This document shows, one piece after another, positions 1 to 57,448 of a stretch of DNA of 57,448 bases (the stretch's first letter is position 1; each line of letters begins with the position of its first letter). The position numbers were made by a program, and so were the translations under genes. The stretch is taken from the NCBI GenBank assembly GCA_964429265.1, contig CAYSBK010000001.1, positions 1 through 57,448 of the forward strand. Direction: 5' to 3'. The notes under the pieces are model-generated. The model was not told the origin of the DNA and made no database searches. It was given only the letters and a program-made list of their open reading frames with translations. This DNA is from an uncultured Pirellulales bacterium. Lineage in GTDB: Bacteria > Planctomycetota > Phycisphaerae > Sedimentisphaerales > Anaerobacaceae.

Positions 1-99
1 TCGAGCCGGTGGACGGTGCGCCGCGAGTGCAGAGGATATACCACACGGCCGCGGGTTGATGGGAGGCGAAAGATTTTTTGCTGGGCGGTGATTTTTTCC

Positions 100-128
100 T
101 TGTTCATATGGTCAAACTACCATATGAT
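100..128 (+). promoter_or_regulatory. candidate sigma70-type promoter of the lexA operon (TTGTTC - 17 nt - TATGAT)
   Basis: -35 TTGTTC at 100-105, 17-nt spacer, -10 TATGAT at 123-128. It lies about 25 nt upstream of the lexA ATG at 153, which is preceded by AGGTG. By-eye consensus match only. Confidence 0.4.
104..127. promoter_or_regulatory. perfect inverted repeat TCATATGGT-CAAACT-ACCATATGA, candidate LexA operator (SOS box)
   Basis: 9-nt arms at 104-112 and 119-127 are exact reverse complements with a 6-nt spacer. The repeat fills the spacer between the predicted -35 and -10 of the lexA promoter, which is the classic autoregulation geometry. Confidence 0.5.
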
Positions 129-152
129 GTAATGAGAATCGCAGGTGTGGAT

Positions 153-764
153 ATGGAGGCTTTGACCGAAAAGCAAAAAGCGGTGCTTGAGTTTATCGAG
201 GATCGGCTCGATGCGGCTCGGCCGCCCAGCCAGCGGGAGATTGCACGGCATTTCGGGCTGTCGCAGAACGCGGTGTATCAACTGGTGAGCTACCTGAGGC
301 GCAAGGGCTACGTGGTGAACGTGCCGGGCCATCGGGGGATAAGGCTTTCCGAGAGGTACCTGCGCCATAAGGGTCGCGGGGGAGTTGCGTTGGTGGGGCG
401 AGTGGCGGCCGGTGAACCGATCCTGGCCCAGGAGAATATCGAGCAATACGTGGACATCGGGGATTTTTTTGGTCGGGGCAGGGATATTTTCCTTCTGAGG
501 GTTTCCGGGGACAGCATGGTGGACGAGGGGATTATGGACGGGGATATAGTGGCGGTGAAGCCGGCGGCGGCGGTCGAGAACGGCCAGATTGCGGTGGTTT
601 TGCTGGACGACGAGGCAACGGTGAAGAAGGTGTATCGTCGCCGCGGCAGGATAGCCCTTGTGCCGGCCAACCGGTCGGCGGGGTACAGGACCATCTACGT
701 AAGGCCCGGCAGACGAGAGGTTCGAATTATAGGGAAGGTGGTCGGCGTTTTGCGGAAGCTTTAG
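153..764 (+). CDS. lexA: LexA transcriptional repressor (S24 self-cleaving peptidase)
   Basis: N-terminal winged-HTH (PSQREIARHFGLSQNAVYQLVSYL), Ala-Gly cleavage site in GRVAAGEP, catalytic Ser in GDSM and Lys in ATVKKV. ATG 153 is preferred over the track start at 78 because the promoter/operator lies at 100-128. Confidence 0.9.
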   Translation: MEALTEKQKAVLEFIEDRLDAARPPSQREIARHFGLSQNAVYQLVSYLRRKGYVVNVPGHRGIRLSERYLRHKGRGGVALVGRVAAGEPILAQENIEQYVDIGDFFGRGRDIFLLRVSGDSMVDEGIMDGDIVAVKPAAAVENGQIAVVLLDDEATVKKVYRRRGRIALVPANRSAGYRTIYVRPGRREVRIIGKVVGVLRKL

Positions 765-777
765 GCTGATAGAGAAG

Positions 778-1632
778 ATGAAATGTCCGGTTTACATAGG
801 TGTTGCGGGCTGGTCTTATGCGGACTGGAAGGACGTGGTTTACACCGACGCGAAGATCGACCAACTCGAGTACGTCAGCCGATTCGTGGACTGCATCGAG
901 ATAAACAACACGTTTTATCGTCCGCCTTTTGAGAGGACTGTGCGTTCGTGGCTGGAGAGGACGAAGAAACGTGCGGCGTTCTTTTTCACCGCGAAGCTGC
1001 ACCGAAGTTTCACGCACGAGGGTAAGATCGAGCGGGAGATAGTGAGGCATTTTCACAAGGGCTTCGAGCCTTTGCTGGCGGCCGGCAAGCTGCGGCACCT
1101 GCTGGCGCAGTTTCGATATGATTTTGCGGATTCGCCGGAGAACCGTCGGCTGCTGGAGGAGATAGTGAAGCTCTTCTCGGATTCGTTCAAGGTAACGGTT
1201 GAGCTGCGTCACAAGTCGTGGCAGAGCCAGCGGGGACAGGAGTTCCTGGAAGGGTTGGGGGTTAGCGTGTGCAATCTTGATTATCCGCTGTCGTCCAATT
1301 CGTTCAACATGCAGTGCTGCACGATAGGCAGGGACGGGTATTTCAGGTTGCACGGCAGAAACGCCGAGAAGTGGTTCAGCAAGGCCGGTCGGGATGAGAC
1401 CTACAACTATTACTACAACGAACACGAGCTTGGCGGGATAAAGAGGCGGATAGAACGTTTATCCGAGGCGCTTGAATCACTTACGGTTATTGCGAACAAC
1501 CATTATCGCGGAGCGGAGCTTGCGAACGCGCTGGAGCTGAAGGCTATGGTGACGGGGCGTAAGCAACCCGTGCCGGCGGGGCTTTTGCGGGCTTATCCGG
1601 ACCTGATGAGGATTGCGGCAAGCCAGGAATGA
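778..1632 (+). CDS. DUF72 (YecE-like, TIM-barrel) family protein, function unknown
   Basis: YIGVAGWSYADWKDVVY ... IEINNTFYRPP ... FTAKLHRSFTHE matches the DUF72 signature pattern. It starts 13 nt after the lexA stop. Confidence 0.85.
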   Translation: MKCPVYIGVAGWSYADWKDVVYTDAKIDQLEYVSRFVDCIEINNTFYRPPFERTVRSWLERTKKRAAFFFTAKLHRSFTHEGKIEREIVRHFHKGFEPLLAAGKLRHLLAQFRYDFADSPENRRLLEEIVKLFSDSFKVTVELRHKSWQSQRGQEFLEGLGVSVCNLDYPLSSNSFNMQCCTIGRDGYFRLHGRNAEKWFSKAGRDETYNYYYNEHELGGIKRRIERLSEALESLTVIANNHYRGAELANALELKAMVTGRKQPVPAGLLRAYPDLMRIAASQE

Positions 1633-1666
1633 AGCGCAGCTCGTTGTTTGCGAAAGCGGGCGGGTT

Positions 1667-4582
1667 ATGCATACGGCATTATTGATATTAAGGAGCTATT
1701 ACAGCCTTTTGAGAGGGCCGGTATCCGTGCAGCGACTGGTCGGCAGGGCGTGCGAGCTTGGGTACGAGGCAGTGGCCCTGGCGGATGTCAACGTGATGTA
1801 CGGGGTGGTCGATTTCTGCAAGACCGCCCGAAAAGCGGGTGTGAAACCGATAATCGGCGTTCAAATCGTAGACGAGAGGGGGCGGGTTGTCTTACTTGCC
1901 GAGAACGAGGTCGGCTACAGGAACCTTTGCAGGATAGTGACGGCGCGGAACCTGGAGCCGGATTTTGAGCTGGTGGGGCGGCTGAGCGACTACAGCGAAG
2001 GGTTAATCTGTATCTGCGGCAAGCGGCGTTTGCTGGACCGGCTGAAAGGGGTTTTTCGCAGCGATTGTCTTTTCTGGCCGTGTCGGGACGAAGCAGATGC
2101 GGAGCAGCCGCCGCTTCGGAAAGTAAGGGCTGTCGCCTGTGGTGTTTTTGACTGCGTGACGGAGGATGATGTAACGACAGGCAGGCTGCTGGCGGGCATA
2201 AGGCGATTAAGCGGAGCCGGTGCAACCAGGCGGGATGAGAGTAGTTTCAATGTGATTGTGGGGGTGGATGATCTTGCCGGCAGGTACGGGCGGTTCGGCG
2301 ACGCGGTGAAAAACGCCGCGGAGATTGCCGGGCGCTGCAGCGTTGACCTGCTGGACAGGGGATACTTTTTGCCCAGGGCGAAGCTGCCGCCGGGCAGGGA
2401 CGGCCACATTGAGCTATCCAGGCTTTGCCATCGCAGGCTGGCGGAGAAATACAACCCCGTTACAAAAGAAGTTGTCAAGCGTCTTGAATATGAGTTGAAC
2501 GTTATCAGGGAGAACCGGTTCAGCGATTACTTTCTGGTGGTGCACCAGATAGTGGAGTACGCAAAACGTCGGCGAATCCCTGTGGATGTTCGCGGCTCGG
2601 CGGCGGGGTCGCTGGTTGCGCACGTGCTGGGTTTTACGAGGGTCTGCCCGATAAAGAACGGGCTTTACTTCGAGCGTTTCATGAACCCCGGCAGGCGGGA
2701 TTGTCCCGACATCGACATCGACCTGTGCTGGCGGAGGCGTGACGAGGTGATAAGGTTCTGCTACGAAAACTGGGGCCAGCAGTACGTGGCGATGATTTCG
2801 AACATCAACAGGTACCGCCGCCGAAGTGCCGTCCGCGACACAGGCAGGTTTCTCGGGTTCGACAGGGAACGGATAAACCAGTTCGTTGGGCAAAGTCGGC
2901 CTGCAGCAGCGGCGGCGGTGGTTTACGGGCTGGCCGGGAGAATACTTGGGTATCCGCGCGGGGTCGGCGTTCACTGCGGGGGGATGGTTATTACACCTTT
3001 GCCGATAGCCGAGCTTGCTCCGCTGGAGCGTGCGGCCAAGGGCGTTGTCATCACCCAGTACGACAAAGATGCGGCCGAGGCGGTCGGGCTGATCAAGATC
3101 GATTTGCTGGGCAACAGGGCGCTTTCAACGGTGGATGGTGCCGTCAATATCATCACGCACAATGGGGACAAGCTGGATGTCGATGCCGTTGACCCGGCGG
3201 ACGAGAAGACCGCCCGGATGCTCAGCGCCGGCGACAGCCTTGGGGTGTTTCAGTGCGAATCGCCGGCGATGAGGCAGTTGCTGCGGGCGCTGAAGGTAAG
3301 GAACAAGAAGGACGTGGCGACAGCCCTGTCTCTGGTAAGACCCGGCCCGGCGTCCGGCGGGATGAAGGCGGAGTTCATTGAGCGTCACGTGAACAAAAAG
3401 CCATTTCGGTACCTGCACCCGAGGCTGGAGGAGTTGCTGGGTGATACGTACGGCGTGATGCTTTACCAGGAGGACGTGATGCGGATAGCGGTGGAGCTTG
3501 CGGGCTACAGTGTTGCCGAGGCCGACAGGTTCAGGTCGGAGGTTTCGAAGAAGGTTTCGGCGTCGCATCTGCACAAGCAGTACAAGGATTTTGTGTATTC
3601 ACGAGCCGAATCCGCCGGTATCGACCGGCACAGCGCGGAGGTTATCTGGGACCATATTCTGCGGTTTGCGGCGTATTCTTACTGCAAGGCACACGCGACG
3701 GTCTATGCGAACATTGCGTGGCAGACGGCATATCTGAAGGCGCATCACCGGTGGCAGTTTTACACGTCGCTGCTGAACAATCACCAGGGCATGTATCCGC
3801 TGGGGGTGTACGTGTGGGATGCGAAAAGGCACGGGGTGCAGGTGCTGGGGCCGCACGTTAATGAAAGCGAGCTTGAATGGAAGTTGCAGCGTGGGGGCAG
3901 TGCCCGGCCGTGGGGCAATGGATTTGCAGGTACTGCCATAAGGGCCGGGCTGGGGATAATAAAGGGCCTCAGTCACAACACGATAGACGAGATTATCAGC
4001 CGGCGAAAGGAGCGGCCGTTCGCAGACCTCGAGGATTTGCGAAGGCGGGTGAGGTTTCGCGGCAGCGAGCTGCAGGACCTGGTCCGCGTCGGCGCCTGCG
4101 ACGGGTTGGGACCCAGCCGACACCAGATGTTGAGAGAGGCGGAAGCGTCGCTGCGTGATGCTCGCCAGCCGTTGTTGTTCAAGATATACGACGATGGGCT
4201 GAAGTTGCGACGGTACAACCGGGCGGAGCGATTGAAGGCGGAGCTGGAGTTGACGGGGATAGGGTTCAGTATGCATCCGAGCCTGCTGGCGGGCGGCGGG
4301 TATGTGCCGGCGGCGAGGCTGGGCAGGTTCATCGACAGAGAAGTGGCGGTTGCGGGCGATGTTGTGACGGCCAGGCGGGCGGTTACCGGCGAAGGGAAAT
4401 TGATGGGGTTTGTGACCCTTGAGGATTTTTCGGGATTGGCCGAGGTGACTTTCCTGCCGGAGCAGATTGAACAATACCAGCAGCTATGCCAGGTTGAGGG
4501 GCTGGTATGGGTAAGGGGCAGGGTTACCGAGCACCTGGCTTCGGTTGCGGTTCGGTGTCGAAGCTGGGGCTTTGCAGCGTAG
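1667..4582 (+). CDS. dnaE2: error-prone-type DNA polymerase III alpha homolog (DnaE2/ImuC-like)
   Basis: Pol III alpha architecture: N-terminal PHP-like region, palm motif CPDIDIDL, fingers, and a C-terminal OB fold (VAVAGDVV...GFVTLEDFSGLAEVTF). About 971 aa with no tau-binding C-terminal domain. Co-operonic with lexA. Start is uncertain (ATG 1667 or TTG 1613). Confidence 0.85.
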   Translation: MHTALLILRSYYSLLRGPVSVQRLVGRACELGYEAVALADVNVMYGVVDFCKTARKAGVKPIIGVQIVDERGRVVLLAENEVGYRNLCRIVTARNLEPDFELVGRLSDYSEGLICICGKRRLLDRLKGVFRSDCLFWPCRDEADAEQPPLRKVRAVACGVFDCVTEDDVTTGRLLAGIRRLSGAGATRRDESSFNVIVGVDDLAGRYGRFGDAVKNAAEIAGRCSVDLLDRGYFLPRAKLPPGRDGHIELSRLCHRRLAEKYNPVTKEVVKRLEYELNVIRENRFSDYFLVVHQIVEYAKRRRIPVDVRGSAAGSLVAHVLGFTRVCPIKNGLYFERFMNPGRRDCPDIDIDLCWRRRDEVIRFCYENWGQQYVAMISNINRYRRRSAVRDTGRFLGFDRERINQFVGQSRPAAAAAVVYGLAGRILGYPRGVGVHCGGMVITPLPIAELAPLERAAKGVVITQYDKDAAEAVGLIKIDLLGNRALSTVDGAVNIITHNGDKLDVDAVDPADEKTARMLSAGDSLGVFQCESPAMRQLLRALKVRNKKDVATALSLVRPGPASGGMKAEFIERHVNKKPFRYLHPRLEELLGDTYGVMLYQEDVMRIAVELAGYSVAEADRFRSEVSKKVSASHLHKQYKDFVYSRAESAGIDRHSAEVIWDHILRFAAYSYCKAHATVYANIAWQTAYLKAHHRWQFYTSLLNNHQGMYPLGVYVWDAKRHGVQVLGPHVNESELEWKLQRGGSARPWGNGFAGTAIRAGLGIIKGLSHNTIDEIISRRKERPFADLEDLRRRVRFRGSELQDLVRVGACDGLGPSRHQMLREAEASLRDARQPLLFKIYDDGLKLRRYNRAERLKAELELTGIGFSMHPSLLAGGGYVPAARLGRFIDREVAVAGDVVTARRAVTGEGKLMGFVTLEDFSGLAEVTFLPEQIEQYQQLCQVEGLVWVRGRVTEHLASVAVRCRSWGFAA

Positions 4583-4681
4583 GCGGGGCCGGCGTTGCAG
4601 CCGAAGGAAGAGACCTTCTGGGATAAAGGCGGTTGATTTTTTCCGACACCTGTTCTTGCCGGCTGCCACAGCCCGGCCCGG

Positions 4682-6355
4682 TCAAGCTGAGCTGTTCGAG
4701 AAGAGTCTCAGCAGCGTATCTTCGGCCGCGTCGCTCCAGAGGCCGTTTTCGAGACGATCGGCCACGGCAGGCAGGCGTTGGTTGAGATGCTCCAGTGGCG
4801 TCAGCGGCAGGCCCCGACAGGAGGGATATACGATTATCTTGCCTGGTATGCTGTGGTCTTCGACGGCCTTCAGGCCATCGATGGCTCCATCAAGTCCGGC
4901 TATGGCTGCGACACAGGGATTGGTCTGCAGTGCACCGCTTTCGAGGCGGCTCAACAGCTTTTCCATATCGTCCACGACCGAGCCACTGGTGCCGACGAAA
5001 TAAAGCCGCTTCTCGATGTAGCTGTTCAGGTCGACTGCGGCTACCGTGTCGGTGCTTATGCCGGCGAAGATGTTGATAATCGCGCCGCGTCTTGCTTGCT
5101 CGACGGCGGCGGCGACCATCTCCGGCCGAGGCACCATCAGCACGATGTAGTCAAAGCCATCGTCGGGAGCATCGTGGTTCGGGTCGTAGGCCTGGAAGCC
5201 CACGCCGGTGCGGTCGGCCAGGGGTTTGGCAACGGCGCCGAGCCTGGCCAGTCGCTGCCGGTCGGTGTCGGCAGCAAATACACTGACGCCCTCGATACCA
5301 CTGCTGATGCAGCGGATGGTGTGCATTGTTCCCATCGGTCCGGCTGCGCCGATTATGCAAATGGTGTCGCCGCGACGGATTTCGGCATTTGGTGGTACGT
5401 GCCGCATTGAAGAGGCGGGGTCGCAACCCTTTGTACCGGTGACTCGGATGCCTTCGTAATGCACCCTTCCGACGGGCAGATTAACGGTGCCGGTGAGATT
5501 GCCGCCGCACAGCACGACGTTCAACAGTCCGCCGGGAGCCAGTTTCTCCAAAAGCAACTCGACCGTTCGACGGTTGCGGCCAAGATAAATTATATCGTCG
5601 AAGCTGCAGTCCGGAAGCGAGGCAAGCTCAGCAACTCGTGCCATCGGCGAAGGCAGGCCATCAGGTGGTTCGAAGCGCGACAGCCAGGTTACCTGCGCGG
5701 GTCGGACGGGGCCTTTGAATAGATCGGTCAGACCCTTCGGTGGCTCCATCTCTGCCGCAATCAACAACTGCCCCGCTGCGGTGATGCCTGTGCGTTCGGC
5801 GCGGGCATATGCGTGTTCGACACAGGCCCACGGCTCGACCATCGCGACGGCCGAGGCCGAAAGCCGCTGTCCCACCGGCAACAGCATTGAGCGGCCGGTG
5901 GGGTCGGTGATAACGCGCGTGTCCATCAGGACATATTGCTGCAGGGCGCCTTCGAAGTTATAGCCGAACGCCGCGTTTGCCCCGGCGGTCGGCAACCAGC
6001 GGTAATCGGTCTGGACGAGAAATCTCTGGCCGGGTGCGAAACCTGCAAGGGCTTCGCCGACGGCCGCTATCGTAACGACGGCCTCGTGGCCGGGTACCGT
6101 GGGCCTTTCGGCAGGTACGTAGCTTGGTACCTCGTCGAGGATGCGCCGGGCGATGCCTGAGACAACAGGGCCTTTGCGGACATGGCGTGAGAACTGCTTG
6201 AGCAGCTTCAGGTCGGAGAAACACAGTCCCGCCGCCTCGACCCTGCAAAGCAATTGATACGGCCCGGGGCGGTGCACGGGCTTGCTTTCGTTCAGCACAA
6301 GCTCGCCGGGCCCGACCAGTTGAATTGCGCGCTGGGTTCTAGGCAGTACGGACAT
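4682..6355 (-). CDS. zinc-type medium-chain dehydrogenase/reductase (MDR) family protein, atypically long (about 557 aa)
   Basis: GroES-like ADH_N motifs (CRVEAAGLCFSDLK, PGHEAVVTIAAVGE). A degenerate nucleotide-binding region is followed by a second Rossmann fold with IIGAAGPMG. ATG at 6355 is preferred to TTG at 6367. Confidence 0.7.
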   Translation of the reverse strand: MSVLPRTQRAIQLVGPGELVLNESKPVHRPGPYQLLCRVEAAGLCFSDLKLLKQFSRHVRKGPVVSGIARRILDEVPSYVPAERPTVPGHEAVVTIAAVGEALAGFAPGQRFLVQTDYRWLPTAGANAAFGYNFEGALQQYVLMDTRVITDPTGRSMLLPVGQRLSASAVAMVEPWACVEHAYARAERTGITAAGQLLIAAEMEPPKGLTDLFKGPVRPAQVTWLSRFEPPDGLPSPMARVAELASLPDCSFDDIIYLGRNRRTVELLLEKLAPGGLLNVVLCGGNLTGTVNLPVGRVHYEGIRVTGTKGCDPASSMRHVPPNAEIRRGDTICIIGAAGPMGTMHTIRCISSGIEGVSVFAADTDRQRLARLGAVAKPLADRTGVGFQAYDPNHDAPDDGFDYIVLMVPRPEMVAAAVEQARRGAIINIFAGISTDTVAAVDLNSYIEKRLYFVGTSGSVVDDMEKLLSRLESGALQTNPCVAAIAGLDGAIDGLKAVEDHSIPGKIIVYPSCRGLPLTPLEHLNQRLPAVADRLENGLWSDAAEDTLLRLFSNSSA

Positions 6356-6681
6356 CCGGTTATCCAATCATATATTAAGAATCGTGTTGTTAAGGCGGAT
6401 AATAATGGCTGCGATGGATAATATCAATGCCGCGGGCAGGATTTTCACGGTCAGGCGGCCAATGCAGCGCATAAAAAAAGGGAGACCGGGGCATTTGGTT
6501 ATTACCTGTTGTAGCCTGGCTCCCTGTTGCGACGTGCCATTACTGCGTTACCGCGGATCGCACAAGTTGACGTAGCCGCCCGAACTTGCACTCGCAACAT
6601 TCATAATATACACAAAGTGCGGGGTCTTGTCAAGGGCCGAGTCGGCTAAGCGACGATTTTTTTTCAGAAAGACCCGAGCGG

Positions 6682-6708
6682 GGGCTGTATGCCGAAAACA
6701 GCCCTTTT
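6682..6708 (+). terminator. terminator-like hairpin GGGCTGT-N9-ACAGCCC followed by TTTT, in a gene-free region
   Basis: 7-bp GC-rich stem (6682-6688 / 6698-6704) then TTTT (6705-6708). A T8 run at 6657-6664 lies just upstream. No upstream plus-strand CDS explains it. Confidence 0.3.
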
Positions 6709-7116
6709 CCTGCCGTTGAGCAGTGGTTCAAGGATACGTTTGCTGTCGCTGGACGTTGACTTTCAGGCGGCGATGTGTTAGTCGTACCGTGGGCTGATGT
6801 ACTGCCATCGCCTGCAGTACGTCGGAGTTTACCGGTCCGGTGGTAAGCCCAGTTTTTCCAGGACGGCTGAATACCGCGGTGCCGCGGGTAAAGCCGACCG
6901 AAGTTTTACCCAGTAGCCAGCAGCCTATGCCGGCAGTGATTTATGGTGCAGGCGATGCGAAAACAGGCGAGCTGTACCGTGCTGAACAGTTGCAGAGAAA
7001 AGCCCGGCGAGTTGTGTGGGAGCGAGTGTAATGAAACAACAGCGGACGGCGGGCCGAATACGTGATAGTTTTTTGGGCTGTAATACGTTTGTCTTTTGAG
7101 TAAAGGATGCGCGGTA

Positions 7117-9147
7117 ATGAGTTTTCGAAAGTTTTTCATGGTTTGCCTGTGGAGTGTGAGCTTTGCCGGCGCAGCTTCGGGGTACGAACATTTGAGGCCG
7201 GGCCTGGCCGGAACGTTTTTCGCCAGGCGCAATTTCACCAATCCGGTGGGTTACATAGACATACTTGACAGTCTCGACAAGAATTGGGGCAAATCAAGAG
7301 GAAGCTCATGGTCGGGGCGGTGGTCCGGCTACATTGATTTTCCGGTTGCGGGGGAGGTAACATTTACGGCAACGGCGGTGGACGGGCTCCGGTTGCTGGT
7401 TGCCGGCAAGGTAGTAATAGACGGCCTTGAGGATAAGAACGCTCGGCGGGGGAAGGTGGTTGTTGATAAAGCAGGTTTGGTGCCGGTGGTGGTGGAGTAC
7501 GTGTCGCAGACGGGCAAGGCGCAACTTCAAGTCTACTGGCAGTGGCAAGGGCGGCAAGCGACGATCGTACCGGCGGACAGGCTTTACTGTGATCCCACCG
7601 AGGTTGACCGGGAGCTGTTTGAACTGGGAGAGATGATCAGGTACAGCCGGGCTTTGCGGGAAAAGCTGGTGCGGGACCGCTACCGGCCGGGATATCACTT
7701 TATCAGCCCGGGCGGAAGATGCGATCCGTTCGACATCAACGCCTGCATATTCTGGAACGGCCGTTATCACATTTTTTACATCTTCCAGAATGAAAAAGGA
7801 CATTGCTGGGGACACGCTTCGAGTCTCGACCTGGTGCACTGGCGACATCACCCGACGGCTCTCGAGCCGGGCGAGGGTGACACCGGAATTTTTTCGGGAG
7901 GCTGCTTTGTCGACGGCCGGGGCATCCCCACGATTACTTACTGGGGCCTCAAGCAGGGGGTATGCATCGCCACGAGCACCGACAGGGAACTCAACGTCTG
8001 GACCAAAAGCCCACACAATCCGGTGATCCGCCAAACGCGTTCCGGCTACGCCGTCATCGAGAGCGAATCGTCCAAAGACGAACAGGTGATTTACGGTGTG
8101 GCCGACCCATCGGCTATATGGTTCAACAAGGGTCGATACTATATGCTGACCGGCAACCTGCTGGTGCTGAAGCGATTCGGGCTGAGACAAAAGAATGCGA
8201 AATACCTCGGCGACACTACGTATCTTTTCGTTTCCGACGACCTGGTAAACTGGAAATACCTGCATCCCTTCTACAAATCAAATCGCAAGTGGACCCAGAG
8301 CGACGAGGACAATATGTGCCCCGACTTTTTCCCGCTGCCGGCGGGCCCCGAGTCGGCAAAGGCCAGCGATCGGCATATGCTGCTTTTTATCAGCCATAAC
8401 CGGGGCTGCCAGTATTACATAGGCCGATACGCCGACGACCATTTCTACCCAGAAACGCACGGACGTATGAGCTGGGTGGACCGAGCCTTCTTTGCGCCGG
8501 AGAGCCTGCTGGACGACAAGGGCCGGCGTATTATGTGGGCGTGGATTCACGATGGGAGAAAGGCGGAGACGGTAAAATCGAGCGGCTGGTCCGGCACGCT
8601 GAGTCTGCCGCGGGTGCTGTGGCTGGGCGCCGATAAGACCCTGCGGATGAGGCCCGCCAAGGAGTTGGCCGCGTTGCGATACAATCCCGTTACACTCGGC
8701 AATCTAAGCATAAAGGCCGGCCACGATATGACGCTGAGCACCGTCAGAGGCAACAGCATCGAATTGTACCTTGAAATCGACACCTCCAGGGCCGAGCACG
8801 CCGGCGTGAAGGTATGCGTATCGCCCGACGGCCAGGAGCAAACCCTCGTATTCTACGATGCCAACGATAATATGCTAAAGATAGATACCACCCGGTCCAG
8901 CCTCGGCCAAGGCTCGAAGAAGGTTGAAGCGGGTCCGCTGGAACTCAAACCCGGCGAGCCGTTGAAATTGAGGGTGTTCGTGGACAAGTCCGTTGTGGAG
9001 GCCTTTGCGAACGACCGGCAGGCGGTGATGCGGCGTATCTATCCTACCCGCAGCGACAGCGTCGGTGTGGCGCTTTTCTGCAGGGGTGGTTCGGCCAGGG
9101 TAAAACGGCTGCAGGCATGGCAGATGATGCCGGCAAATCCTTACTGA
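7117..9147 (+). CDS. secreted PA14-domain / glycoside hydrolase family 32-like (five-bladed propeller plus beta-sandwich) protein
   Basis: Signal peptide MSFRKFFMVCLWSVSFAGAAS. PA14-like block (GLAGTFFARRNF...WSGYIDFPVAGEVTFTATAVDGLRLLVAGKVVIDG...VEYVSQTGKAQLQVYW). GH32-like YRPGYHFISPGGRCDPFD...NGRYHIFY...WGHASSLDLVHW. Confidence 0.8.
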   Translation: MSFRKFFMVCLWSVSFAGAASGYEHLRPGLAGTFFARRNFTNPVGYIDILDSLDKNWGKSRGSSWSGRWSGYIDFPVAGEVTFTATAVDGLRLLVAGKVVIDGLEDKNARRGKVVVDKAGLVPVVVEYVSQTGKAQLQVYWQWQGRQATIVPADRLYCDPTEVDRELFELGEMIRYSRALREKLVRDRYRPGYHFISPGGRCDPFDINACIFWNGRYHIFYIFQNEKGHCWGHASSLDLVHWRHHPTALEPGEGDTGIFSGGCFVDGRGIPTITYWGLKQGVCIATSTDRELNVWTKSPHNPVIRQTRSGYAVIESESSKDEQVIYGVADPSAIWFNKGRYYMLTGNLLVLKRFGLRQKNAKYLGDTTYLFVSDDLVNWKYLHPFYKSNRKWTQSDEDNMCPDFFPLPAGPESAKASDRHMLLFISHNRGCQYYIGRYADDHFYPETHGRMSWVDRAFFAPESLLDDKGRRIMWAWIHDGRKAETVKSSGWSGTLSLPRVLWLGADKTLRMRPAKELAALRYNPVTLGNLSIKAGHDMTLSTVRGNSIELYLEIDTSRAEHAGVKVCVSPDGQEQTLVFYDANDNMLKIDTTRSSLGQGSKKVEAGPLELKPGEPLKLRVFVDKSVVEAFANDRQAVMRRIYPTRSDSVGVALFCRGGSARVKRLQAWQMMPANPY

Positions 9148-9414
9148 AATTACCGGATTTGCCGATAACCGACCGCTCAATTGTCGGGAAACCCGAACAT
9201 CCAGTGGCTCGGGTCGTTCCAGGCGGTGGGCAAATCTGCGGTGTGTCTTTGTTCCGGGGGCGACCACCAAGAACCGCAAACCACTGATTCTGCCAACGTA
9301 CTACATCATCGGCAAGGGATCTGTTTCAGGTGGCTGCCGCCGGGTGTTTTGGTTGACAGTAATGTGGGGGTGGTATAGCATACGGGGCTTTGAGAAAGGT
9401 TGGCAGGCAAAGAA

Positions 9415-10509
9415 ATGATCCGGGTAACACTAATAACTGGTGATGGAATCGGCCCCGAGATTGCAGATGCGGCCAGAAGGTGCATCGACGCAACGGGTGC
9501 GGAGATAGAGTGGGATATCAAGGAAGCCGGTCTGGACGTTATGGAGCGGCTTGGCACGCCGCTTCCGCAGGAAACGATAGAGTCGGTTAAGAACACGGGC
9601 GTGGCACTTAAGGCGCCGATAACCACGCCGGTTGGAACGGGCTACCGCAGCATCAACGTTTACCTGCGACAGAGTCTGGATTTATATGCGTGCCTGCGGC
9701 CCTGCAAGAGCTACAAGGGCGTGCGAAGCAGGTATGCCGATGTGGACCTTGTGGTGGTGAGGGAGAATACCGAAGACCTGTATGCGGGGATCGAATTTGA
9801 AAGGTCCAAAGACGACACCCTCGAGCTTATAGAGTGGATTAATCAACGCAGGGACAGGAAGATAAGGCCCGATTCCGGCATCAGCATCAAGCCCATCTCG
9901 GCCGCCGCGACGGAGAGGATAGTGCGTTTCGCGTTTGAATATGCCCGGAAGATGGGCCGGCGGAAGGTAACGTCGGTTCACAAGGCCAACATAATGAAGT
10001 TCAGCGACGGGCTGTGGCTGGAAGTCAGCAGAAAGGTTGCGGCCGAGTACGACGACATCGAGTTCGAAGACCGGATTGTTGACAATATGTGTATGCAACT
10101 GATTCAAAAGCCCGAGCTGTACGACGTTATCGTGTTGCCCAATCTTTACGGAGATATAATAAGCGACCTGTGCGCGGGCCTGGTCGGTGGCCTGGGAGTC
10201 GCACCGGGAGCGAACATCGGTGACGATGCCGCTATATTCGAGGCAACCCACGGAAGCGCGCCGAAATACAAGGGGCAAAACAAGGTCAATCCCACGGCAC
10301 TGATACTGAGCGGCGTGATGATGCTGCGTCACATCGGCAAGAGAGCTGAGGCCGACAGGCTCGAAAACGCGGTCGCGGCGGTGATAGAAGAAGGCAGGCG
10401 TGTTACCTACGATATGAAGCCGGACCGCAACGACCCGACGGCCGTGGGGACCAGCGAGATGGCCGACGCGATAATCGAGAAAATCGAAAGCCAAAATAAG
10501 GCACAGTAA
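9415..10509 (+). CDS. icd: isocitrate dehydrogenase, NAD-type (isocitrate/isopropylmalate dehydrogenase family)
   Basis: [54 protein letters not shown] and [10 protein letters not shown] motifs. The length is about 364 aa. Confidence 0.85.
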
Positions 10510-10562
10510 ATCGACCCGTCGCGGCTGCAAATACCTTCTTTGCATACTCAGGGAGCTGCCCT

Positions 10563-11630
10563 ATGAACCAGCAGCTACACCGCCAGCTTGTCTCAGGCTC
10601 AAGAAGTGGACCAGTTGCGTCGGTTGCCAGGTTCGGGCTGAGGTTGCTGTCGTGGCCGTATGCCGCGGCGGTGACTTTACGGAACATTTGTTACGACCGC
10701 GGCTGGTTCAAAAGCGACCATGTAGCCCCGGTCGTCATCAGCATCGGCAACATCACGGTCGGTGGTACGGGCAAGACGCCGCTGGTGCTGTGGTTGTCTA
10801 AAATGCTGGCTGAGAAGGGTCTTGCCTTTGTGATTCTCACCAGGGGCTACAAGTCAGGCAAGTACCGGCTTTCCGACGAGCCTGCCATTCTTGCTGGCGC
10901 GGCCGGCCGGGCAAAAGTCATCGTAAATCCTGATCGTGTTGCGGCCGCCAAGGAAGCTATCGAGAAGTTCAATGCGGAAGTCGTGTTGATGGACGACGGT
11001 TTTCAACACCGCCGACTGGGGCGTGACCTTGACATAGTAGCCATCGATGCGACGTGCCCGTTCGGATACGGCAGGCTGCTGCCGGGCGGGTTGCTGCGTG
11101 AGCCGGCGACGGCGCTGAAACGTGCACAGGCGGTGGTTATTACGCGGTGTGACCAGGTTGACAGCGACCAGGTCGAGCAAATCAAGAAGAAGCTGCTGCA
11201 ACTGAATCCGGCGCTGGTCGTCGCCACGGCGGTTCACAAGCCGGTTTGCGCCAGGTCGAAGGCCGGGATCAACATTGAGCTGGGGCAGCTTAAAAAGAGG
11301 AAGGTGTTCGCCTTTTGCGGGATAGGCAACCCGCAGGCATTCTTCGATACGCTCGCTGCGATCGGTATCCAACCGGTGGGGTCGATGGTATTTGACGACC
11401 ATCACCGGTACAGTCGGCGATGCATCGACAAGGTAGCGCGCAAAGCACGACAGGCGGGCGCGGATATGCTGGTTACAACAGAAAAAGACGCAACCAAGAT
11501 CAGGACGCTGCACCACCAAGCGGAGCCCGAGCTGGTGTATCTGGTAGTCGAGTTGTGTTTAGTCAGCGGCAGCGAGCGGCTATGGTCCTTGATAGAATCG
11601 GCTGTCAAAGGTAAAATGCATCTTGCTTAA
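10563..11630 (+). CDS. lpxK: tetraacyldisaccharide 4'-kinase
   Basis: P-loop GNITVGGTGKTP, RGYK and DDGFQH motifs. Confidence 0.85.
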   Translation: MNQQLHRQLVSGSRSGPVASVARFGLRLLSWPYAAAVTLRNICYDRGWFKSDHVAPVVISIGNITVGGTGKTPLVLWLSKMLAEKGLAFVILTRGYKSGKYRLSDEPAILAGAAGRAKVIVNPDRVAAAKEAIEKFNAEVVLMDDGFQHRRLGRDLDIVAIDATCPFGYGRLLPGGLLREPATALKRAQAVVITRCDQVDSDQVEQIKKKLLQLNPALVVATAVHKPVCARSKAGINIELGQLKKRKVFAFCGIGNPQAFFDTLAAIGIQPVGSMVFDDHHRYSRRCIDKVARKARQAGADMLVTTEKDATKIRTLHHQAEPELVYLVVELCLVSGSERLWSLIESAVKGKMHLA

Positions 11631-11636
11631 GGGTTG

Positions 11637-13124
11637 ATGATGGATGAAGACCTGATAAAAACCGTCACGAATCTGGGCTCGCCGCGTGTTCTGGTAGTGG
11701 GCGACTTTATGCTGGATATTTACACGTACGGCGATGCCCTGAGAATAAGTCCGGAAGCACCGGTGCCGGTGCTGAAGGTACGCAGCACCCAGTGGGGCCC
11801 CGGCGGTGCAGCGTCGGTGGCGGCTGACCTGGCGGAGCTGGGAGCGCAGGTGTTTTGCATCGGGGTTATCGGGACCGATGCCAACGGCAGGCGGCTAACA
11901 GAGCTGCTGGACGAACGGGGCATCGACACTTCCGACCTGCTTGCTCTTGATACAAGGCCGACCACCTCGAAAAGACGGCTGATCGGTCTGGCCCAACACC
12001 GTCACCGACAGCAGCTAATGCGAATCGACCAGGAGTCCAGTGAACCCTTGAGCAGCCAGCAGTACCGGTTTCTTTTGGAGCGTTACGGCTGCCGGCTTGG
12101 CCAGGTGGACATCGTCTGCCTGCAGGATTATGACAAGGCGGTCTTGAGCGACGCGGTTTGCCGGCAGGTGGTAGAACTTGCCGGCAAGGCGGGCAAGAAG
12201 ATACTGGTGGACCCGGCTTTTCAGCGCGATTATCGCAAGTACGCCGGGGCGACCGTCATCACGCCGAACCGCAGGGAAGCCGGCGAGGTGGTCGGCTTCG
12301 AGATAGACGACGAACAGGCGGCGGCGAAAGCAGCACGGCAACTTCGCAGCGAACTTGGCTTGGAGGCTGTGGTGATAACACTGGATAAGGAAGGAGCTTA
12401 CCTCGAAACACCGCAGACAAGCGAGCTTATCCCGGCAAGAGAACGCAGCGTCTATGACGTTACAGGTGCCGGAGATATTGTGCTGGCTGCGCTGGCGGTG
12501 TGCCTGGCATCGGGGTGCGACTATAAAACGGCGGTGCAGATTGCCAATATAGCCGGCGGGATTGAGGTCGAAAAGTTTGGTGCTGTGACGGTAAGCCTGG
12601 ATGAGATCGTCGGTGAGATTGTGCTTGAAAGCCGCAGCAAGGCCGGCAAGATTTGTGAGCCGGATGTGCTGATCGACCGGCTTCAGTGGCATCGAGGGCG
12701 TGGGCAGACGATAGTGTTCACGAATGGCTGTTTTGATGTGCTTCATCGCGGCCACATAGAGTTTCTGAAGTTTTGCAAGAACCAGGGACAGATTGTGGTG
12801 GTTGGTCTCAACAGCGACGAATCGGTAAGGAAGATAAAAGGCCCCGGCCGGCCCGTGAACAATCAGAATGACCGTGCGTCGGTTCTGGCTGCGCTGGAAA
12901 CGGTTGATTACGTGACGATCTTCGATGAGCCGGACCCCCTTGAGCTGATCAAGCAGGTCAGGCCCAACGTACTGGTTAAAGGACAGGACTGGGCCGAGAA
13001 AGGCGTGGTGGGCCGGGAGTTCGTTGAGAGCCTCGGCGGCAAAGTTGTTTTGGCACCGCTGGTAGAGGGCAAGAGCACGACCTCGGTGATTGAACGAATA
13101 AAGTCAAGTCATAAGACAAGCTGA
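11637..13124 (+). CDS. hldE: bifunctional D-beta-D-heptose 7-phosphate kinase / D-beta-D-heptose 1-phosphate adenylyltransferase
   Basis: Ribokinase-like N-terminal domain (DVTGAGD) and cytidylyltransferase C-terminal domain (NGCFDVLHRGHIEFL). Confidence 0.9.
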   Translation: MMDEDLIKTVTNLGSPRVLVVGDFMLDIYTYGDALRISPEAPVPVLKVRSTQWGPGGAASVAADLAELGAQVFCIGVIGTDANGRRLTELLDERGIDTSDLLALDTRPTTSKRRLIGLAQHRHRQQLMRIDQESSEPLSSQQYRFLLERYGCRLGQVDIVCLQDYDKAVLSDAVCRQVVELAGKAGKKILVDPAFQRDYRKYAGATVITPNRREAGEVVGFEIDDEQAAAKAARQLRSELGLEAVVITLDKEGAYLETPQTSELIPARERSVYDVTGAGDIVLAALAVCLASGCDYKTAVQIANIAGGIEVEKFGAVTVSLDEIVGEIVLESRSKAGKICEPDVLIDRLQWHRGRGQTIVFTNGCFDVLHRGHIEFLKFCKNQGQIVVVGLNSDESVRKIKGPGRPVNNQNDRASVLAALETVDYVTIFDEPDPLELIKQVRPNVLVKGQDWAEKGVVGREFVESLGGKVVLAPLVEGKSTTSVIERIKSSHKTS

Positions 13125-13711
13125 TGAACCCCGGGACGATGTCGGCACAAGTGGAGCAGATTATACAGCAACACCGGCAGGTCGTTGCCGGCATTGGTGC
13201 ATCGACGGTTGCAAATATTGCGGCGGGGGCGGGTTCCATAATAGAGGCTTTGCAACAGGGCCACAGAGTGTATATTTGCGGCAACGGTGGTTCGGCAGCC
13301 GATGCCCAGCACATCGCGGGCGAACTCTTGGGGCGATTTCGACGGACTCGAAGGCCTCTGCCGGCGGTGGCGCTGACAACCGATACGTCCACCATCACTT
13401 CGGTCGCCAACGATTTTGGATACGAGCACGTCTTCGAGCGTCAGGTCGAGGCCCTGGTGGAGAAAGGCGATATACTCTGGGCGATATCGACCAGCGGCAG
13501 CAGCGCGAGCGTTGTGGCTGCCGCTGAGACAGCAAAGAACAAAGGCGCAAAGGTGCTGGCTTTTACGGGCAGAAAAGACAGCGCTCTCGAGAGGTTGTCG
13601 GACGTGTGCGTGTGCGCCGGTAGTGACTCGACGGCCCGCAGCCAGGAGATTCATCAACTTGCCTACCATATCATCTGCGAGCTGATCGACCGAAACTTTG
13701 CAGAACAATAG
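13124..13711 (+). CDS. gmhA: D-sedoheptulose 7-phosphate isomerase (SIS domain)
   Basis: GNGGSAADAQHIAGEL and ISTSGSS motifs. The start overlaps the hldE stop by 1 nt (TGATG). Confidence 0.9.
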   Translation: MNPGTMSAQVEQIIQQHRQVVAGIGASTVANIAAGAGSIIEALQQGHRVYICGNGGSAADAQHIAGELLGRFRRTRRPLPAVALTTDTSTITSVANDFGYEHVFERQVEALVEKGDILWAISTSGSSASVVAAAETAKNKGAKVLAFTGRKDSALERLSDVCVCAGSDSTARSQEIHQLAYHIICELIDRNFAEQ

Positions 13712-13734
13712 CCTCGCAAGTTTGGCGGGACAAT

Positions 13735-14829
13735 ATGGCCGACAAAGCAGTATTCCTGGACCGGGACGGCACACTGATAAAAGACCCCGGCTATATCAAC
13801 AACCCTGACCAGGTTGAGCTGCTTGAGGGTGTGCCGAGGGCCTTGCGGGAGCTGAGGGAGCTCGGCTATAAAATTATAGTGGTTTCGAACCAGTCGGGGG
13901 TTGCCAGAGGTATCGTCAGCGTCCCCACGCTGGAAAAGATTCACAATCGTCTCAAAGAACTGCTGGCAAAGGAAGATGCATTTCTGGACCGGATTTATTA
14001 TTGTCCTTTTCATCCCGAGGGGGCGGTAAAGAAGTACAGGAAGGACAGCGATTGGCGAAAACCGCAGCCTGGAATGCTGCTGGCTGCGGCAAGGGATTTC
14101 GGACTGGAGCTCGGGCAGTGCTGGATGATAGGCGACGAACAACGCGATGTAGAAGCAGGCTTTCGTGCGGGCTGCAAGACCATAATGTTGACAAAGCGGC
14201 AATACTACGAACCACCTCGACCCGGGGACATTGTTCCCGACTACAAGTGTCTAAGTCTGAGGGAAGCGGTCAACATCATCAAGCAGTACCACCGTGCGCG
14301 GCCGAGCACACCGCAACCATCGGAAACGCAAGCGGCCGCGCCGGTTGAGCAAAGCGTCGAGCCCTGCGAGGAAAATACGCCGGTACCCCGCCAGCAGGAG
14401 ACCTCGGTGGCGGAACAGGCAAAAGCAGAACCGCTGCAGCAGGGGCCTGCCGTTGAAGAACCCCGCGTCGACGAACCTTCGCCGCCTCAGGCCAAGACAG
14501 ATGACCAGCAGCAACTTGCTCCTCAGTCACGAACCATCCGCGACAGCGACGCGCCGCCCGAAGCCGCCGGAGGCAGAACAGAGTATTTACTTGCCGAGAT
14601 AGTTGAGCAGTTAAGAATGCTGCGGCGAGAGGAAATGTTCAGTGAGTTTTCGCTTGCGCGACTGGCGGCGCAGGTGCTGCAGATTGTGGTGCTGCTGTGC
14701 CTGATGATTAGCGTGTGGTTTCTGCTGGATGTCAACAGAAAGCCGGAAAGCGTTCTTATCGCGCTCGGCTTTGCCGTGTTGTTTCAGTTGATGTCGCTTA
14801 CATTTCACCTTATGCAGACCCGCAAATAA
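13735..14829 (+). CDS. gmhB: D,D-heptose 1,7-bisphosphate phosphatase (HAD-IIIA) with a long P/Q/E-rich linker and C-terminal two-helix membrane anchor
   Basis: FLDRDGTL (DxDxT), VVSNQSGVARG and CPFHPEG...RKPQPGM motifs in residues 1-185. Then a low-complexity PQE-rich stretch, then hydrophobic helices LAAQVLQIVVLLCLMISVWFLL and VLIALGFAVLFQLMSLTF. Confidence 0.8.
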   Translation: MADKAVFLDRDGTLIKDPGYINNPDQVELLEGVPRALRELRELGYKIIVVSNQSGVARGIVSVPTLEKIHNRLKELLAKEDAFLDRIYYCPFHPEGAVKKYRKDSDWRKPQPGMLLAAARDFGLELGQCWMIGDEQRDVEAGFRAGCKTIMLTKRQYYEPPRPGDIVPDYKCLSLREAVNIIKQYHRARPSTPQPSETQAAAPVEQSVEPCEENTPVPRQQETSVAEQAKAEPLQQGPAVEEPRVDEPSPPQAKTDDQQQLAPQSRTIRDSDAPPEAAGGRTEYLLAEIVEQLRMLRREEMFSEFSLARLAAQVLQIVVLLCLMISVWFLLDVNRKPESVLIALGFAVLFQLMSLTFHLMQTRK

Positions 14830-14859
14830 TAATTGTTGTAACGGTGGCGGGAAAAACCT

Positions 14860-15918
14860 GTGAGCGAGCAATCGAGTGTTCTGGTATGGCTACCCGGGCC
14901 GATGGGCGATGCGATTCTGGCTGTGCCGGCACTGCGGGCATTGCGGAATCACCTGCCACACGCAAATATCACGTTTTTCGCCAGGCCTGTGGTGCGGCAG
15001 GTGCTTGACCCGTGCAGGTTCACCGACGGCTGGCTGCCACGGCGAAGCGGCAATCCCTTCTCCGTCGCGGCGACCTTAAGACAACGCGCTTTCACCCGTT
15101 GCGTGCTGATGAAGAATTCGTTTGGTTCAGCGCTTACCGCTTTTCTTGCCGGCATACCAGAGCGAATCGGCTATGCTCGCCAGGGCCGTTCGTTGTTTCT
15201 TACACAAAAGCTGCAGCCGCAGAGACTTCCGGATGGAAAATACAAGCCGATCTCGATGATCGACTATTACCTGCAGCTCGCGGCGTTGCTGGGGGCGGAA
15301 ACGGACGATAGGACCCTTGAACTGGCCGTCGACCTTGAAGCAAAGAGGTCTCTGCTTGAGAAGTTGCCCCAGATAAGGGATAACCACCGGCCGCTGGTTG
15401 TGCTTGTGCCGGGGGGGGCGTTTGGTCCCAGCAAGCGCTGGCCGGCCAAGCGATTCGCCGCGACCGCCGACCGGCTCGTAAGCCGGTATGACGCAACGGT
15501 GGTCATTTCCGTTGCTGATGACCCCGTCGAGAAACAGATAGCACGAAGGATATGCGATTCCGCCAAGAGCGAACTTATCAACCTCGGCGAAAGACCGATA
15601 AGCCTGGCTGAACTGAAGGCGCTTTTTGGAGAGGCTCGCCTGGTGATAACGAACGACACCGGCCCACGACACATTGCGATAGCCCTTGGCAGAAAGGTCG
15701 TTACGCTATTCGGGCCGAACGACCCCGCCTGGACTGAGACAGGCTGGGAAGATGAAATCAAAATCGTCGGTGACGCTCCTTGCGTGCCCTGCCAGAAGCC
15801 GACCTGCGCGATGAGCGAGCATCTTTGTATGCGCTCCATCAGCGTTGAAATGGTACTTGATGCGGCTGAGAAGCTGCTGCAAAAGGATACCGCCGCACAG
15901 ATGCGCGGTAACCACTGA
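14860..15918 (+). CDS. ADP-heptose:LPS heptosyltransferase (GT9 family)
   Basis: GT9 pattern: PGPMGDAILAVPALRAL, VLVPGGAFGPSKRWP and ITNDTGPRHIA. GTG start. Confidence 0.8.
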   Translation: MSEQSSVLVWLPGPMGDAILAVPALRALRNHLPHANITFFARPVVRQVLDPCRFTDGWLPRRSGNPFSVAATLRQRAFTRCVLMKNSFGSALTAFLAGIPERIGYARQGRSLFLTQKLQPQRLPDGKYKPISMIDYYLQLAALLGAETDDRTLELAVDLEAKRSLLEKLPQIRDNHRPLVVLVPGGAFGPSKRWPAKRFAATADRLVSRYDATVVISVADDPVEKQIARRICDSAKSELINLGERPISLAELKALFGEARLVITNDTGPRHIAIALGRKVVTLFGPNDPAWTETGWEDEIKIVGDAPCVPCQKPTCAMSEHLCMRSISVEMVLDAAEKLLQKDTAAQMRGNH

Positions 15919-15920
15919 CT

Positions 15921-16787
15921 ATGCCGCCGCAAACGCTTGAAAGAATGTCGAAAGGTTTTTTCATTGACCCTGAGTATCGTGCCGCTCTTGAACGGCTCGG
16001 CCTTACCGATATGGATGGTGTGTTTTCTTTCAGCGGCGGCCAGAACCTGAGCAAGCCCGACCTTGCGCAGCACCGAAGCCGAATCAGCTTTCACATCGGC
16101 TCAGAGCAGCAAGGCACATTCGTGACCGCTTACCTGAAACGTTACGAGGCTGCGCCGATCATTGTGCAGGTGAAAAACTGGATTTGTCACCGCCGGTTGC
16201 AAAGCCTGGCGCAATGCGAGTTCGAAACCGCCAGGGACCTGCAGGCTGTCGGTATCGGCACACCGCAAACGATAGCGTACGGCTGGGAGTGGGGGTTGGT
16301 CGGCGAGAAAAGAAGCTTCGTCATCACTCGCGGGATATCGAACGCCCAAGCACTGGAGCGCAGGCTGCCCGATTGTTTTACAGAGGATGTGAAAAGGGGC
16401 CGGCTCCAAGAACGCAGGAGTTTTATCGCAGCGCTGGCGGGTTTTGTGAGGAAATTTCACGCGGCCGGGTGGTGTCACCGCGACCTGTACCTGTCGCACA
16501 TTTTCTATGACGGCTCGGGGCGATTTTACCTGATAGACCTGGCCAGGGCGTTCAGGCCGCTCGTGCTGCGTCGGCGGTATCGAATAAAGGACATTGCCCA
16601 ACTGTTTTATTCGGCGCCGGGCCGGTATTTTACGCGGACAGACCGGTTGCGGTTTTACCTGGCATACGTGGGCCGGCGAAAACTCAACAAGACGGACAAG
16701 GCGCTCATACGCAGGGTTCTCAGGCGGGCGATTCGAATGGCCCGGCACGATGAAAGACACGGCCGGCAGGCACCGTTTGCGCAATGA
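15921..16787 (+). CDS. lipopolysaccharide core kinase family protein (Kdo/WaaP/InaA-like)
   Basis: Protein-kinase-like catalytic loop WCHRDLYLSHIF and LIDLARA. It is embedded in the LPS-core operon. Confidence 0.7.
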   Translation: MPPQTLERMSKGFFIDPEYRAALERLGLTDMDGVFSFSGGQNLSKPDLAQHRSRISFHIGSEQQGTFVTAYLKRYEAAPIIVQVKNWICHRRLQSLAQCEFETARDLQAVGIGTPQTIAYGWEWGLVGEKRSFVITRGISNAQALERRLPDCFTEDVKRGRLQERRSFIAALAGFVRKFHAAGWCHRDLYLSHIFYDGSGRFYLIDLARAFRPLVLRRRYRIKDIAQLFYSAPGRYFTRTDRLRFYLAYVGRRKLNKTDKALIRRVLRRAIRMARHDERHGRQAPFAQ

Positions 16788-17989
16788 CGGTCTTCGGCTA
16801 TAATTGCGGCGTGATAGGGAAAATCGCAATCATCACAGAAAGGCTTGACCCCTCGCTCGGGGGGGCGGAACGGTCTATCGGCGAGCTGGCCGAGGCAGTT
16901 TCGAAGCTCGGTCCGGAAGTACACATCCTGGCCGCCAAAGGCACCGCGACCGGGCCCAACGTTCACATCCTTTGCAGGGATACACCGGGTAAACGCACGT
17001 CTTTGTCCCGCTTGCAGCGGGCGGCAAGGCGGCATCTGCAGGACAATCATTACGATGTCATCCACAGCGTTTTACCACTGGATTTTGCCGATGTCTATCA
17101 GCCGCGAGGTGGAGCCTACCCGGAAGCTATGCAGCGCAACGCCGCCAGTTATCATGGCAACTTCCTGCGTTGCTGGAAGAGGTGGACGGCATTTGCCAAT
17201 TGCCGGCGAACCGTGTTGTGGTGCCGGGAGAAGAAGCTGTGCCGAAATCGCCACGGCCCGGTGGTCGCCGCATTGTCGGGATATGTGGCCGAGCAGTTTA
17301 AGCGTCACTACGGCCTGGATGACAGTCGCGTTGTCGTGGTACCGAACGGCGTCAAGGTCCGAGGTAAGCCGGATGAGACTGCAGCGGGGGCACTTCGACG
17401 GGAAATAACCGGCAGGCTGGGGACAGCCGAGCCGGGCCGGACCGTATTGATGCTGTTCGTAGCGAACAATTTTCGCCTCAAGGGATTGCGGCCTTTGTTG
17501 ATGGCGATTAAAGCGGCCGGCGAGTCGGTTGAACGACAGGTGTCTCTAATTGTGGTCGGCAGTGACAACAGTGCTCCGTACCGTCGGCTGGCCGAAAGGC
17601 TGAATATAATGAAGAATGTCCTGTTTCTTGGTGCTATGGACGACATTGGCACGGTGCTTGGTGCCTGTGATGTTGCGGTGCTTCCGAGCTTTTATGATCC
17701 CTGCAGCCGTTTCACGCTGGAGGCGCTGGCTGCAAATAAGCCGGTCATAACCACCAGGCACAACGGCGCGACGGACCTGTTCAAAGACGGCAGGCACGGC
17801 AGGGTTATCGGCTCGGCCGATGACGTGTCGGCGCTGGCGGAGGCGATTGCGTATTTCAGCAATGCCGCGAACGTGAAAAAAGCCGCCGATGCAATCGCCG
17901 CCGACAACCTGCGTGAAGAAATCTCAATTGACCGCCATGCCACGCGACTGCTTGAATTGTACCGCGAATTGAAAGGAAAACGACGGTGA
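16784..17989 (+). CDS. glycosyltransferase family 4 (GT-B, Glycos_transf_1)
   Basis: N-terminal GGAERS motif and C-terminal VLPSFYDPCSRFTLEALAANKPVITT (EX7E-like). There is a 4-nt overlap with the upstream gene. Confidence 0.8.
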   Translation: MTVFGYNCGVIGKIAIITERLDPSLGGAERSIGELAEAVSKLGPEVHILAAKGTATGPNVHILCRDTPGKRTSLSRLQRAARRHLQDNHYDVIHSVLPLDFADVYQPRGGAYPEAMQRNAASYHGNFLRCWKRWTAFANCRRTVLWCREKKLCRNRHGPVVAALSGYVAEQFKRHYGLDDSRVVVVPNGVKVRGKPDETAAGALRREITGRLGTAEPGRTVLMLFVANNFRLKGLRPLLMAIKAAGESVERQVSLIVVGSDNSAPYRRLAERLNIMKNVLFLGAMDDIGTVLGACDVAVLPSFYDPCSRFTLEALAANKPVITTRHNGATDLFKDGRHGRVIGSADDVSALAEAIAYFSNAANVKKAADAIAADNLREEISIDRHATRLLELYRELKGKRR

Positions 17990-18627
17990 TAAAGTTTGCA
18001 GCCCTTATTGCGGGTGCGTACCTGCTGGGTTCGGTTCCTTTCGGGTTGATCATAGCGGCGGCGCACAAGATAGACCTTCGCCGGATCGGTTCGGGCAACA
18101 TCGGAGCCACAAACCTGGCCCGCGCGCTGGGCAGAAAGTGGGGCTACGTCTGTTTTGCGCTCGATGCAGGCAAGGGCTTGGTGCCGATGCTGGTAGCGGC
18201 GGCTCTGCGGTCTCCGAATGCCGGTGCAGGTGAGCTTGCGCTAAGCCTGGCGGTGGGCTGTGCGGCAATACTGGGGCACATCTTCCCGGTGTATCTGCGA
18301 TTCAAGGGGGGCAAAGGTGTGGCCACGAGTTTCGGAGTGGCGCTGGGGCTGTGGCCTTACTACACGGTCTGTTCGCTGGTGAGCCTGGCGGTTTGGGTGA
18401 TTGTGCTTTTGTTATGGCGATACGTATCGCTGGCGTCCATGGTGTCCTCGCTGGCGTTTCCGGTGAGCTTGCTGGTGGCGATACGGATGGTGCCGCAGTG
18501 GCGGTTCGCGACGCTGTGGCCGCTGCTGGTCGTGGCGGCGGCGCTGCCGTTTCTGATGGTTCTTCGCCATCGGGAAAACATAAGAAGACTGCTGGCGGGC
18601 ACTGAAAGCAAGGTCTTCGGAGGCTGA
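17986..18627 (+). CDS. plsY: glycerol-3-phosphate acyltransferase (acyl-phosphate dependent)
   Basis: GSGNIGATN and FKGGKGVAT motifs, with multiple TM helices. There is a 4-nt overlap with the upstream GT4 gene. Confidence 0.9.
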   Translation: MIKFAALIAGAYLLGSVPFGLIIAAAHKIDLRRIGSGNIGATNLARALGRKWGYVCFALDAGKGLVPMLVAAALRSPNAGAGELALSLAVGCAAILGHIFPVYLRFKGGKGVATSFGVALGLWPYYTVCSLVSLAVWVIVLLLWRYVSLASMVSSLAFPVSLLVAIRMVPQWRFATLWPLLVVAAALPFLMVLRHRENIRRLLAGTESKVFGG

Positions 18628-18669
18628 GATCCGTGCCGCAACTCGTCAGACAGCCGAGGGTGTTGCCAA

Positions 18670-19014
18670 CTATGAAGCCCAGGCCGGAATGATGCACAGA
18701 AACCGCAGAACCGAATCGCCGGTGTTTCTGAACTGGTGTTTTATCTGCCCCGGCACGAAGATTACGTGCTCTTTGTCGAAGGAGTATTCGGTGTCCTGGC
18801 AGACGAAGACACCCCGGCCTTCAACGATAAAGACCAGGTGCTCGTGGCTGTGAGCGTGCAGGGGGGTGTGGCCTGCGGGTTCAACTTCAAACATCCGCAT
18901 CGCTATGTTTTCGGCGCCGTCATCGCCGGTGATCAGCCACCTGATGCGAACACCTTTTGCTCCTTCGACCTCTACAGCGCGGGCCGGTATGTTTGCGGCA
19001 CCTTCTACCTTCAT
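18670..19014 (-). CDS. cupin-domain protein
   Basis: Cupin_2 motifs GHTPLHAHSHEH...VFIVEG and FVPGQIKHQFRN. GAAGGAG RBS lies upstream of the ATG at 19014. Confidence 0.7.
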   Translation of the reverse strand: MKVEGAANIPARAVEVEGAKGVRIRWLITGDDGAENIAMRMFEVEPAGHTPLHAHSHEHLVFIVEGRGVFVCQDTEYSFDKEHVIFVPGQIKHQFRNTGDSVLRFLCIIPAWAS

Positions 19015-19089
19015 CTGGTCTCCTTCGACAGCAGATTGGCCAGGCCAATGCGACCACGGCTCCATAATACGTCAAGCCCGCAAGAGATT

Positions 19090-19890
19090 CTATTCGGTCG
19101 GGCTATTGCCGGCAAGCAACTTCGAAGGTTGGTTCGCCGGCAAGGGCTGTTGGTTGAGTTTCTCGACAAGGGCGGGCACCTCCGACAGCCGCTCAATCCT
19201 CAGGGCCTTGGCGGGAAGCGGTTTTCCGGCATTGGTGTAGGCCGCTTTCAGAACCGCGTGCATACCGGCCTTCAGGGCGGGCCTGATGTCGGCATCGATG
19301 CGGTCGCCTACGAACAGGATGTTTTCCGGTGGCTGTCCGATTCTTTCGGCGGCTATGCGGAATATGCCCGCATTCGGCTTTCGGAAGGCAAACTCGTACG
19401 AATAAAGCCTGACCGAGAAGAACTCCAGCAGCCCGAGCTGAGCGAGGTGTTTCTCAAGGCAGCAGCGGTTTACGAAGGTGTTTGAAACGATGCCAAGCTC
19501 CAGGCCAAGCGCTTTCAATCGTGCCAGTGTCTGGGCGGCGTCGGGTTCGACCTTTGCAAGCCTGCTGAGAGGCTGATACCACAGCCAGGCGAAATGCTCC
19601 CACTGCTGCTCGGTGAGTTTTATGCCCTTTTTTCGGCCGATTTTCTTGGCGAGTTCGAGCATATCGAAATCCCGGCCGGTGATACTGGAAAGCCAGCAGT
19701 GCCACCGCAGCGACAGCAGGTTCCGCAGGTAATACCAGCTTTCGCTGCCGACGGGCTGGCCGAGCGACCGAAGGTATTCATACGTCAGCTGGGCAGCCCG
19801 GCGAAACAGCGCTGCGGTCCTTACGGGGCCGTATTCAAGCAGTGTCTCACCCAGGTCGAAAAGGACCGCCTTGATTTTCGTGTTCTGCAT
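19090..19890 (-). CDS. HAD-superfamily hydrolase
   Basis: DxD motif in AVLFDLGETL, IVSNT, and FVGDRIDADI. Confidence 0.75.
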   Translation of the reverse strand: MQNTKIKAVLFDLGETLLEYGPVRTAALFRRAAQLTYEYLRSLGQPVGSESWYYLRNLLSLRWHCWLSSITGRDFDMLELAKKIGRKKGIKLTEQQWEHFAWLWYQPLSRLAKVEPDAAQTLARLKALGLELGIVSNTFVNRCCLEKHLAQLGLLEFFSVRLYSYEFAFRKPNAGIFRIAAERIGQPPENILFVGDRIDADIRPALKAGMHAVLKAAYTNAGKPLPAKALRIERLSEVPALVEKLNQQPLPANQPSKLLAGNSPTE

Positions 19891-19929
19891 AGCCAGTCCG
19901 ATGGCGACACAGCCGACTTCAACGCCCGG

Positions 19930-21273
19930 CTAAGGCTGCCGCGGGGTCTTTCTCAACGGCGGCAGGTCGTCGCCGAACGCCTTTCGCACCCACTCAAACA
20001 TCTCTTCATCCGATATCGCCGAGACCCTGTCGGCGGCGTACTCGGCGTCAATCCAGTCCTTGATCTTGCCTATTTTGGGGTTGTGCTTTGGTATCTGGAT
20101 ATCGAAGCGCGCCTCTATCCAGTGCTTGATGCCGGCGGCGCCGGCCTTGTCGGTTATGGCGACCTTGACGGGTCTGTTAAGCAGCTTCTCGGTGTCGAAG
20201 GGATTATAGATTTCCTCGTCCTTGAGCAGGCCGTCGGCGTGGATGCCCGCCCGGGTGACATTGAAGTTGTCGCCTACCAGGGGGTAGTTATCCGGGATGT
20301 CAAACCCAAGTTCGCTCCTGGCATATTGAGCCAGCTCCGTAATAGCCTGATAATTGACCCCATCTGTTGAGCCCCTTAGCTGGGCGTGCTCGACCACCAG
20401 GGCCTCCAGCGGCGGATTTCCGGTTCTCTCGCCGATACCGAAAATCGAGCCGTTGGCGGCGCTGCAGCCATAGAGCCAGGCGGCCACCGCGTTGACAAGC
20501 ACCTTGTGAAAGTCGTTGTGTCCGTGCCATTCGAGCCATTCGGCGGGCACGCCAAGCTCACGGAGGCCGGCTACCAGTTTCGGCACGCTTCTGGGCAAAG
20601 CGGCATCAGCCCACGGCAATCCAAAGCCAAGCGTATCACACAGGCGGATTTTGACAGGACTGTTGTAGCGCTGGGCCAGCTCGAGCAGCTCGGCGGCAAA
20701 AGGCAGCACGAACCCGTCGTAGTCGGCCCTGGTGATGTCCTCGAGGTGGCAGCGCGGTATAACACCGTGGTCCAGGGCCGCCCTGACGATGTCCAGGTAG
20801 CCTTCCATAGCCTGGGCGCGGGTTTTCTTGAGCTTCAGGAAGATGTGGTAGTCACTGGCCGAGGTCAGGATGCCCGTCTCCTTCAGGCCCATCTGGCCGA
20901 CAAGCTTGAAATCGGCGGCGACCGCCCGTATCCAGCCCGTTATTTCAGGATACCTGTAGCCTCGTTCCCGGCACAATTCCACGGCCTTACGGTCGCGTTC
21001 GGAGTATAAGAAGAACTCGCTCTGGCGAATCAGGCCCGTGTCGCCGTCTATCTCGTGCAGAAAATCGTATATCCGCTGGATTTGTTCGGGCGTATAGGGG
21101 GGCCTGGCCTGCTGTCCGTCGCGGAAAGTGGTATCGGTTATCCAAATCTCGGCGGGTGTGGGGTAGGCGGCATCATCGTCCAATATGACCCTGGGCCAAT
21201 CATCATAGGGGAAAAGGTCCCGATACAGGTTCGGTTTTTCCACATTGACCAGTTTCGGCTTGTCGTCTGCCAT
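19930..21273 (-). CDS. HMGL-like aldolase-family synthase (isopropylmalate / homocitrate / Re-citrate synthase family)
   Basis: [25 protein letters not shown] and WHGHNDF motifs. The AGGAG RBS before ATG 21273 supports this start. The longer track ORF (to 21360) runs into tRNA-Leu. Confidence 0.8.
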
Positions 21274-21333
21274 AGCAATCTCCTGTGATCCTGCGGCAGG
21301 TTCGATTCTCACAGCCTGCCCGTGTTCGTTCAG

Positions 21334-21418
21334 TAGCCGAGGTGGGATTCGAACCCACACGCCCTTTAGCGGGCAGGGGATTTTAAGTCCCCAGCGTCTG
21401 CCATTCCGCCACTCGGCC
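21334..21418 (-). tRNA. tRNA-Leu (anticodon TAA), type II with long variable arm
   Basis: Hand-folded cloverleaf. Acceptor GGCCGAG/CTCGGCT (G1-U72 wobble), D arm GCG/CGC, anticodon stem GGGGA/TCCCC with loop CTTAAAA. Variable stem GCCC/GGGC, T arm GTGGG-TTCGAAT-CCCAC, discriminator A. No encoded CCA. Confidence 0.9.
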
Positions 21419-21427
21419 TGGCCTGCC

Positions 21428-21456
21428 AGCTTAGCCTATTGGCGGCATTCTTGCAA
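21428..21456 (-). promoter_or_regulatory. candidate promoter of tRNA-Leu (TTGCAA - 17 nt - TAAGCT on the minus strand)
   Basis: The -10 ends 9 nt before the mature tRNA 5' end. By-eye consensus match. Confidence 0.4.
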
Positions 21457-21597
21457 GTGGGGCACAAATCAGCCCCCTCAGGCCGGCCGGGCCGGCTTCT
21501 CGCAGCCGCCGGGCCGGCAAACAAGCCGACAGGATTATCCCGCCAAGGAAACAGGCCGGCGACTAAGGGCGATAAACCACTTCCCTGAGAACACCGA

Positions 21598-22434
21598 TTA
21601 TGATGCCGAAGCCTGCTGTTCGGCTGCGATCATCTCCAGAAGCTGCTTATGTACCTTCCTGTTGGCGGCCAGCACCTTGTACTCGCGACCCTGGTAGTTG
21701 TCCGCATCCACGGGGAAAAGCTGGTTGCCATGCCAGTCCGTCACAACGGCCCCGGCGGTTTCGGCGATCAAGGCACCGGCGGCTATGTCCCACAACCGAG
21801 GTTTGCTGATGACCGTTGCGATTAGCGATCCGTTGCCCACATATGCAAGCTGCAGCGCAGTGGTGCCGAGGTTGCGAAAGCGCGTCCGCCGCATGATCTC
21901 GCAGACCCATCCCGGGACCCCTTCATCATAATGACTGTCGAGTCCTATGCTGGTAAATTTGCTCATAGCGTCTTCGCAGGCATTTATTCGCCGGCCGTTC
22001 AACTGGGCCTGGCCGGCCTTGACAGCGGTGAACATCGAGTCTGTCGCCGGGTCAAAAACAACCCCCGCGACGGGCCGGCCCTGCTGCAGGGCTGCGATGC
22101 TGACGGTAAACAACGGCATACGGTGCGAAAAGTTCGCGGTGCCGTCGATGGGGTCTATCACCCACCAGATCGCTTCAGAGGCTCGGGGCGGCTGCTTGAA
22201 GATCGCGCCCGCCCGGCCCTCCTCGCCGATGAACCCGTGGTCGGGATAGGTTTCCTTGATGCGGTCGATGATTATCTGCTGGCACCGGAGGTCGGCCTGC
22301 GTGACCACTTCGGTCTTGTTCTTGATGGTGGTCTTGACGTACCGGATTTCTTCCATAGCGCGCTGGCCGGCCAGCCTGGCGGCCACCACCGCCGTTTCCA
22401 GCATCTGACTGAGCTTCACGTTGTTGCTTGCCAT
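21598..22434 (-). CDS. inositol monophosphatase family protein (SuhB-like)
   Basis: EEG...[12 protein letters not shown] and WDIAAG motifs. Confidence 0.85.
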
Positions 22435-22494
22435 AACCGCGTCCTGTTAAGCCTGCTTGACAGCATTTACGGTTGGTTCTATTGTAGCCTAGTT

Positions 22495-22959
22495 ATGCAG
22501 TCCGGCAAAGAACAATCGGCCGGCAAGGAAGTGTTTCTCGAGGCCTCGGTAAGCCAACGGCTGTGGTGTGCGGTTGCTTGTGCGGCGATTGTAGCGGGGT
22601 TCATCCTGCTTAGAGCTGTGGCCGTCAGTGCGATTGATCTGGCCCGCTGGTTGGGTGTTTGCGGATTCAAGCAGCGATGGGGACTGCCGTGTCCGACTTG
22701 TGGGATGACGCACGCGGCTCTGGCGTTCGTTCGAGGCAACCTGTGGGAGGCTTTCTACCTGCAACCGGCGGCGGCGGTGATATGTACGCTGCTGGCCGCA
22801 GCGGCGGTTTTTGCTTTCTTTACGGCTGTGACGGGGGTATATTTCAGGTTTTTGAAGCGATTGGCCGAGTTGAACTTCTTATACTTCGTGCTGCTTTCGA
22901 TTTTGCTGCTGGCCGGCGGCTGGGCGGTGACCCTGGCGCGGGCGCTATCCGGCCGATAG
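22495..22959 (+). CDS. DUF2752-like small membrane protein
   Basis: LPCPTCGMTHA CxxC motif flanked by 3-4 TM helices. Only the last 154 codons of the 342-aa track ORF are credible, because the rest is antisense to the IMPase gene. Confidence 0.6.
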   Translation: MQSGKEQSAGKEVFLEASVSQRLWCAVACAAIVAGFILLRAVAVSAIDLARWLGVCGFKQRWGLPCPTCGMTHAALAFVRGNLWEAFYLQPAAAVICTLLAAAAVFAFFTAVTGVYFRFLKRLAELNFLYFVLLSILLLAGGWAVTLARALSGR

Positions 22960-22965
22960 GACAGG

Positions 22966-23667
22966 ATGTGGCTGATGAATGAACCCACAGCAAGAAAGCT
23001 GGTGTGTCTTGTCAGCGGCCTGGCTGCTGCGGGGATGCTTGTTTGCGGCGGTTGCGCGATCGTTGGGCTGGTGGCAACACCTACTCGCCACGAAGAAAAA
23101 ATTCGGGCCGAGTACGACCTGTCGCAGCTCGAGGACAAGCGTATGCTGGTTCTGGTGCGACAGCCCGCATGGCTGAATGCGCAGGCCAATTTTCGGTACT
23201 ACCTTACGCGAGAGCTCAACGTCCGCCTGAGCGAAAAAACCAGGTTGTCCGCCTCTCAGCTTATCGGCTACGATACGATTTCACGTTTCCGCGCCGGGCG
23301 AGCCGATTTTTCTATCCTTAGCGGCACAGAGGTTGCGCGGCAACTCGGCGCCGACGTGGTACTGGAGGTGGTGATCGACGACTGCCGGCTGGTAAAGGTC
23401 ACCGGTGCCGATTATTACAGCGCGTGGTTGAGCGCGCGATGCACGCTGCACAGGGCGGACACGGCTGAGAAGCTGTGGCCGGCTTCGACGGATGCCAGAA
23501 CCGTGAAGGTTGGGTTCGAGATAGGACCGTCCGACAGGACCGCGGCACTGCTGCGAGCAACCGGCGCAATGGCCTATTGTGTCGTGAGGTACTTTTATGA
23601 CTGTCCGCTGGACCAGTTCAAAATAGGCGACGACAGAACAGAGCAAGGCTGGAGGGATTGGAAGTAG
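22966..23667 (+). CDS. hypothetical lipoprotein
   Basis: Signal peptide with a lipobox-like sequence, LAAAGMLVCGGC. No recognisable domain. Confidence 0.5.
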   Translation: MWLMNEPTARKLVCLVSGLAAAGMLVCGGCAIVGLVATPTRHEEKIRAEYDLSQLEDKRMLVLVRQPAWLNAQANFRYYLTRELNVRLSEKTRLSASQLIGYDTISRFRAGRADFSILSGTEVARQLGADVVLEVVIDDCRLVKVTGADYYSAWLSARCTLHRADTAEKLWPASTDARTVKVGFEIGPSDRTAALLRATGAMAYCVVRYFYDCPLDQFKIGDDRTEQGWRDWK

Positions 23668-23689
23668 GTGTTGATTGTGGAGCCGTAAA

Positions 23690-25279
23690 ATGATCAAGAT
23701 ACTGATTACCGACAAGCTTGCCCAACAGGGTATTGACCTGCTCAATTCCACCGAGGATGTCGAGGCGGTCGTTAAGGTTGGCATCGACAAGGACGAACTT
23801 GCGAAAATAATAGGCGAACACGACGGGCTTATCATCCGCAGCGGCACGAAGGTTACCGCCGACGTTCTGGCTAACCCCGGCAGGTTGAAGGCCATCGCCC
23901 GTGCCGGGGTCGGAGTCGACAATATCGACGTGGAGGAAGCCACCCGGAAGGGTATCCTCGTTATGAACACGCCCGGCGGAAACACGCTCAGCGCCGCCGA
24001 GCACACTATGGCGCTTATGCTTGCTATGAGCCGAAACATTGTGACCGCCTGTCAAAGTCTCAAGTCGGGCGTATGGGACCGCAAGAAGTATATGGGCAAC
24101 CAGCTCAGCGGAAAGGTGCTCGGCCTGATAGGGCTTGGGCGAATTGGTATGTCGGTGGCGAAAATGGCCAGGGGATTCGATATGAAGGTCCTCGGTTACG
24201 ACCCCTTTGCCTCGCCGCCGGACGCGGAGAAACTCGGCATTGAACTGACCGACGAACTGGAGCGGATTTTCAAAGAGGCCGACTATATCAGCGTACACGT
24301 ACCCCGAAACGAACAGACCATCAATATGATTGGTGCAGCCGAGATAGAGATGATGAAGCCGACCGTTCGGCTGATAAACTGTGCGCGGGGAGGCATTATC
24401 AACGAGGACGATCTTTACAATGCCCTTGAGCGCAACCGTATAGCGGGGGCGGCGCTGGATGTGTTCTCGACCGAGCCCCCCGAGAATCGGCGCTTTGCCG
24501 AGCTTGATAACTGCGTGGTCACTCCCCACCTCGGCGCCAGTACGGAAGAGGCGCAGATAGGCGTTGCGGTTGAAGCGGCTCAGATACTCGTTGACGCATT
24601 GAAGGGAGGACCGATCAGGAACGCGATAAATGCTCCCTCGACCGCGGCGGCCCAGCCGCCCATCGTCAGTCGGTACTGCCGACTGGCCAGACTGATCGGG
24701 TCGGTGCTCGGCACGATCGCCCCGGGGCGGGTCAAGGCCGTGGAAGTGCAGTACCGAGGCTCGATAGCCGAAATGGCGGTGGAGCCGGTAACGCTCAACT
24801 TTGCAGCCGGCTTGCTGCAAAAGCACTTCGAGATGCCTCTGAATATCGTCAACGTCGGCGTATTGGCCAGGGAAAGAGGTATCAGCATCGACGTTACGAA
24901 GAATCCCGAGCCGAAAGACGTCGCCGCCAGCTTCAGCGCCAAGGTTGTAACCGACAAGCTTAAGCGTACCGTCACCGGTTCTGTTTTCGGTGAGACGCTG
25001 CTGAGAATCATCGAGATAGACGGCTTCAAGATAGAAATGACGCCGCAGGGGACGGTGCTGGTAATTTTCAACGACGACAAGCCCGGCGTCATCGGCGCGG
25101 TAGGAACCGTCTGCGGCAGGCACCATATAAACATCTCGACGATGGGGGTGGGCCAGAAGCTCAAACTTCAAAAGGCTATGCTGGCGGTCAGCCTCGACAA
25201 AGAGCCGGACGCAGAGGCGATAGAGGAGCTCAGGAACCTCGAGTTCGTCAACGAGATCTACGTGTGCAAACTTGATTGA
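23690..25279 (+). CDS. serA: D-3-phosphoglycerate dehydrogenase (long form with ASB and ACT domains)
   Basis: GLIGLGRIG NAD motif, NCARGG, and HLGAST catalytic His. About 529 aa with a C-terminal ACT-like region. GGAG RBS before ATG 23690. Confidence 0.9.
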   Translation: MIKILITDKLAQQGIDLLNSTEDVEAVVKVGIDKDELAKIIGEHDGLIIRSGTKVTADVLANPGRLKAIARAGVGVDNIDVEEATRKGILVMNTPGGNTLSAAEHTMALMLAMSRNIVTACQSLKSGVWDRKKYMGNQLSGKVLGLIGLGRIGMSVAKMARGFDMKVLGYDPFASPPDAEKLGIELTDELERIFKEADYISVHVPRNEQTINMIGAAEIEMMKPTVRLINCARGGIINEDDLYNALERNRIAGAALDVFSTEPPENRRFAELDNCVVTPHLGASTEEAQIGVAVEAAQILVDALKGGPIRNAINAPSTAAAQPPIVSRYCRLARLIGSVLGTIAPGRVKAVEVQYRGSIAEMAVEPVTLNFAAGLLQKHFEMPLNIVNVGVLARERGISIDVTKNPEPKDVAASFSAKVVTDKLKRTVTGSVFGETLLRIIEIDGFKIEMTPQGTVLVIFNDDKPGVIGAVGTVCGRHHINISTMGVGQKLKLQKAMLAVSLDKEPDAEAIEELRNLEFVNEIYVCKLD

Positions 25280-25371
25280 TGGTGCCGGCCGGTTAGGGTG
25301 AGGTTTCTTCCAGGCCGGGCGGGCCGCCGCTGCAGTTATGCGGCGCGTGGCGCAATGTACGGGGACGTATT

Positions 25372-27180
25372 ATGGCGGCTCACAAAGGCCGGCAGCCGCA
25401 ACAGATGGTGTTTGAGTTTGAAGACGGACCGGGGAAAAGCGTTTTGGCCAAGGTAAAGACGAAAAAGAAACAGAAAAAGGTCAAGCCTGGAAGGAGAACC
25501 GCCAAAAGTGGTAGCCCAGCGACCCGTCGGGCCGCGAAAAAGAAGAAAACAGCATCGCGGCGAGCCGGCAGCCCGGGCCGCAGGGCCCGACGAACGGCCA
25601 CGGAGCCTGCTACTATCGCAGAGGCTATGGCCGCACAGCAACGTGCGATAAGCATCAGCGAGTTCTTTGCAAAGAACCGACACCTTCTGGGCTTCGACAA
25701 TCCGCGAAAGGCGCTTCTTACCACTGCCAAGGAGGCTGTTGATAACTCGCTCGATGCCTGTGAGGAGGGGCGCATCCTGCCGGAGCTGGTGATAAAGATA
25801 GAGCCACTGGCCGAGAACAAGTTCAGGCTCACTGTCAGGGACAACGGCCCCGGCATCGTCAAACAGCAGATACCCAACATCTTCGCCCGCCTGCTATACG
25901 GCAGCAAGTTCCACAGCCTCAGGATGAGCCGGGGCCAGCAGGGTATCGGCATATCGGCAGCGGGTATGTACGGCTTGCTCACGACGGGTGAGCCGGTGCA
26001 GATTATCTCCCGCACCGACCCCCGTAAGAAAGCACATCATTATCACGTGCAGATCGATACAACAAGAAACCGACCGGAGGTTGTGCTCGACGAGGAATGC
26101 GATTTCGAACTTCGAACCGGGACAAGGGTTACGATAACACTCGAGGGCAGGTACCAGCGAGGCCGGCAGTCGGTTGATGAGTACATTGCCCAGACGGCAA
26201 TGGCCAATCCACACGCCTCAATCTATTACGAGGCACCCGACGGCAGCAAGTACGACTATCCACGACAGACGAACGAGCTTCCGCCGAGCCCGAGGCAGAT
26301 AAAGCCGCACCCGTACGGCGTGGAGCTGGGGCTTCTGTACAAGATGGCCAGGGAAAGCCAGTTCAAGCAGTTGTCAGCCTTCCTGCAGAATGAGTTTTCC
26401 CGCGTCAGCGGGCGGGTTGCCAACCAAATCTGCGAAAAGGCAAAGCTCCGCAAGACGCTGAGGCCTTCGAAGATGACGCTGAAGCAGGCCGAGGCACTGC
26501 ATTCGGCTATAAGCAGCACCAAGATTATGGCGCCTTCGACGAACTGCATCCAGCCCATCGGCAGCGAGGCGCTTCAGCAGGGCCTCAAACGCGTGGTGAA
26601 AGCGGACTTTTACACGGCCTGCACTCGCAGTCCGGCCGTTTATCGCGGCAACCCGTTTCTGATTGAGGCGGCGCTGGCCTACGGGTTCAAGAGCAACGGC
26701 AACGGCGGCGGCACAAATGACTCCGAGCCGATGATGCGCCTGATACGGATTGCGAACCGCGTGCCCCTGCTCTACCAGCAGTCGGCCTGCGCGATTCACA
26801 AGGCGGTGCTGGATATCAACTGGCGCAACTACGCGCTGAGCCAGAGCAGAGGGGCACTGCCCAGCGGCCCGGTGGTACTTATGGTCCACGTTGCATCGGT
26901 GTGGGTCCCGTTTACTTCCGAAAGCAAGGAAGCAATCGCCCATTACCCGGAGATCACCAAGGAGATACAACTTGCCGTGCAGGAATGCGGCAGAAAACTG
27001 GGGGCGTACCTGCGAAAAAAAAGACGTATCCAGCAGGAAATGGAAAAGCGAAGATACATTGAGACCTACCTGCCCTACATCGGCGAGGCCCTGCAGCACA
27101 TCCTGTCGCTGAAGCAAAGACAGGTCGATACGCTTATCTCCAGGCTCAAAAAGGTCCTCGAAAGGTCACGAAAGGTCTGA
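25372..27180 (+). CDS. top6B: DNA topoisomerase VI subunit B (GHKL ATPase plus transducer)
   Basis: SEFFAKNRHLLGFDNPRKALLTTAKEAVDNSLDA (Bergerat N-box), DNGPGI (G1) and GQQGIGIS (G2). A long transducer region closely parallels archaeal Top6B. The start is uncertain: ATG 25372 adds a K/R-rich 85-aa tail, while ATG 25627 gives an archaeal-like N-terminus. Confidence 0.85.
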   Translation: MAAHKGRQPQQMVFEFEDGPGKSVLAKVKTKKKQKKVKPGRRTAKSGSPATRRAAKKKKTASRRAGSPGRRARRTATEPATIAEAMAAQQRAISISEFFAKNRHLLGFDNPRKALLTTAKEAVDNSLDACEEGRILPELVIKIEPLAENKFRLTVRDNGPGIVKQQIPNIFARLLYGSKFHSLRMSRGQQGIGISAAGMYGLLTTGEPVQIISRTDPRKKAHHYHVQIDTTRNRPEVVLDEECDFELRTGTRVTITLEGRYQRGRQSVDEYIAQTAMANPHASIYYEAPDGSKYDYPRQTNELPPSPRQIKPHPYGVELGLLYKMARESQFKQLSAFLQNEFSRVSGRVANQICEKAKLRKTLRPSKMTLKQAEALHSAISSTKIMAPSTNCIQPIGSEALQQGLKRVVKADFYTACTRSPAVYRGNPFLIEAALAYGFKSNGNGGGTNDSEPMMRLIRIANRVPLLYQQSACAIHKAVLDINWRNYALSQSRGALPSGPVVLMVHVASVWVPFTSESKEAIAHYPEITKEIQLAVQECGRKLGAYLRKKRRIQQEMEKRRYIETYLPYIGEALQHILSLKQRQVDTLISRLKKVLERSRKV

Positions 27181-27197
27181 CCACGGAGCCGGCTGCT

Positions 27198-28571
27198 ATG
27201 TCACAAGCGCTGAAAATAACGGTCAGCGGACTGCGTGGAATCGTAGGGCAGGGCCTTACCGCAGAGGTCGCGCTGAACTACGGCTCGGCTTTCGGGGCGT
27301 TCCTGAACAGCTGCAGCAGCACCACGCAACCGCTGAAAGTGTGCGTCGGCAAGGATTCAAGGCCCAGCGGTGCGATGCTGGGCGCGGCGGTGACGGCCGG
27401 GTTGTGCCAGGTGGGCGTCGATGTTCTGGATTTGGGGGTCGTAACCACGCCCGGGGTGGCGGTTATGGTTGGTGAACTGAGCTGTGCGGGCGGGGTGGTA
27501 GTGACGGCCTCACACAATGGGCCCGAGTACAACGGCATCAAACTGCTGATGGAAGATTGCGCGGCCCCGCCCGGCGAGGTTGCCGAGCAGATAAAGCAGG
27601 GCTTTTTGCGTAAGGATTTCGAGCCGGCCAGTTCGCAGAGCTGTGGGACGGTTGGCTGTACGGACCGAACCGACGAGGTGCACATCGCCAGGGTGTTGGG
27701 CATAGTCGACAGGCAGAAGATCGCAGGGCGAAGCTTCCGAGTTGTGCTGGATAGCGTCAACGGGGCCGGGGGACGCGTGGCGGGTAAGCTGCTGGGGGAG
27801 CTGGGCTGCCGGGTTACCGCGGTCAACGCTGAGCCGACCGGCGATTTCGCCCATCCACCGGAACCGACAGCCGAAAACCTCACCCAGCTCTGTCGCCAAG
27901 TTGCGGCGACATCGGCCGACGTTGGTTTCGCCCAAGACCCTGACGGTGACAGGCTGGCCATAGTAGATGAGAACGGTACATACGTAGGCGAAGAATACAC
28001 GCTTGTGCTGGCCGCGAAGAATATCTTCAGCAAAAGAGCCGGAGCCGCCGCGACAAATCTTTCGACCTCCCGGATGATCGATGATGTGGCCGAGGCGTGT
28101 GGCTGCCGCGTTATCCGCACCGCCGTCGGCGAAGCCAACGTCGCCCGCGCGATGCTCCAACATAACTGCACCATCGGCGGCGAAGGCAACGGCGGCGTTA
28201 TCGACCTGCGCGTGAGTCCGGTTCGGGACAGTCTGGTTGCAATGGCGCTTGTACTGGAGCTTATGGCCGATAGCGGAAGGCCAATAAGCCAACTGGTCGC
28301 AGAGGTTCCTCGTTACTACATGGAGAAAGCGAAGTTTCCGGCCGACGAACAGCAAGCCAACAGATTCCTGCAGGTGGCGACCGAGAAATTTTCGACCGCC
28401 AGGCTCGATACGACCGACGGCTGCAGATTCGATTTCGAAGACGGCTGGTTGCACATAAGGGCCAGTAACACCGAGCCGGTTGTGCGGGTCATCGTTGAGG
28501 CCAGGGACAAACAGGCTGTCGAGAAATACCTGCATACCGTCGGAGAGATTCGCAAAGGCCTGGACGGCTGA
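27198..28571 (+). CDS. alpha-D-phosphohexomutase (phosphoglucosamine / phosphomannomutase family)
   Basis: Active-site TASHNGPEYNGIK, metal loop DPDGDR, and GGEGNGG sugar-binding loop. Confidence 0.85.
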   Translation: MSQALKITVSGLRGIVGQGLTAEVALNYGSAFGAFLNSCSSTTQPLKVCVGKDSRPSGAMLGAAVTAGLCQVGVDVLDLGVVTTPGVAVMVGELSCAGGVVVTASHNGPEYNGIKLLMEDCAAPPGEVAEQIKQGFLRKDFEPASSQSCGTVGCTDRTDEVHIARVLGIVDRQKIAGRSFRVVLDSVNGAGGRVAGKLLGELGCRVTAVNAEPTGDFAHPPEPTAENLTQLCRQVAATSADVGFAQDPDGDRLAIVDENGTYVGEEYTLVLAAKNIFSKRAGAAATNLSTSRMIDDVAEACGCRVIRTAVGEANVARAMLQHNCTIGGEGNGGVIDLRVSPVRDSLVAMALVLELMADSGRPISQLVAEVPRYYMEKAKFPADEQQANRFLQVATEKFSTARLDTTDGCRFDFEDGWLHIRASNTEPVVRVIVEARDKQAVEKYLHTVGEIRKGLDG

Positions 28572-28577
28572 AGAAAA

Positions 28578-29504
28578 ATGAACAGCGAAAAGTTCGAAAC
28601 CTCGAACCGCCAGATAAGGTTCATCACCAAGGTGGGGATCCTCGGCAACGTGGTCCTGTCGGTGGTGAAAGTGGTCGTCGGTGTCACTGCCGGTTCGATC
28701 TCGCTGGTGGCGGACGGCGTTCATTCGGCCTCCGATATGGCCACGGACTTCGCGGTGCTGATCGGAACCCATCTGGGTTGCAGACAACCGGACGAAAGGC
28801 ACCCATACGGGCACGGGCGGATTGAAACCCTTGCCGCGGCATTTATCGGCGTGGTGCTGGCGGCGGTGGGTTGCGGGATGATTTATCGAGCGGCTAAGGA
28901 TATCGCCGCCGGACACATTGTGACGCCGCGATTTATCGTGTTGTGGGTTGCCGGGTTGTCGATCCTCATCAAGGAGCTGTTATATAGGCTGACAAGGACC
29001 GTTGCCATTCGTACGCACAGTTCCGCGCTTTATGCAAACGCCTGGCACCACCGCTCCGATGCGATGAGCTCGGTGGCGGTGGTCGTGGGCTTCATATCCG
29101 AGCGGTTGGGTTTCATATACGGCGACCAGCTGGCAGCAGTGGCGGTAGGGTTGATGATTGTACTGGTGGCGGTCAGAGTGCTGGGTGACTGCCTGCGCGA
29201 GTTTACCGAGACAGCCACCGACCCAAAAACTATCGAGCACATAAAGAGCATCATCAGCCGGAACAAGCAGGTCCGCCAGTGGCACAAACTGAGGACCCGC
29301 ATGGTAGGCAGGGAAATATTCCTCGACCTTCACATCCTGGTCGAGCCGGAACTTACCGTTGCAGCGGCCCACGGGATAGCCGAAAAGCTTGAGCAAACCC
29401 TTCATCAGGAACTGGCCCGCCCGGCCAACATTATGATTCACATAGAACCCGACACCCCGCAGATGCGGGAAGTATCGGCCTCGGACCGCACCGAGCGCCA
29501 TTGA
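28578..29504 (+). CDS. cation diffusion facilitator (CDF) family metal efflux transporter
   Basis: Six TM helices with HSASDMATD and HHRSDAMSS metal-site motifs and a C-terminal cytoplasmic domain. Confidence 0.85.
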   Translation: MNSEKFETSNRQIRFITKVGILGNVVLSVVKVVVGVTAGSISLVADGVHSASDMATDFAVLIGTHLGCRQPDERHPYGHGRIETLAAAFIGVVLAAVGCGMIYRAAKDIAAGHIVTPRFIVLWVAGLSILIKELLYRLTRTVAIRTHSSALYANAWHHRSDAMSSVAVVVGFISERLGFIYGDQLAAVAVGLMIVLVAVRVLGDCLREFTETATDPKTIEHIKSIISRNKQVRQWHKLRTRMVGREIFLDLHILVEPELTVAAAHGIAEKLEQTLHQELARPANIMIHIEPDTPQMREVSASDRTERH

Positions 29505-29519
29505 TACGCGACCGGTACT

Positions 29520-29882
29520 TTAGCAGCCCTGGTCTGCCGACAGCAGCCATCGGTCGCCGCTGATGTGGTCGAGCGTAATCGTTGCCTTGAGGGTGCCGCC
29601 CTGCAATTGTAGCCTGAGTTGTCGGTCGGATTCACTTAGTGGCTCGTAGGTACCCTGCTCCACCCGTTGTATCCGGCCGAAACCATCGTTGACGATGCCT
29701 TGGTAGCTGAGGAATCTCAACGGATGGTCAAATATTCTGACCGCCTCGGCGGTTGCGGATGCCCATTGCTGCGGCGGCACGTTCACCCGGTAGGTCCGAA
29801 GCGCATCACCAACCTCCAACATCAGGTCCCAGTGGACCTGCTGTTGCTGCCTGCTGTGGCGGTGGATAACAAACCGTTTCAT
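29520..29882 (-). CDS. stand-alone LigD 3'-phosphoesterase-like (LigD_N) domain protein
   Basis: FVIHRHSRQQQQVHWDLMLEVGDALRTYRV resembles the FV.QKH....HYDFRLE..G.L.SWAVP core of the LigD PE domain. About 120 aa from ATG 29882. Confidence 0.6.
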   Translation of the reverse strand: MKRFVIHRHSRQQQQVHWDLMLEVGDALRTYRVNVPPQQWASATAEAVRIFDHPLRFLSYQGIVNDGFGRIQRVEQGTYEPLSESDRQLRLQLQGGTLKATITLDHISGDRWLLSADQGC

Positions 29883-30007
29883 CACCAAAGTACCTGCTAT
29901 ACCAAGAGGCGCTGACCGGGGTGCCCTCAAAAAACGCTTGCAAGGGCGCCGCTATCACAATATCTTAGGGTCTCCAATCGGGATTGCAAAAGTTAGCTGG
30001 GGTTGCT

Positions 30008-32113
30008 ATGGGTTTCGAAGATTTTCTCGATCCGAAATCGGTTGCCGTGGTTGGTGCCTCCCGACACCAGGGCAGGGTAGGCTACGAGGTGCTTGCGAAT
30101 CTCGTCAAAAGCGGGTACGGCGGTGCCATATACCCGGTCAATCCCAACGCTGATACCCTGCAGGGGCTTAAGTGTTACCCCGACATAGTGTCGATCGGAC
30201 AAACACCGGAGCTGGTCGTGGTCGTAGTTGCAGCCAAGCGAACCCCGCAGGTGATGGAACAATGCGCCCGGGTAGGGACCAAGTGTGTCATCATTATCAC
30301 CGCCGGTTTCAAAGAAACGGGCAGCGAAGGAGAAAAACTGCAGGCCAGGTTGTTGCAAATCGCCAAGCGAGCCGGCATCAGAATCCTGGGCCCGAATTCC
30401 TTGGGTGTGCTGGTTCCGGCAAGAAAACTCAACGCCAGTTTCGGCGGAGATTTGCCCGCAGCCGGTTCTGTCGGCTACATCTCGCAGTCAGGAGCGCTTC
30501 TGGCGGCGATCATCGACATCGCAAATGCCACCGGCACCGGCTTTAGCATCATGGTCAGCATCGGCAACAAGGCTGATATCGACGAGCTGGACGTTCTCAG
30601 GGTTCTCGGCAACGACCAGGCCACCGGGGTTATCGCCGGGTACCTCGAGAGTATCAACGACGGCAACGCGTTCGTCAGGGAAGCGGAACGGATATCGCGA
30701 GACAAGCCCATATTGCTGGTCAAGTCGGGCATCACCTCGGCCGGTGCCCGTGCGGTGCGCTCGCACACCGGAAGTCTCGCCGGCACTGATGCCGCCTACG
30801 AGTGCGTATTTGAGCGGGCGGGAATCATCCGATGCGACTCGATAAAGTCACAACTGAACTATGCGAGGGCTTTTACCGGCCGGTCGCTGCCCAAGGGCCG
30901 ACGTGTGGCCATCGTTACCAACGCCGGCGGGGCGGGGATTATGGCCGCCGACTACGTCGAACGCCAGGGGTTGGTTATGGCCGAGTTTTCCCAGCAGACC
31001 CTCAAGAGATTATCAGCGGTGCTGCCGACGGCGGCAAGCCTGCACAACCCCGTTGATATTCTCTGCGACGCGCTGGCAGACCGGTATGCACTGGCACTGC
31101 AAGCTGTGCTCGACGATGCAAACGTGGATATGGTGCTTGTATTGATGACCCCACAGGCTATGACGCAGGCAGCAGCGACTGCAAGGTCCGTCGTGGAGTT
31201 GTGGAGGCAGACGGACAAGCTGATCTTAGCCAGTTTCTTGGGAGCCCGGAAGGTACAGGAAGGGGCCTGCATTCTGCAAAGAGCGGGCGTGCCGTACTAT
31301 GACAGTCCGGAGGAGGCTGTTGCGGCCGCCCGGATTGTCGCTCAATACGTCGACTGGCGGAACAGGCCGAGGCGGGTGGTAAGATACTTCCCCGTTAATC
31401 GCAGAAAAGTCGAGACGATACTGGACAAACACAAAAGACGCGGCAGCACGCAGATCGGCGAGATCGAGGCGAAAGAGATACTCGAGGCCTACGGGTTTGC
31501 GGTGCCCACCGCCGCGGTTGCCACGACGGCCGAGCAGGCTGCCAACATCGCGGAAGAAATTGGTTTTCCGGTGGCATTGAAGATATGGTCGCCCGAGATA
31601 ATCCACAAAATGGATGTCGGGGGAGTGAAGCTCGGCCTCAAGACGGGGCAGGAGGTTATGGATGCCTTCGACCTTATGATGTACAGGATTCCGAAGCTCG
31701 CGCCTCAGGCCAACATACTGGGCGTGGTGGTGCAGGAAATGATAAGCAGGGGAAAGGAGGTCATCCTCGGGATGTACCGTGACCCACAATGTGGGCCGGT
31801 TATGATGTTCGGAATGGGCGGAACGATGGTGGAGGTGCTCAGCGACGTCTCGTTTTACCTGGCGCCGCTGACGGCCGAAGAGGCAAGGCAGATGCTGGTC
31901 GCAACCAAAACCTACCGGATGCTCAGGGGGCTGCGGGGCGAACAGCCGGTGGACATCGATGCGATTGCCGAAGCGCTGCAGAGACTTTCGCAACTTGCCA
32001 CCGAGTTTCCGCAGATCCAGCAGATGGACATAAATCCCTTCGCGGTAGGTCCGAAGGGAACCACACCCGTGGCTGTTGACGCCAGAATCAGCCTCGAAAC
32101 CGGCCAATCATAG
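30008..32113 (+). CDS. ADP-forming acetyl-CoA (acyl-CoA) synthetase, fused alpha-beta type, paralog 1
   Basis: CoA-binding N-terminus (SVAVVGASRHQGRVG) and phosphohistidine loop SHTGSLAG. Ligase-CoA domain and C-terminal ATP-grasp (GFPVALKIWSPEIIHKMDVGGV). Confidence 0.85.
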   Translation: MGFEDFLDPKSVAVVGASRHQGRVGYEVLANLVKSGYGGAIYPVNPNADTLQGLKCYPDIVSIGQTPELVVVVVAAKRTPQVMEQCARVGTKCVIIITAGFKETGSEGEKLQARLLQIAKRAGIRILGPNSLGVLVPARKLNASFGGDLPAAGSVGYISQSGALLAAIIDIANATGTGFSIMVSIGNKADIDELDVLRVLGNDQATGVIAGYLESINDGNAFVREAERISRDKPILLVKSGITSAGARAVRSHTGSLAGTDAAYECVFERAGIIRCDSIKSQLNYARAFTGRSLPKGRRVAIVTNAGGAGIMAADYVERQGLVMAEFSQQTLKRLSAVLPTAASLHNPVDILCDALADRYALALQAVLDDANVDMVLVLMTPQAMTQAAATARSVVELWRQTDKLILASFLGARKVQEGACILQRAGVPYYDSPEEAVAAARIVAQYVDWRNRPRRVVRYFPVNRRKVETILDKHKRRGSTQIGEIEAKEILEAYGFAVPTAAVATTAEQAANIAEEIGFPVALKIWSPEIIHKMDVGGVKLGLKTGQEVMDAFDLMMYRIPKLAPQANILGVVVQEMISRGKEVILGMYRDPQCGPVMMFGMGGTMVEVLSDVSFYLAPLTAEEARQMLVATKTYRMLRGLRGEQPVDIDAIAEALQRLSQLATEFPQIQQMDINPFAVGPKGTTPVAVDARISLETGQS

Positions 32114-32132
32114 CTGCGATGTGGAGCGACTT

Positions 32133-34244
32133 ATGAGCCTCGAAGTTTTTTTTAATCCGAAGTCGACCGCCGTTGTTGGTGCTTCGCGCCACAAGGGCAA
32201 AGTGGGATATGAAATCATAGCGAATATGATACGCGCCGGCTACGCGGGAAAGCTGTGGCCGATAAACCCGAAGGCAGACCAGATTGAAGGCCTTAAGTGT
32301 TTTCCAGACCTTCGCTCGTTGCCGGAGGTGCCGGAGCTTGTGGTCATAGTGGTGCCCGCCCCGGCCGTACCAGAGGTAATGCAGCAGTGTGCCGATGTCG
32401 GTGTGAAAGCCGTGATTATCATTACGGCCGGCTTCAAGGAAGTAGGGCGACACGGCCGTGAACTTGAACAGCGGGTGGTCCAGATCGCACGGCAGGCCGG
32501 AATACGGGTCATAGGGCCGAACTGTTTGGGCGTGATAGTGCCTGCAAGCAAACTGAACGCCAGTTTCGCTGCGGAGATGCCACGGTGCGGCAACATCGCG
32601 TACCTGTCGCAGTCTGGGGCGCTGCTGACGGCTATCCTGGACATCGCCGTCGCCAACGACATAGGCTTCAGCAAACTTGTCAGCATCGGAAACAAGGCGG
32701 ATGTTGACGAACTCGACATCATAGAGGCTCTTGCCGAGGACGATGATACCCGGGTAATTGCCGGCTACCTCGAGAGCGTCTCGCAGGGTGATGCATTTGT
32801 GCGACAGGCTGAGCAGATATCACACAGCAAGCCGATATTGCTGATGAAGTCGGGCGGCACGGGCGCCGGCGCAAAGGCGGCGTCATCGCATACCGGCAGC
32901 CTTGCCGGCAGTGAAACGACGTACGAGGCCGCCTTTGCCCGAGCCGGTGTGGTTCGTTGTGACTCGATCAAGGACCAGTTCGACTACGCTCAGGCCTTTG
33001 CATACCAGCCGTTACCAGAGGGAAACCGCGTTGCGGTCATAACCAATGCAGGCGGACCAGGTATTATGGCGGCCGACGCCGTCGAACGGCAGGGCCTGTC
33101 GTTTGCAAAGTTTTCACAGCAGACCGTTGGGGCGCTTCGAGGCAAGCTGCCTGCTGAGGCCAATCTCTTGAACCCGGTTGACGTTCTCGGTGATGCCCGG
33201 GCCGACCGTTACCAACTGGCGATGGATGCCGTTCTGGCCGACGCCAATGTTGACGCGGTGCTGGTACTGTTGACCCCGCAGGCGATGACCGAGCCGGCGC
33301 GAACGGCGCAGGTGGTGGTCGAATCGGCTGCCGGCGGCGGGTCAAAGCCGGTGCTGGCGTGCTTTCTGGGTGGGGCAAAGGTTGCCGAGGCGTTGAGGAT
33401 ACTGCGGCAGGGTCGTGTCCCCCCGTATGACTCGCCGGAAAGCGCGGTCGCGGCCCTCAAGGCGATGTGCGACTATGCACGATGGCGCCGCAGGCCGAAG
33501 CGCATCGTCAAGCTGTTCGCCGTGAACCGCAGGAAGGTTGAGGCGATAATCGAAAGGCACCTGCGGCAAGGTATAAGAGAGATACCGGAGAGCGAATCGA
33601 AAGAGATACTCGAGGCATACGGCTTTCTTACTCCGAAGGGCGCCGTCGCCACCGACGCCGACCAGGCGGTGGAGATCGCCCGCCAACTCGGTTACCCCGT
33701 GGTGCTGAAGATATGGTCTCCGGACATTCTGCACAAGTCGGATGTCGATGGTGTCCAACTCGGACTTTCGACCGACAAGCAGGTACGTGATGCTTTTGAC
33801 CTTATGATGTACCGAATACCCAAGAAGATGCCCCGGGCGAAGATACTGGGCGTGCTCGTTCAGCAGATGTGCGGCGGCGGCCGGGAAGTGATTCTGGGTA
33901 TGAAGCGGGACCCCCACTTCGGGCCTTTGATGATGTTCGGAATGGGTGGGACGATGGTTGAAGTGCTCAAGGACGTTTCGTTTTACCTGGCGCCGCTGAC
34001 GGCCGAGGAAGCCAAGCAGATGCTCACAAGCACAAGAACGTACAGGATGCTTGAGGGCGTCCGAGGCCAGGAAGGCGTAGATATAGACGCCTTGGCCGAG
34101 GGTCTGCAGCGACTTTCGCAATTGGTGACGGAGTTTCCTCAAATCCAGGAGATGGACATAAATCCGTATATCGTCGGACCGCCCGGCACGACGCCCGTAG
34201 CCGTGGACGCCAGGATAAGCGTCGAGGCAGTTACAAGGGGATAA
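32133..34244 (+). CDS. ADP-forming acetyl-CoA (acyl-CoA) synthetase, fused alpha-beta type, paralog 2
   Basis: Same architecture as paralog 1, and collinear with it along the full length (VVGASRH, IIITAGFKE, SQSGALL, SHTGSLAG, MMFGMGGTMVEVL). It starts 19 nt after paralog 1. Confidence 0.85.
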   Translation: MSLEVFFNPKSTAVVGASRHKGKVGYEIIANMIRAGYAGKLWPINPKADQIEGLKCFPDLRSLPEVPELVVIVVPAPAVPEVMQQCADVGVKAVIIITAGFKEVGRHGRELEQRVVQIARQAGIRVIGPNCLGVIVPASKLNASFAAEMPRCGNIAYLSQSGALLTAILDIAVANDIGFSKLVSIGNKADVDELDIIEALAEDDDTRVIAGYLESVSQGDAFVRQAEQISHSKPILLMKSGGTGAGAKAASSHTGSLAGSETTYEAAFARAGVVRCDSIKDQFDYAQAFAYQPLPEGNRVAVITNAGGPGIMAADAVERQGLSFAKFSQQTVGALRGKLPAEANLLNPVDVLGDARADRYQLAMDAVLADANVDAVLVLLTPQAMTEPARTAQVVVESAAGGGSKPVLACFLGGAKVAEALRILRQGRVPPYDSPESAVAALKAMCDYARWRRRPKRIVKLFAVNRRKVEAIIERHLRQGIREIPESESKEILEAYGFLTPKGAVATDADQAVEIARQLGYPVVLKIWSPDILHKSDVDGVQLGLSTDKQVRDAFDLMMYRIPKKMPRAKILGVLVQQMCGGGREVILGMKRDPHFGPLMMFGMGGTMVEVLKDVSFYLAPLTAEEAKQMLTSTRTYRMLEGVRGQEGVDIDALAEGLQRLSQLVTEFPQIQEMDINPYIVGPPGTTPVAVDARISVEAVTRG

Positions 34245-34248
34245 CGGT

Positions 34249-36117
34249 ATGCAGCAGGTTGACTGGCAGCAGCGATACAAAGACAAGATCGGTACGGCCG
34301 CGGCGGCGGTAAAGCTCATAAAGCCCGGCAGCAGCATCTTCATAGGCACGGGATGTGCCCAGCCGAGGCACCTTGTGCGTGCCCTTGTCGAACACTCCAG
34401 CCACATCTACGACGCTCACATAATACATCTTCTGACTATGGGTGAGGCACCCTATGCCGATGAGAAGTTCCGGGAAAAGTTCAAGACGAACAGTTTCTTT
34501 ATCGCCGACAACATCCGCGATGCGGTGCAAAAAGGTATCGGCGACTACACCCCCATGTTTCTTTCGGAGATACCGCTCGAATTTGAAAGCGGGCGAATCC
34601 CCATTGATTTCGCCTTCATCACCGTTACGCCGCCGGATGCCAACGGCTTGTGCAGCCTGGGTGTTTCTGTGGATATCGTCAAGTCGGCAGCGTCCAACGC
34701 CCGCTTTGTGGTGGCCCAGGTCAACAGCAGGATGCCCCGAACCCTCGGCGACAGCTTCCTGCATGTCAGCGGTATCGATATGCTGGTGCCCTGGGACGAG
34801 GACGTTATCGAGGTCCCAGTGCCTGAATCAGACGAGGTATTGCGCGGAATCGGTCGCAATATCGCCAGGCTGGTCGAGGACGGCAGCACCATTGAGTGTG
34901 GCATAGGCCGAATACCGCAGGCCCTGGCCGAGTTCCTCAAGGACAAGCGAGACCTCGGCGTGCACACCGAAATGTTCGGTGACTGGATTATCGACCTTAT
35001 CGAGTGCGGTGCGATCACCTGCGCGAAAAAGACGCTGAATCGTGGAAAGGTCGTCGCCAGTTTCTGTATGGGTTCAAGGCGTTTATATCATTACATAAGC
35101 GACAATCCTATGTTTGAGTTCCATCCCACCGAGTACGTCAACGACCCGCAAATCATCGCCCGGCACGAAAAGATGGTGGCCATCAATGTGGGACTCGAAA
35201 TCGACGTGACGGGGCAGGTCTGTGCCGATTCTCTTGGCTATCAGTTTTACAGCGGCTTCGGAGGCCAGGTTGATTTCATCCGCGGCGCAGCACGAAGCAG
35301 GGGCGGAAAACCCATCATCGCGATGCCTTCAACCGCCAAGGACGGGCAGGTCTCGCGAATCGTACCACACCTGACCGAGGGAGCCGGCGTCGTCACTACC
35401 CGCGGTGACGTGCACTACGTTGTTACCGAGTACGGCATCGCGTACCTGCACGGAAAGAACATACGGGAAAGATGTCTCGAATTGATAAACATCGCTCATC
35501 CAAAGTTTCGAAAAGAACTTGTTCGCGCCGCAAAAACGCAGAAATACATCTACGAGGACCAGATCGAGCTTTCGTGGGAGCAGTTGCGATATCCGGAAGA
35601 GCTGCAGAGGTACGAGACGCTTCGTGACGGCACTCAAATATTCTTTAGGCCCGTCAAGCCAAGCGACGAGCCGGCACTGTCGCAGATGCTTTATTCGCTC
35701 AGCGAGGAATCGGTTCGCAAAAGGTATATGGCGCGCACAAGGGCCTTTCCACACAAGGACGTTCAGCAGCTGACGAACATAGATTACAAGAACAACCTTG
35801 CCATCGTGGGCGTGGTGCCGGGCGTTTCGGGCGAAGAGATAGTGGCGATTGCACAGTACTTCCTCGACCCGAAGACCGCCGTGGCCGAAGTTGCTTTTCT
35901 TGTGCAGGACGAGTGGCAACGGAAAGGAATGGGTACGCTGCTGCTGGATTACCTGACAGAAATCGCCCGCAAGCGCGGTGTAAAGAGGTTCTGCGCAACC
36001 GTTCTGCCCGGCAACAAGCCGATGCTGTCGATCTTCAACAATTCGCGGTACAAGGTTAACACCGAGTTCGACGGAGAGCTTTATACGATATGGTACGACC
36101 TGGACAGCAAAAAGTAA
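34249..36117 (+). CDS. acetyl-CoA hydrolase/CoA-transferase domain fused to a Pat-type GNAT (putative protein lysine acetyltransferase)
   Basis: N-terminal 4-hydroxybutyrate CoA-transferase-like region with GVHTEMFGD (catalytic Glu context) and GFGGQVDF. C-terminal GNAT with LRDGTQIFFRPVKPSDEPAL and QRKGMGTLLL acetyl-CoA loop. Confidence 0.85.
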   Translation: MQQVDWQQRYKDKIGTAAAAVKLIKPGSSIFIGTGCAQPRHLVRALVEHSSHIYDAHIIHLLTMGEAPYADEKFREKFKTNSFFIADNIRDAVQKGIGDYTPMFLSEIPLEFESGRIPIDFAFITVTPPDANGLCSLGVSVDIVKSAASNARFVVAQVNSRMPRTLGDSFLHVSGIDMLVPWDEDVIEVPVPESDEVLRGIGRNIARLVEDGSTIECGIGRIPQALAEFLKDKRDLGVHTEMFGDWIIDLIECGAITCAKKTLNRGKVVASFCMGSRRLYHYISDNPMFEFHPTEYVNDPQIIARHEKMVAINVGLEIDVTGQVCADSLGYQFYSGFGGQVDFIRGAARSRGGKPIIAMPSTAKDGQVSRIVPHLTEGAGVVTTRGDVHYVVTEYGIAYLHGKNIRERCLELINIAHPKFRKELVRAAKTQKYIYEDQIELSWEQLRYPEELQRYETLRDGTQIFFRPVKPSDEPALSQMLYSLSEESVRKRYMARTRAFPHKDVQQLTNIDYKNNLAIVGVVPGVSGEEIVAIAQYFLDPKTAVAEVAFLVQDEWQRKGMGTLLLDYLTEIARKRGVKRFCATVLPGNKPMLSIFNNSRYKVNTEFDGELYTIWYDLDSKK

Positions 36118-36129
36118 CGAGAAGAAGAT

Positions 36130-37266
36130 GTGAATCAGAAGAAATCGGTTTTCATATACTCTGAAGAACTTGAGAAGTACAGCTATCCACCGGACCATCC
36201 CTTCAACACCATCAGAGCGACAAGGGTGCGGCAGATTGCAGATTCGATGGGCCTGCTGAGCGGTCCCGGCAGAAGCGAGGTCCCGCCGCAGCCGGTCGAC
36301 AGGATAACCCTGAAAAAGTTTCACACGGCCAGGTACCTGCACGCATTGAGGCTGGCCGGGCAGGGACGTTTCGACCCCGAGGCGATACGCATGGGCATCG
36401 GCACTGGTGATTGCCCCGCCTTCGAGGGCGTGTACGAGTATTCGGTCCTGGCGGCCGGCGGTACCGTAACGGCTGCAAGGATGATACTGGATGGTACGGC
36501 CGACATCGCTTTCAACCCATCGGGTGGGTTTCATCACGCCGGACCGGAAAAGGCTTCGGGGTTCTGCTACATCAACGACGTTGTACTGGGCTGTATGATA
36601 CTGGCCGAGGCCGGCAAACGCGTGCTCTATCTCGATGTCGATGTTCACCACGGCGACGGTGTCGCCTATGCGTTTTATAACAGAAGCGACGTTATGACAA
36701 TCTCATTCCACGAGAATCCCCGGGCTTTCTTTCCGGGCACGGGTTTCGAGGACGAAACAGGCGCTGATGCCGGCAAAGGCTACTGCGTAAACGTTCCGCT
36801 GCCGGTGGGAACATTCGACGAGGCGTACTTAACCGCATACAATGAGTTGGCCGTGCCTCTGATAAAGGCGTACCAACCCGACGTTTTTGTTTTCGAGTTG
36901 GGCGCCGACGCCCTTGCCGGCGACCCGCTGGCCCATCTCTGTCTCACCAACAACGCGTATGCCGAGATAATCCAGAGCCTGCTGAGCTTCGGCAGGCCGA
37001 TTCTTATGACAGGAGGCGGCGGCTACAACGTCGACAACACGGTCCGTGCCTGGACGCTGGCGTGGAGCCTGCTGGCCGGCGGACCAACCGACGCCGAGGC
37101 CAATCTCGGAGCGGGCGGTGTTATGCTCGGAAGCACCGAGTGGCAAGGAGGACTGCGCGACAGGACGCAGGTGATAGGCCAGCGCCAGAGGGACATCGTA
37201 ACCGCAGCCGTCCGGCAGGTCATCGAAAGGGTCAAGGCGAACGTGTTTGCAATCCACGGGCTGTAG
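36130..37266 (+). CDS. acuC: histone-deacetylase-family (AcuC-like, Zn-dependent) protein/acetoin deacetylase
   Basis: GGFHHAGPEKASGFCYIND, DVDVHHGDG and GGGGYN motifs. GTG start 12 nt after the GNAT fusion. Confidence 0.85.
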   Translation: MNQKKSVFIYSEELEKYSYPPDHPFNTIRATRVRQIADSMGLLSGPGRSEVPPQPVDRITLKKFHTARYLHALRLAGQGRFDPEAIRMGIGTGDCPAFEGVYEYSVLAAGGTVTAARMILDGTADIAFNPSGGFHHAGPEKASGFCYINDVVLGCMILAEAGKRVLYLDVDVHHGDGVAYAFYNRSDVMTISFHENPRAFFPGTGFEDETGADAGKGYCVNVPLPVGTFDEAYLTAYNELAVPLIKAYQPDVFVFELGADALAGDPLAHLCLTNNAYAEIIQSLLSFGRPILMTGGGGYNVDNTVRAWTLAWSLLAGGPTDAEANLGAGGVMLGSTEWQGGLRDRTQVIGQRQRDIVTAAVRQVIERVKANVFAIHGL

Positions 37267-37338
37267 AGTTCCGGTGCGCACAGACGAACACCCGAATACG
37301 AGGTCGGGGCACCGGGTCTTGCCGGAGGAATACCGGCG

Positions 37339-37935
37339 TTACCGCACGGCCCCCAGCGGCAGAACGGCCCGCCCAAAGACCTCGTTCAATACCTGAGCAA
37401 AAGCCGTGTAAACAGCCGACAACCCGCAGAAGATACCTTCATATCCCGCCAAGGTCGCGATGAAGGTGTTGCCTGTGGCGTCCTTGATGGCCAGCAGGAA
37501 GAACAACACGGCCAGTGAACCGAATACAACCTGAAGCGCCTTGTTCAACCTGAGCGTGCCGACAAACATCACCGTGGTGAACACGCCCCACATCAACAGG
37601 TAAGCAACCATCGCGCCGGTTGCCGGAGCACCGGCAAGCCCCATTTTCGGCATAAGTATCAGGCCAACCAGCGTTAACCAGAACAGCCCATACGAGCAGA
37701 ACGCGGTCGTGCCGAAGGTGTTACCCTTTTTCCACTCCATAACGCCCGCTATTATCTGCGCCAGGCCGCCGTAGAAGATTCCCATTGCAAGGATCATTGA
37801 GCCCAGTCCGAAAAGGCCGGCGTTGTGCAGGTTTAGCAGCACCGTGGTCATTCCGAAGCCCAGCAGGCCAAGCGGTGCCGGGTTGGCCGTCGTATCCTTT
37901 ACGGTCAACAGATGTTCGTCAGTCTGATTCTGCAT
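37339..37935 (-). CDS. satP: GPR1/FUN34/YaaH-family acetate/succinate channel (SatP-like)
   Basis: [14 protein letters not shown] signature, six TM helices, YGLFWL. Strong AAGGAG RBS before ATG 37935. Confidence 0.85.
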
Positions 37936-38014
37936 AGACACTTCTCCTTTGCTTATGGCGGATTTGCTCAACAAATCGAAAGAGGTTTTACAAACCCTGT
38001 GCCCCCTTGTAGCC

Positions 38015-39994
38015 TTAACCGCGGCCCCTGATCAACGCCTCGACGACGCCGGGGTCGGCCAACGTGCTGATGTCGCCGAGGTCCTCGGTCCTTCGCTCGG
38101 CTATCTTGCGAAGGATCCTGCGCATAATCTTGCCCGACCGTGTCTTGGGAAGGGCTGCAGCAAATTGAATCGCCTCGGGCGCGGCGATGGGGCCGATTTC
38201 CTTGCGAACGTGCATAATCAGCTCTTTCTTCAGTTGCTCGCTTTCCTCGACCCCTTCGACAAGTGTCACGAAGGCATACAGGGCCTGGCCCTTGACCTCG
38301 TGTGGGATTGGCGTAACGGCCGCCTCGGAAACTTTGTCGTGGCTTACCAGCGCGCTTTCCACCTCGGCGGTGCCGATGCGATGGCCGGAGACGTTGACCA
38401 CGTCGTCGATTCTGCCCATAAGCCAGTAATCACCGTCTTCGTCAATTCTGCAACCGTCGCCGGTGAAGTACACGTTCTCGAACATCGTGAAGTAAGTGTC
38501 GATGAACCGCTGGTGGTCGCCCCACATCGTTCGCATCATTCCGGGCCACGGCCTGCGAATGCACAGCTTGCCGCCTTCGTTGACATCGCATTGGGTGCCG
38601 TCGTCTCGCAGCACAACCGGGTCGACGCCGAAGAAGGGTCGGCTGGCACTTCCCGGCTTTAGAGTGTGTGCACCCGGCAGCGGCGTAATGAGTATCCCGC
38701 CTGTTTCGGTCTGCCACCACGTGTCAACGATTGGGCATCGGCCTCGACCGATCTTCTCGTGGTACCATATCCAGGCCTCCGGGTTGATTGGTTCGCCCAC
38801 CGAACCCAGTATCCGAAGCGTATCCAGTTTGTACTTTGCCGGCCACTCGTCACCCAGCCGCATCAACGCTCGAATGGCGGTCGGCGCGGTGTAGAATATC
38901 GTTACGCCGAACTTGTCGCAGATATGCCAGAACCGGCCCGCATCCGGGTAGGTCGGCACCCCCTCAAACATCAGGGAAGTTGCACCGTTGGCCAGGGGCC
39001 CGTAAACAATGTAGCTGTGGCCGGTCACCCACCCTATATCAGCGGTGCACCAGTAAATATCATCGTCGTGCACGTCGAAGATCACCTTGTGACTGAAGGC
39101 CACGTGCAGAAGATACCCGCCAGTGGTATGAACGACACCCTTCGGCTTGCCGGTCGAGCCTGAGGTATAGAGAATGAACAAGGGGTCCTCGGCGTTCATC
39201 CGCTCGGGTTCGCACTCCTGCGGGGCATCGGCCATCAACTCGTGATACCACTGGTCCCGGCCGGGTTGCATCTCACAAGGGTCATCGGCGACCTTCACCA
39301 CGATAACACCCTCAATGCTCGGGGTGTTCTTCAGCGCCTGGTCCGCGATGGCTTTCAGGCCGATCCGCTTGCCAGCCCGCAGCGACACGTTGCTGGTAAT
39401 CAGCAACCTGCAGTCCGAATCGTTTATCCTGCCTTCCAGGGCCTCGGCGCTGAATCCGCCGAACACCACCGAGTGAATCGCCCCTATCCGCGCGCAGGCC
39501 AGCATCGCCACCGGCAATTCCGGAACCATCGGAAGGTAAATCGCCACGCGGTCGCCCTTCTTGATGCCCTTCGACTTCAGCACGTTGGCGAACTTGCAAA
39601 CCTCCTTGTGGAGCTGTTCATAGGTGTACTTGCGAACGGCATCCTCGGCCTCGCCCTGCCAGATAATGGCGGTCTTTTTCGCCACGGGCGTACCAAGGTG
39701 CCGGTCGAGGCAGTTGTAGCTGGCGTTAAGTTCGCCGTCCGCGAACCACCTGTGCTCAACCTTGCGGGCGGCGGTGTCCCAGGTGTATTCCAGACTCTTG
39801 GTGGGTTCCCTGAACCAGGACAGCATCCTGGCCTTCTCCAGCCAGAAACCGTCCGGGTCGTTCAGTGACTGCTGCCACATCTTTTGCCATTGTTCGAAGC
39901 TGTTGATGTAGGCCTTGTTTTGTATCTCGGCCGGCGGCGCAAATGTCCGCTTCTCGCTCATCAACGAATCAATCGCCTTCTGTTCACTGCTCAT
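38015..39994 (-). CDS. acs: acetyl-CoA synthetase (AMP-forming)
   Basis: [19 protein letters not shown] and C-terminal [11 protein letters not shown] (the regulatory/catalytic Lys codon is at 38129-38131). Full-length, 659 aa. Confidence 0.95.
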
Positions 39995-40122
39995 AACACA
40001 CCCCTTCTGTTACAACCACGTCTGCTCGAAAAGCCAAAACTTTCTTTGGAATCTGCAGAGACCAAGATTTTACGGACCTGTTCAAAAGTATCAACCAAAA
40101 ACCCCGGAAACTTCGATGTTTC

Positions 40123-41514
40123 TCAAAACCTGTATATAAACGAGCCCTGAAACCTCAGGTCATCCGCATCACCCGGGCCCCTGTACTCGGTTTTCCAGTG
40201 AGAAACCTCAATGCCGATCTCCGTGTTGGCATCGAGGTGGTAAATGGCATTGCCGAAGACCGAACGGTTGAGCACTCTGTCGCCGGTGCCGACATCATCG
40301 GAATCGACATCGTCAATCCCGCAGCCGATATTAAAGCTCCAGTTATCCCAGGGCCCCAGTGTGGCGGCTGCCCATCCGCCCCGGCTGTCAATTTCGTGAA
40401 GCCGGGTTGTGTTGACGCCCTGGCCGATACCGCCGAAGTAGCTGTCCAAGTCCCGGCCCGTAAACAATTCCCCTTTGACGGTGAGCCACGAGCAAACGGG
40501 CTGGTTCAGGTCGAGGTTCAGCGACCAGCTTTCGAAGTCCTTGTTACTGCCGCCGGTGTTCGGGTCGTATTCCTCCGTCCCGTAATGGCCCGAGAATCCG
40601 ATTGTCGCAGGCTTGTACCCCAAGCCGGGAAAAGTCAGACCGATACGCCCCTGCACGGTGGGAAAGCCCGCGTCTTCGCCAGTTTCGGAACCGGTCAGGT
40701 CATTTCTGCCGATGGTTCTCGATATTGCAGCCTGCAAGTTTACATTGATATCCTTTTGAACCTGGAAATCTTTTGTAACCCGTACCTGCGGATGCCTGTA
40801 GCCGATATTGCCAGCGTCCCACAAGACGGTATAGTTCAGTGTCCGCGGCACCAGCGGCGATATCACGTCGGAGGTTTGCCCCGCCAGAATACCAAAGTGA
40901 TCGCCCGGCCAGTCGAGCGTCAGGTATGCGTGGCGCATCTGGATCTTTGCCTTATTCTCAGCGGCGTAGTTGCCGTAGAAATCCACCTCCAGCCGACCGG
41001 CCGCGCTGAAACCATTCTCTGCCGGGCCTTTGATTCGCATACCCACCCTGGTCTCGTTGGCGGTAACGTTGAATTCGTCGTCGTTGTTGCGCTGGTCCTC
41101 GCGGTCGAGATATACCACGTAATTGCCCGGATGGCTGCGCGACGTATCGTAGGATGCGTCCGCCTTAAGAAACCCATAGATTTCAATATCCAGATTTGAC
41201 GATACGTTTTTCTTCGGTGGTGCCGCTGGCGCAGGTGCCGCAGCCTTGCCAGGCCGATCCGTGGAAGGCGCGGTGCTGGTTGCCGCTGCCGTGCCGCGTT
41301 CGCGACCGGCGGTAACGGTGCCATTCTGGGTCAATACTATCTGCTTTAGCTGTGAAAGCTCTTTTTCGAGCATTTCGACTCTTTTGCGAAGCTCCGCGTT
41401 CTGTCTGGCCAGGTCCTCAAGGTCGTCGGCCCTGCACAGAGCCGTGGCGACGGCTGCCACGCACATACACGCAACAACTGTGTTTTTGCTCATAACCGGT
41501 GCCCTTTGTTTCAT
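40123..41514 (-). CDS. outer-membrane beta-barrel porin with N-terminal coiled coil (DcaP-like architecture)
   Basis: Signal peptide, heptad-rich LEDLARQNAELRKRVEMLEKELSQLKQIV, and a P/A-rich linker. Then alternating-hydrophobic beta strands ending in the OMP terminal motif FQGSFIYRF. Confidence 0.7.
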   Translation of the reverse strand: MKQRAPVMSKNTVVACMCVAAVATALCRADDLEDLARQNAELRKRVEMLEKELSQLKQIVLTQNGTVTAGRERGTAAATSTAPSTDRPGKAAAPAPAAPPKKNVSSNLDIEIYGFLKADASYDTSRSHPGNYVVYLDREDQRNNDDEFNVTANETRVGMRIKGPAENGFSAAGRLEVDFYGNYAAENKAKIQMRHAYLTLDWPGDHFGILAGQTSDVISPLVPRTLNYTVLWDAGNIGYRHPQVRVTKDFQVQKDINVNLQAAISRTIGRNDLTGSETGEDAGFPTVQGRIGLTFPGLGYKPATIGFSGHYGTEEYDPNTGGSNKDFESWSLNLDLNQPVCSWLTVKGELFTGRDLDSYFGGIGQGVNTTRLHEIDSRGGWAAATLGPWDNWSFNIGCGIDDVDSDDVGTGDRVLNRSVFGNAIYHLDANTEIGIEVSHWKTEYRGPGDADDLRFQGSFIYRF

Positions 41515-41866
41515 CTTCGCTCGTATTGTGCTGCCGCCGGCCTGATTCCGGCACCGCTGCGGCCGTAGAGACCGGATGCCGGCGGCCCTTCTTTGTCCTG
41601 TCCGGAACCCGCTGTGGCTTGGTTACAGCGGTCCGGAACATCCGCGGACAAGAAATCCTATAACTTACGATATTGCGCTGCACAGGTCAAGTGACTAAAT
41701 CTGAAATTCCGCCATCTTGTGGAAACGGGCAGCTTTGTTGCCGGCGTTAGCACCGCAGGCCGAGGAGGGACCCTATCTGCCGGGAATGCACGCTCCACGG
41801 CAGGTTCGGCCGGGTACCGATGTCGAATGAGCGGATTCAAAATTTAGCAAAAAAACAGAAAAATCG

Positions 41867-41895
41867 TTGCCGGCTGGCGTACCGTGGTGTATAAT
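41867..41895 (+). promoter_or_regulatory. strong sigma70-type promoter (TTGCCG - 17 nt - TATAAT) with A-rich upstream element
   Basis: -35 at 41867-41872, consensus -10 TATAAT at 41890-41895, preceded by the A-rich tract 41839-41866. The next plus-strand gene is the RRM protein, about 340 nt downstream. Confidence 0.5.
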
Positions 41896-42243
41896 TCGGC
41901 CGTGAACTGAATATTGGAATGGCCGGGAGATGAAGCGTTAAGCTGTTTTGGATCGACCTCGGATACTTGTGGCCCCTCGATTAATCCGCCTTCATTTCTC
42001 CTCCGCTGTAAAGGGTATCTCAGAAGCGCCCGTGTGCACGACAACAGTACGCTCATTGCCGGTCTCGGCAGCCTTAATCAATTGCGTCACCAATCGGGGG
42101 GCTGTGCAGGTCTGTTCGAGTGATGCGCGGGCGGTCGGAGGCTCCCTGTTAGCCGGCCTGTTGGGTCGATGTGTGTACACCACCGGAATCGGAAGACGGA
42201 CGGTGTTTCCTGGACGACGTTTGTGGACTGGAAAGGAAAGGCA

Positions 42244-42552
42244 ATGAACATCTATGTTGGTAATCTCTCGTACGACGTGACCGACGAGGATTTGCGAGAG
42301 AGCTTCGGGGCATTCGGCCAGGTGGAGTCGGCTACGGTGATCAAGGACAAGTTCACCGGCGAATCCAGAGGCTTCGGTTTTGTCGAGATGCCTTCGAGGA
42401 CCGAGGCACAATCTGCGATCGAGGGTCTCGACGGGAAGGATTTGAAAGGTCGAACCGTGCGCGTCAACGAGGCTCGCCCGAGGGCCGAGGGCCATCGTCG
42501 CGGCCGAGGTGGCGGGTTCGACAGAAGTTCCGGCGGCCGCAAAAGATATTGA
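42244..42552 (+). CDS. RRM-type RNA-binding protein with RGG-rich tail
   Basis: RNP2 IYVGNL and RNP1 RGFGFVEM. C-terminal tail HRRGRGGGFDRSSGGRKRY. Confidence 0.9.
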   Translation: MNIYVGNLSYDVTDEDLRESFGAFGQVESATVIKDKFTGESRGFGFVEMPSRTEAQSAIEGLDGKDLKGRTVRVNEARPRAEGHRRGRGGGFDRSSGGRKRY

Positions 42553-42737
42553 CAAACCATAATCACTTCCGCGACTCCGTCCGGCGTCCAGGCGCCGGGC
42601 ACGCACGCTGATTACTTGCCGGCTTGGTCGTTGACAACCCCTGCCTGCGATTGGTACAAGGTCCCAGCGAGCCGATGCTCGTAGTGCGGGCTCGGCCAGG
42701 CAGAGAAAAGGTCCCCGTCTTGTTGAAGGAGCCGAGG

Positions 42738-44825
42738 ATGAACAACGCGATGAAACCGCGGCGTTGTTTGGCGGTAATGATCCTTTGCCTGACCGGCGTG
42801 GCTATCGGCGAGCTGGTGGATGACTTCGGTTCCGCTCAGAGCGGAACCTGGGCGCCGGCGCGGTGGTGGGACGACTACGCCCGCAGGGGCAGGCTGGTTG
42901 TGCCGGGCGGCAAGGCACCGAAACTCGACGTCGCCTTTTCAAGGTCGCGTCGCAAAGAGGAAATCACTGCCGCCGGTGGCTTCGTGGTGGATGTGGATGT
43001 CGTCGATATCAAAGGCTCGGCCGCGGCCATATGCATAGGTTCCAGCGACTTCGAGAAGCGAGGCATCGCCGTTGTCGTGTACGCGGACGATGCCCCGAAA
43101 AAGGACAAGCTGTATATTAACGGGCGTTCCTTTGATATCGAGGGCAGGTTCCAGGTCGGTCAGACTGTTCGAATAGAGATTGATACCAGCTCATTCGAAG
43201 GTGACGCGCAGAACAGCGTCAGCGTTTACTTCGACGGCAACCAGGTGGTTGACGGGCTGAGGTTCCGCTGGGAAAAATCCCCGCTGGGTTTCTTTCTCGG
43301 TGCAATAGGCGGCCAGGCGACCTTCGATAACCTCAGAATCGACGTAGCCAGGCCCACCATCGAGTTCGCCGGGTCCGGCTCGGTGGGCAGCGAACAGGAT
43401 GGGCAGGTGGCTGTCGACGTGGTCCTGCGGCACGGCCGGCCCGATTGCAGCTATTCGGTAAACCTGGCTGTGGCCGGTGGGACTGCCCAGAAGGGTGTCG
43501 ATTATACCGTCTCAACAGGCAGGCTCACCTTCGCCCCCGGCCAGACAAGGCGAACCGTGGTTATCCGCATCAGCGAAGACAGCTTGGCGGAATATGACGA
43601 AACTGTGCGATTGGCGCTTTCGGACCCGCAGGGCCGGGACGTTCGCCTCGGCGCCAAGACGACATATTCGCACACGATTGTCGGTGACCGGCCCACCGTG
43701 CAATTCCAGCAGCGGCGCCTGGTCGTGCCGGAACAAAACGGCAGCGTCGAGGTCAACGTTGCTCTTTCGCATTCCTGCAGCGAGCAGGTCTGTGTCGGCT
43801 ATGACGTTGTCGGCGGTACCGCCGTTCGCAACCAGGACTTTCGGGCCGCAGCGGGCACACTGGTGTTCGAGCCGGGCCAGACCTCAAAGAGTATAAAGAT
43901 AAACCTGCTCGACGATTCGGCAGGGGAAAACTCTATCAACGAAACCGTGCGGGTGAAACTGGCGGCGACGAAGAACTGCGCCACGGGTGAAACTCGCGAG
44001 CTGGTTCTGGAGATAATAGACGACGAACGACATATCGACTGGGAGGGCTGCATCTGGCTGCCCTGTTCGTTCAGCAAACACACGATACACAAGGGCAGAC
44101 GGCTGCTGAGCATTAACGAGCGCGGCCAGCTTGAATGGGTTCCATTGTATGGCGACCTTTTGCTGGTGCGACTGCCGCGAATGTCCGTCAAGAATAAGGG
44201 CGAGAAGGCGAGCTTCGGCTGGCTCTACAAAGGCCAGGGCAACGCCACAGGTTCCTACGTGGAAAACATCTGCGAGCGTTACGGCTCGGGTGACTTGCGG
44301 ATGGCCGTGCTGGACCTGGCGGGCAAAGCAATTTCGCTTGACGATATCCACGGCCGGAATGACGAAGTGTTCTGCGGCTGCAGGGGCTACCAGGCCCGAC
44401 TCTCTCCTCACGTTCCACAAACCGAACGCGCTGACAAGTGGGCCAAGCGCGTGGACCCCTTCGGCGACAATTGCAGTTCGCCGGTGGACTGGGGCGGCTG
44501 CTGGGCGTATCCCAAGTACTTCAACGGCCACGGTGTACCGGTTGGGCAATTCTCGCCCCTGATATTCACCGTCGAGCGTGCCGCCGAGAAGGTGGTCAGA
44601 TTTTCAGTGGAACTCAACGGCGTAACACACACCTACATCGACGATATGAGCGACGCGGCAATCTCATCCGAGGCGATGGAAAGCCTGTACGGCGAAGGCA
44701 GTCGCAACGTCCGCGAAAAGCTCGACACCCAGCCCGAAAACATCGACCTGCTTGCGATCTATTTTGCCAACCAGAGACCGTTCGAGCTGATTACATTCGC
44801 ACCACTGAGTCCAACCGGCAGGTGA
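42738..44825 (+). CDS. secreted protein with two Calx-beta domains and an uncharacterised Cys/Trp-rich C-terminal domain
   Basis: Signal peptide MNNAMKPRRCLAVMILCLTGVAIG with GGAG RBS. Two Calx-beta repeats (GTAQKGVDYTVSTGRLTFAPGQTRRTVVIRISEDSLAEYDETV and GTAVRNQDFRAAAGTLVFEPGQTSKSIKINLLDD). Confidence 0.75.
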   Translation: MNNAMKPRRCLAVMILCLTGVAIGELVDDFGSAQSGTWAPARWWDDYARRGRLVVPGGKAPKLDVAFSRSRRKEEITAAGGFVVDVDVVDIKGSAAAICIGSSDFEKRGIAVVVYADDAPKKDKLYINGRSFDIEGRFQVGQTVRIEIDTSSFEGDAQNSVSVYFDGNQVVDGLRFRWEKSPLGFFLGAIGGQATFDNLRIDVARPTIEFAGSGSVGSEQDGQVAVDVVLRHGRPDCSYSVNLAVAGGTAQKGVDYTVSTGRLTFAPGQTRRTVVIRISEDSLAEYDETVRLALSDPQGRDVRLGAKTTYSHTIVGDRPTVQFQQRRLVVPEQNGSVEVNVALSHSCSEQVCVGYDVVGGTAVRNQDFRAAAGTLVFEPGQTSKSIKINLLDDSAGENSINETVRVKLAATKNCATGETRELVLEIIDDERHIDWEGCIWLPCSFSKHTIHKGRRLLSINERGQLEWVPLYGDLLLVRLPRMSVKNKGEKASFGWLYKGQGNATGSYVENICERYGSGDLRMAVLDLAGKAISLDDIHGRNDEVFCGCRGYQARLSPHVPQTERADKWAKRVDPFGDNCSSPVDWGGCWAYPKYFNGHGVPVGQFSPLIFTVERAAEKVVRFSVELNGVTHTYIDDMSDAAISSEAMESLYGEGSRNVREKLDTQPENIDLLAIYFANQRPFELITFAPLSPTGR

Positions 44826-44873
44826 CGGACCCACTGCGGGGTCCCGCCGGGGTTAGCGGTGCGCGCAAAAAAA

Positions 44874-44946
<73 letters not shown>

Positions 44947-44956
44947 GTCAGGGCTG

Positions 44957-44985
44957 ATATTAGCAGAACCGGTCGTAGCACGCAA
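44957..44985 (-). promoter_or_regulatory. candidate promoter of tRNA-Ala (TTGCGT - 17 nt - TAATAT on the minus strand)
   Basis: The -10 ends 10 nt before the mature 5' end. This is the same geometry as the tRNA-Leu candidate promoter. Confidence 0.45.
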
Positions 44986-45017
44986 GCAAAATCCTCCGTC
45001 CGGCCCGGTCACGGCAT

Positions 45018-45045
45018 TTGTGCTTCCGGGTGCCTCAGGTATAAT
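45018..45045 (+). promoter_or_regulatory. candidate promoter of the hyp operon (TTGTGC - 16 nt - TATAAT)
   Basis: Consensus -10 at 45040-45045, about 50 nt upstream of the hypF start. Confidence 0.4.
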
Positions 45046-45096
45046 CATATTTTGGGTTGACCGGATGCGTATCGACACTATTTCAACTTAACGGTC

Positions 45097-47433
45097 TTGG
45101 TGGAAAGACAGAGAATACTCGTAACCGGCCGCGTGCAGGGGGTAGGATTCCGTCCCGCGGTATACCGACTGGCCAATCAATTAGGATTGTCGGGTTTCGT
45201 CCTGAACGATACCAGAGGCGTGACCATCGAGCTTCAGGGCCCGGAGGAAAAAATAGCGGAGTTCGTCGATCGCCTCAGCGACCACGACAAGCCGCCTCTT
45301 GCCGAAATACGCAGTCTGGCCGCGACGCCGGTGAAGCCGGTGAAGGCCGAACAGGGCTTCCGAATCGTCGAAAGCGACGCGGTGGGAACGGCCCTGGCCG
45401 AGGTCTCGGCGGATATGGCGGTCTGCGGGGATTGCCTGCGGGAAATGAACGACCCGGCGGATTTTCGCTACCGTTACCCGTTTATCAATTGCACCAACTG
45501 CGGGCCGCGATACTCAATAGTCAAAACGATTCCCTACGACCGCCCCAACACCACAATGTCGGTGTTCCGGATGTGCGAGAAATGCTCGCGGCAGTACCAC
45601 GACGCCGCCGACCGTCGTTTTCACGCACAGCCGGTAGCCTGCGGTGCGTGCGGGCCGCGCATCTGGCTGGCCGACCGAACCGGCCGGGTGATTGAAACCG
45701 ACAGCGACCGTGCCATCGCGGAAACAGCCCGCCTGCTTCTGGCCGGCAGAATCGCTGCGATAAAAGGCATCGGAGGTTTTCATCTCGCTGTCAACGCCCT
45801 TGACGACGAGGCGGTCAGAACGCTTCGAAAGCGCAAACGCCGCGACCACAAGCCTTTTGCGATGATGGCCGCTTCGCTGGAGGAAATTGCAAAGCACGCG
45901 GTCGTCAGTGAACTCGCCACTGGGGTGCTGCGAAGCCCGCAAAGTCCCATTGTTCTGCTGCCGAGGCGAGCAGACTCGCCGATAGCACCGTCGGTTGCGC
46001 GGGGCGTCGATACGTTCGGCTTTATGTTGTGCTATGCGCCGCTGCACCGGCTGCTTTTCGCCGAGGGCATCGACGTACTGGTGATGACCAGCGGCAACAT
46101 CTCGGATGAGCCTTTGATATGCGACAACGACGAAGCCCTTTCGCGCCTGGGTGCGGTAGCCGACGTCTTCCTGATGCACGACAGACAGATTTACCGCCGG
46201 GTGGACGACTCGATAGTTCATTTCATTGCCGGCCGGGCCGTGCTGCTTCGACGGGCGAGAGGATATGTGCCCGCTCCGATTCCCATTGAGCATCGGTGCT
46301 GCGAAGATATCTTCGCGGCGGGCGCAGATATGAAGAACACCTTCTGTCTTGTAAAGCAAAACCAGGTCATCTGCAGCGAGCACATCGGCGAGTTGTCCGA
46401 CGCGGCGGTCTATCATCACTACGTCAAGTCCGTCGAACACCTCCAATCGCTGTTCGAAGTGGCCCCAACGGTCGGTGTCTGCGACCTGCATCCGGGCTAC
46501 TTTTCGAGGCAATATGCGCTTTCAAAAACAACCCACGAACTGATCGAGGTTCAACATCACTGGGCGCACATCGCATCAGTGCTGGCGGAACACGGCATGC
46601 AAGGCCCGGTGATCGGGCTTTCATGCGATGGAACAGGCTACGGCACCGACGGGGCGATATGGGGCTGCGAATGCCTGGCCGCCGGATTGGATGGTTTCGA
46701 ACGCCTCGGGCATCTGGCTTATTACCCCTTGGCAGGCGGCGACAGGGCAAGCAAAGAAGCAATTCGTCCCGTGCTGGGACTGCTGCGGTACGCGTTCGCC
46801 GACGATTTCTCGCTGGAGCGATTCGCCTGGCTGCTGGACCGCGTCGAGCCGGACCGACGCAAGCAGCGACTAATAGCGCAACAGCTCGAAAGGCAGGTCA
46901 ATACCGTGCAAAGCTCGAGTCTCGGCCGGGTTTTCGACGCGGTCGCCGCGATGGTCGGCCTGGGCAGCTACAACCATTTCGAGGCCGAGTTGCCGATGGC
47001 CCTGGAGGCGGAGGCTGCACGTGCTGTCGAAGACACCTATGATTTTGAGCTTATGGGCGGTCACGGTGAACCGGTTCTGCTGCATCTGCGTAAGATGATA
47101 GAGGCAGTGGTTGCCGATTTGCGGCAGGAAACAAGCCCCTCGGTCATCTCGGCTAAGTTCCATAACTGCCTTGCTGCAGCCCTGGCGGCGATGTGTGTCA
47201 GGGCCCGTAAAAGAACCGGCCTCGGGGCGGTCGCCCTGAGTGGGGGTGTTTTTTGTAACCGTTATCTGATGAATCGTCTCGTTAACCTCTTGAGGGAAAG
47301 CGGGTTCACAGTATTATTTAACAAACTCGTGCCGTCAAACGACGGCGGCATAGCTCTGGGTCAGGCGGCTATCGCTGCCTGGCGTCAATCGAAGCAAAAC
47401 GCGCGGCGCCGCGGGCAGGTGGCGCCCTGTTAG
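45097..47433 (+). CDS. hypF: [NiFe]-hydrogenase maturation carbamoyltransferase HypF
   Basis: Acylphosphatase domain (GRVQGVGFRP), two Zn-finger pairs (CGDCLREM...NCTNCGPRYS; CEKCSRQY...CGACGPR), and YrdC-like and Kae1-like domains. TTG/GTG start. Confidence 0.92.
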   Translation: MVERQRILVTGRVQGVGFRPAVYRLANQLGLSGFVLNDTRGVTIELQGPEEKIAEFVDRLSDHDKPPLAEIRSLAATPVKPVKAEQGFRIVESDAVGTALAEVSADMAVCGDCLREMNDPADFRYRYPFINCTNCGPRYSIVKTIPYDRPNTTMSVFRMCEKCSRQYHDAADRRFHAQPVACGACGPRIWLADRTGRVIETDSDRAIAETARLLLAGRIAAIKGIGGFHLAVNALDDEAVRTLRKRKRRDHKPFAMMAASLEEIAKHAVVSELATGVLRSPQSPIVLLPRRADSPIAPSVARGVDTFGFMLCYAPLHRLLFAEGIDVLVMTSGNISDEPLICDNDEALSRLGAVADVFLMHDRQIYRRVDDSIVHFIAGRAVLLRRARGYVPAPIPIEHRCCEDIFAAGADMKNTFCLVKQNQVICSEHIGELSDAAVYHHYVKSVEHLQSLFEVAPTVGVCDLHPGYFSRQYALSKTTHELIEVQHHWAHIASVLAEHGMQGPVIGLSCDGTGYGTDGAIWGCECLAAGLDGFERLGHLAYYPLAGGDRASKEAIRPVLGLLRYAFADDFSLERFAWLLDRVEPDRRKQRLIAQQLERQVNTVQSSSLGRVFDAVAAMVGLGSYNHFEAELPMALEAEAARAVEDTYDFELMGGHGEPVLLHLRKMIEAVVADLRQETSPSVISAKFHNCLAAALAAMCVRARKRTGLGAVALSGGVFCNRYLMNRLVNLLRESGFTVLFNKLVPSNDGGIALGQAAIAAWRQSKQNARRRGQVAPC

Positions 47434-47442
47434 GATTGCTGT

Positions 47443-47679
47443 ATGTGCCTGGCGATTCCTGCAAGGATAGTTGAGCTTGATGGTGACAGGGCGACGGTTG
47501 AGGCGATGGGCAACCGCTGGCGGGCAAAGACTACGCTGCTGCCGGATGCCCGCGTCGGGCACCTTGTTCTTGTACACGCCGGCTTCGCCATATCACTGGT
47601 CGACGAAAAACAAGCCCAGCAGACCTGGCAGCTTCTTGCGCAGATTCAGCAGGCCGGCCAGAAAAACGAAAATGATTGA
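47443..47679 (+). CDS. hypC: hydrogenase maturation chaperone HypC
   Basis: N-terminal MCLAIPARIVEL with the essential Cys2. 78 aa. Confidence 0.9.
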   Translation: MCLAIPARIVELDGDRATVEAMGNRWRAKTTLLPDARVGHLVLVHAGFAISLVDEKQAQQTWQLLAQIQQAGQKNEND

Positions 47680-47696
47680 GACGGGTTTGAGCGATT

Positions 47697-48779
47697 ATGC
47701 TTGAGAGAATTTACAGGGCGCAGCAGGCAATGGACTCGGCCTGCAGGCATCTCGGCCGGCAAATCAACATCATGGAGGTTTGCGGCACGCACACGGTATC
47801 GATCTTTCGCAACGGGATAAGGGCGACGCTGCCGCAGCAGTTGAAGCTCCTTTCGGGTCCGGGCTGTCCGGTGTGCGTTACGGACCAGGGCTATATCGAC
47901 GACGTCCTGGAACTGGCCGCTCGCGATGATGTCATCATAGCTACTTATGGCGATATGGTTCGCGTACCCGGAGCGGGCGGCTCTCTTGAAACCAGACAAC
48001 CGGCCGCAAATGTCAAGGTGGTTCTCAGCAGCGAGGATGCCCTGCAATTGGCAAGGGATAATCCCGATCGCACGGTGGTCTTCGTGGCGGTCGGATTCGA
48101 GACGACCGCCCCGGCCACGGCAGTGGCGGTCAAAGAAGCGGCAGCCGAGGGTATTGACAATTTCTGCGTCCTCAGCGCACACAAGCTGGTTGTGCCGGCG
48201 ATGCGCGCCCTGGTTTCAGAGAAAAATAATAAGATTGATGCCTTTTTGTGTCCCGGTCACGTCAGCGCGATAATCGGGTATGGCGCGTTCCAGGAGATAG
48301 TCGAACAGTTCGGCCGGCCCTGCGTGGTCGCCGGTTTCGAGCCGATGCAGATTATCGAAGGCCTCGCGGAAATCTGCCGCCAGCTACAGAACCACAAGCC
48401 CGAACTGAAATCCATTTACACCGCCGTGGTCACCCACCACGGCAATACCGCCGCCCAGGATGTTATGGACCAGTGCTTCGAGAAGACCGACGGCTACTGG
48501 CGCGGCCTGGGCAAAATTGACAACAGTGCCCTGCGGTTGAAAAGCACATACAGTGATTTCGACGCAGTCAGAAGATTCAACATCGAACAGCACCACGGCG
48601 AAGAACCACCCGGCTGCCGCTGCGGCGAGGTGTTGTGCGGCCTTATCGAGCCGCCCGATTGCGGACTTTTCGGCGTTCAGTGCAAACCGTCCGAGCCCGT
48701 CGGGCCCTGCATGGTAAGCTCCGAGGGCGCCTGTGCCGCGTGGTTCAAGTACACTGGGAGAAGAAACGGCAACGAATGA
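47697..48779 (+). CDS. hypD: hydrogenase maturation Fe-S protein HypD
   Basis: GPGCPVCV, CPGHVS and C-terminal cysteine-rich motifs. Confidence 0.92.
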   Translation: MLERIYRAQQAMDSACRHLGRQINIMEVCGTHTVSIFRNGIRATLPQQLKLLSGPGCPVCVTDQGYIDDVLELAARDDVIIATYGDMVRVPGAGGSLETRQPAANVKVVLSSEDALQLARDNPDRTVVFVAVGFETTAPATAVAVKEAAAEGIDNFCVLSAHKLVVPAMRALVSEKNNKIDAFLCPGHVSAIIGYGAFQEIVEQFGRPCVVAGFEPMQIIEGLAEICRQLQNHKPELKSIYTAVVTHHGNTAAQDVMDQCFEKTDGYWRGLGKIDNSALRLKSTYSDFDAVRRFNIEQHHGEEPPGCRCGEVLCGLIEPPDCGLFGVQCKPSEPVGPCMVSSEGACAAWFKYTGRRNGNE

Positions 48780-49798
48780 AGGCAGGTAAGTACGACAGAA
48801 TCTTGCTCGCTCACGGAGGTGGGGGTCAACTAAGTCAACAACTGTTGTACGATTCTATTCTGCCCAGCCTGGGTAATGACATCCTTTCGCAGCTTGCCGA
48901 CTCGGCGATACTGGATTTTGCAGGCCATCCGTTGTGTTTTACCACCGACAGTTACGTGGTTAAGCCCTTGTTCTTCAACGGAGGCGACATCGGCAAACTG
49001 GCGGTCTGCGGTACGATAAATGACCTTGCGGTGGCCGGGGCCAGGCCGATCGCGCTTAGCCTGTCGCTGGTAATCGAGGAAGGTCTCGAGATGGAACTGC
49101 TGCAACGTATCTTGTCCAGCGTAGCAGCCGCCGCGCAGGCCAACGGCGTAAAGGTTGTCGCCGGCGACACAAAAACCGTTGAGGCGGGTGCAGCCGACAG
49201 GATTTTCGTCAATACCGCCGGTCTCGGAGAGAAGCTTGCCGCCGCAGACTTGCGGATGGAAAGAATCAAACCCGGCGACAGGATCATCATCAACGGCACC
49301 ATCGGCGACCACGGTATGACTATCATTTCCCAGCGCGAAGGTATCAAGTTTGAGTCCGACCTGGTCAGTGACTGCGCAGCAGTTGCGCCTTTGACGATGG
49401 AGTTGCTGGAACACGCCGGTGCTGAGATAAAGTTTATGCGAGACCCTACGCGGGGAGGCCTGGCAGCGACTCTGAATGAAATTGCCGCCGGTACCGGTCT
49501 GGGCATCGAGATTCGCGAATCGGCCATACCGGTCAAGCATACCGTCAGGGCCGCAGCGGATATGCTCGGCTTCGATGTTCTGTCGATTGCCAATGAAGGC
49601 AAGTTCGTGGCGGTAGTCTCCGGCGACTCGGCCCAGAAGTGCGTGGAGATTTGCCGGGCTCATCCCCTCGGCAAAGATGCCGGCATAATCGGCGAAGTGA
49701 TCGCCGCCGATGTGCCGACCGTCGAGATGCTCACGGCGATCGGCGGCAGAAGAATGATCCAGATGCCTTATGGCCGTGAACTGCCGAGGATCTGCTGA
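48776..49798 (+). CDS. hypE: hydrogenase maturation carbamoyl dehydratase HypE
   Basis: PurM-like fold that ends with the conserved PRIC. ATGA overlap with hypD. The track ORF start at 48635 lies inside hypD. Confidence 0.92.
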   Translation: MKAGKYDRILLAHGGGGQLSQQLLYDSILPSLGNDILSQLADSAILDFAGHPLCFTTDSYVVKPLFFNGGDIGKLAVCGTINDLAVAGARPIALSLSLVIEEGLEMELLQRILSSVAAAAQANGVKVVAGDTKTVEAGAADRIFVNTAGLGEKLAAADLRMERIKPGDRIIINGTIGDHGMTIISQREGIKFESDLVSDCAAVAPLTMELLEHAGAEIKFMRDPTRGGLAATLNEIAAGTGLGIEIRESAIPVKHTVRAAADMLGFDVLSIANEGKFVAVVSGDSAQKCVEICRAHPLGKDAGIIGEVIAADVPTVEMLTAIGGRRMIQMPYGRELPRIC

Positions 49799-50142
49799 TG
49801 CACGAGGCGATGGTGGCGGAAAATCTGCTGGCGACAATAACGAGGGAACTGGCCGACCGCAACGGCAGGGTGCTGTCGGCGAAGATTAGCTGCGGCCGGT
49901 TATACGCCATCAACGACGAGGCGCTTCGCTTTGCCTTTGATGCGCTGGCCAGGGGAACAGCCTGCGAAGGGGCAACGCTGCACATAGAGCACAAACCGCC
50001 GCGGATGCGGTGCACGCGCTGCGGATACCAGTTCGGGCTTGCCTGCGACCAGTGCACCTGTCCACAATGCGGTGCTGAGCGGCTGGAATTGCTGGCCGAC
50101 GCGCCGCTGCTGCTGGAAGAAATAGAACTTGAAACGGAGTAA
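49798..50142 (+). CDS. hypA: hydrogenase nickel-insertion protein HypA
   Basis: MHE N-terminus and a CxxC...CxxC zinc site (CTRCG, CPQCG). 1-nt overlap with the hypE stop. Confidence 0.85.
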   Translation: MHEAMVAENLLATITRELADRNGRVLSAKISCGRLYAINDEALRFAFDALARGTACEGATLHIEHKPPRMRCTRCGYQFGLACDQCTCPQCGAERLELLADAPLLLEEIELETE

Positions 50143-50146
50143 CCGG

Positions 50147-50809
50147 ATGAAGGTCAACGTTCGCAAAAAGATTCTGGGTGCCAACGAACAATTCGCCTTT
50201 GAGAACAGCCGCCTGCTGGCCGAGAAAAACGTGCTTTGTATGAACTTGATAAGCTCGCCGGGTTCCGGCAAGACCTCTATTCTCGTGCGAACTATAGACC
50301 GGATGAAAGGCAAATTGCAGCTCGGCGTGATCGAGGGTGACGTCCAGACCGACCTCGACGCCAGGAAAATAGCCGGCACAGGCGCACCGGTGGTTCAGAT
50401 AGAAACCAAGGGCGCCTGTCATCTTTCCGCCGCCCAGGTCAACCATGCACTGCGGAAACTGCCGCTGGACGATCTGGACGTAGTCATCATCGAAAACGTC
50501 GGCAACCTTGTTTGTCCGTCGGCTTTCGAGCTTGGCGAACACAGCAAAGTCGTGGTGCTGTCGGTGGCCGAGGGCGATGATAAGCCGGCCAAGTATCCTG
50601 CCATCTTCGCCAAGTCCAGGGTAGTGCTCGTCAACAAGATCGACCTGCTGACTGCCGGCGGTGTCGATTTTGACATCGACCGCGCAGCGGCCGACGCTCG
50701 CAAGCTTAACAGCAATATCCGGATACTGCCGGTATCAGCCAAAACCGGCGAGGGATTCGAGCAATGGCAAGAGGTCCTGCTTGAGGCGTTCGAAACCCTG
50801 AAGTCATAG
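50147..50809 (+). CDS. hypB: hydrogenase nickel-incorporation GTPase HypB
   Basis: P-loop SSPGSGKT, ENVGNLVCP and NKIDL motifs. Confidence 0.9.
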   Translation: MKVNVRKKILGANEQFAFENSRLLAEKNVLCMNLISSPGSGKTSILVRTIDRMKGKLQLGVIEGDVQTDLDARKIAGTGAPVVQIETKGACHLSAAQVNHALRKLPLDDLDVVIIENVGNLVCPSAFELGEHSKVVVLSVAEGDDKPAKYPAIFAKSRVVLVNKIDLLTAGGVDFDIDRAAADARKLNSNIRILPVSAKTGEGFEQWQEVLLEAFETLKS

Positions 50810-50903
50810 TGCCCGCCATTCGACCCGGTCCTTTGTGCTTGCTTTAGCCTGCACAAATGTAAGGTTGCGGGCCGATGTGCTTTTTCCGGGCAAGGCCACA
50901 CGC

Positions 50904-51533
50904 TCAACGATTCTTCGGCTGGTAGAGTCTGTGCTGCCGTATGTATTCTGCCACGTCCGGCTGCAGCATCGCCGAAACGTCACGGCCTGCGGCCAGGCGC
51001 TTCCGGATTTCGGTGCTGCTGATGTCGATCAGCGGCGTGGGCACGATGTTGCGCTGCAGCCTGGCCACCCGCTGCTTGCCCCAGCGACGCTCGAACCTTG
51101 CAAAATCAGGTACGTCGCAGCCCGCCCTGTACATCACGCTGAGGTTGCATTCGTCGATCAGGTCGATTACGCGGTACCAGTAAGGCAGTTCATCAACGGT
51201 GTCGGCGCCGACGAGCAGGTAAATCGAGGCCGACCCGCCGCACTGCCGGCGGAAATGCCTGACCGTCTCAAGCGTGTAGCTCGGCTGACTCTTCTTCAGC
51301 TCGTAGTCACTTACCTCGAACCTGTCGATTCCCCGGATAGCCAGCGCGACCATCTTCAATCTGTCTTGGCCGCTTGCCTGCGGCGGTGATTCTTTCAACG
51401 GCGACCTCTGAGCGGGAACGAAGACGACTTTATCTGCGCCGATGTGATCCGCCGCAGCGCGCGCTACAGTGGTATGACCGATGTGAATCGGGTCGAACGT
51501 CCCGCCGAACAGCGCCACCTTCTCTTCTGACAT
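50904..51533 (-). CDS. nadD: nicotinate-nucleotide adenylyltransferase
   Basis: GGTFDPIHIGH motif and ISSTEIR near the C-terminus. ATG 51533 is preferred over the longer track start. Confidence 0.85.
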   Translation of the reverse strand: MSEEKVALFGGTFDPIHIGHTTVARAAADHIGADKVVFVPAQRSPLKESPPQASGQDRLKMVALAIRGIDRFEVSDYELKKSQPSYTLETVRHFRRQCGGSASIYLLVGADTVDELPYWYRVIDLIDECNLSVMYRAGCDVPDFARFERRWGKQRVARLQRNIVPTPLIDISSTEIRKRLAAGRDVSAMLQPDVAEYIRQHRLYQPKNR

Positions 51534-51952
51534 AAAACAATTAACAGGCAAATTGTGCGGTAGTCGGGAAAAATATTTCAAAAATCTTTCAGAAAATTTC
51601 CGGCCTGCCGACGCACCAAGACACCATCTTCGGTGTGCGTTCCCCGGCTTTCCATCTTTTTACTTGCAATCTTCTTGTCAACACGCCAGGGCGAAACACC
51701 GTGACATCCAACGTTTTTGCAGATTCCCGCCAGAGCCATTGAAACGGCCTCTGAGTGCAAAAAAACGCGGTCTTGCGCATCATCACCTTTTTGTGTGCTT
51801 CTGTTCATCTTGAACAAACCGTCGGTGACACCGAAGTAACATCATCGACATCGCAGCGCTGCACCAAGCGGCGGCGCGCGCGGCCGCTGCTTATGATAAG
51901 ACATACTCGAGATGCATGAAAGGCGCCGCGCAAGAAATTTTGGTGAAGGATT

Positions 51953-51981
51953 TTGAAAGTCTTGGCCGATAAAACTATTAA
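51953..51981 (+). promoter_or_regulatory. candidate promoter of the lysine-rich microgene (TTGAAA - 17 nt - TATTAA)
   Basis: By-eye match in a locally AT-rich stretch, about 120 nt upstream of ATG 52102. Confidence 0.3.
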
Positions 51982-52101
51982 AATAAGGGTAGGCCGCTTT
52001 GATTTTATTTTTGTAGGTGGCCGAGAGCACAGTGGTTAGGAAGTCGTAAGTAGACGGTAAAACCGAAAGCCATTAATTATGCCGAAAGGAGGTGGTAAGT
52101 A

Positions 52102-52194
52102 ATGGCGAAGAAAAAGAAAGTAACGAAGAAGAAAGCGAAAAAGAAAGTAACGAAGAAGAAAACGAAAAAGAAAAAAGCCAAGAAGAAAAAGTAG
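52102..52194 (+). CDS. 30-codon lysine-rich microprotein MAKKKKVTKKKAKKKVTKKKTKKKKAKKKK
   Basis: Not in the ORF track because it is below the size cutoff. AGGAGG Shine-Dalgarno 8-9 nt upstream of the ATG. Uninterrupted AAG/AAA-rich frame in an otherwise GC-rich region. Followed by a GC hairpin and a canonical intrinsic terminator. Confidence 0.55.
   Translation: MAKKKKVTKKKAKKKVTKKKTKKKKAKKKK
52114..52167 (+). repeat. tandem 27-nt direct repeat (2 copies, 1 mismatch) inside the microgene
   Basis: AAGAAAGTAACGAAGAAGAAAGCGAAA at 52114-52140 and AAGAAAGTAACGAAGAAGAAAACGAAA at 52141-52167. They encode KKVTKKKAK and KKVTKKKTK. Confidence 0.85.
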
Positions 52195-52208
52195 CGTAGG
52201 TTAGATGT

Positions 52209-52238
52209 CGGAAGCCCGCCTCAGGGGGCGGGCTTCCG
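52209..52238 (+). other. 12-bp GC-rich hairpin (CGGAAGCCCGCC-TCAGGG-GGCGGGCTTCCG) without a U-tract
   Basis: Perfect stem 52209-52220 / 52227-52238, 15 nt after the microgene stop codon. Confidence 0.5.
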
Positions 52239-52255
52239 GCGCGATACTGTGCTCA

Positions 52256-52297
52256 AATGGAAGGCTCGCGTGTCAGGCGTAGCCTTCCATTTTTTTT
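52256..52297 (+). terminator. rho-independent terminator
   Basis: 11-bp stem AATGGAAGGCT / AGCCTTCCATT (52256-52266 / 52281-52291) followed by a T8 run ending at 52297. Confidence 0.75.
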
Positions 52298-52439
52298 GCC
52301 TCCCGCCGGCACAGGACACGCTCAACTTGCAATTCAGCGGCCGTCGTTTATACTAACTGTGCCGCTGTAACCGATACTGGCCGACGGTTGGAGGCTTTTG
52401 AGGCCGAAGAGGCCGCGGTGTTTTGCATAAGCTAAGGGT

Positions 52440-53717
52440 ATGGACTATTTTCATTACAGCAGGGGCAGGCTGCTGGTTGAGGACGTGCAGGTCGAGCATA
52501 TCGTCGAGCAATTCGGCACGCCTGTCTATATCTACAGCAAGGCGACGTTCCTGGAGCACCTGGAAAGGGTCCGCAAGGCCTATGCTGCGCTCGATACGAC
52601 GGTGTGCTATTCGGTCAAGGCCTGCAGCAATATCAACATACTCCGGTTTATGGCCGAGGCCGGCAGCGGCTTCGACGTCGTAAGCGGCGGCGAGCTGTAC
52701 CGAGTGCTGCAGGCCGGCGGTGACCCCACCAAGATTGTCTACGCCGGTGTAGGTAAAACCGACAGGGAAATCGTCGACGCCCTCGAAGCGCGGATAGCCT
52801 ACTTCAACGTCGAGTCCGAGCAGGAGCTGGAAAATCTCATCCGTCTTTCGAAAGAAACATCCGTTACCGCCAGAGCCGCTCTGCGGGTGAACCCCGACGT
52901 CGACCCGGTTACTCATACCTATACGACCACGGGCAAGAAAGAGACCAAGTTCGGCATTGACATCGACCGCGCCGCGGACGTGTTCGCGCGTTACGGCCGC
53001 CAAGATTCGGTCCGGCTGTGTGCGATACACATTCACCTCGGTTCGGCAGGCCATACCGTCGAACCTTACCGCGAGGCGATAACAAAGGTGCTGGGGTTGA
53101 TTGAACAGCTTCGGGCGGATGGTTTTGAAATCGAAGCGCTCGACATAGGAGGTGGCTATGGAGCCGATTACGTAACAGGTCAATCACCCTCGGCCGCTCA
53201 GTACGCCGACGTAATCGTGCCGCTTCTGAAGGACAGGAACCTGAGACTGATACTGGAGCCCGGCGCCAGCATAGCCGCCAATGCGGGCATCCTTGTCACG
53301 CGAGTGCTGTACGTCAAAAGCAGCGGCCGAAAAAGATTCGTCATCGTTGATGCAGGAATGAACGACCTGATTCGCCCGCCGCTTTACGGCGCATTCCACT
53401 TCATCTGGCCGGCCAGCGTGCACGAGGCCTTTGTCCCGGAGCGGCGAGACAAAAACCTGCGGTTGCCGGGCACCGAGCAGGTCGACGTGGTTGGTCCCAT
53501 CTGCGAAAGTGCCGACTTCCTCGGCAAAGACAGGGCTTTGCCGCCGGTGAAACGCGGAGACATACTTTCGGTGTTCACGGCGGGCGCCTACGGCTTCAGT
53601 ATGAGCAGCAACTACAACAGCCGCGGCCGGGCCCCAGAGGTTCTGGTCGAAGGCGGAAAATTCCGGCTCATAAGAAAACGCGAGACCTACCAGGACCTGG
53701 TCCAGCCGGAAAGGTAA
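52440..53717 (+). CDS. lysA: diaminopimelate decarboxylase
   Basis: PLP-Lys context YSVKACSN, HIHLGS, GGGYG and EPGASI motifs. Confidence 0.92.
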   Translation: MDYFHYSRGRLLVEDVQVEHIVEQFGTPVYIYSKATFLEHLERVRKAYAALDTTVCYSVKACSNINILRFMAEAGSGFDVVSGGELYRVLQAGGDPTKIVYAGVGKTDREIVDALEARIAYFNVESEQELENLIRLSKETSVTARAALRVNPDVDPVTHTYTTTGKKETKFGIDIDRAADVFARYGRQDSVRLCAIHIHLGSAGHTVEPYREAITKVLGLIEQLRADGFEIEALDIGGGYGADYVTGQSPSAAQYADVIVPLLKDRNLRLILEPGASIAANAGILVTRVLYVKSSGRKRFVIVDAGMNDLIRPPLYGAFHFIWPASVHEAFVPERRDKNLRLPGTEQVDVVGPICESADFLGKDRALPPVKRGDILSVFTAGAYGFSMSSNYNSRGRAPEVLVEGGKFRLIRKRETYQDLVQPER

Positions 53718-53750
53718 CGTGGGCAGTCGGACGGCCCGGCACGCTGTTGT

Positions 53751-55088
53751 TCAGAAATGCCTCTCGACAAAGCCCGTATCGATCATATTCTTGACGAACA
53801 GATTGTGCGACAGAATGTCCATACAAACAGGGACCGTCGTCTTGATCGGCCAGGCCACAAACTCTCGCAGGGCCCTTTTCATAGTTGCGATGGCCTCGCT
53901 GCGCGTCCTTTGGTGCACGATGATCTTTGCAATCATCGAGTCGTAATTGGGCGCAATGGTCCAGCCCTGGCAGACGTGCGTATCGACCCGTACTCCCGGA
54001 CCGCCAGGCAGAATAAACTTTTCTATCTTGCCGGCACACGGAGAAAAGTTGTTCGCCGGGTCCTCCGCATTGACGCGACACTCTATCGCCACGCCGTTGT
54101 GCTTGATATTTTTTTGGCGGTATCTGATGGTGTGACCGCTGGCAATCTTTAGCTGCCACTTGACAAGGTCGTGGCCCGTGACCATCTCCGTGACGGGATG
54201 TTCCACCTGAATCCGCGTATTGACCTCGATGAAGTAGAACCTCTTATCCTTGTCCAGCAAAAACTCTACTGTCGCAGCATTGGTGCAATTGGCCTGTTTG
54301 ATAACTCTCAGCGCGGCATCAGCCAGGTGCTCCCTCGTGCGGTCGTCAAGCACCGGGCACGGTGATTCCTCGATCATCTTCTGGTGCCTTCGCTGGATCG
54401 TGCAGTCCCGCTCAAAGAAATGCAGTGCGTTTCCCTTGTCGTCCGCGATGACCTGGACTTCCACGTGCCTGGGTTCGGAGATGAGCTTTTCAAGATAGAC
54501 GCTGCCGTCGCCAAAGGCCGCTTCGGCCTCGGCCCTGGCGGTATTGAAGCCTGCACGCAGGCTGATGTCGTTGTGGGCTATCCTCATACCGCGTCCGCCT
54601 CCGCCGGCGGCAGCCTTGATTATGACCGGGTAGCCTATCTTATTCGCCAGTTTCAGGGCCTTGTTCTCGTCCTCGACCGTCCCGTCCGAACCGGGCACGA
54701 CCGGAACCTTTGCCTTCCGCGCCAGCTTTCGGGCCTCAACCTTATCTCCCAACAGACGCATCGCCTCAACCGAAGGACCGATGAAGCTTATTCCACACTC
54801 CCGGCATATCTCCGCAAAGTGCGCGTTCTCGGCAAGAAAACCATACCCGGGATGAATCGCATCCACGTCGGCCACCTCGGCGGCACTGATTATCCGAGAA
54901 ATATTGAGATAACTTTCCGCGGCACTGGCCGGGCCGATGCAAATCGCCTCGTCGGCCAGACGAAGGTAAGGCGCTTCTCTGTCGGCCTCGGAAAACACGG
55001 CCACCGCTTCAATACCAAGCTCATGGCAGGCCCGGATTATCCGAAGGGCGATTTCACCACGATTGGCTACGAGTATCCTGGAAAGCAT
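53751..55088 (-). CDS. accC: acetyl-CoA carboxylase biotin carboxylase subunit
   Basis: [24 protein letters not shown] and ATP-grasp motifs. 445 aa. Confidence 0.95.
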
Positions 55089-55127
55089 ATCCTCGTCCGG
55101 CTGTGCTCGTTCTGGGCAGCATACTGC

Positions 55128-55622
55128 TCAACCATGCCCCTCAGGCGAAAGCCTGAAAAGCACCTGACCGTATTCAACTGCCTCTCCGTTCTTCACCAAA
55201 ATCTCTTTTATCGTCCCGCGCGTTTCAGCCTTTATCTCGTTCATCACCTTCATAGCTTCTATTATTCCGACGACCGTTTGCGGCTCAACGTGGGTACCAA
55301 TGTCGACAAACGGCTCGGAGTCGGGACTGGGCGCGGCGTAGAACGTCCCAACCAGCGGCGAAGTTATCTCCACAAGGTTTTCCGCGGGCTTGTCTTGCCG
55401 GGGCAGTTCAACACCCGGCGGGGGCACCGTCACGCCGGCTGGCACGACCCCGCCGGCCACCGGACCGGCAAGCTGCGCAGCGGACGCAAACGCCTGGGCA
55501 CGCTTCAGCAGAATCTTGTCTTCACCGTGCTTTATTTCAAGCTCAACGAGGTCGTTTTCCTTCATAATAGCGATGAGCTGTCGTATTTTCTCGGCCTCTT
55601 TGTCTTTATCTTTTTGGCCCAT
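55128..55622 (-). CDS. accB: acetyl-CoA carboxylase biotin carboxyl carrier protein
   Basis: P/A-rich linker and biotinyl-lysine motif EAMKVMNEI. Confidence 0.9.
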   Translation of the reverse strand: MGQKDKDKEAEKIRQLIAIMKENDLVELEIKHGEDKILLKRAQAFASAAQLAGPVAGGVVPAGVTVPPPGVELPRQDKPAENLVEITSPLVGTFYAAPSPDSEPFVDIGTHVEPQTVVGIIEAMKVMNEIKAETRGTIKEILVKNGEAVEYGQVLFRLSPEGHG

Positions 55623-55841
55623 AGCCGGTTCCTTTCCTTAACAGCACGACGCCAGCAAATACCTCAGGACCAGCAACGCCAAGTATAACCCACGGCGGCC
55701 GTTTTGCAATCAATTTCGGCCCGGCGCCCAGTCTCACAGGCTAACCGCTCCAGCTGCACCCGAATCCCACCAAGGCCCGGCTGGTTGCCGCTGCAAAGCC
55801 ACGCCCTGGGCGGTCTGCAGCTTGTTGCACGGTATTTTTCC

Positions 55842-55870
55842 TTGCAGACGTGCACTGTTTGATGTAGAAT
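55842..55870 (+). promoter_or_regulatory. candidate promoter of tRNA-Phe (TTGCAG - 17 nt - TAGAAT)
   Basis: By-eye match. The -10 ends 55 nt before the tRNA 5' end. Confidence 0.4.
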
Positions 55871-55925
55871 CGTACCACTTGGTTGACCGCTTGTTTTGCC
55901 TAAACTGCGGTTTTGTGATCAGTTA

Positions 55926-57382
<1,457 letters not shown>

Positions 57383-57448
57383 AGCCGTTAACCCTTACTT
57401 TTCGTTCTTTACAGGTCTCAGTTCCAAACCCAACGCCTTTGCCAGCTT

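Follow-up and report, generated by a model that had tools for sequence, protein, structure and literature searches.

[quoted passage not shown] We addressed this question in a Sedimentisphaerales-like bacterium, using a 57,448-nt stretch of its DNA (the window).

Seven genes form a conserved chromosomal cluster

The open reading frame list, together with Pfam and NCBIfam, delimited a cluster of seven genes at 30008-41514 (Table 1). The original prediction had counted eight, a number reached only if the fusion gene is counted twice. It had also placed the locus at 29984-41514; the genes are present there, but the start of ACD1, read from the sequence, is most likely ATG 30008 and not TTG 29984, which gives a protein of 701 residues, compared to 700 to 702 for the counterparts in relatives. 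The plus-strand order is acd1-acd2-(CoA-transferase::GNAT)-hdac, and the predicted gaps of 19, 4, and 12 nt hold with the starts adopted here. The minus-strand genes, in the order porin-acs-satP, converge on this group.

Table 1. Features of the acetate/acetyl-CoA locus, with positions in the window
Feature	Position	Strand	Description	Basis or location
Promoter-like element	29938..29966	+	TTGCAA, 17-nt spacer, TATCTT	~42 nt upstream of ACD1 start codon
ACD1	30008..32113	+	701 aa, alpha-beta fused NDP-forming acyl-CoA synthetase	Pfam
ACD2	32133..34244	+	703 aa, NDP-forming acyl-CoA synthetase	Pfam, TIGR02717
CoA-transferase::GNAT fusion	34249..36117	+	622 aa	Pfam, PDB matches
HDAC-like lysine deacetylase	36130..37266	+	378 aa, class I Zn-dependent (predicted)	PF00850, PDB matches
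SatP/AceTr acetate channel	37339..37935	-	198 aa	PF01184, NF038013
Acs	38015..39994	-	AMP-forming acetyl-CoA synthetase	NF001208, TIGR02188
Promoter-like site	40067..40094	-	TTGATA, 16-nt spacer, TAAAAT; 10/12 matches	~73 nt upstream of Acs start
DcaP-like outer-membrane porin	40123..41514	-	463 aa	PF19577, partial match

The locus had been called an island. Its GC content (0.56 to 0.59) matches that of the remainder of the window (0.56 to 0.62), housekeeping genes flank it, and relatives share the gene order of its upstream side (PGDH-TopoVIB-PGM-CDF); it is thus a conserved chromosomal cluster and not an acquired island. This one cluster joins ADP-forming and AMP-forming enzymes with acetate channels and with a pair of proteins predicted to add and remove lysine acetyl groups, an arrangement for which a literature search found no description, as the original prediction had supposed. 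With these corrections the earlier observation holds, and its interpretation is partly supported by what follows.

Two promoter-like sequences were noted. The one ahead of ACD1 scores under the threshold of the consensus scan and is therefore weak evidence, although an alignment places a similar pair (TTGCAA or TTTACA with TAnAAT) upstream of the orthologues in seven relatives. Scans of the region for promoters and terminators gave no excess over chance, and since its total number of sites is no higher than in shuffled sequence, the site ahead of Acs is merely suggestive.

The ACDs and the CoA-transferase::GNAT fusion retain catalytic residues

Pfam, NCBIfam, and PDB comparisons confirmed all of the predicted domain assignments, among them the fusion and the class I fold of the HDAC-like protein, and the presumed target lysine of Acs is in place. 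CoA_binding, Succ_CoA_lig, Ligase_CoA_2, and ATP-grasp_5 domains (Pfam) occur in both ACD1 and ACD2, which thus have the five-subdomain architecture, and the alignments of each protein with 8wzu and with the alpha and beta subunits of 4xyl span its entire length. The two are 64% identical, with ACD1 being the more divergent paralogue; the protein collection contains the exact sequence of ACD2, starting at 32133, as the representative of a cluster. Judging by the conserved His-alpha and His-beta motifs (RSHTGSLAG and IIHK in ACD1, SSHTGSLAG and ILHK in ACD2), both enzymes appear to be catalytically intact. Partner ACDs across phyla likewise keep both histidines, with one divergent exception (L040), whereas type I and type II Pat representatives lack both. 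Against TIGR02717 (acetate--CoA ligase alpha; cutoff, 567.15), ACD2 scored above the cutoff (588.6) and ACD1 below it (535.2), and both fell far under the cutoffs of the NCBIfam equivalogs for 4-hydroxybutyrate and 3-hydroxypropionate ligases. The best solved relative of ACD2 is labeled a 4-hydroxybutyrate--CoA ligase. Acetate/acetyl-CoA as the substrate and acetate formation as the direction are candidate assignments for both ACDs.

The fusion consists of an AbfT-family CoA-transferase (residues 1 to 430), a linker, and a Pat-type GNAT domain at about residues 447 to 620 (Pfam AcetylCoA_hydro, AcetylCoA_hyd_C, and Acetyltransf_1). The N-terminal domain matches 4-hydroxybutyrate CoA-transferases in the PDB (1e-135 to 1e-107), with E241 (HTEMF) aligned to the AbfT residue E238 and with the GXGGQ oxyanion motif present as SGFGGQ; the score against TIGR03948 was 278.7 (cutoff, 674.8). 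Nearly all of the ~50 diverse fusions examined keep this Glu and the GGQ, and the domain therefore probably also turns over substrate. The GNAT domain matches PatZ (7e-23), the GNAT of SlPatA (8e-21), MtPat (2e-15), MsPat, and Sulfolobus Pat, and all of its significant PDB matches are protein lysine acetyltransferases. E547 aligns with the catalytic Glu of PatZ (E809), the P-loop QRKGMG fits Q/R-x-x-G-x-G/A, and the Glu and loop are conserved in the same ~50 fusions; the domain is accordingly predicted to be a lysine acetyltransferase of the Pat clade. We considered and rejected classification of the fusion as a type I or type II Pat, because its N terminus is a CoA-transferase and the ACD is a separate gene with its histidines retained. 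The architecture is absent from the current type I to V scheme of bacterial lysine acetyltransferases (PMC8556138, PMC12184503), and our literature search found no description of it, widespread though it is.

The deacetylase matches PF00850 (4e-81) and, among solved structures, best matches Clr6, Rpd3, HDAC8, and HDAC1/2 (1e-70 to 1e-61); it had no NCBIfam match. The alignment shows GGFHHA, DVDVHHGDG, GADALAGD, and GGGGY intact; these motifs cover the HH pair, the zinc-binding Asp-His-Asp residues, and the catalytic Tyr. From PF00850 and the solved HDACs, we assign it to a predicted class I, AcuC/HDLP/Rpd3-like group.

Acs carries the presumed target lysine, and its accessory genes vary

On the minus strand, Acs exceeds the cutoffs of NF001208 (1037.7 versus 657) and TIGR02188 (998.2 versus 724.95). 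The lysine proposed as the acetylation target is K622, an AAG codon lying exactly where it had been predicted (38129-38131, minus strand), within a stretch of 12 residues. SatP, which most likely starts at ATG 37935 and has 198 residues, as in relatives, scores 285.6 against NF038013 (acetate uptake transporter; cutoff, 50) and matches PF01184 at 2.4e-40. The putative porin scores 33.1 against PF19577 (DcaP; cutoff, 27) in a partial match covering model positions 66 to 210 of 410, and its sequence shows a signal peptide, a coiled coil in the N-terminal part, and Phe as the C-terminal residue. Both uptake genes are present in the locus as predicted, but both vary among relatives: SatP orthologues (~71% identity) adjoin Acs in four loci (L002, L005, L084, and L086), and a porin orthologue (51% identity), likewise labeled DcaP, lies beside Acs in L085. 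SatP and the porin are thus variable accessories of the cluster.

The cluster may couple acetate metabolism to reversible acetylation of Acs

We think it somewhat probable that the cluster is an acetate/acetyl-CoA node built around a reversible lysine-acetylation module. During fermentative growth, the ACDs would convert acetyl-CoA, ADP, and Pi to acetate and ATP. The porin and SatP would let acetate through both membranes, and Acs would activate it in the AMP-forming reaction. When acetyl-CoA is abundant, the GNAT domain would acetylate K622 of Acs and block the adenylation half-reaction, which would prevent an ATP-wasting ACD/Acs cycle; when acetyl-CoA falls, the HDAC-like enzyme would deacetylate Acs, and acetate could be scavenged. 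The CoA-transferase domain may replace the dead ACD-like sensor domain of Pat and thereby couple the acetyltransferase to the acyl-CoA/carboxylate state. Acs is the presumptive acetylation target by the precedents of Pat and AcuA and by PKTRSGK, the sole PX4GK motif among the seven cluster proteins. Some observations sit uneasily with this reading. A co-transcribed acetyltransferase and deacetylase need an extra control layer, which in Bacillus is AcuB. No AcuB-like gene (Bateman plus ACT) was found here: by Pfam, the seven genes and their immediate neighbors have no CBS or ACT domains, and the sole ACT domain in the vicinity is in PGDH (23675-25279). Moreover, with its catalytic residues intact, the CoA-transferase domain may have a metabolic role and nothing more.

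The last point leads to a second explanation, namely, that the grouping is purely metabolic and that the GNAT and HDAC proteins have their substrates elsewhere, among small molecules or unrelated proteins. The CoA-transferase and ACDs might run an ASCT/SCS-like cycle that converts acyl-CoAs to acids and ATP via acetyl-CoA, or the acid handled might be a different short-chain one (4-hydroxybutyrate, butyrate, or succinate, for example). Conservation of the CoA-transferase residues and of both ACD histidines is consistent with this, as are the 4-hydroxybutyrate labels on the best solved relatives of both proteins and the score of ACD1 under the acetate-ligase cutoff; in one close relative (L082), moreover, polyamine genes adjoin the HDAC gene. 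However, the GNAT domain is permanently fused, with its catalytic residues conserved and only protein lysine acetyltransferases as significant solved relatives, and the deacetylase is of class I, like AcuC, and not one of the class II-like enzymes whose substrates are acetylated polyamines. ACD2 also exceeds the acetate--CoA ligase alpha cutoff, Acs and SatP match acetate-specific equivalogs, and HDAC and Acs genes accompany a number of the fusions but none of the stand-alone CoA-transferases (see below). We therefore regard a purely metabolic grouping as quite unlikely.

Gene order is conserved in close relatives

The original prediction had named loss of this gene order in relatives as grounds for refutation. 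The order is not lost: each of the six close-relative loci retrieved through their proteins has the ACD-fusion-HDAC series, and in four of the six, Acs also lies within 10 kb, encoded on the other strand. ACD-fusion-HDAC converges on SatP-Acs in L084 and L086, where the porin is absent, and in L002 and L005, where an insertion of ~3 kb separates the two groups. HDAC orthologues (64 to 69% identity) follow the fusion in L081 to L086. ACD2 is the conserved partner immediately 5' of the fusion, being 70 to 75% identical to the fusion-proximal ACD in L083, L084, and L085; a tandem ACD pair also occurs in L083 and L085.

The minus-strand group is less constant. An MFS transporter takes the place of SatP in L082 and L085, TIR/DUF4231 genes separate the Acs-DcaP porin pair from the plus-strand group in L085, and L083 lacks the whole minus-strand group within 10 kb. 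Such variation, together with the ~3-kb insertions and the presence or absence of the porin, would be expected if the two strand groups were functionally unlinked and had been placed together by chance or local genome history. Against this, some fusions of distant phyla and of archaea also have Acs nearby, which is true of none of 19 stand-alone CoA-transferase loci, and the same logic is established for acsA/acuABC. Chance placement is, in our judgment, very improbable.

The strongest conserved linkage is between ACD and the fusion

Across many bacterial phyla, the gene immediately preceding the fusion encodes an ACD in 26 of 48 loci (median gap, ~44 nt), whereas none of 16 stand-alone CoA-transferases is preceded by one (Fisher p = 6e-5). 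HDAC was found near the fusion in 11 of 58 loci and Acs within 10 kb of it also in 11 of 58, compared to 0 of 19 stand-alone loci in each case; the occurrences of Acs include distant phyla and archaea (L003, L011, L013, L018, L027, L035, L039, L042, and L044). In other loci, PFOR, an AckA/Pta-like fusion, or (in archaea) ACD subunits adjoin the fusion, and two Thermoplasmatota loci have an ACD two genes upstream and an ACD beta subunit downstream. The strongest conserved linkage is thus that of ACD with the fusion and not that of Acs with the fusion. This tightest link had not been singled out in the original prediction.

These data raise a third explanation, in which the fusion works with, or acts on, ACD and the proximity of Acs is secondary. 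The GNAT domain might acylate ACD, or the CoA-transferase domain itself, and so throttle acetate and ATP formation; alternatively, ACD might provide in trans the docking that PatZ obtains in cis from its ACD-like regulatory domain. ACD adjacency in about half of the fusion loci, by far the strongest conserved signal and seen in the Thermoplasmatota loci as well, fits ACD, or no member of the cluster, as the target. At least 93% conservation of seven lysines in the partner ACDs, including the one beside the second catalytic His, points the same way, although any enzyme is expected to have conserved lysines. Homology to the PatZ regulatory domain extends along the whole of ACD2 (1.6e-106); in PatZ, the GNAT is active only with this domain, which also gives the pocket for Acs its shape (PMC12184503). 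The ACDs lack a PX4GK motif, however, and a shared pathway would explain the adjacency equally well. To our knowledge, regulation of an ACD by acetylation has no precedent, and a literature search gave no case of it. We consider ACD an unlikely primary partner or target, and we continue to favor acetylation of Acs; since Acs lies near the fusion in just 11 of 58 loci, its role as the target is still best described as presumptive.

Comparison with known acetylation and acetate systems

The nearest paradigms are B. subtilis acsA/acuABC and Pat/CobB. In B. subtilis, acsA adjoins acuABC, and a GNAT acetyltransferase and a class I deacetylase regulate AcsA (PMC13121692, PMC11255334). Common to both systems are a co-transcribed GNAT acetyltransferase and class I Zn-deacetylase (PMC13121692, PMC11255334) and an adjacent acs gene on the opposite strand whose product has the conserved C-terminal lysine. 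The acetyltransferase here is, by contrast, a Pat-clade GNAT joined to a CoA-transferase and not the single-domain AcuA, the operons converge where those of B. subtilis diverge, one or two ACD genes head the operon, and SatP and the porin go with Acs.

The GNAT domain of Pat/PatZ from Salmonella and E. coli is the closest solved relative of the fusion's, sharing the catalytic Glu, the P-loop, and YP-x-x-L before the core. Pat/PatZ has a regulatory domain that binds acetyl-CoA, controls the GNAT, and contributes to the binding of Acs (PMC12184503, PMC8556138); the fusion likewise has an acyl-CoA-binding domain of several hundred residues ahead of the GNAT, and the presumed target in both cases is the PX4GK lysine of Acs. 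The N-terminal domain here is, however, an AbfT-family CoA-transferase with an intact Glu where Pat/PatZ has an ACD-like domain devoid of the histidines, the ACD module is encoded separately and is catalytically intact by its residues, and the deacetylase is Zn dependent whereas CobB is a sirtuin. In type III enzymes (MtPat, MaPatB, and MxKat), a cAMP-, ACT-, or NADP-binding domain precedes the GNAT; MtPat and MsPat are significant GNAT matches, but the N terminus of the fusion is a complete enzyme of ~430 residues with conserved catalytic residues and not a small ligand-binding module.

In haloarchaea and some bacteria, an ADP-forming ACD forms acetate and ATP and an AMP-forming Acs assimilates acetate. 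On this "acetate switch," see also PMC11784441 and PMC7416134. As in those organisms, both enzymes occur here in one organism. We know of no description of clustering or posttranslational coupling in such systems; here, by contrast, both enzymes are clustered with an acetyltransferase/deacetylase pair and acetate channels.

Organization of the gene cluster

ORF calls, Pfam, and NCBIfam place seven genes in two converging strand groups at 29984-41514 (see the table), where the original prediction had counted eight. On the plus strand, two tandem paralogues of the NDP/ADP-forming acyl-CoA synthetase (ACD), ACD1 and ACD2, precede a gene for a CoA-transferase::GNAT fusion protein and a histone deacetylase (HDAC)-family gene; the predicted gaps of 19, 4, and 12 nt between them were recovered with the starts that fit the protein lengths of relatives. 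A 204-aa ORF upstream of the porin gene, on the same strand and separated from it by 477 nt, was considered as the eighth gene and rejected, having neither a Pfam match nor a homologue in the fetched loci. The candidate target lysine of Acs is K622, and Acs is the sole carrier among the cluster proteins of the PX4GK motif used by Pat-type lysine acetyltransferases.

The term "island," if taken to mean foreign DNA, does not describe this cluster. Its GC content equals that of the flanks, the flanks are of housekeeping type, and relatives (loci L084 and L086) share the gene order of the upstream flank (PGDH-TopoVIB-PGM-CDF), so that base composition and synteny rule out a genomic island. The topoisomerase VI B-like gene in this flank (HATPase_c and Topo-VIb_trans domains) lies between the PGDH and phosphoglucomutase genes with no Topo VI A/Spo11 gene adjoining, a placement conserved in L084 and L086. 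A lone topoisomerase VI B-like gene is unusual in a bacterium.

Features of the window and of loci from other genomes, with their coordinates
Feature	Coordinates	Strand
Topoisomerase VI B-like gene	25372-27180	+
ACD1	30008-32113	+
ACD2	32133-34244	+
Fusion protein, 622 aa	34249-36117	+
Histone-deacetylase-family protein	36130-37266	+
Convergent gap between HDAC and SatP stops, 72 nt	37267-37338	
SatP	37339-37935	-
Acs	38015-39994	-
Codon of Acs K622 (AAG)	38129-38131	
DcaP-like porin	40123-41514	-
204-aa ORF	41992-42606	-
hypF, hypD, hypE, hypB	45097-50809	
tRNA-Phe	55926-55998	+
Tyrosine-recombinase (phage integrase family) ORF	55937-57382	-
HDAC-SatP stop-to-stop interval, ~19 nt	L084:13018-13036	
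TIR_2/DUF4231 pair, DUF433 and DUF6623 genes	L085:13315-16312	
DRTGG + AAA_26 protein, 343 aa	L047:7113-8144	
DRTGG + AAA_26 protein, 343 aa	L056:8839-9870	

Predicted catalytic competence of the encoded proteins

ACD1 and ACD2 are 64% identical and have the complete alpha-beta fused architecture. In each, the phosphohistidine loop is retained (R/SSHTGSLAG), as is the second catalytic histidine (I[IL]HK). ACD2 scored above the NCBIfam cutoff for acetate--CoA ligase alpha (588.6 against 567.15) whereas ACD1 scored below it (535.2), and the best solved relative is an ADP-forming 4-hydroxybutyrate--CoA ligase. Residues 1 to 430 of the fusion protein belong to the AbfT (4-hydroxybutyrate CoA-transferase) branch, with solved-structure matches of 1e-135 to 1e-107; the AbfT catalytic residue E238 has its aligned counterpart in E241, and the GGQ motif is present. 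The GNAT domain (residues ~447 to 620) matched, among solved structures, exclusively protein lysine acetyltransferases (Escherichia coli PatZ, the Streptomyces PatA GNAT domain, mycobacterial Pat, and Sulfolobus Pat), and it retains E547 at the position of the PatZ catalytic E809 as well as the acetyl-CoA loop QRKGMG. An AlphaFold2 model of the fusion protein, built from a 14-sequence alignment of ~80% identity, was unusable (mean pLDDT, 45.5; pTM, 0.33).

The deacetylase is of class I, with Clr6, Rpd3, HDAC8, and HDAC1/2 as its best matches and all catalytic motifs intact. Acs and SatP scored far over their NCBIfam equivalog cutoffs; the porin is a weaker assignment, made from a match to part of the DcaP model together with a signal peptide, a coiled coil at the N terminus, and a C-terminal Phe.

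Conservation in close relatives

The fusion protein is ~80% identical to proteins of Sedimentisphaerales and Phycisphaerae MAGs. In L084 and L086, whose upstream flank is that of the window, ACD-fusion-HDAC converges with SatP-Acs, and in L002 and L005 the same two groups are separated by ~3 kb of other DNA. L083 has ACD-ACD-fusion-HDAC only; L082 has a frameshifted ACD, the fusion, and HDAC, with MFS-Acs ~9 kb off; and L085 has ACD-ACD-fusion-HDAC, an inserted TIR/DUF4231 segment, and MFS-Acs-DcaP porin, the porin being 51% identical to that of the window. The plus-strand operon thus forms a stable core, to which the transporter and porin are exchangeable accessories. Acs lies near this core, on the opposite strand, in most close relatives. 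ACD2 is orthologous to the fusion-proximal ACD of the relatives (70 to 75% identity), and ACD1 is the more divergent paralogue.

Two of these loci have peculiarities of their own. The L085 segment, between HDAC and MFS-Acs-porin, looks like a defense-type insertion into the cluster. L082 carries an ornithine/arginine decarboxylase gene and a deoxyhypusine-synthase-like gene just downstream of HDAC, and it shares record CP070678.1 with L081, ~1.1 Mb away; each has a partial or frameshifted ACD followed by fusion and HDAC genes, the fusion proteins are identical, and the pair looks like a recent segmental duplication.

Abundance of the fusion protein and its linkage to ACD across phyla

In a pattern scan that took one genome for each species, at least 599 CoA-transferase matches were confirmed, and the best 80, which we examined, comprised 58 complete fusions, 19 stand-alone CoA-transferases, and 3 genes cut by a contig end. 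The 19 stand-alone loci, being similar in sequence, served as a natural control. Among loci whose sequence extends 2.3 kb or more upstream, an ACD lay directly upstream on the same strand in 26/48 fusion loci and in 0/16 stand-alone loci (Fisher P = 6e-5), with a median ACD-to-fusion gap of ~44 nt between alignment ends. Against these control loci, a chance neighborhood of genes is improbable.

By contig record titles, the ACD-upstream fusion loci belong to Sedimentisphaerales, Phycisphaerae, Planctomycetales, Acidobacteriota, Lentisphaerae, Verrucomicrobiota, Kiritimatiellae, Fibrobacterota, Chitinispirillaceae, Delongbacteria, Trueperaceae, Thermoleophilia, Deltaproteobacteria, and Desulfobacterales; the fusion as such occurs in numerous bacterial phyla and in several lineages of archaea. 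One fusion locus, L039, comes from a MAG assigned to Chthonomonas calidirosea. Two Thermoplasmatota loci (L047 and L056) have, in order, an ACD, a DRTGG/AAA_26 protein, the fusion, and an ACD beta subunit. Elsewhere, PFOR adjoins the fusion (L054), an AckA/Pta-like fusion and an Acs-like ligase occur at the locus (L070), or two tandem fusions lie near Acs and an MFS transporter (L044, Thorarchaeota). At least 8,000 word-sharing candidates scored at E ≤ 0.001.

In the residue-conservation table, which excludes L003, L032, L059, and L075 (ORF picked in the wrong frame), the catalytic Glu and GGQ of the CoA-transferase, the catalytic Glu and P-loop of the GNAT, and both histidines of the linked ACD are almost always kept. 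Representatives of type I/II Pats are without the ACD histidines, as reported for the ACD-like domain of these enzymes (PMC8556138).

HDAC homologues and Acs were each found in the flanks of 11/58 fusion loci and 0/19 stand-alone loci (Fisher P = 0.056 in each case). The fusion is thus linked far more tightly to ACD than to Acs, which allows the reading that ACD is its real partner, either as substrate or as a trans equivalent of the Pat regulatory domain; ACD2 aligns with the PatZ regulatory domain over its full length (1.6e-106). A purely metabolic grouping, in which the CoA-transferase and ACD form a cycle or handle a different acid, is also possible, but it accounts neither for the permanently fused, conserved Pat-type GNAT nor for HDAC and Acs occurring specifically with the fusion.

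A candidate acetate switch

Posttranslational control of bacterial metabolism has its textbook case in the reversible acetylation of Acs on lysine. The closest established paradigm for the cluster is Bacillus subtilis acsA, which adjoins acuABC: AcsA loses its activity on acetylation by the GNAT AcuA and regains it through AcuC, a deacetylase of class I (PMC13121692, PMC11255334). The second is Pat/PatZ, in which an acetyl-CoA-binding ACD-like domain switches the GNAT on allosterically and helps shape the Acs pocket (PMC12184503). Where Pat has a histidine-less ACD-like sensor domain, the fusion protein has a CoA-transferase that, judging from its residues, is apparently enzymatically competent.

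The anatomy, catalytic residues, and conserved linkage are observed; by analogy with the two paradigms, we infer each step of an acetate switch. The operon would link ATP-yielding acetate formation by ACD to acetylation of Acs at K622, so that the opposing enzymes would not cycle; at low acetyl-CoA, the deacetylase would restore Acs; and the porin and SatP would let acetate enter. The CoA-transferase domain may report acyl-CoA/carboxylate status, and it may in addition supply acyl-CoAs to the ACD reaction. If true, this switch explains how acetate fermenters that use ACD escape a futile cycle with Acs, and it offers a direct way into the question of how acyl-CoA/carboxylate pools are sensed. 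If the logic is wrong, the close ACD-fusion pairing nonetheless demands explanation.

Two recent accounts divide bacterial lysine acetyltransferases into types I to V, with regulatory domains that are ACD-like, cAMP-binding, ACT, NADP-binding, or absent (PMC8556138; PMC12184503, with an AFDB survey). A CoA-transferase::GNAT lysine acetyltransferase was found neither in these accounts nor in a full-text literature search, a result that does not prove its absence, and the same sources gave no regulation of ACD by, or link of ACD to, acetylation control. The fusion is not represented by any NCBIfam model, and databases name it just "GNAT family N-acetyltransferase" or "acyl-CoA hydrolase." We therefore rate the locus as a variant of a known theme, reversible lysine acetylation at the acetate node, in which the new part appears to be an abundant, uncharacterized acetyltransferase architecture. 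It points to a sixth arrangement beyond the five types, in which an intact CoA-transferase is joined to a GNAT of the Pat type and the gene is linked to those of an ATP-yielding ACD, a Zn-deacetylase, and Acs.

A more far-reaching reading, to which we give only a small chance, is that the fusion and its live upstream ACD form an unrecognized class of lysine acetyltransferase, very widespread, with members in many bacterial phyla and in several lineages of archaea, in which a functioning enzyme takes the place of a dead sensor as the gate, and that type I Pat evolved from this operon. Gating could depend on the catalytic state of the CoA-transferase or on a trans complex with ACD (a "split Pat"); on the route to Pat, the CoA-transferase domain would have been lost and ACD fused to the GNAT.

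Variant architectures

An exhaustive search of 50%-identity cluster representatives with just the GNAT domain gave 4,942 matches at E ≤ 1e-10; the best 150, which we classified, included at least 43 CoA-transferase::GNAT fusions, 9 ACD-linked (Pat-like) proteins, 83 short proteins or fragments, and 15 with other N- or C-terminal extensions. P0148 (960 aa) and P0157 (967 aa), which length and a C-terminal GNAT had marked as type I Pats, are in fact Fer4-CoA-transferase-GNAT proteins: they begin with an N-terminal region of ~330 aa that contains 4Fe-4S motifs of ferredoxin type and continue with the CoA-transferase and GNAT, which suggests a redox-linked version of the fusion acetyltransferase. 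P0166, a metagenomic, N-terminally truncated protein of 625 aa, is relevant to a possible derivation of type I Pat from ACD-fusion operons. Its ACD part has both catalytic His motifs, is 50% identical to ACD2 residues 104 to 541, and is joined, part-way into the ATP-grasp domain, straight to a Pat-type GNAT, the CoA-transferase domain being absent. Either the protein arose naturally, by deletion within an ACD-fusion operon, or it is a chimera created in assembly.

Candidate regulatory signals and the wider window

A promoter and terminator consensus scan of 29400-42700 gave counts not over those of shuffled sequence (7 versus 4.9 ± 2.3 and 13 versus 13.7 ± 4.0), and the four intergenic regions had no meaningful inverted repeats. 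A TTGCAA-N17-TAnAAT-like pair recurs upstream of the operon in relatives. No terminator was recognizable in the convergent gap between HDAC and SatP, which is shorter still in L084 (see the table); the opposed transcripts may overlap, and antisense interference is for that reason possible.

Near the end of the contig, all 57,448 bp of which the window covers, the recombinase ORF overlaps the end of tRNA-Phe. Such an overlap usually marks a tRNA gene into which an integrative element has inserted; here the element would be located past the end of the contig. Downstream of the cluster, after tRNA-Ala, the hydrogenase maturation genes hypF, hypD, hypE, and hypB are consistent with an H2-metabolizing anaerobe and fit a fermentative role of the ACDs.

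Follow-up and report, generated by a model that had tools for sequence, protein, structure and literature searches.

Bacterial Pat enzymes are classified by their regulatory domains, which are of the ADP-forming-synthetase, cAMP, ACT or NADP type, or are lacking, and reversible acetylation of acetyl-CoA synthetase (Acs) by such enzymes is the model case of bacterial metabolic control through protein acetylation. In PatZ, a catalytically dead CoA-binding enzyme domain serves as acetyl-CoA sensor and also shapes the Acs pocket, while Arg754 of the gating motif, Glu809 and the P-loop have assigned roles and are essential (PMC12184503). In Bacillus subtilis, acsA adjoins acuABC, an NAD-independent system in which a GNAT writer and an eraser of class I HDAC type control the neighboring acs gene (PMC8556138). 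The family I CoA-transferase AbfT carries E238, the counterpart of which in RipA is the nucleophile Glu249 (PMC3180442).

The locus described here lies in a window of 57,448 nt, i.e., the whole stretch of DNA that was analyzed, and encodes a protein in which the usual Pat regulatory domain appears to be replaced by an AbfT-type family I CoA-transferase. No description of a CoA-transferase-GNAT architecture was found in the literature searched, and a structure-based census of GNATs published in 2025 does not include this class.

The fusion protein and its two domains

The fusion ORF (34249-36117, + strand) is a continuous reading frame of 622 aa, of which about residues 1-430 constitute an AbfT-like family I CoA-transferase and the C-terminal part a Pat-type GNAT. 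Its features are as follows:

34249..35541, + strand: CoA-transferase domain (residues 1-431), AbfT/RipA-like family I (PF02550, PF13336, PDB, Foldseek)
34969-34971, + strand: nucleophile Glu241, codon verified
35254-35277, + strand: GFGGQVDF oxyanion motif, codons verified
35428-35430, + strand: Glu394 (TEYG), codon verified
35542..36117, + strand: linker and Pat-type GNAT domain (residues 432-622; PDB alignment, Foldseek, NCBIfam)
35722-35724, + strand: Arg492 (PatZ R754, gating motif), codon verified
35887-35889, + strand: catalytic Glu547 (PatZ E809), codon verified
35917-35934, + strand: acetyl-CoA P-loop QRKGMG, codons verified

The preliminary description of this DNA, made from the letters alone, had claimed a fusion of these two domains, and this is borne out by the continuous frame, by full-length homologues and by the Pfam domains AcetylCoA_hydro (PF02550, residues 21-187, 2e-27) and AcetylCoA_hyd_C (PF13336, residues 275-428, 2e-67), both above cutoff, together with Acetyltransf_1/GNAT (PF00583, residues 500-593, 2e-9). 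The motifs that it had quoted were all located, namely GVHTEMFGD at 237-245, GFGGQVDF at 336-343 and QRKGMG at 557-562; LRDGTQ lies at 458. The AF2 model of the whole chain reached a pLDDT of 94 and a pTM of 0.90, and since these scores exceed those expected for two freely hinged domains, the model suggests a fixed domain interface.

The assignment of the N-terminal domain as 4-hydroxybutyrate-CoA-transferase-like was likewise correct. Its PDB sequence matches include 9vag (1.7e-135) and 3gk7 (2e-115), Foldseek superposed it on 3gk7 with a TM score of 0.94 and an rmsd of 1.3 A, so that the two-domain alpha/beta fold of the family is present, and both the nucleophile Glu and the GXGG oxyanion motif of family I enzymes were found, with E241 aligned to AbfT E238. 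Among 80 close orthologues, E241 was kept in all sequences covering the position. Comparison with NCBIfam equivalogs did not assign a substrate: the scores were 278.7 bits for butyryl-CoA:acetate CoA-transferase (TIGR03948, cutoff 674.8) and 112.9 bits for succinate CoA-transferase (TIGR03458, cutoff 658.7). Because Glu241 and the oxyanion motif are intact, the domain has probably retained the capacity to form the glutamyl-CoA intermediate and may turn over substrate.

For the GNAT domain, the ranking of PDB sequences was PatZ (7e-23), SlPat (9e-21), Rv0998 (2e-15), MsPat (8e-10) and Sulfolobus Pat (2e-4), with a phosphinothricin-AT-like protein below the Pats (5e-3). The fold matches 9it0, 4u5y, 4nxy and 4avb, with PatZ, the SlPat:Acs complex and Rv0998 best, followed the same order. 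The domain aligns without gaps to PatZ 710-870, the SlPat GNAT and Rv0998, and its top NCBIfam match (residues 458-600, 6e-26) is the mycobacterial Pat NF058543. This match is confined to the GNAT part of the profile (positions 133-273) and reaches 91 bits against a cutoff of 460, so that the fusion is not a member of that equivalog, which combines a cNMP-binding domain with a GNAT. The residues essential in PatZ are conserved as R492, E547 (the counterpart of which in SlPat is E123) and G560-G562, aligned to PatZ G822-G824 within the Q/R-x-x-G-x-G/A motif, and the Pat-specific N-terminal extension is present. E547 was kept in all sequences covering the position among the 80 close orthologues, and R492 is at least 93% conserved across the diverse fusion family.

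Gene neighborhood and spread of the architecture

The fusion is the third gene of a four-gene + strand cluster opened by ACD1, toward which satP and acs converge:

29984..32113, + strand: ACD1, ADP-forming acyl-CoA synthetase with alpha and beta parts fused, 709 aa (CoA_binding_2, Succ_CoA_lig, Ligase_CoA_2, ATP-grasp_5)
32076..34244, + strand: ACD2, ADP-forming acetyl-CoA synthetase-type enzyme, 722 aa as listed (TIGR02717)
36130..37266, + strand: class I HDAC/AcuC-like Zn-dependent deacetylase, 378 aa, presumed eraser (PF00850, 4e-81)
37339..37974, - strand: SatP/AceTr-type acetate uptake transporter, 211 aa (PF01184, 2e-40)
38015..39994, - strand: Acs (NF001208, 1037.7, cutoff 657; TIGR02188, 998, cutoff 725)
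38129-38131, - strand: Lys622 of the Acs PX4GK motif PKTRSGK, codon verified
40123..41514, - strand: DcaP-like outer-membrane porin with N-terminal coiled coil, downstream of acs (PF19577 DcaP, 4e-8)

ACD1 carries a phospho-His loop (SHTGSLAG) at residue 260 and scored 535 bits with TIGR02717, slightly below the cutoff of 567. ACD2, for which Met20 may be the actual start, ends with a stop codon 4 nt upstream of the fusion ATG and lies above the cutoff of the same model (acetate-CoA ligase alpha; 588.6 against 567.15). Its top PDB match is the ADP-forming 4-HB-CoA ligase 8wzu (5e-162), and it aligns collinearly to the regulatory domain of PatZ (1.3e-106) but retains the catalytic His loop (AASSHTGSLAGS) that PatZ is without.

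The HDAC gene starts with GTG 12 nt 3' of the fusion stop codon, as the preliminary description had stated. Its top PDB matches are the class I HDACs Clr6, Rpd3, HDAC8 and HDAC1-3, and the His-His pair, the Asp-His-Asp zinc ligands and the catalytic Tyr of the Hist_deacetyl family were all found (motifs GGFHHAG at 132, DVDVHHGDG at 169, GADALAGD at 258 and GGGGY at 295). Acs with its PKTRSGK motif is encoded about 1.9 kb downstream of the fusion. The transporter scored 285.6 with NCBIfam AceTr_1 (NF038013, cutoff 50), and satP recurs with acs in nine related loci. The porin gene also adjoins acs in L001, L003, L009, L131, L148 and L153, and its product is probably a channel for carboxylates and belongs to the periphery of the acetate cluster.

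A survey of relatives showed the fusion to be widespread, with full-length homologues numbering in the thousands. Both domains were present in 86 of the 149 best 50%-cluster representatives, down to about 33% identity, at least 120 full-length homologues from independent samples were listed, including complete chromosomes (CP070806, 5.06 Mb), and the same fusion was found in full length, at 72-81% identity, at 80 genome loci. The architecture is abundant in Planctomycetota (Phycisphaerae) and occurs in other phyla as well.

Within the window's Phycisphaerae clade, the most conserved neighbor is a live-type ACD, directly upstream of the fusion in 65 of 69 assessable loci. This upstream ADP-forming synthetase, which had been named only as a possible substrate, is the most constant partner of the fusion in this clade. 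An HDAC gene immediately follows the fusion in 30/66 loci, precedes the ACD in 11/65 and is located anywhere in the flanks in 51/80, whereas acs was found in the flanks of 19 of the 41 loci having at least 6.5 kb of downstream sequence. As in the window, acs and satP converge on the cluster in many relatives; in L101, L118, L141, L154 and L161, acs adjoins the fusion on the same strand. One relative has an operon of a CoA-transferase-GNAT fusion with Gln as CoA-transferase nucleophile, Acs, HDAC and an AMP-binding synthetase, with gaps of 22, 17 and -4 nt. The claimed pairing of fusion and HDAC is real, as judged from this conserved synteny and from two natural CoA-transferase-GNAT-HDAC proteins (P0282 and P0285), uninterrupted polypeptides from two distant lineages with two different HDAC types; along its entire length, the window's HDAC shares 35% identity with the corresponding domain of P0282. 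ACT-pair proteins are encoded near some relatives, and because several lineages have unrelated neighbors (a ClpC-like ATPase, citrate synthase, ilv/leu genes), the association of the fusion with acetate genes is recurrent, not universal.

Proposed function and alternative readings

Given its domain combination and the neighboring genes for a deacetylase and for three enzymes that activate acetate, the CoA-transferase-Pat fusion most likely represents an undescribed, widespread class of acetate-metabolism switch. Following this, we consider it on balance probable that the fusion is a Pat-class writer which, with the AcuC-like eraser, controls Acs, its CoA-transferase domain being an acyl-CoA/acetate-sensing module. 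In the proposed scheme, the GNAT as writer and the HDAC encoded next to it as eraser would form a pair, the CoA-transferase domain would bind the switch metabolites (acyl-CoA, CoA, acetate) and tune the GNAT, and the co-transcribed ADP-forming synthetases would form acetate with a gain of ATP without Acs simultaneously consuming ATP to activate it. We infer Acs as the target, the allosteric coupling of the two domains and this physiological logic from the protein and its neighborhood. The principal partner or target could also be the ACD instead of Acs, because the former is the most constant neighbor and the latter occurs in fewer than half of the loci with sufficient downstream sequence.

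A sensor role of the CoA-transferase domain, as suggested in the preliminary description, is supported by the family as a whole. In a set of 72 representatives of the full-length fusion, 41 carry Glu at the nucleophile position, 15 carry Asp and 16 some other residue, and only 41 retain G339 of the oxyanion motif; the Glu/Asp of the GNAT is present in 69/72 and the Gly of the P-loop in 67/72. In stand-alone CoA-transferase homologues GG is retained in 38-39 of 39. The losses are dispersed over the tree, and one entire fusion clade has HS[DN]V and GxSTQ. The CoA-transferase domain therefore appears accessory in the family, as its motifs erode in many lineages while those of the GNAT persist. 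In the window's protein itself, the domain may also be catalytic: the catalytic set is fully conserved in its clade and likewise in lineages of 50-64% identity, which argues for retained catalysis rather than a pure sensor.

Catalysis and sensing might also be one and the same, a reading we regard as rather unlikely. In a ping-pong half-reaction, free Glu241 versus the Glu241-CoA thioester would directly read the acetyl-CoA:acetate ratio, or the domain would make acetyl-CoA in situ from acetate and another acyl-CoA, thereby gating or feeding the Pat GNAT and forming, with the translationally coupled ACD and the AcuC-like eraser, a self-contained switch of acetate-flux direction. In relatives, a single writer-eraser polypeptide would be steered by a dead CoA-transferase domain, a logic comparable to that of AceK or GlnE.

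It is unlikely, in our estimation, that the fusion is mainly a metabolic enzyme which transfers CoA between acetate/acetyl-CoA and a second acid (butyrate, propionate, succinate or 4-hydroxybutyrate), coupled in series to the co-translated ACD within an ASCT/SCS-like ATP-yielding cycle, and the GNAT tail of which provides feedback by acetylating the ACD or the transferase part instead of controlling Acs. Such a role would be in accordance with the intact Glu241, GGQVDF motif and Glu394 here and in the 50-64%-identical lineages, with the constant upstream ACD and its phospho-His loop, and with the higher conservation of the fusion across loci (76%) as compared to ACD2 (70%) and HDAC (62%). Moreover, in the metagenome set an ACD adjoins 14 of 51 intact and none of 13 non-intact fusions (Fisher p = 0.054, the loci being phylogenetically non-independent). 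However, relatives with a dead nucleophile keep the GNAT and its linkage to Acs and HDAC, which identifies the GNAT as the family's constant function, and within the cluster a PX4GK motif occurs in Acs alone, being absent from both ACDs. Furthermore, AMP-forming synthetases are known targets of Pat-type GNATs, and the reviews consulted record no ACD acetylation by a Pat. As a bifunctional protein, the fusion would partly reconcile a metabolic role with control of Acs.

Very improbable is a small-molecule pathway in which the GNAT uses an acyl-CoA made by the CoA-transferase to acylate an amine metabolite (e.g., a polyamine or an amino acid), with the HDAC-family protein as the corresponding amidohydrolase, similar to acetylpolyamine amidohydrolase (APAH). 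Both the GNAT and HDAC families include small-molecule enzymes, and the fusion has a weak NCBIfam match to ArsN1 (5e-4) and the JGI name 'RimJ/RimL'. Contrarily, the best sequence and fold neighbors of the GNAT are all Pat-type protein acetyltransferases, as the preliminary description had claimed, and small-molecule GNATs, clustering with which was to count against that claim, appear only at about 5e-3 or weaker. The conserved N-terminal extension and gating Arg, a deacetylase of class I (Rpd3/HDAC8-like) and not of APAH type, and the recurrence of operons with Acs in relatives point in the same direction.

The fusion is neither chance nor an artefact: that assembly or gene calling joined two genes which are separate in all relatives has a negligible probability and is refuted by an identical 622-aa protein in a public collection (P0001), by the independent full-length homologues and by the 86 divergent two-domain representatives, the GNAT-only short or half-length database entries being mostly from 1-2 kb contigs or flagged partial.

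Comparison with known systems

The fusion family offers a natural series, with the CoA-transferase domain intact in some members and dead in many, and with writer and eraser in a single chain in some, and is thus suited to studying the evolution of an allosteric sensor out of an enzyme domain and the mechanism by which cells read the levels of acetyl-CoA and acetate. The locus also provides a testable hypothesis of how anaerobic fermenters with both ADP-forming and AMP-forming acetyl-CoA synthetases escape a futile, ATP-wasting cycle.

AbfT of C. aminobutyricum, RipA of Y. pestis and the butyryl-CoA:acetate CoA-transferases match residues 1-430 end-to-end (41-44% identity) and share the nucleophile Glu and the GXGG motif. 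They are, however, stand-alone enzymes of about 430-450 aa without GNAT, whereas members of the fusion family often lose catalytic residues. With B. subtilis acsA/acuABC, the window shares the co-location of genes for a GNAT writer and for an eraser of class I HDAC type in the vicinity of acs. It differs in that the writer is a Pat-type GNAT on a CoA-transferase instead of the free AcuA, no AcuB is encoded within the window, acs is convergent instead of divergent, and the operon also holds two ADP-forming synthetases.

Type III Pat enzymes (M. tuberculosis Rv0998, M. smegmatis MsPat, ACT-GNAT, NADP-GNAT) likewise begin with a regulatory domain of a few hundred residues, which is followed by a C-terminal Pat-type GNAT, and the fusion GNAT matches the fold of 4avb/4avc. 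The fusion is, however, without cyclic-nucleotide, ACT or Rossmann domain, and its ligand would be an acyl-CoA or carboxylate instead of cAMP, an amino acid or NADP+. Closest are the type I enzymes E. coli PatZ and S. enterica Pat, the GNAT of which is the nearest solved relative (fold rmsd 1.8 A) and shares with that of the fusion the N-terminal extension, the gating Arg, the catalytic Glu and the P-loop. In these enzymes, too, the GNAT follows a large domain that descends from an enzyme handling CoA, Acs being the presumed target. According to Pfam, the fusion does not have the type I architecture: its accessory domain is a family I CoA-transferase with intact catalytic residues, whereas that of PatZ is of NDP-forming synthetase type and without catalytic His. 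The homologue of the PatZ regulatory domain is in the window a separate, live-type ACD gene immediately upstream of the fusion. Taken all together, the locus probably adds a CoA-transferase-derived class to the regulatory domains of Pat enzymes.

A CoA-transferase fused to a Pat-type acetyltransferase

The preliminary description had read the 622-aa product of the ORF at 34249-36117 (hereafter the fusion) as a CoA-transferase joined to a Pat-type acetyltransferase (GNAT) and paired with an AcuC-like deacetylase gene (HDAC). This is confirmed: all of the motifs quoted were found where they had been placed, the HDAC gene starts 12 nt past the fusion stop, and Pfam recognized both acetyl-CoA hydrolase/transferase halves (PF02550, residues 21-187; PF13336, residues 275-428, E 2e-67) as well as a GNAT domain (PF00583, residues 500-593). 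Residues 10-428 align end to end with the solved 4-hydroxybutyrate CoA-transferases 9vag (1.7e-135), 3eh7, 3gk7/AbfT and 2oas, and also with RipA. In the 3gk7 alignment, Glu241 of the HTEM motif corresponds to AbfT Glu238, the type of residue that serves as family I nucleophile and forms a glutamyl-CoA thioester (Glu249 in RipA; PMC3180442), and GFGGQVDF at residues 336-343 corresponds to the GXGG oxyanion motif. For residues 448-608, the alignment to PatZ 710-870 (7e-23) is gap-free, as are those to the GNAT domain of S. lividans Pat (SlPat; 9e-21), Rv0998 (2e-15) and MsPat; small-molecule GNATs matched only at about 5e-3. By alignment, R492, E547 and G560-G562 of the fusion are the counterparts of PatZ R754 (gating motif), E809 and the P-loop glycines G822-G824, which are essential or ligand-binding (PMC12184503).

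An AlphaFold model built from a shallow alignment of 80%-identical homologues reached a pLDDT of only 41 and was discarded, and a diverse alignment was used instead, yielding a confident model (pLDDT 94.1, pTM 0.90). Its CoA-transferase domain has AbfT as fold neighbour (TM 0.94, rmsd 1.3 Å), and its GNAT domain has liganded PatZ, the SlPat GNAT:Acs complex 4u5y (TM 0.92) and Rv0998. The assignment to Pat-type enzymes thus stands, since PatZ, SlPat and Rv0998 are the best neighbours in both sequence and fold and clustering with small-molecule GNATs was not seen. The pTM obtained for a chain of 430 + 190 residues suggests that the two domains share a defined interface. Taken together, these data show an AbfT-type CoA-transferase in permanent linkage with a Pat-type GNAT that has its full catalytic set.

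Features of the window in and around the acetate cluster
25372-27180, plus strand, Topoisomerase VI B-subunit-like protein (PF09239 transducer, 6e-58; HATPase_c)
29984-41514, plus and convergent minus strand, acetate cluster
29984-32113, plus strand, ADP-forming acyl-CoA synthetase ACD1
32076-34244 as listed, plus strand, ADP-forming acyl-CoA synthetase ACD2
34249-36117, plus strand, fusion, 622 uninterrupted codons
36130-37266, plus strand, HDAC (PF00850, 4e-81)
40123-41514, minus strand, DcaP-like porin with N-terminal coiled coil, directly downstream of acs/satP
45097-47433, plus strand, HypF
48635-49798, plus strand, HypE-like (AIR synthase-related)

[quoted passage not shown] Genetically, the fusion is coupled both to the two kinds of acetyl-CoA synthetase and to a class I deacetylase whose active-site motifs are intact. 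As listed, the ACD1 and ACD2 ORFs overlap by 38 nt; since ACD2 homology begins near residue 20 (MSLEVFF...), translation of ACD2 probably begins at about 32133, which would leave the two paralogues simply side by side. ACD2 is collinear with the entire PatZ regulatory domain (1.3e-106). A role as trans-acting dead PatZ-like regulatory subunit, i.e., a split type I Pat, is ruled out by its phospho-His loop (AASSHTGSLAGS, aligned to the loop of the ACD 4xyl), which PatZ does not have, and by its passing the acetate-CoA ligase alpha cutoff; both point to ACD2 being a live enzyme rather than a dead module. A physical complex of ACD2 with the fusion is possible.

The porin is a candidate for passing acetate or other carboxylates across the outer membrane. 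A DcaP-like porin also adjoins acs in the homologous loci L001, L003, L009, L131, L148 and L153. The genes flanking the cluster (serA, the Topo VI-B-like gene, hypF and hypE) are unrelated to it; no Topo VI A subunit was recognized beside the B-like gene of this Planctomycetota-type window, the neighbouring ORF (27510-28916, minus strand) has no Pfam match, and the hydrogenase-maturation genes for HypF and the HypE-like protein are consistent with an anaerobic, fermentative host. Scanning for promoters and terminators revealed none above shuffled background.

Distribution and genomic context

An assembly artefact, or separate genes in all relatives, had been named as what would speak against the fusion, and neither was seen. 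The word-indexed protein search with the fusion gave at least 8000 candidates, and among the matches listed 120 of 120 homologues were full length at about 80% identity. At the genome level the fusion was present in 80 loci (72-81% identity), nearly all from Phycisphaerae, Sedimentisphaerales or Anaerohalosphaeraceae MAGs and one on a 5.06-Mb chromosome. An exhaustive search of 1.84 billion representatives returned 22,263 matches, and both domains were present in 86 of the best 149 of these, at identities down to about 33%. The architecture is real and old. The GNAT-only query recovered little beyond short-contig fragments of the same fusion and provided no architecture census, and the profile search with a diverse alignment recovered mostly the window's own clade and one 55% clade. 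For the metagenome scan an 8-sequence subset was used, since a 31-sequence alignment of degenerate members diverged too much. In L127, a 1267-aa ORF that seemed to read through from ACD into the fusion was an out-of-frame upstream extension by the ORF caller, as were the long ORFs in L119, L124 and L091, and none of them is a true fusion of this kind.

The linkage to acs and HDAC raised in the preliminary description recurs in the window's clade. Of 69 assessable loci, 65 have a same-strand ACD gene immediately before the fusion. HDAC is found directly downstream of the fusion in 30/66, directly upstream of ACD in 11/65 and anywhere in the flanks in 51/80, and acs is present in 19 of the 41 loci having at least 6.5 kb of downstream sequence. 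In L032 (5878-15150) the ACD-fusion pair occurs twice in tandem, with fusions 78% and 73% identical to that of the window, followed by one HDAC. For distant lineages, 80 metagenome loci (40-64% identity) were considered: ACD is the fusion's same-strand neighbour, on either side, in about 14-21 of them, the number varying with the adjacency criterion, and acs (same strand) or HDAC adjoins it in several each. Unrelated neighbours in other lineages include a ClpC-like ATPase (in a Calditrichota-like clade), citrate synthase and ilv/leu genes. The association with acetate genes is thus recurrent, not universal.

In the Calditrichota-like clade (L081, 7408-12386, and L082; about 55% identical), small Clp_N-domain proteins flank the fusion on one side and a ClpC/ClpB-like AAA+ gene, beginning 7-10 nt after it, on the other. 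No ACD, Acs or HDAC was found nearby; the target in this lineage may therefore differ. In another lineage (L103, 3135-3566; L112, 5747-6202; L121), a gene for a small ACT-pair protein (PF19571) lies on the same strand, one or two genes before the fusion, reminiscent of AcuB in B. subtilis acuABC.

Decay of the CoA-transferase domain

Glu241 and Glu547 are present in every one of the 80 close orthologues covering the position. The 72 full-length fusion representatives have Glu at the nucleophile position in 41 cases, Asp in 15 and other residues in 16 (Gln, Val, Cys, Ala, Gly, Phe, Pro, Ser, Ile, Thr or His), and the second Gly of GXGG is kept in only 41. The count of clearly dead domains was restricted to the 16 non-acidic variants, as a family I transferase can become a hydrolase on Glu to Asp exchange (bE54D in glutaconate CoA-transferase). 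Of 39 stand-alone CoA-transferase homologues, 38-39 keep GG and 32 have Glu as nucleophile; the remaining seven (P0346, P0359, P0364, P0368, P0371, P0372 and P0374) form one AbfT-like subclade with Gly at this position (HSGM/HTGI) and the GGQ oxyanion motif kept. The GNAT catalytic residue of the fusions is Glu or Asp in 69/72, and the P-loop Gly560 is kept in 67/72. Losses of catalytic residues are spread over many branches of a rough NJ tree, and one coherent metagenome clade carries HS[DN]V and G-x-[SA]-[TA]-Q with intact GNAT motifs. Judged from these residues, catalysis by the CoA-transferase domain appears to have been lost repeatedly while the domain itself was retained, and the GNAT would be the constant activity of the family. 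An intact nucleophile correlates with ACD adjacency at p = 0.054 among loci that are not phylogenetically independent, which is only suggestive.

Two relatives, P0282 (L163, 6001-9042) and P0285 (L164, 2122-4989), are unbroken CoA-transferase-GNAT-HDAC polypeptides. In both, the CoA-transferase motifs have degenerated (Asp at the nucleophile position in P0282, Gly in P0285, and GG lost in each) and the catalytic motifs of GNAT and HDAC are intact, making each a putative natural writer-eraser protein. The HDAC domain of P0282 is 35% identical to the window's HDAC over its full length, that of P0285 is of another subtype, and the triple fusion therefore arose twice. P0296, with Gln at the nucleophile position and SS replacing GG, heads an operon (L167, 321-6985; also L168) in which the fusion is followed by Acs, HDAC and a second AMP-forming acyl-CoA synthetase at successive spacings of 22, 17 and -4 nt. 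P0244 and P0247 (L165, 6001-8883; Myxococcales MAG, RJO65015.1), of ~960 aa, carry an N-terminal 4Fe-4S dicluster domain before a dead CoA-transferase domain (Gln or Val at the nucleophile position) and the GNAT, and may be a redox-responsive version of the fusion.

Proposed role and comparison with known Pat types

We propose that the fusion GNAT would acetylate Acs at Lys622, which lies in the only PX4GK motif of the cluster, and that HDAC would undo this modification; in B. subtilis, AcsA is acetylated by AcuA and the acetylation is reversed by AcuC (PMC8556138). The CoA-transferase domain would signal the acyl-CoA/CoA/acetate state to the GNAT, as the CoA-binding domain of PatZ does, and Acs, which converts ATP to AMP, would thereby be kept from opposing the ATP-yielding ADP-forming synthetases of the same operon. 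Since the transferase catalytic residues are intact in the window's fusion and across the ACD-adjoining lineages, this domain may also turn over substrate, sense via the covalent intermediate or make acetyl-CoA from acetate.

Reviews and a 2025 structure-based census recognize only the Pat types I, II, III (cAMP, ACT, NADP), IV and V. The literature searched by full text contained no description of a CoA-transferase-GNAT fusion, and database names for its homologues are 'GNAT family N-acetyltransferase' or 'acyl-CoA hydrolase/RimJ/RimL'. The appeal of the family lies in its natural series from intact to dead CoA-transferase domains and in its single-chain writer-eraser relatives. A retained but dead CoA-handling domain is also seen in PatZ, there derived from an ADP-forming synthetase (PMC8556138). 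The fusion passes the GNAT-level tests and is Pat-like by sequence, but it scores below the cutoff of the mycobacterial Pat equivalog (91 versus 460 bits) and lacks the type I architecture. In formal terms it is classed as a type-III-like Pat carrying a new regulatory domain.
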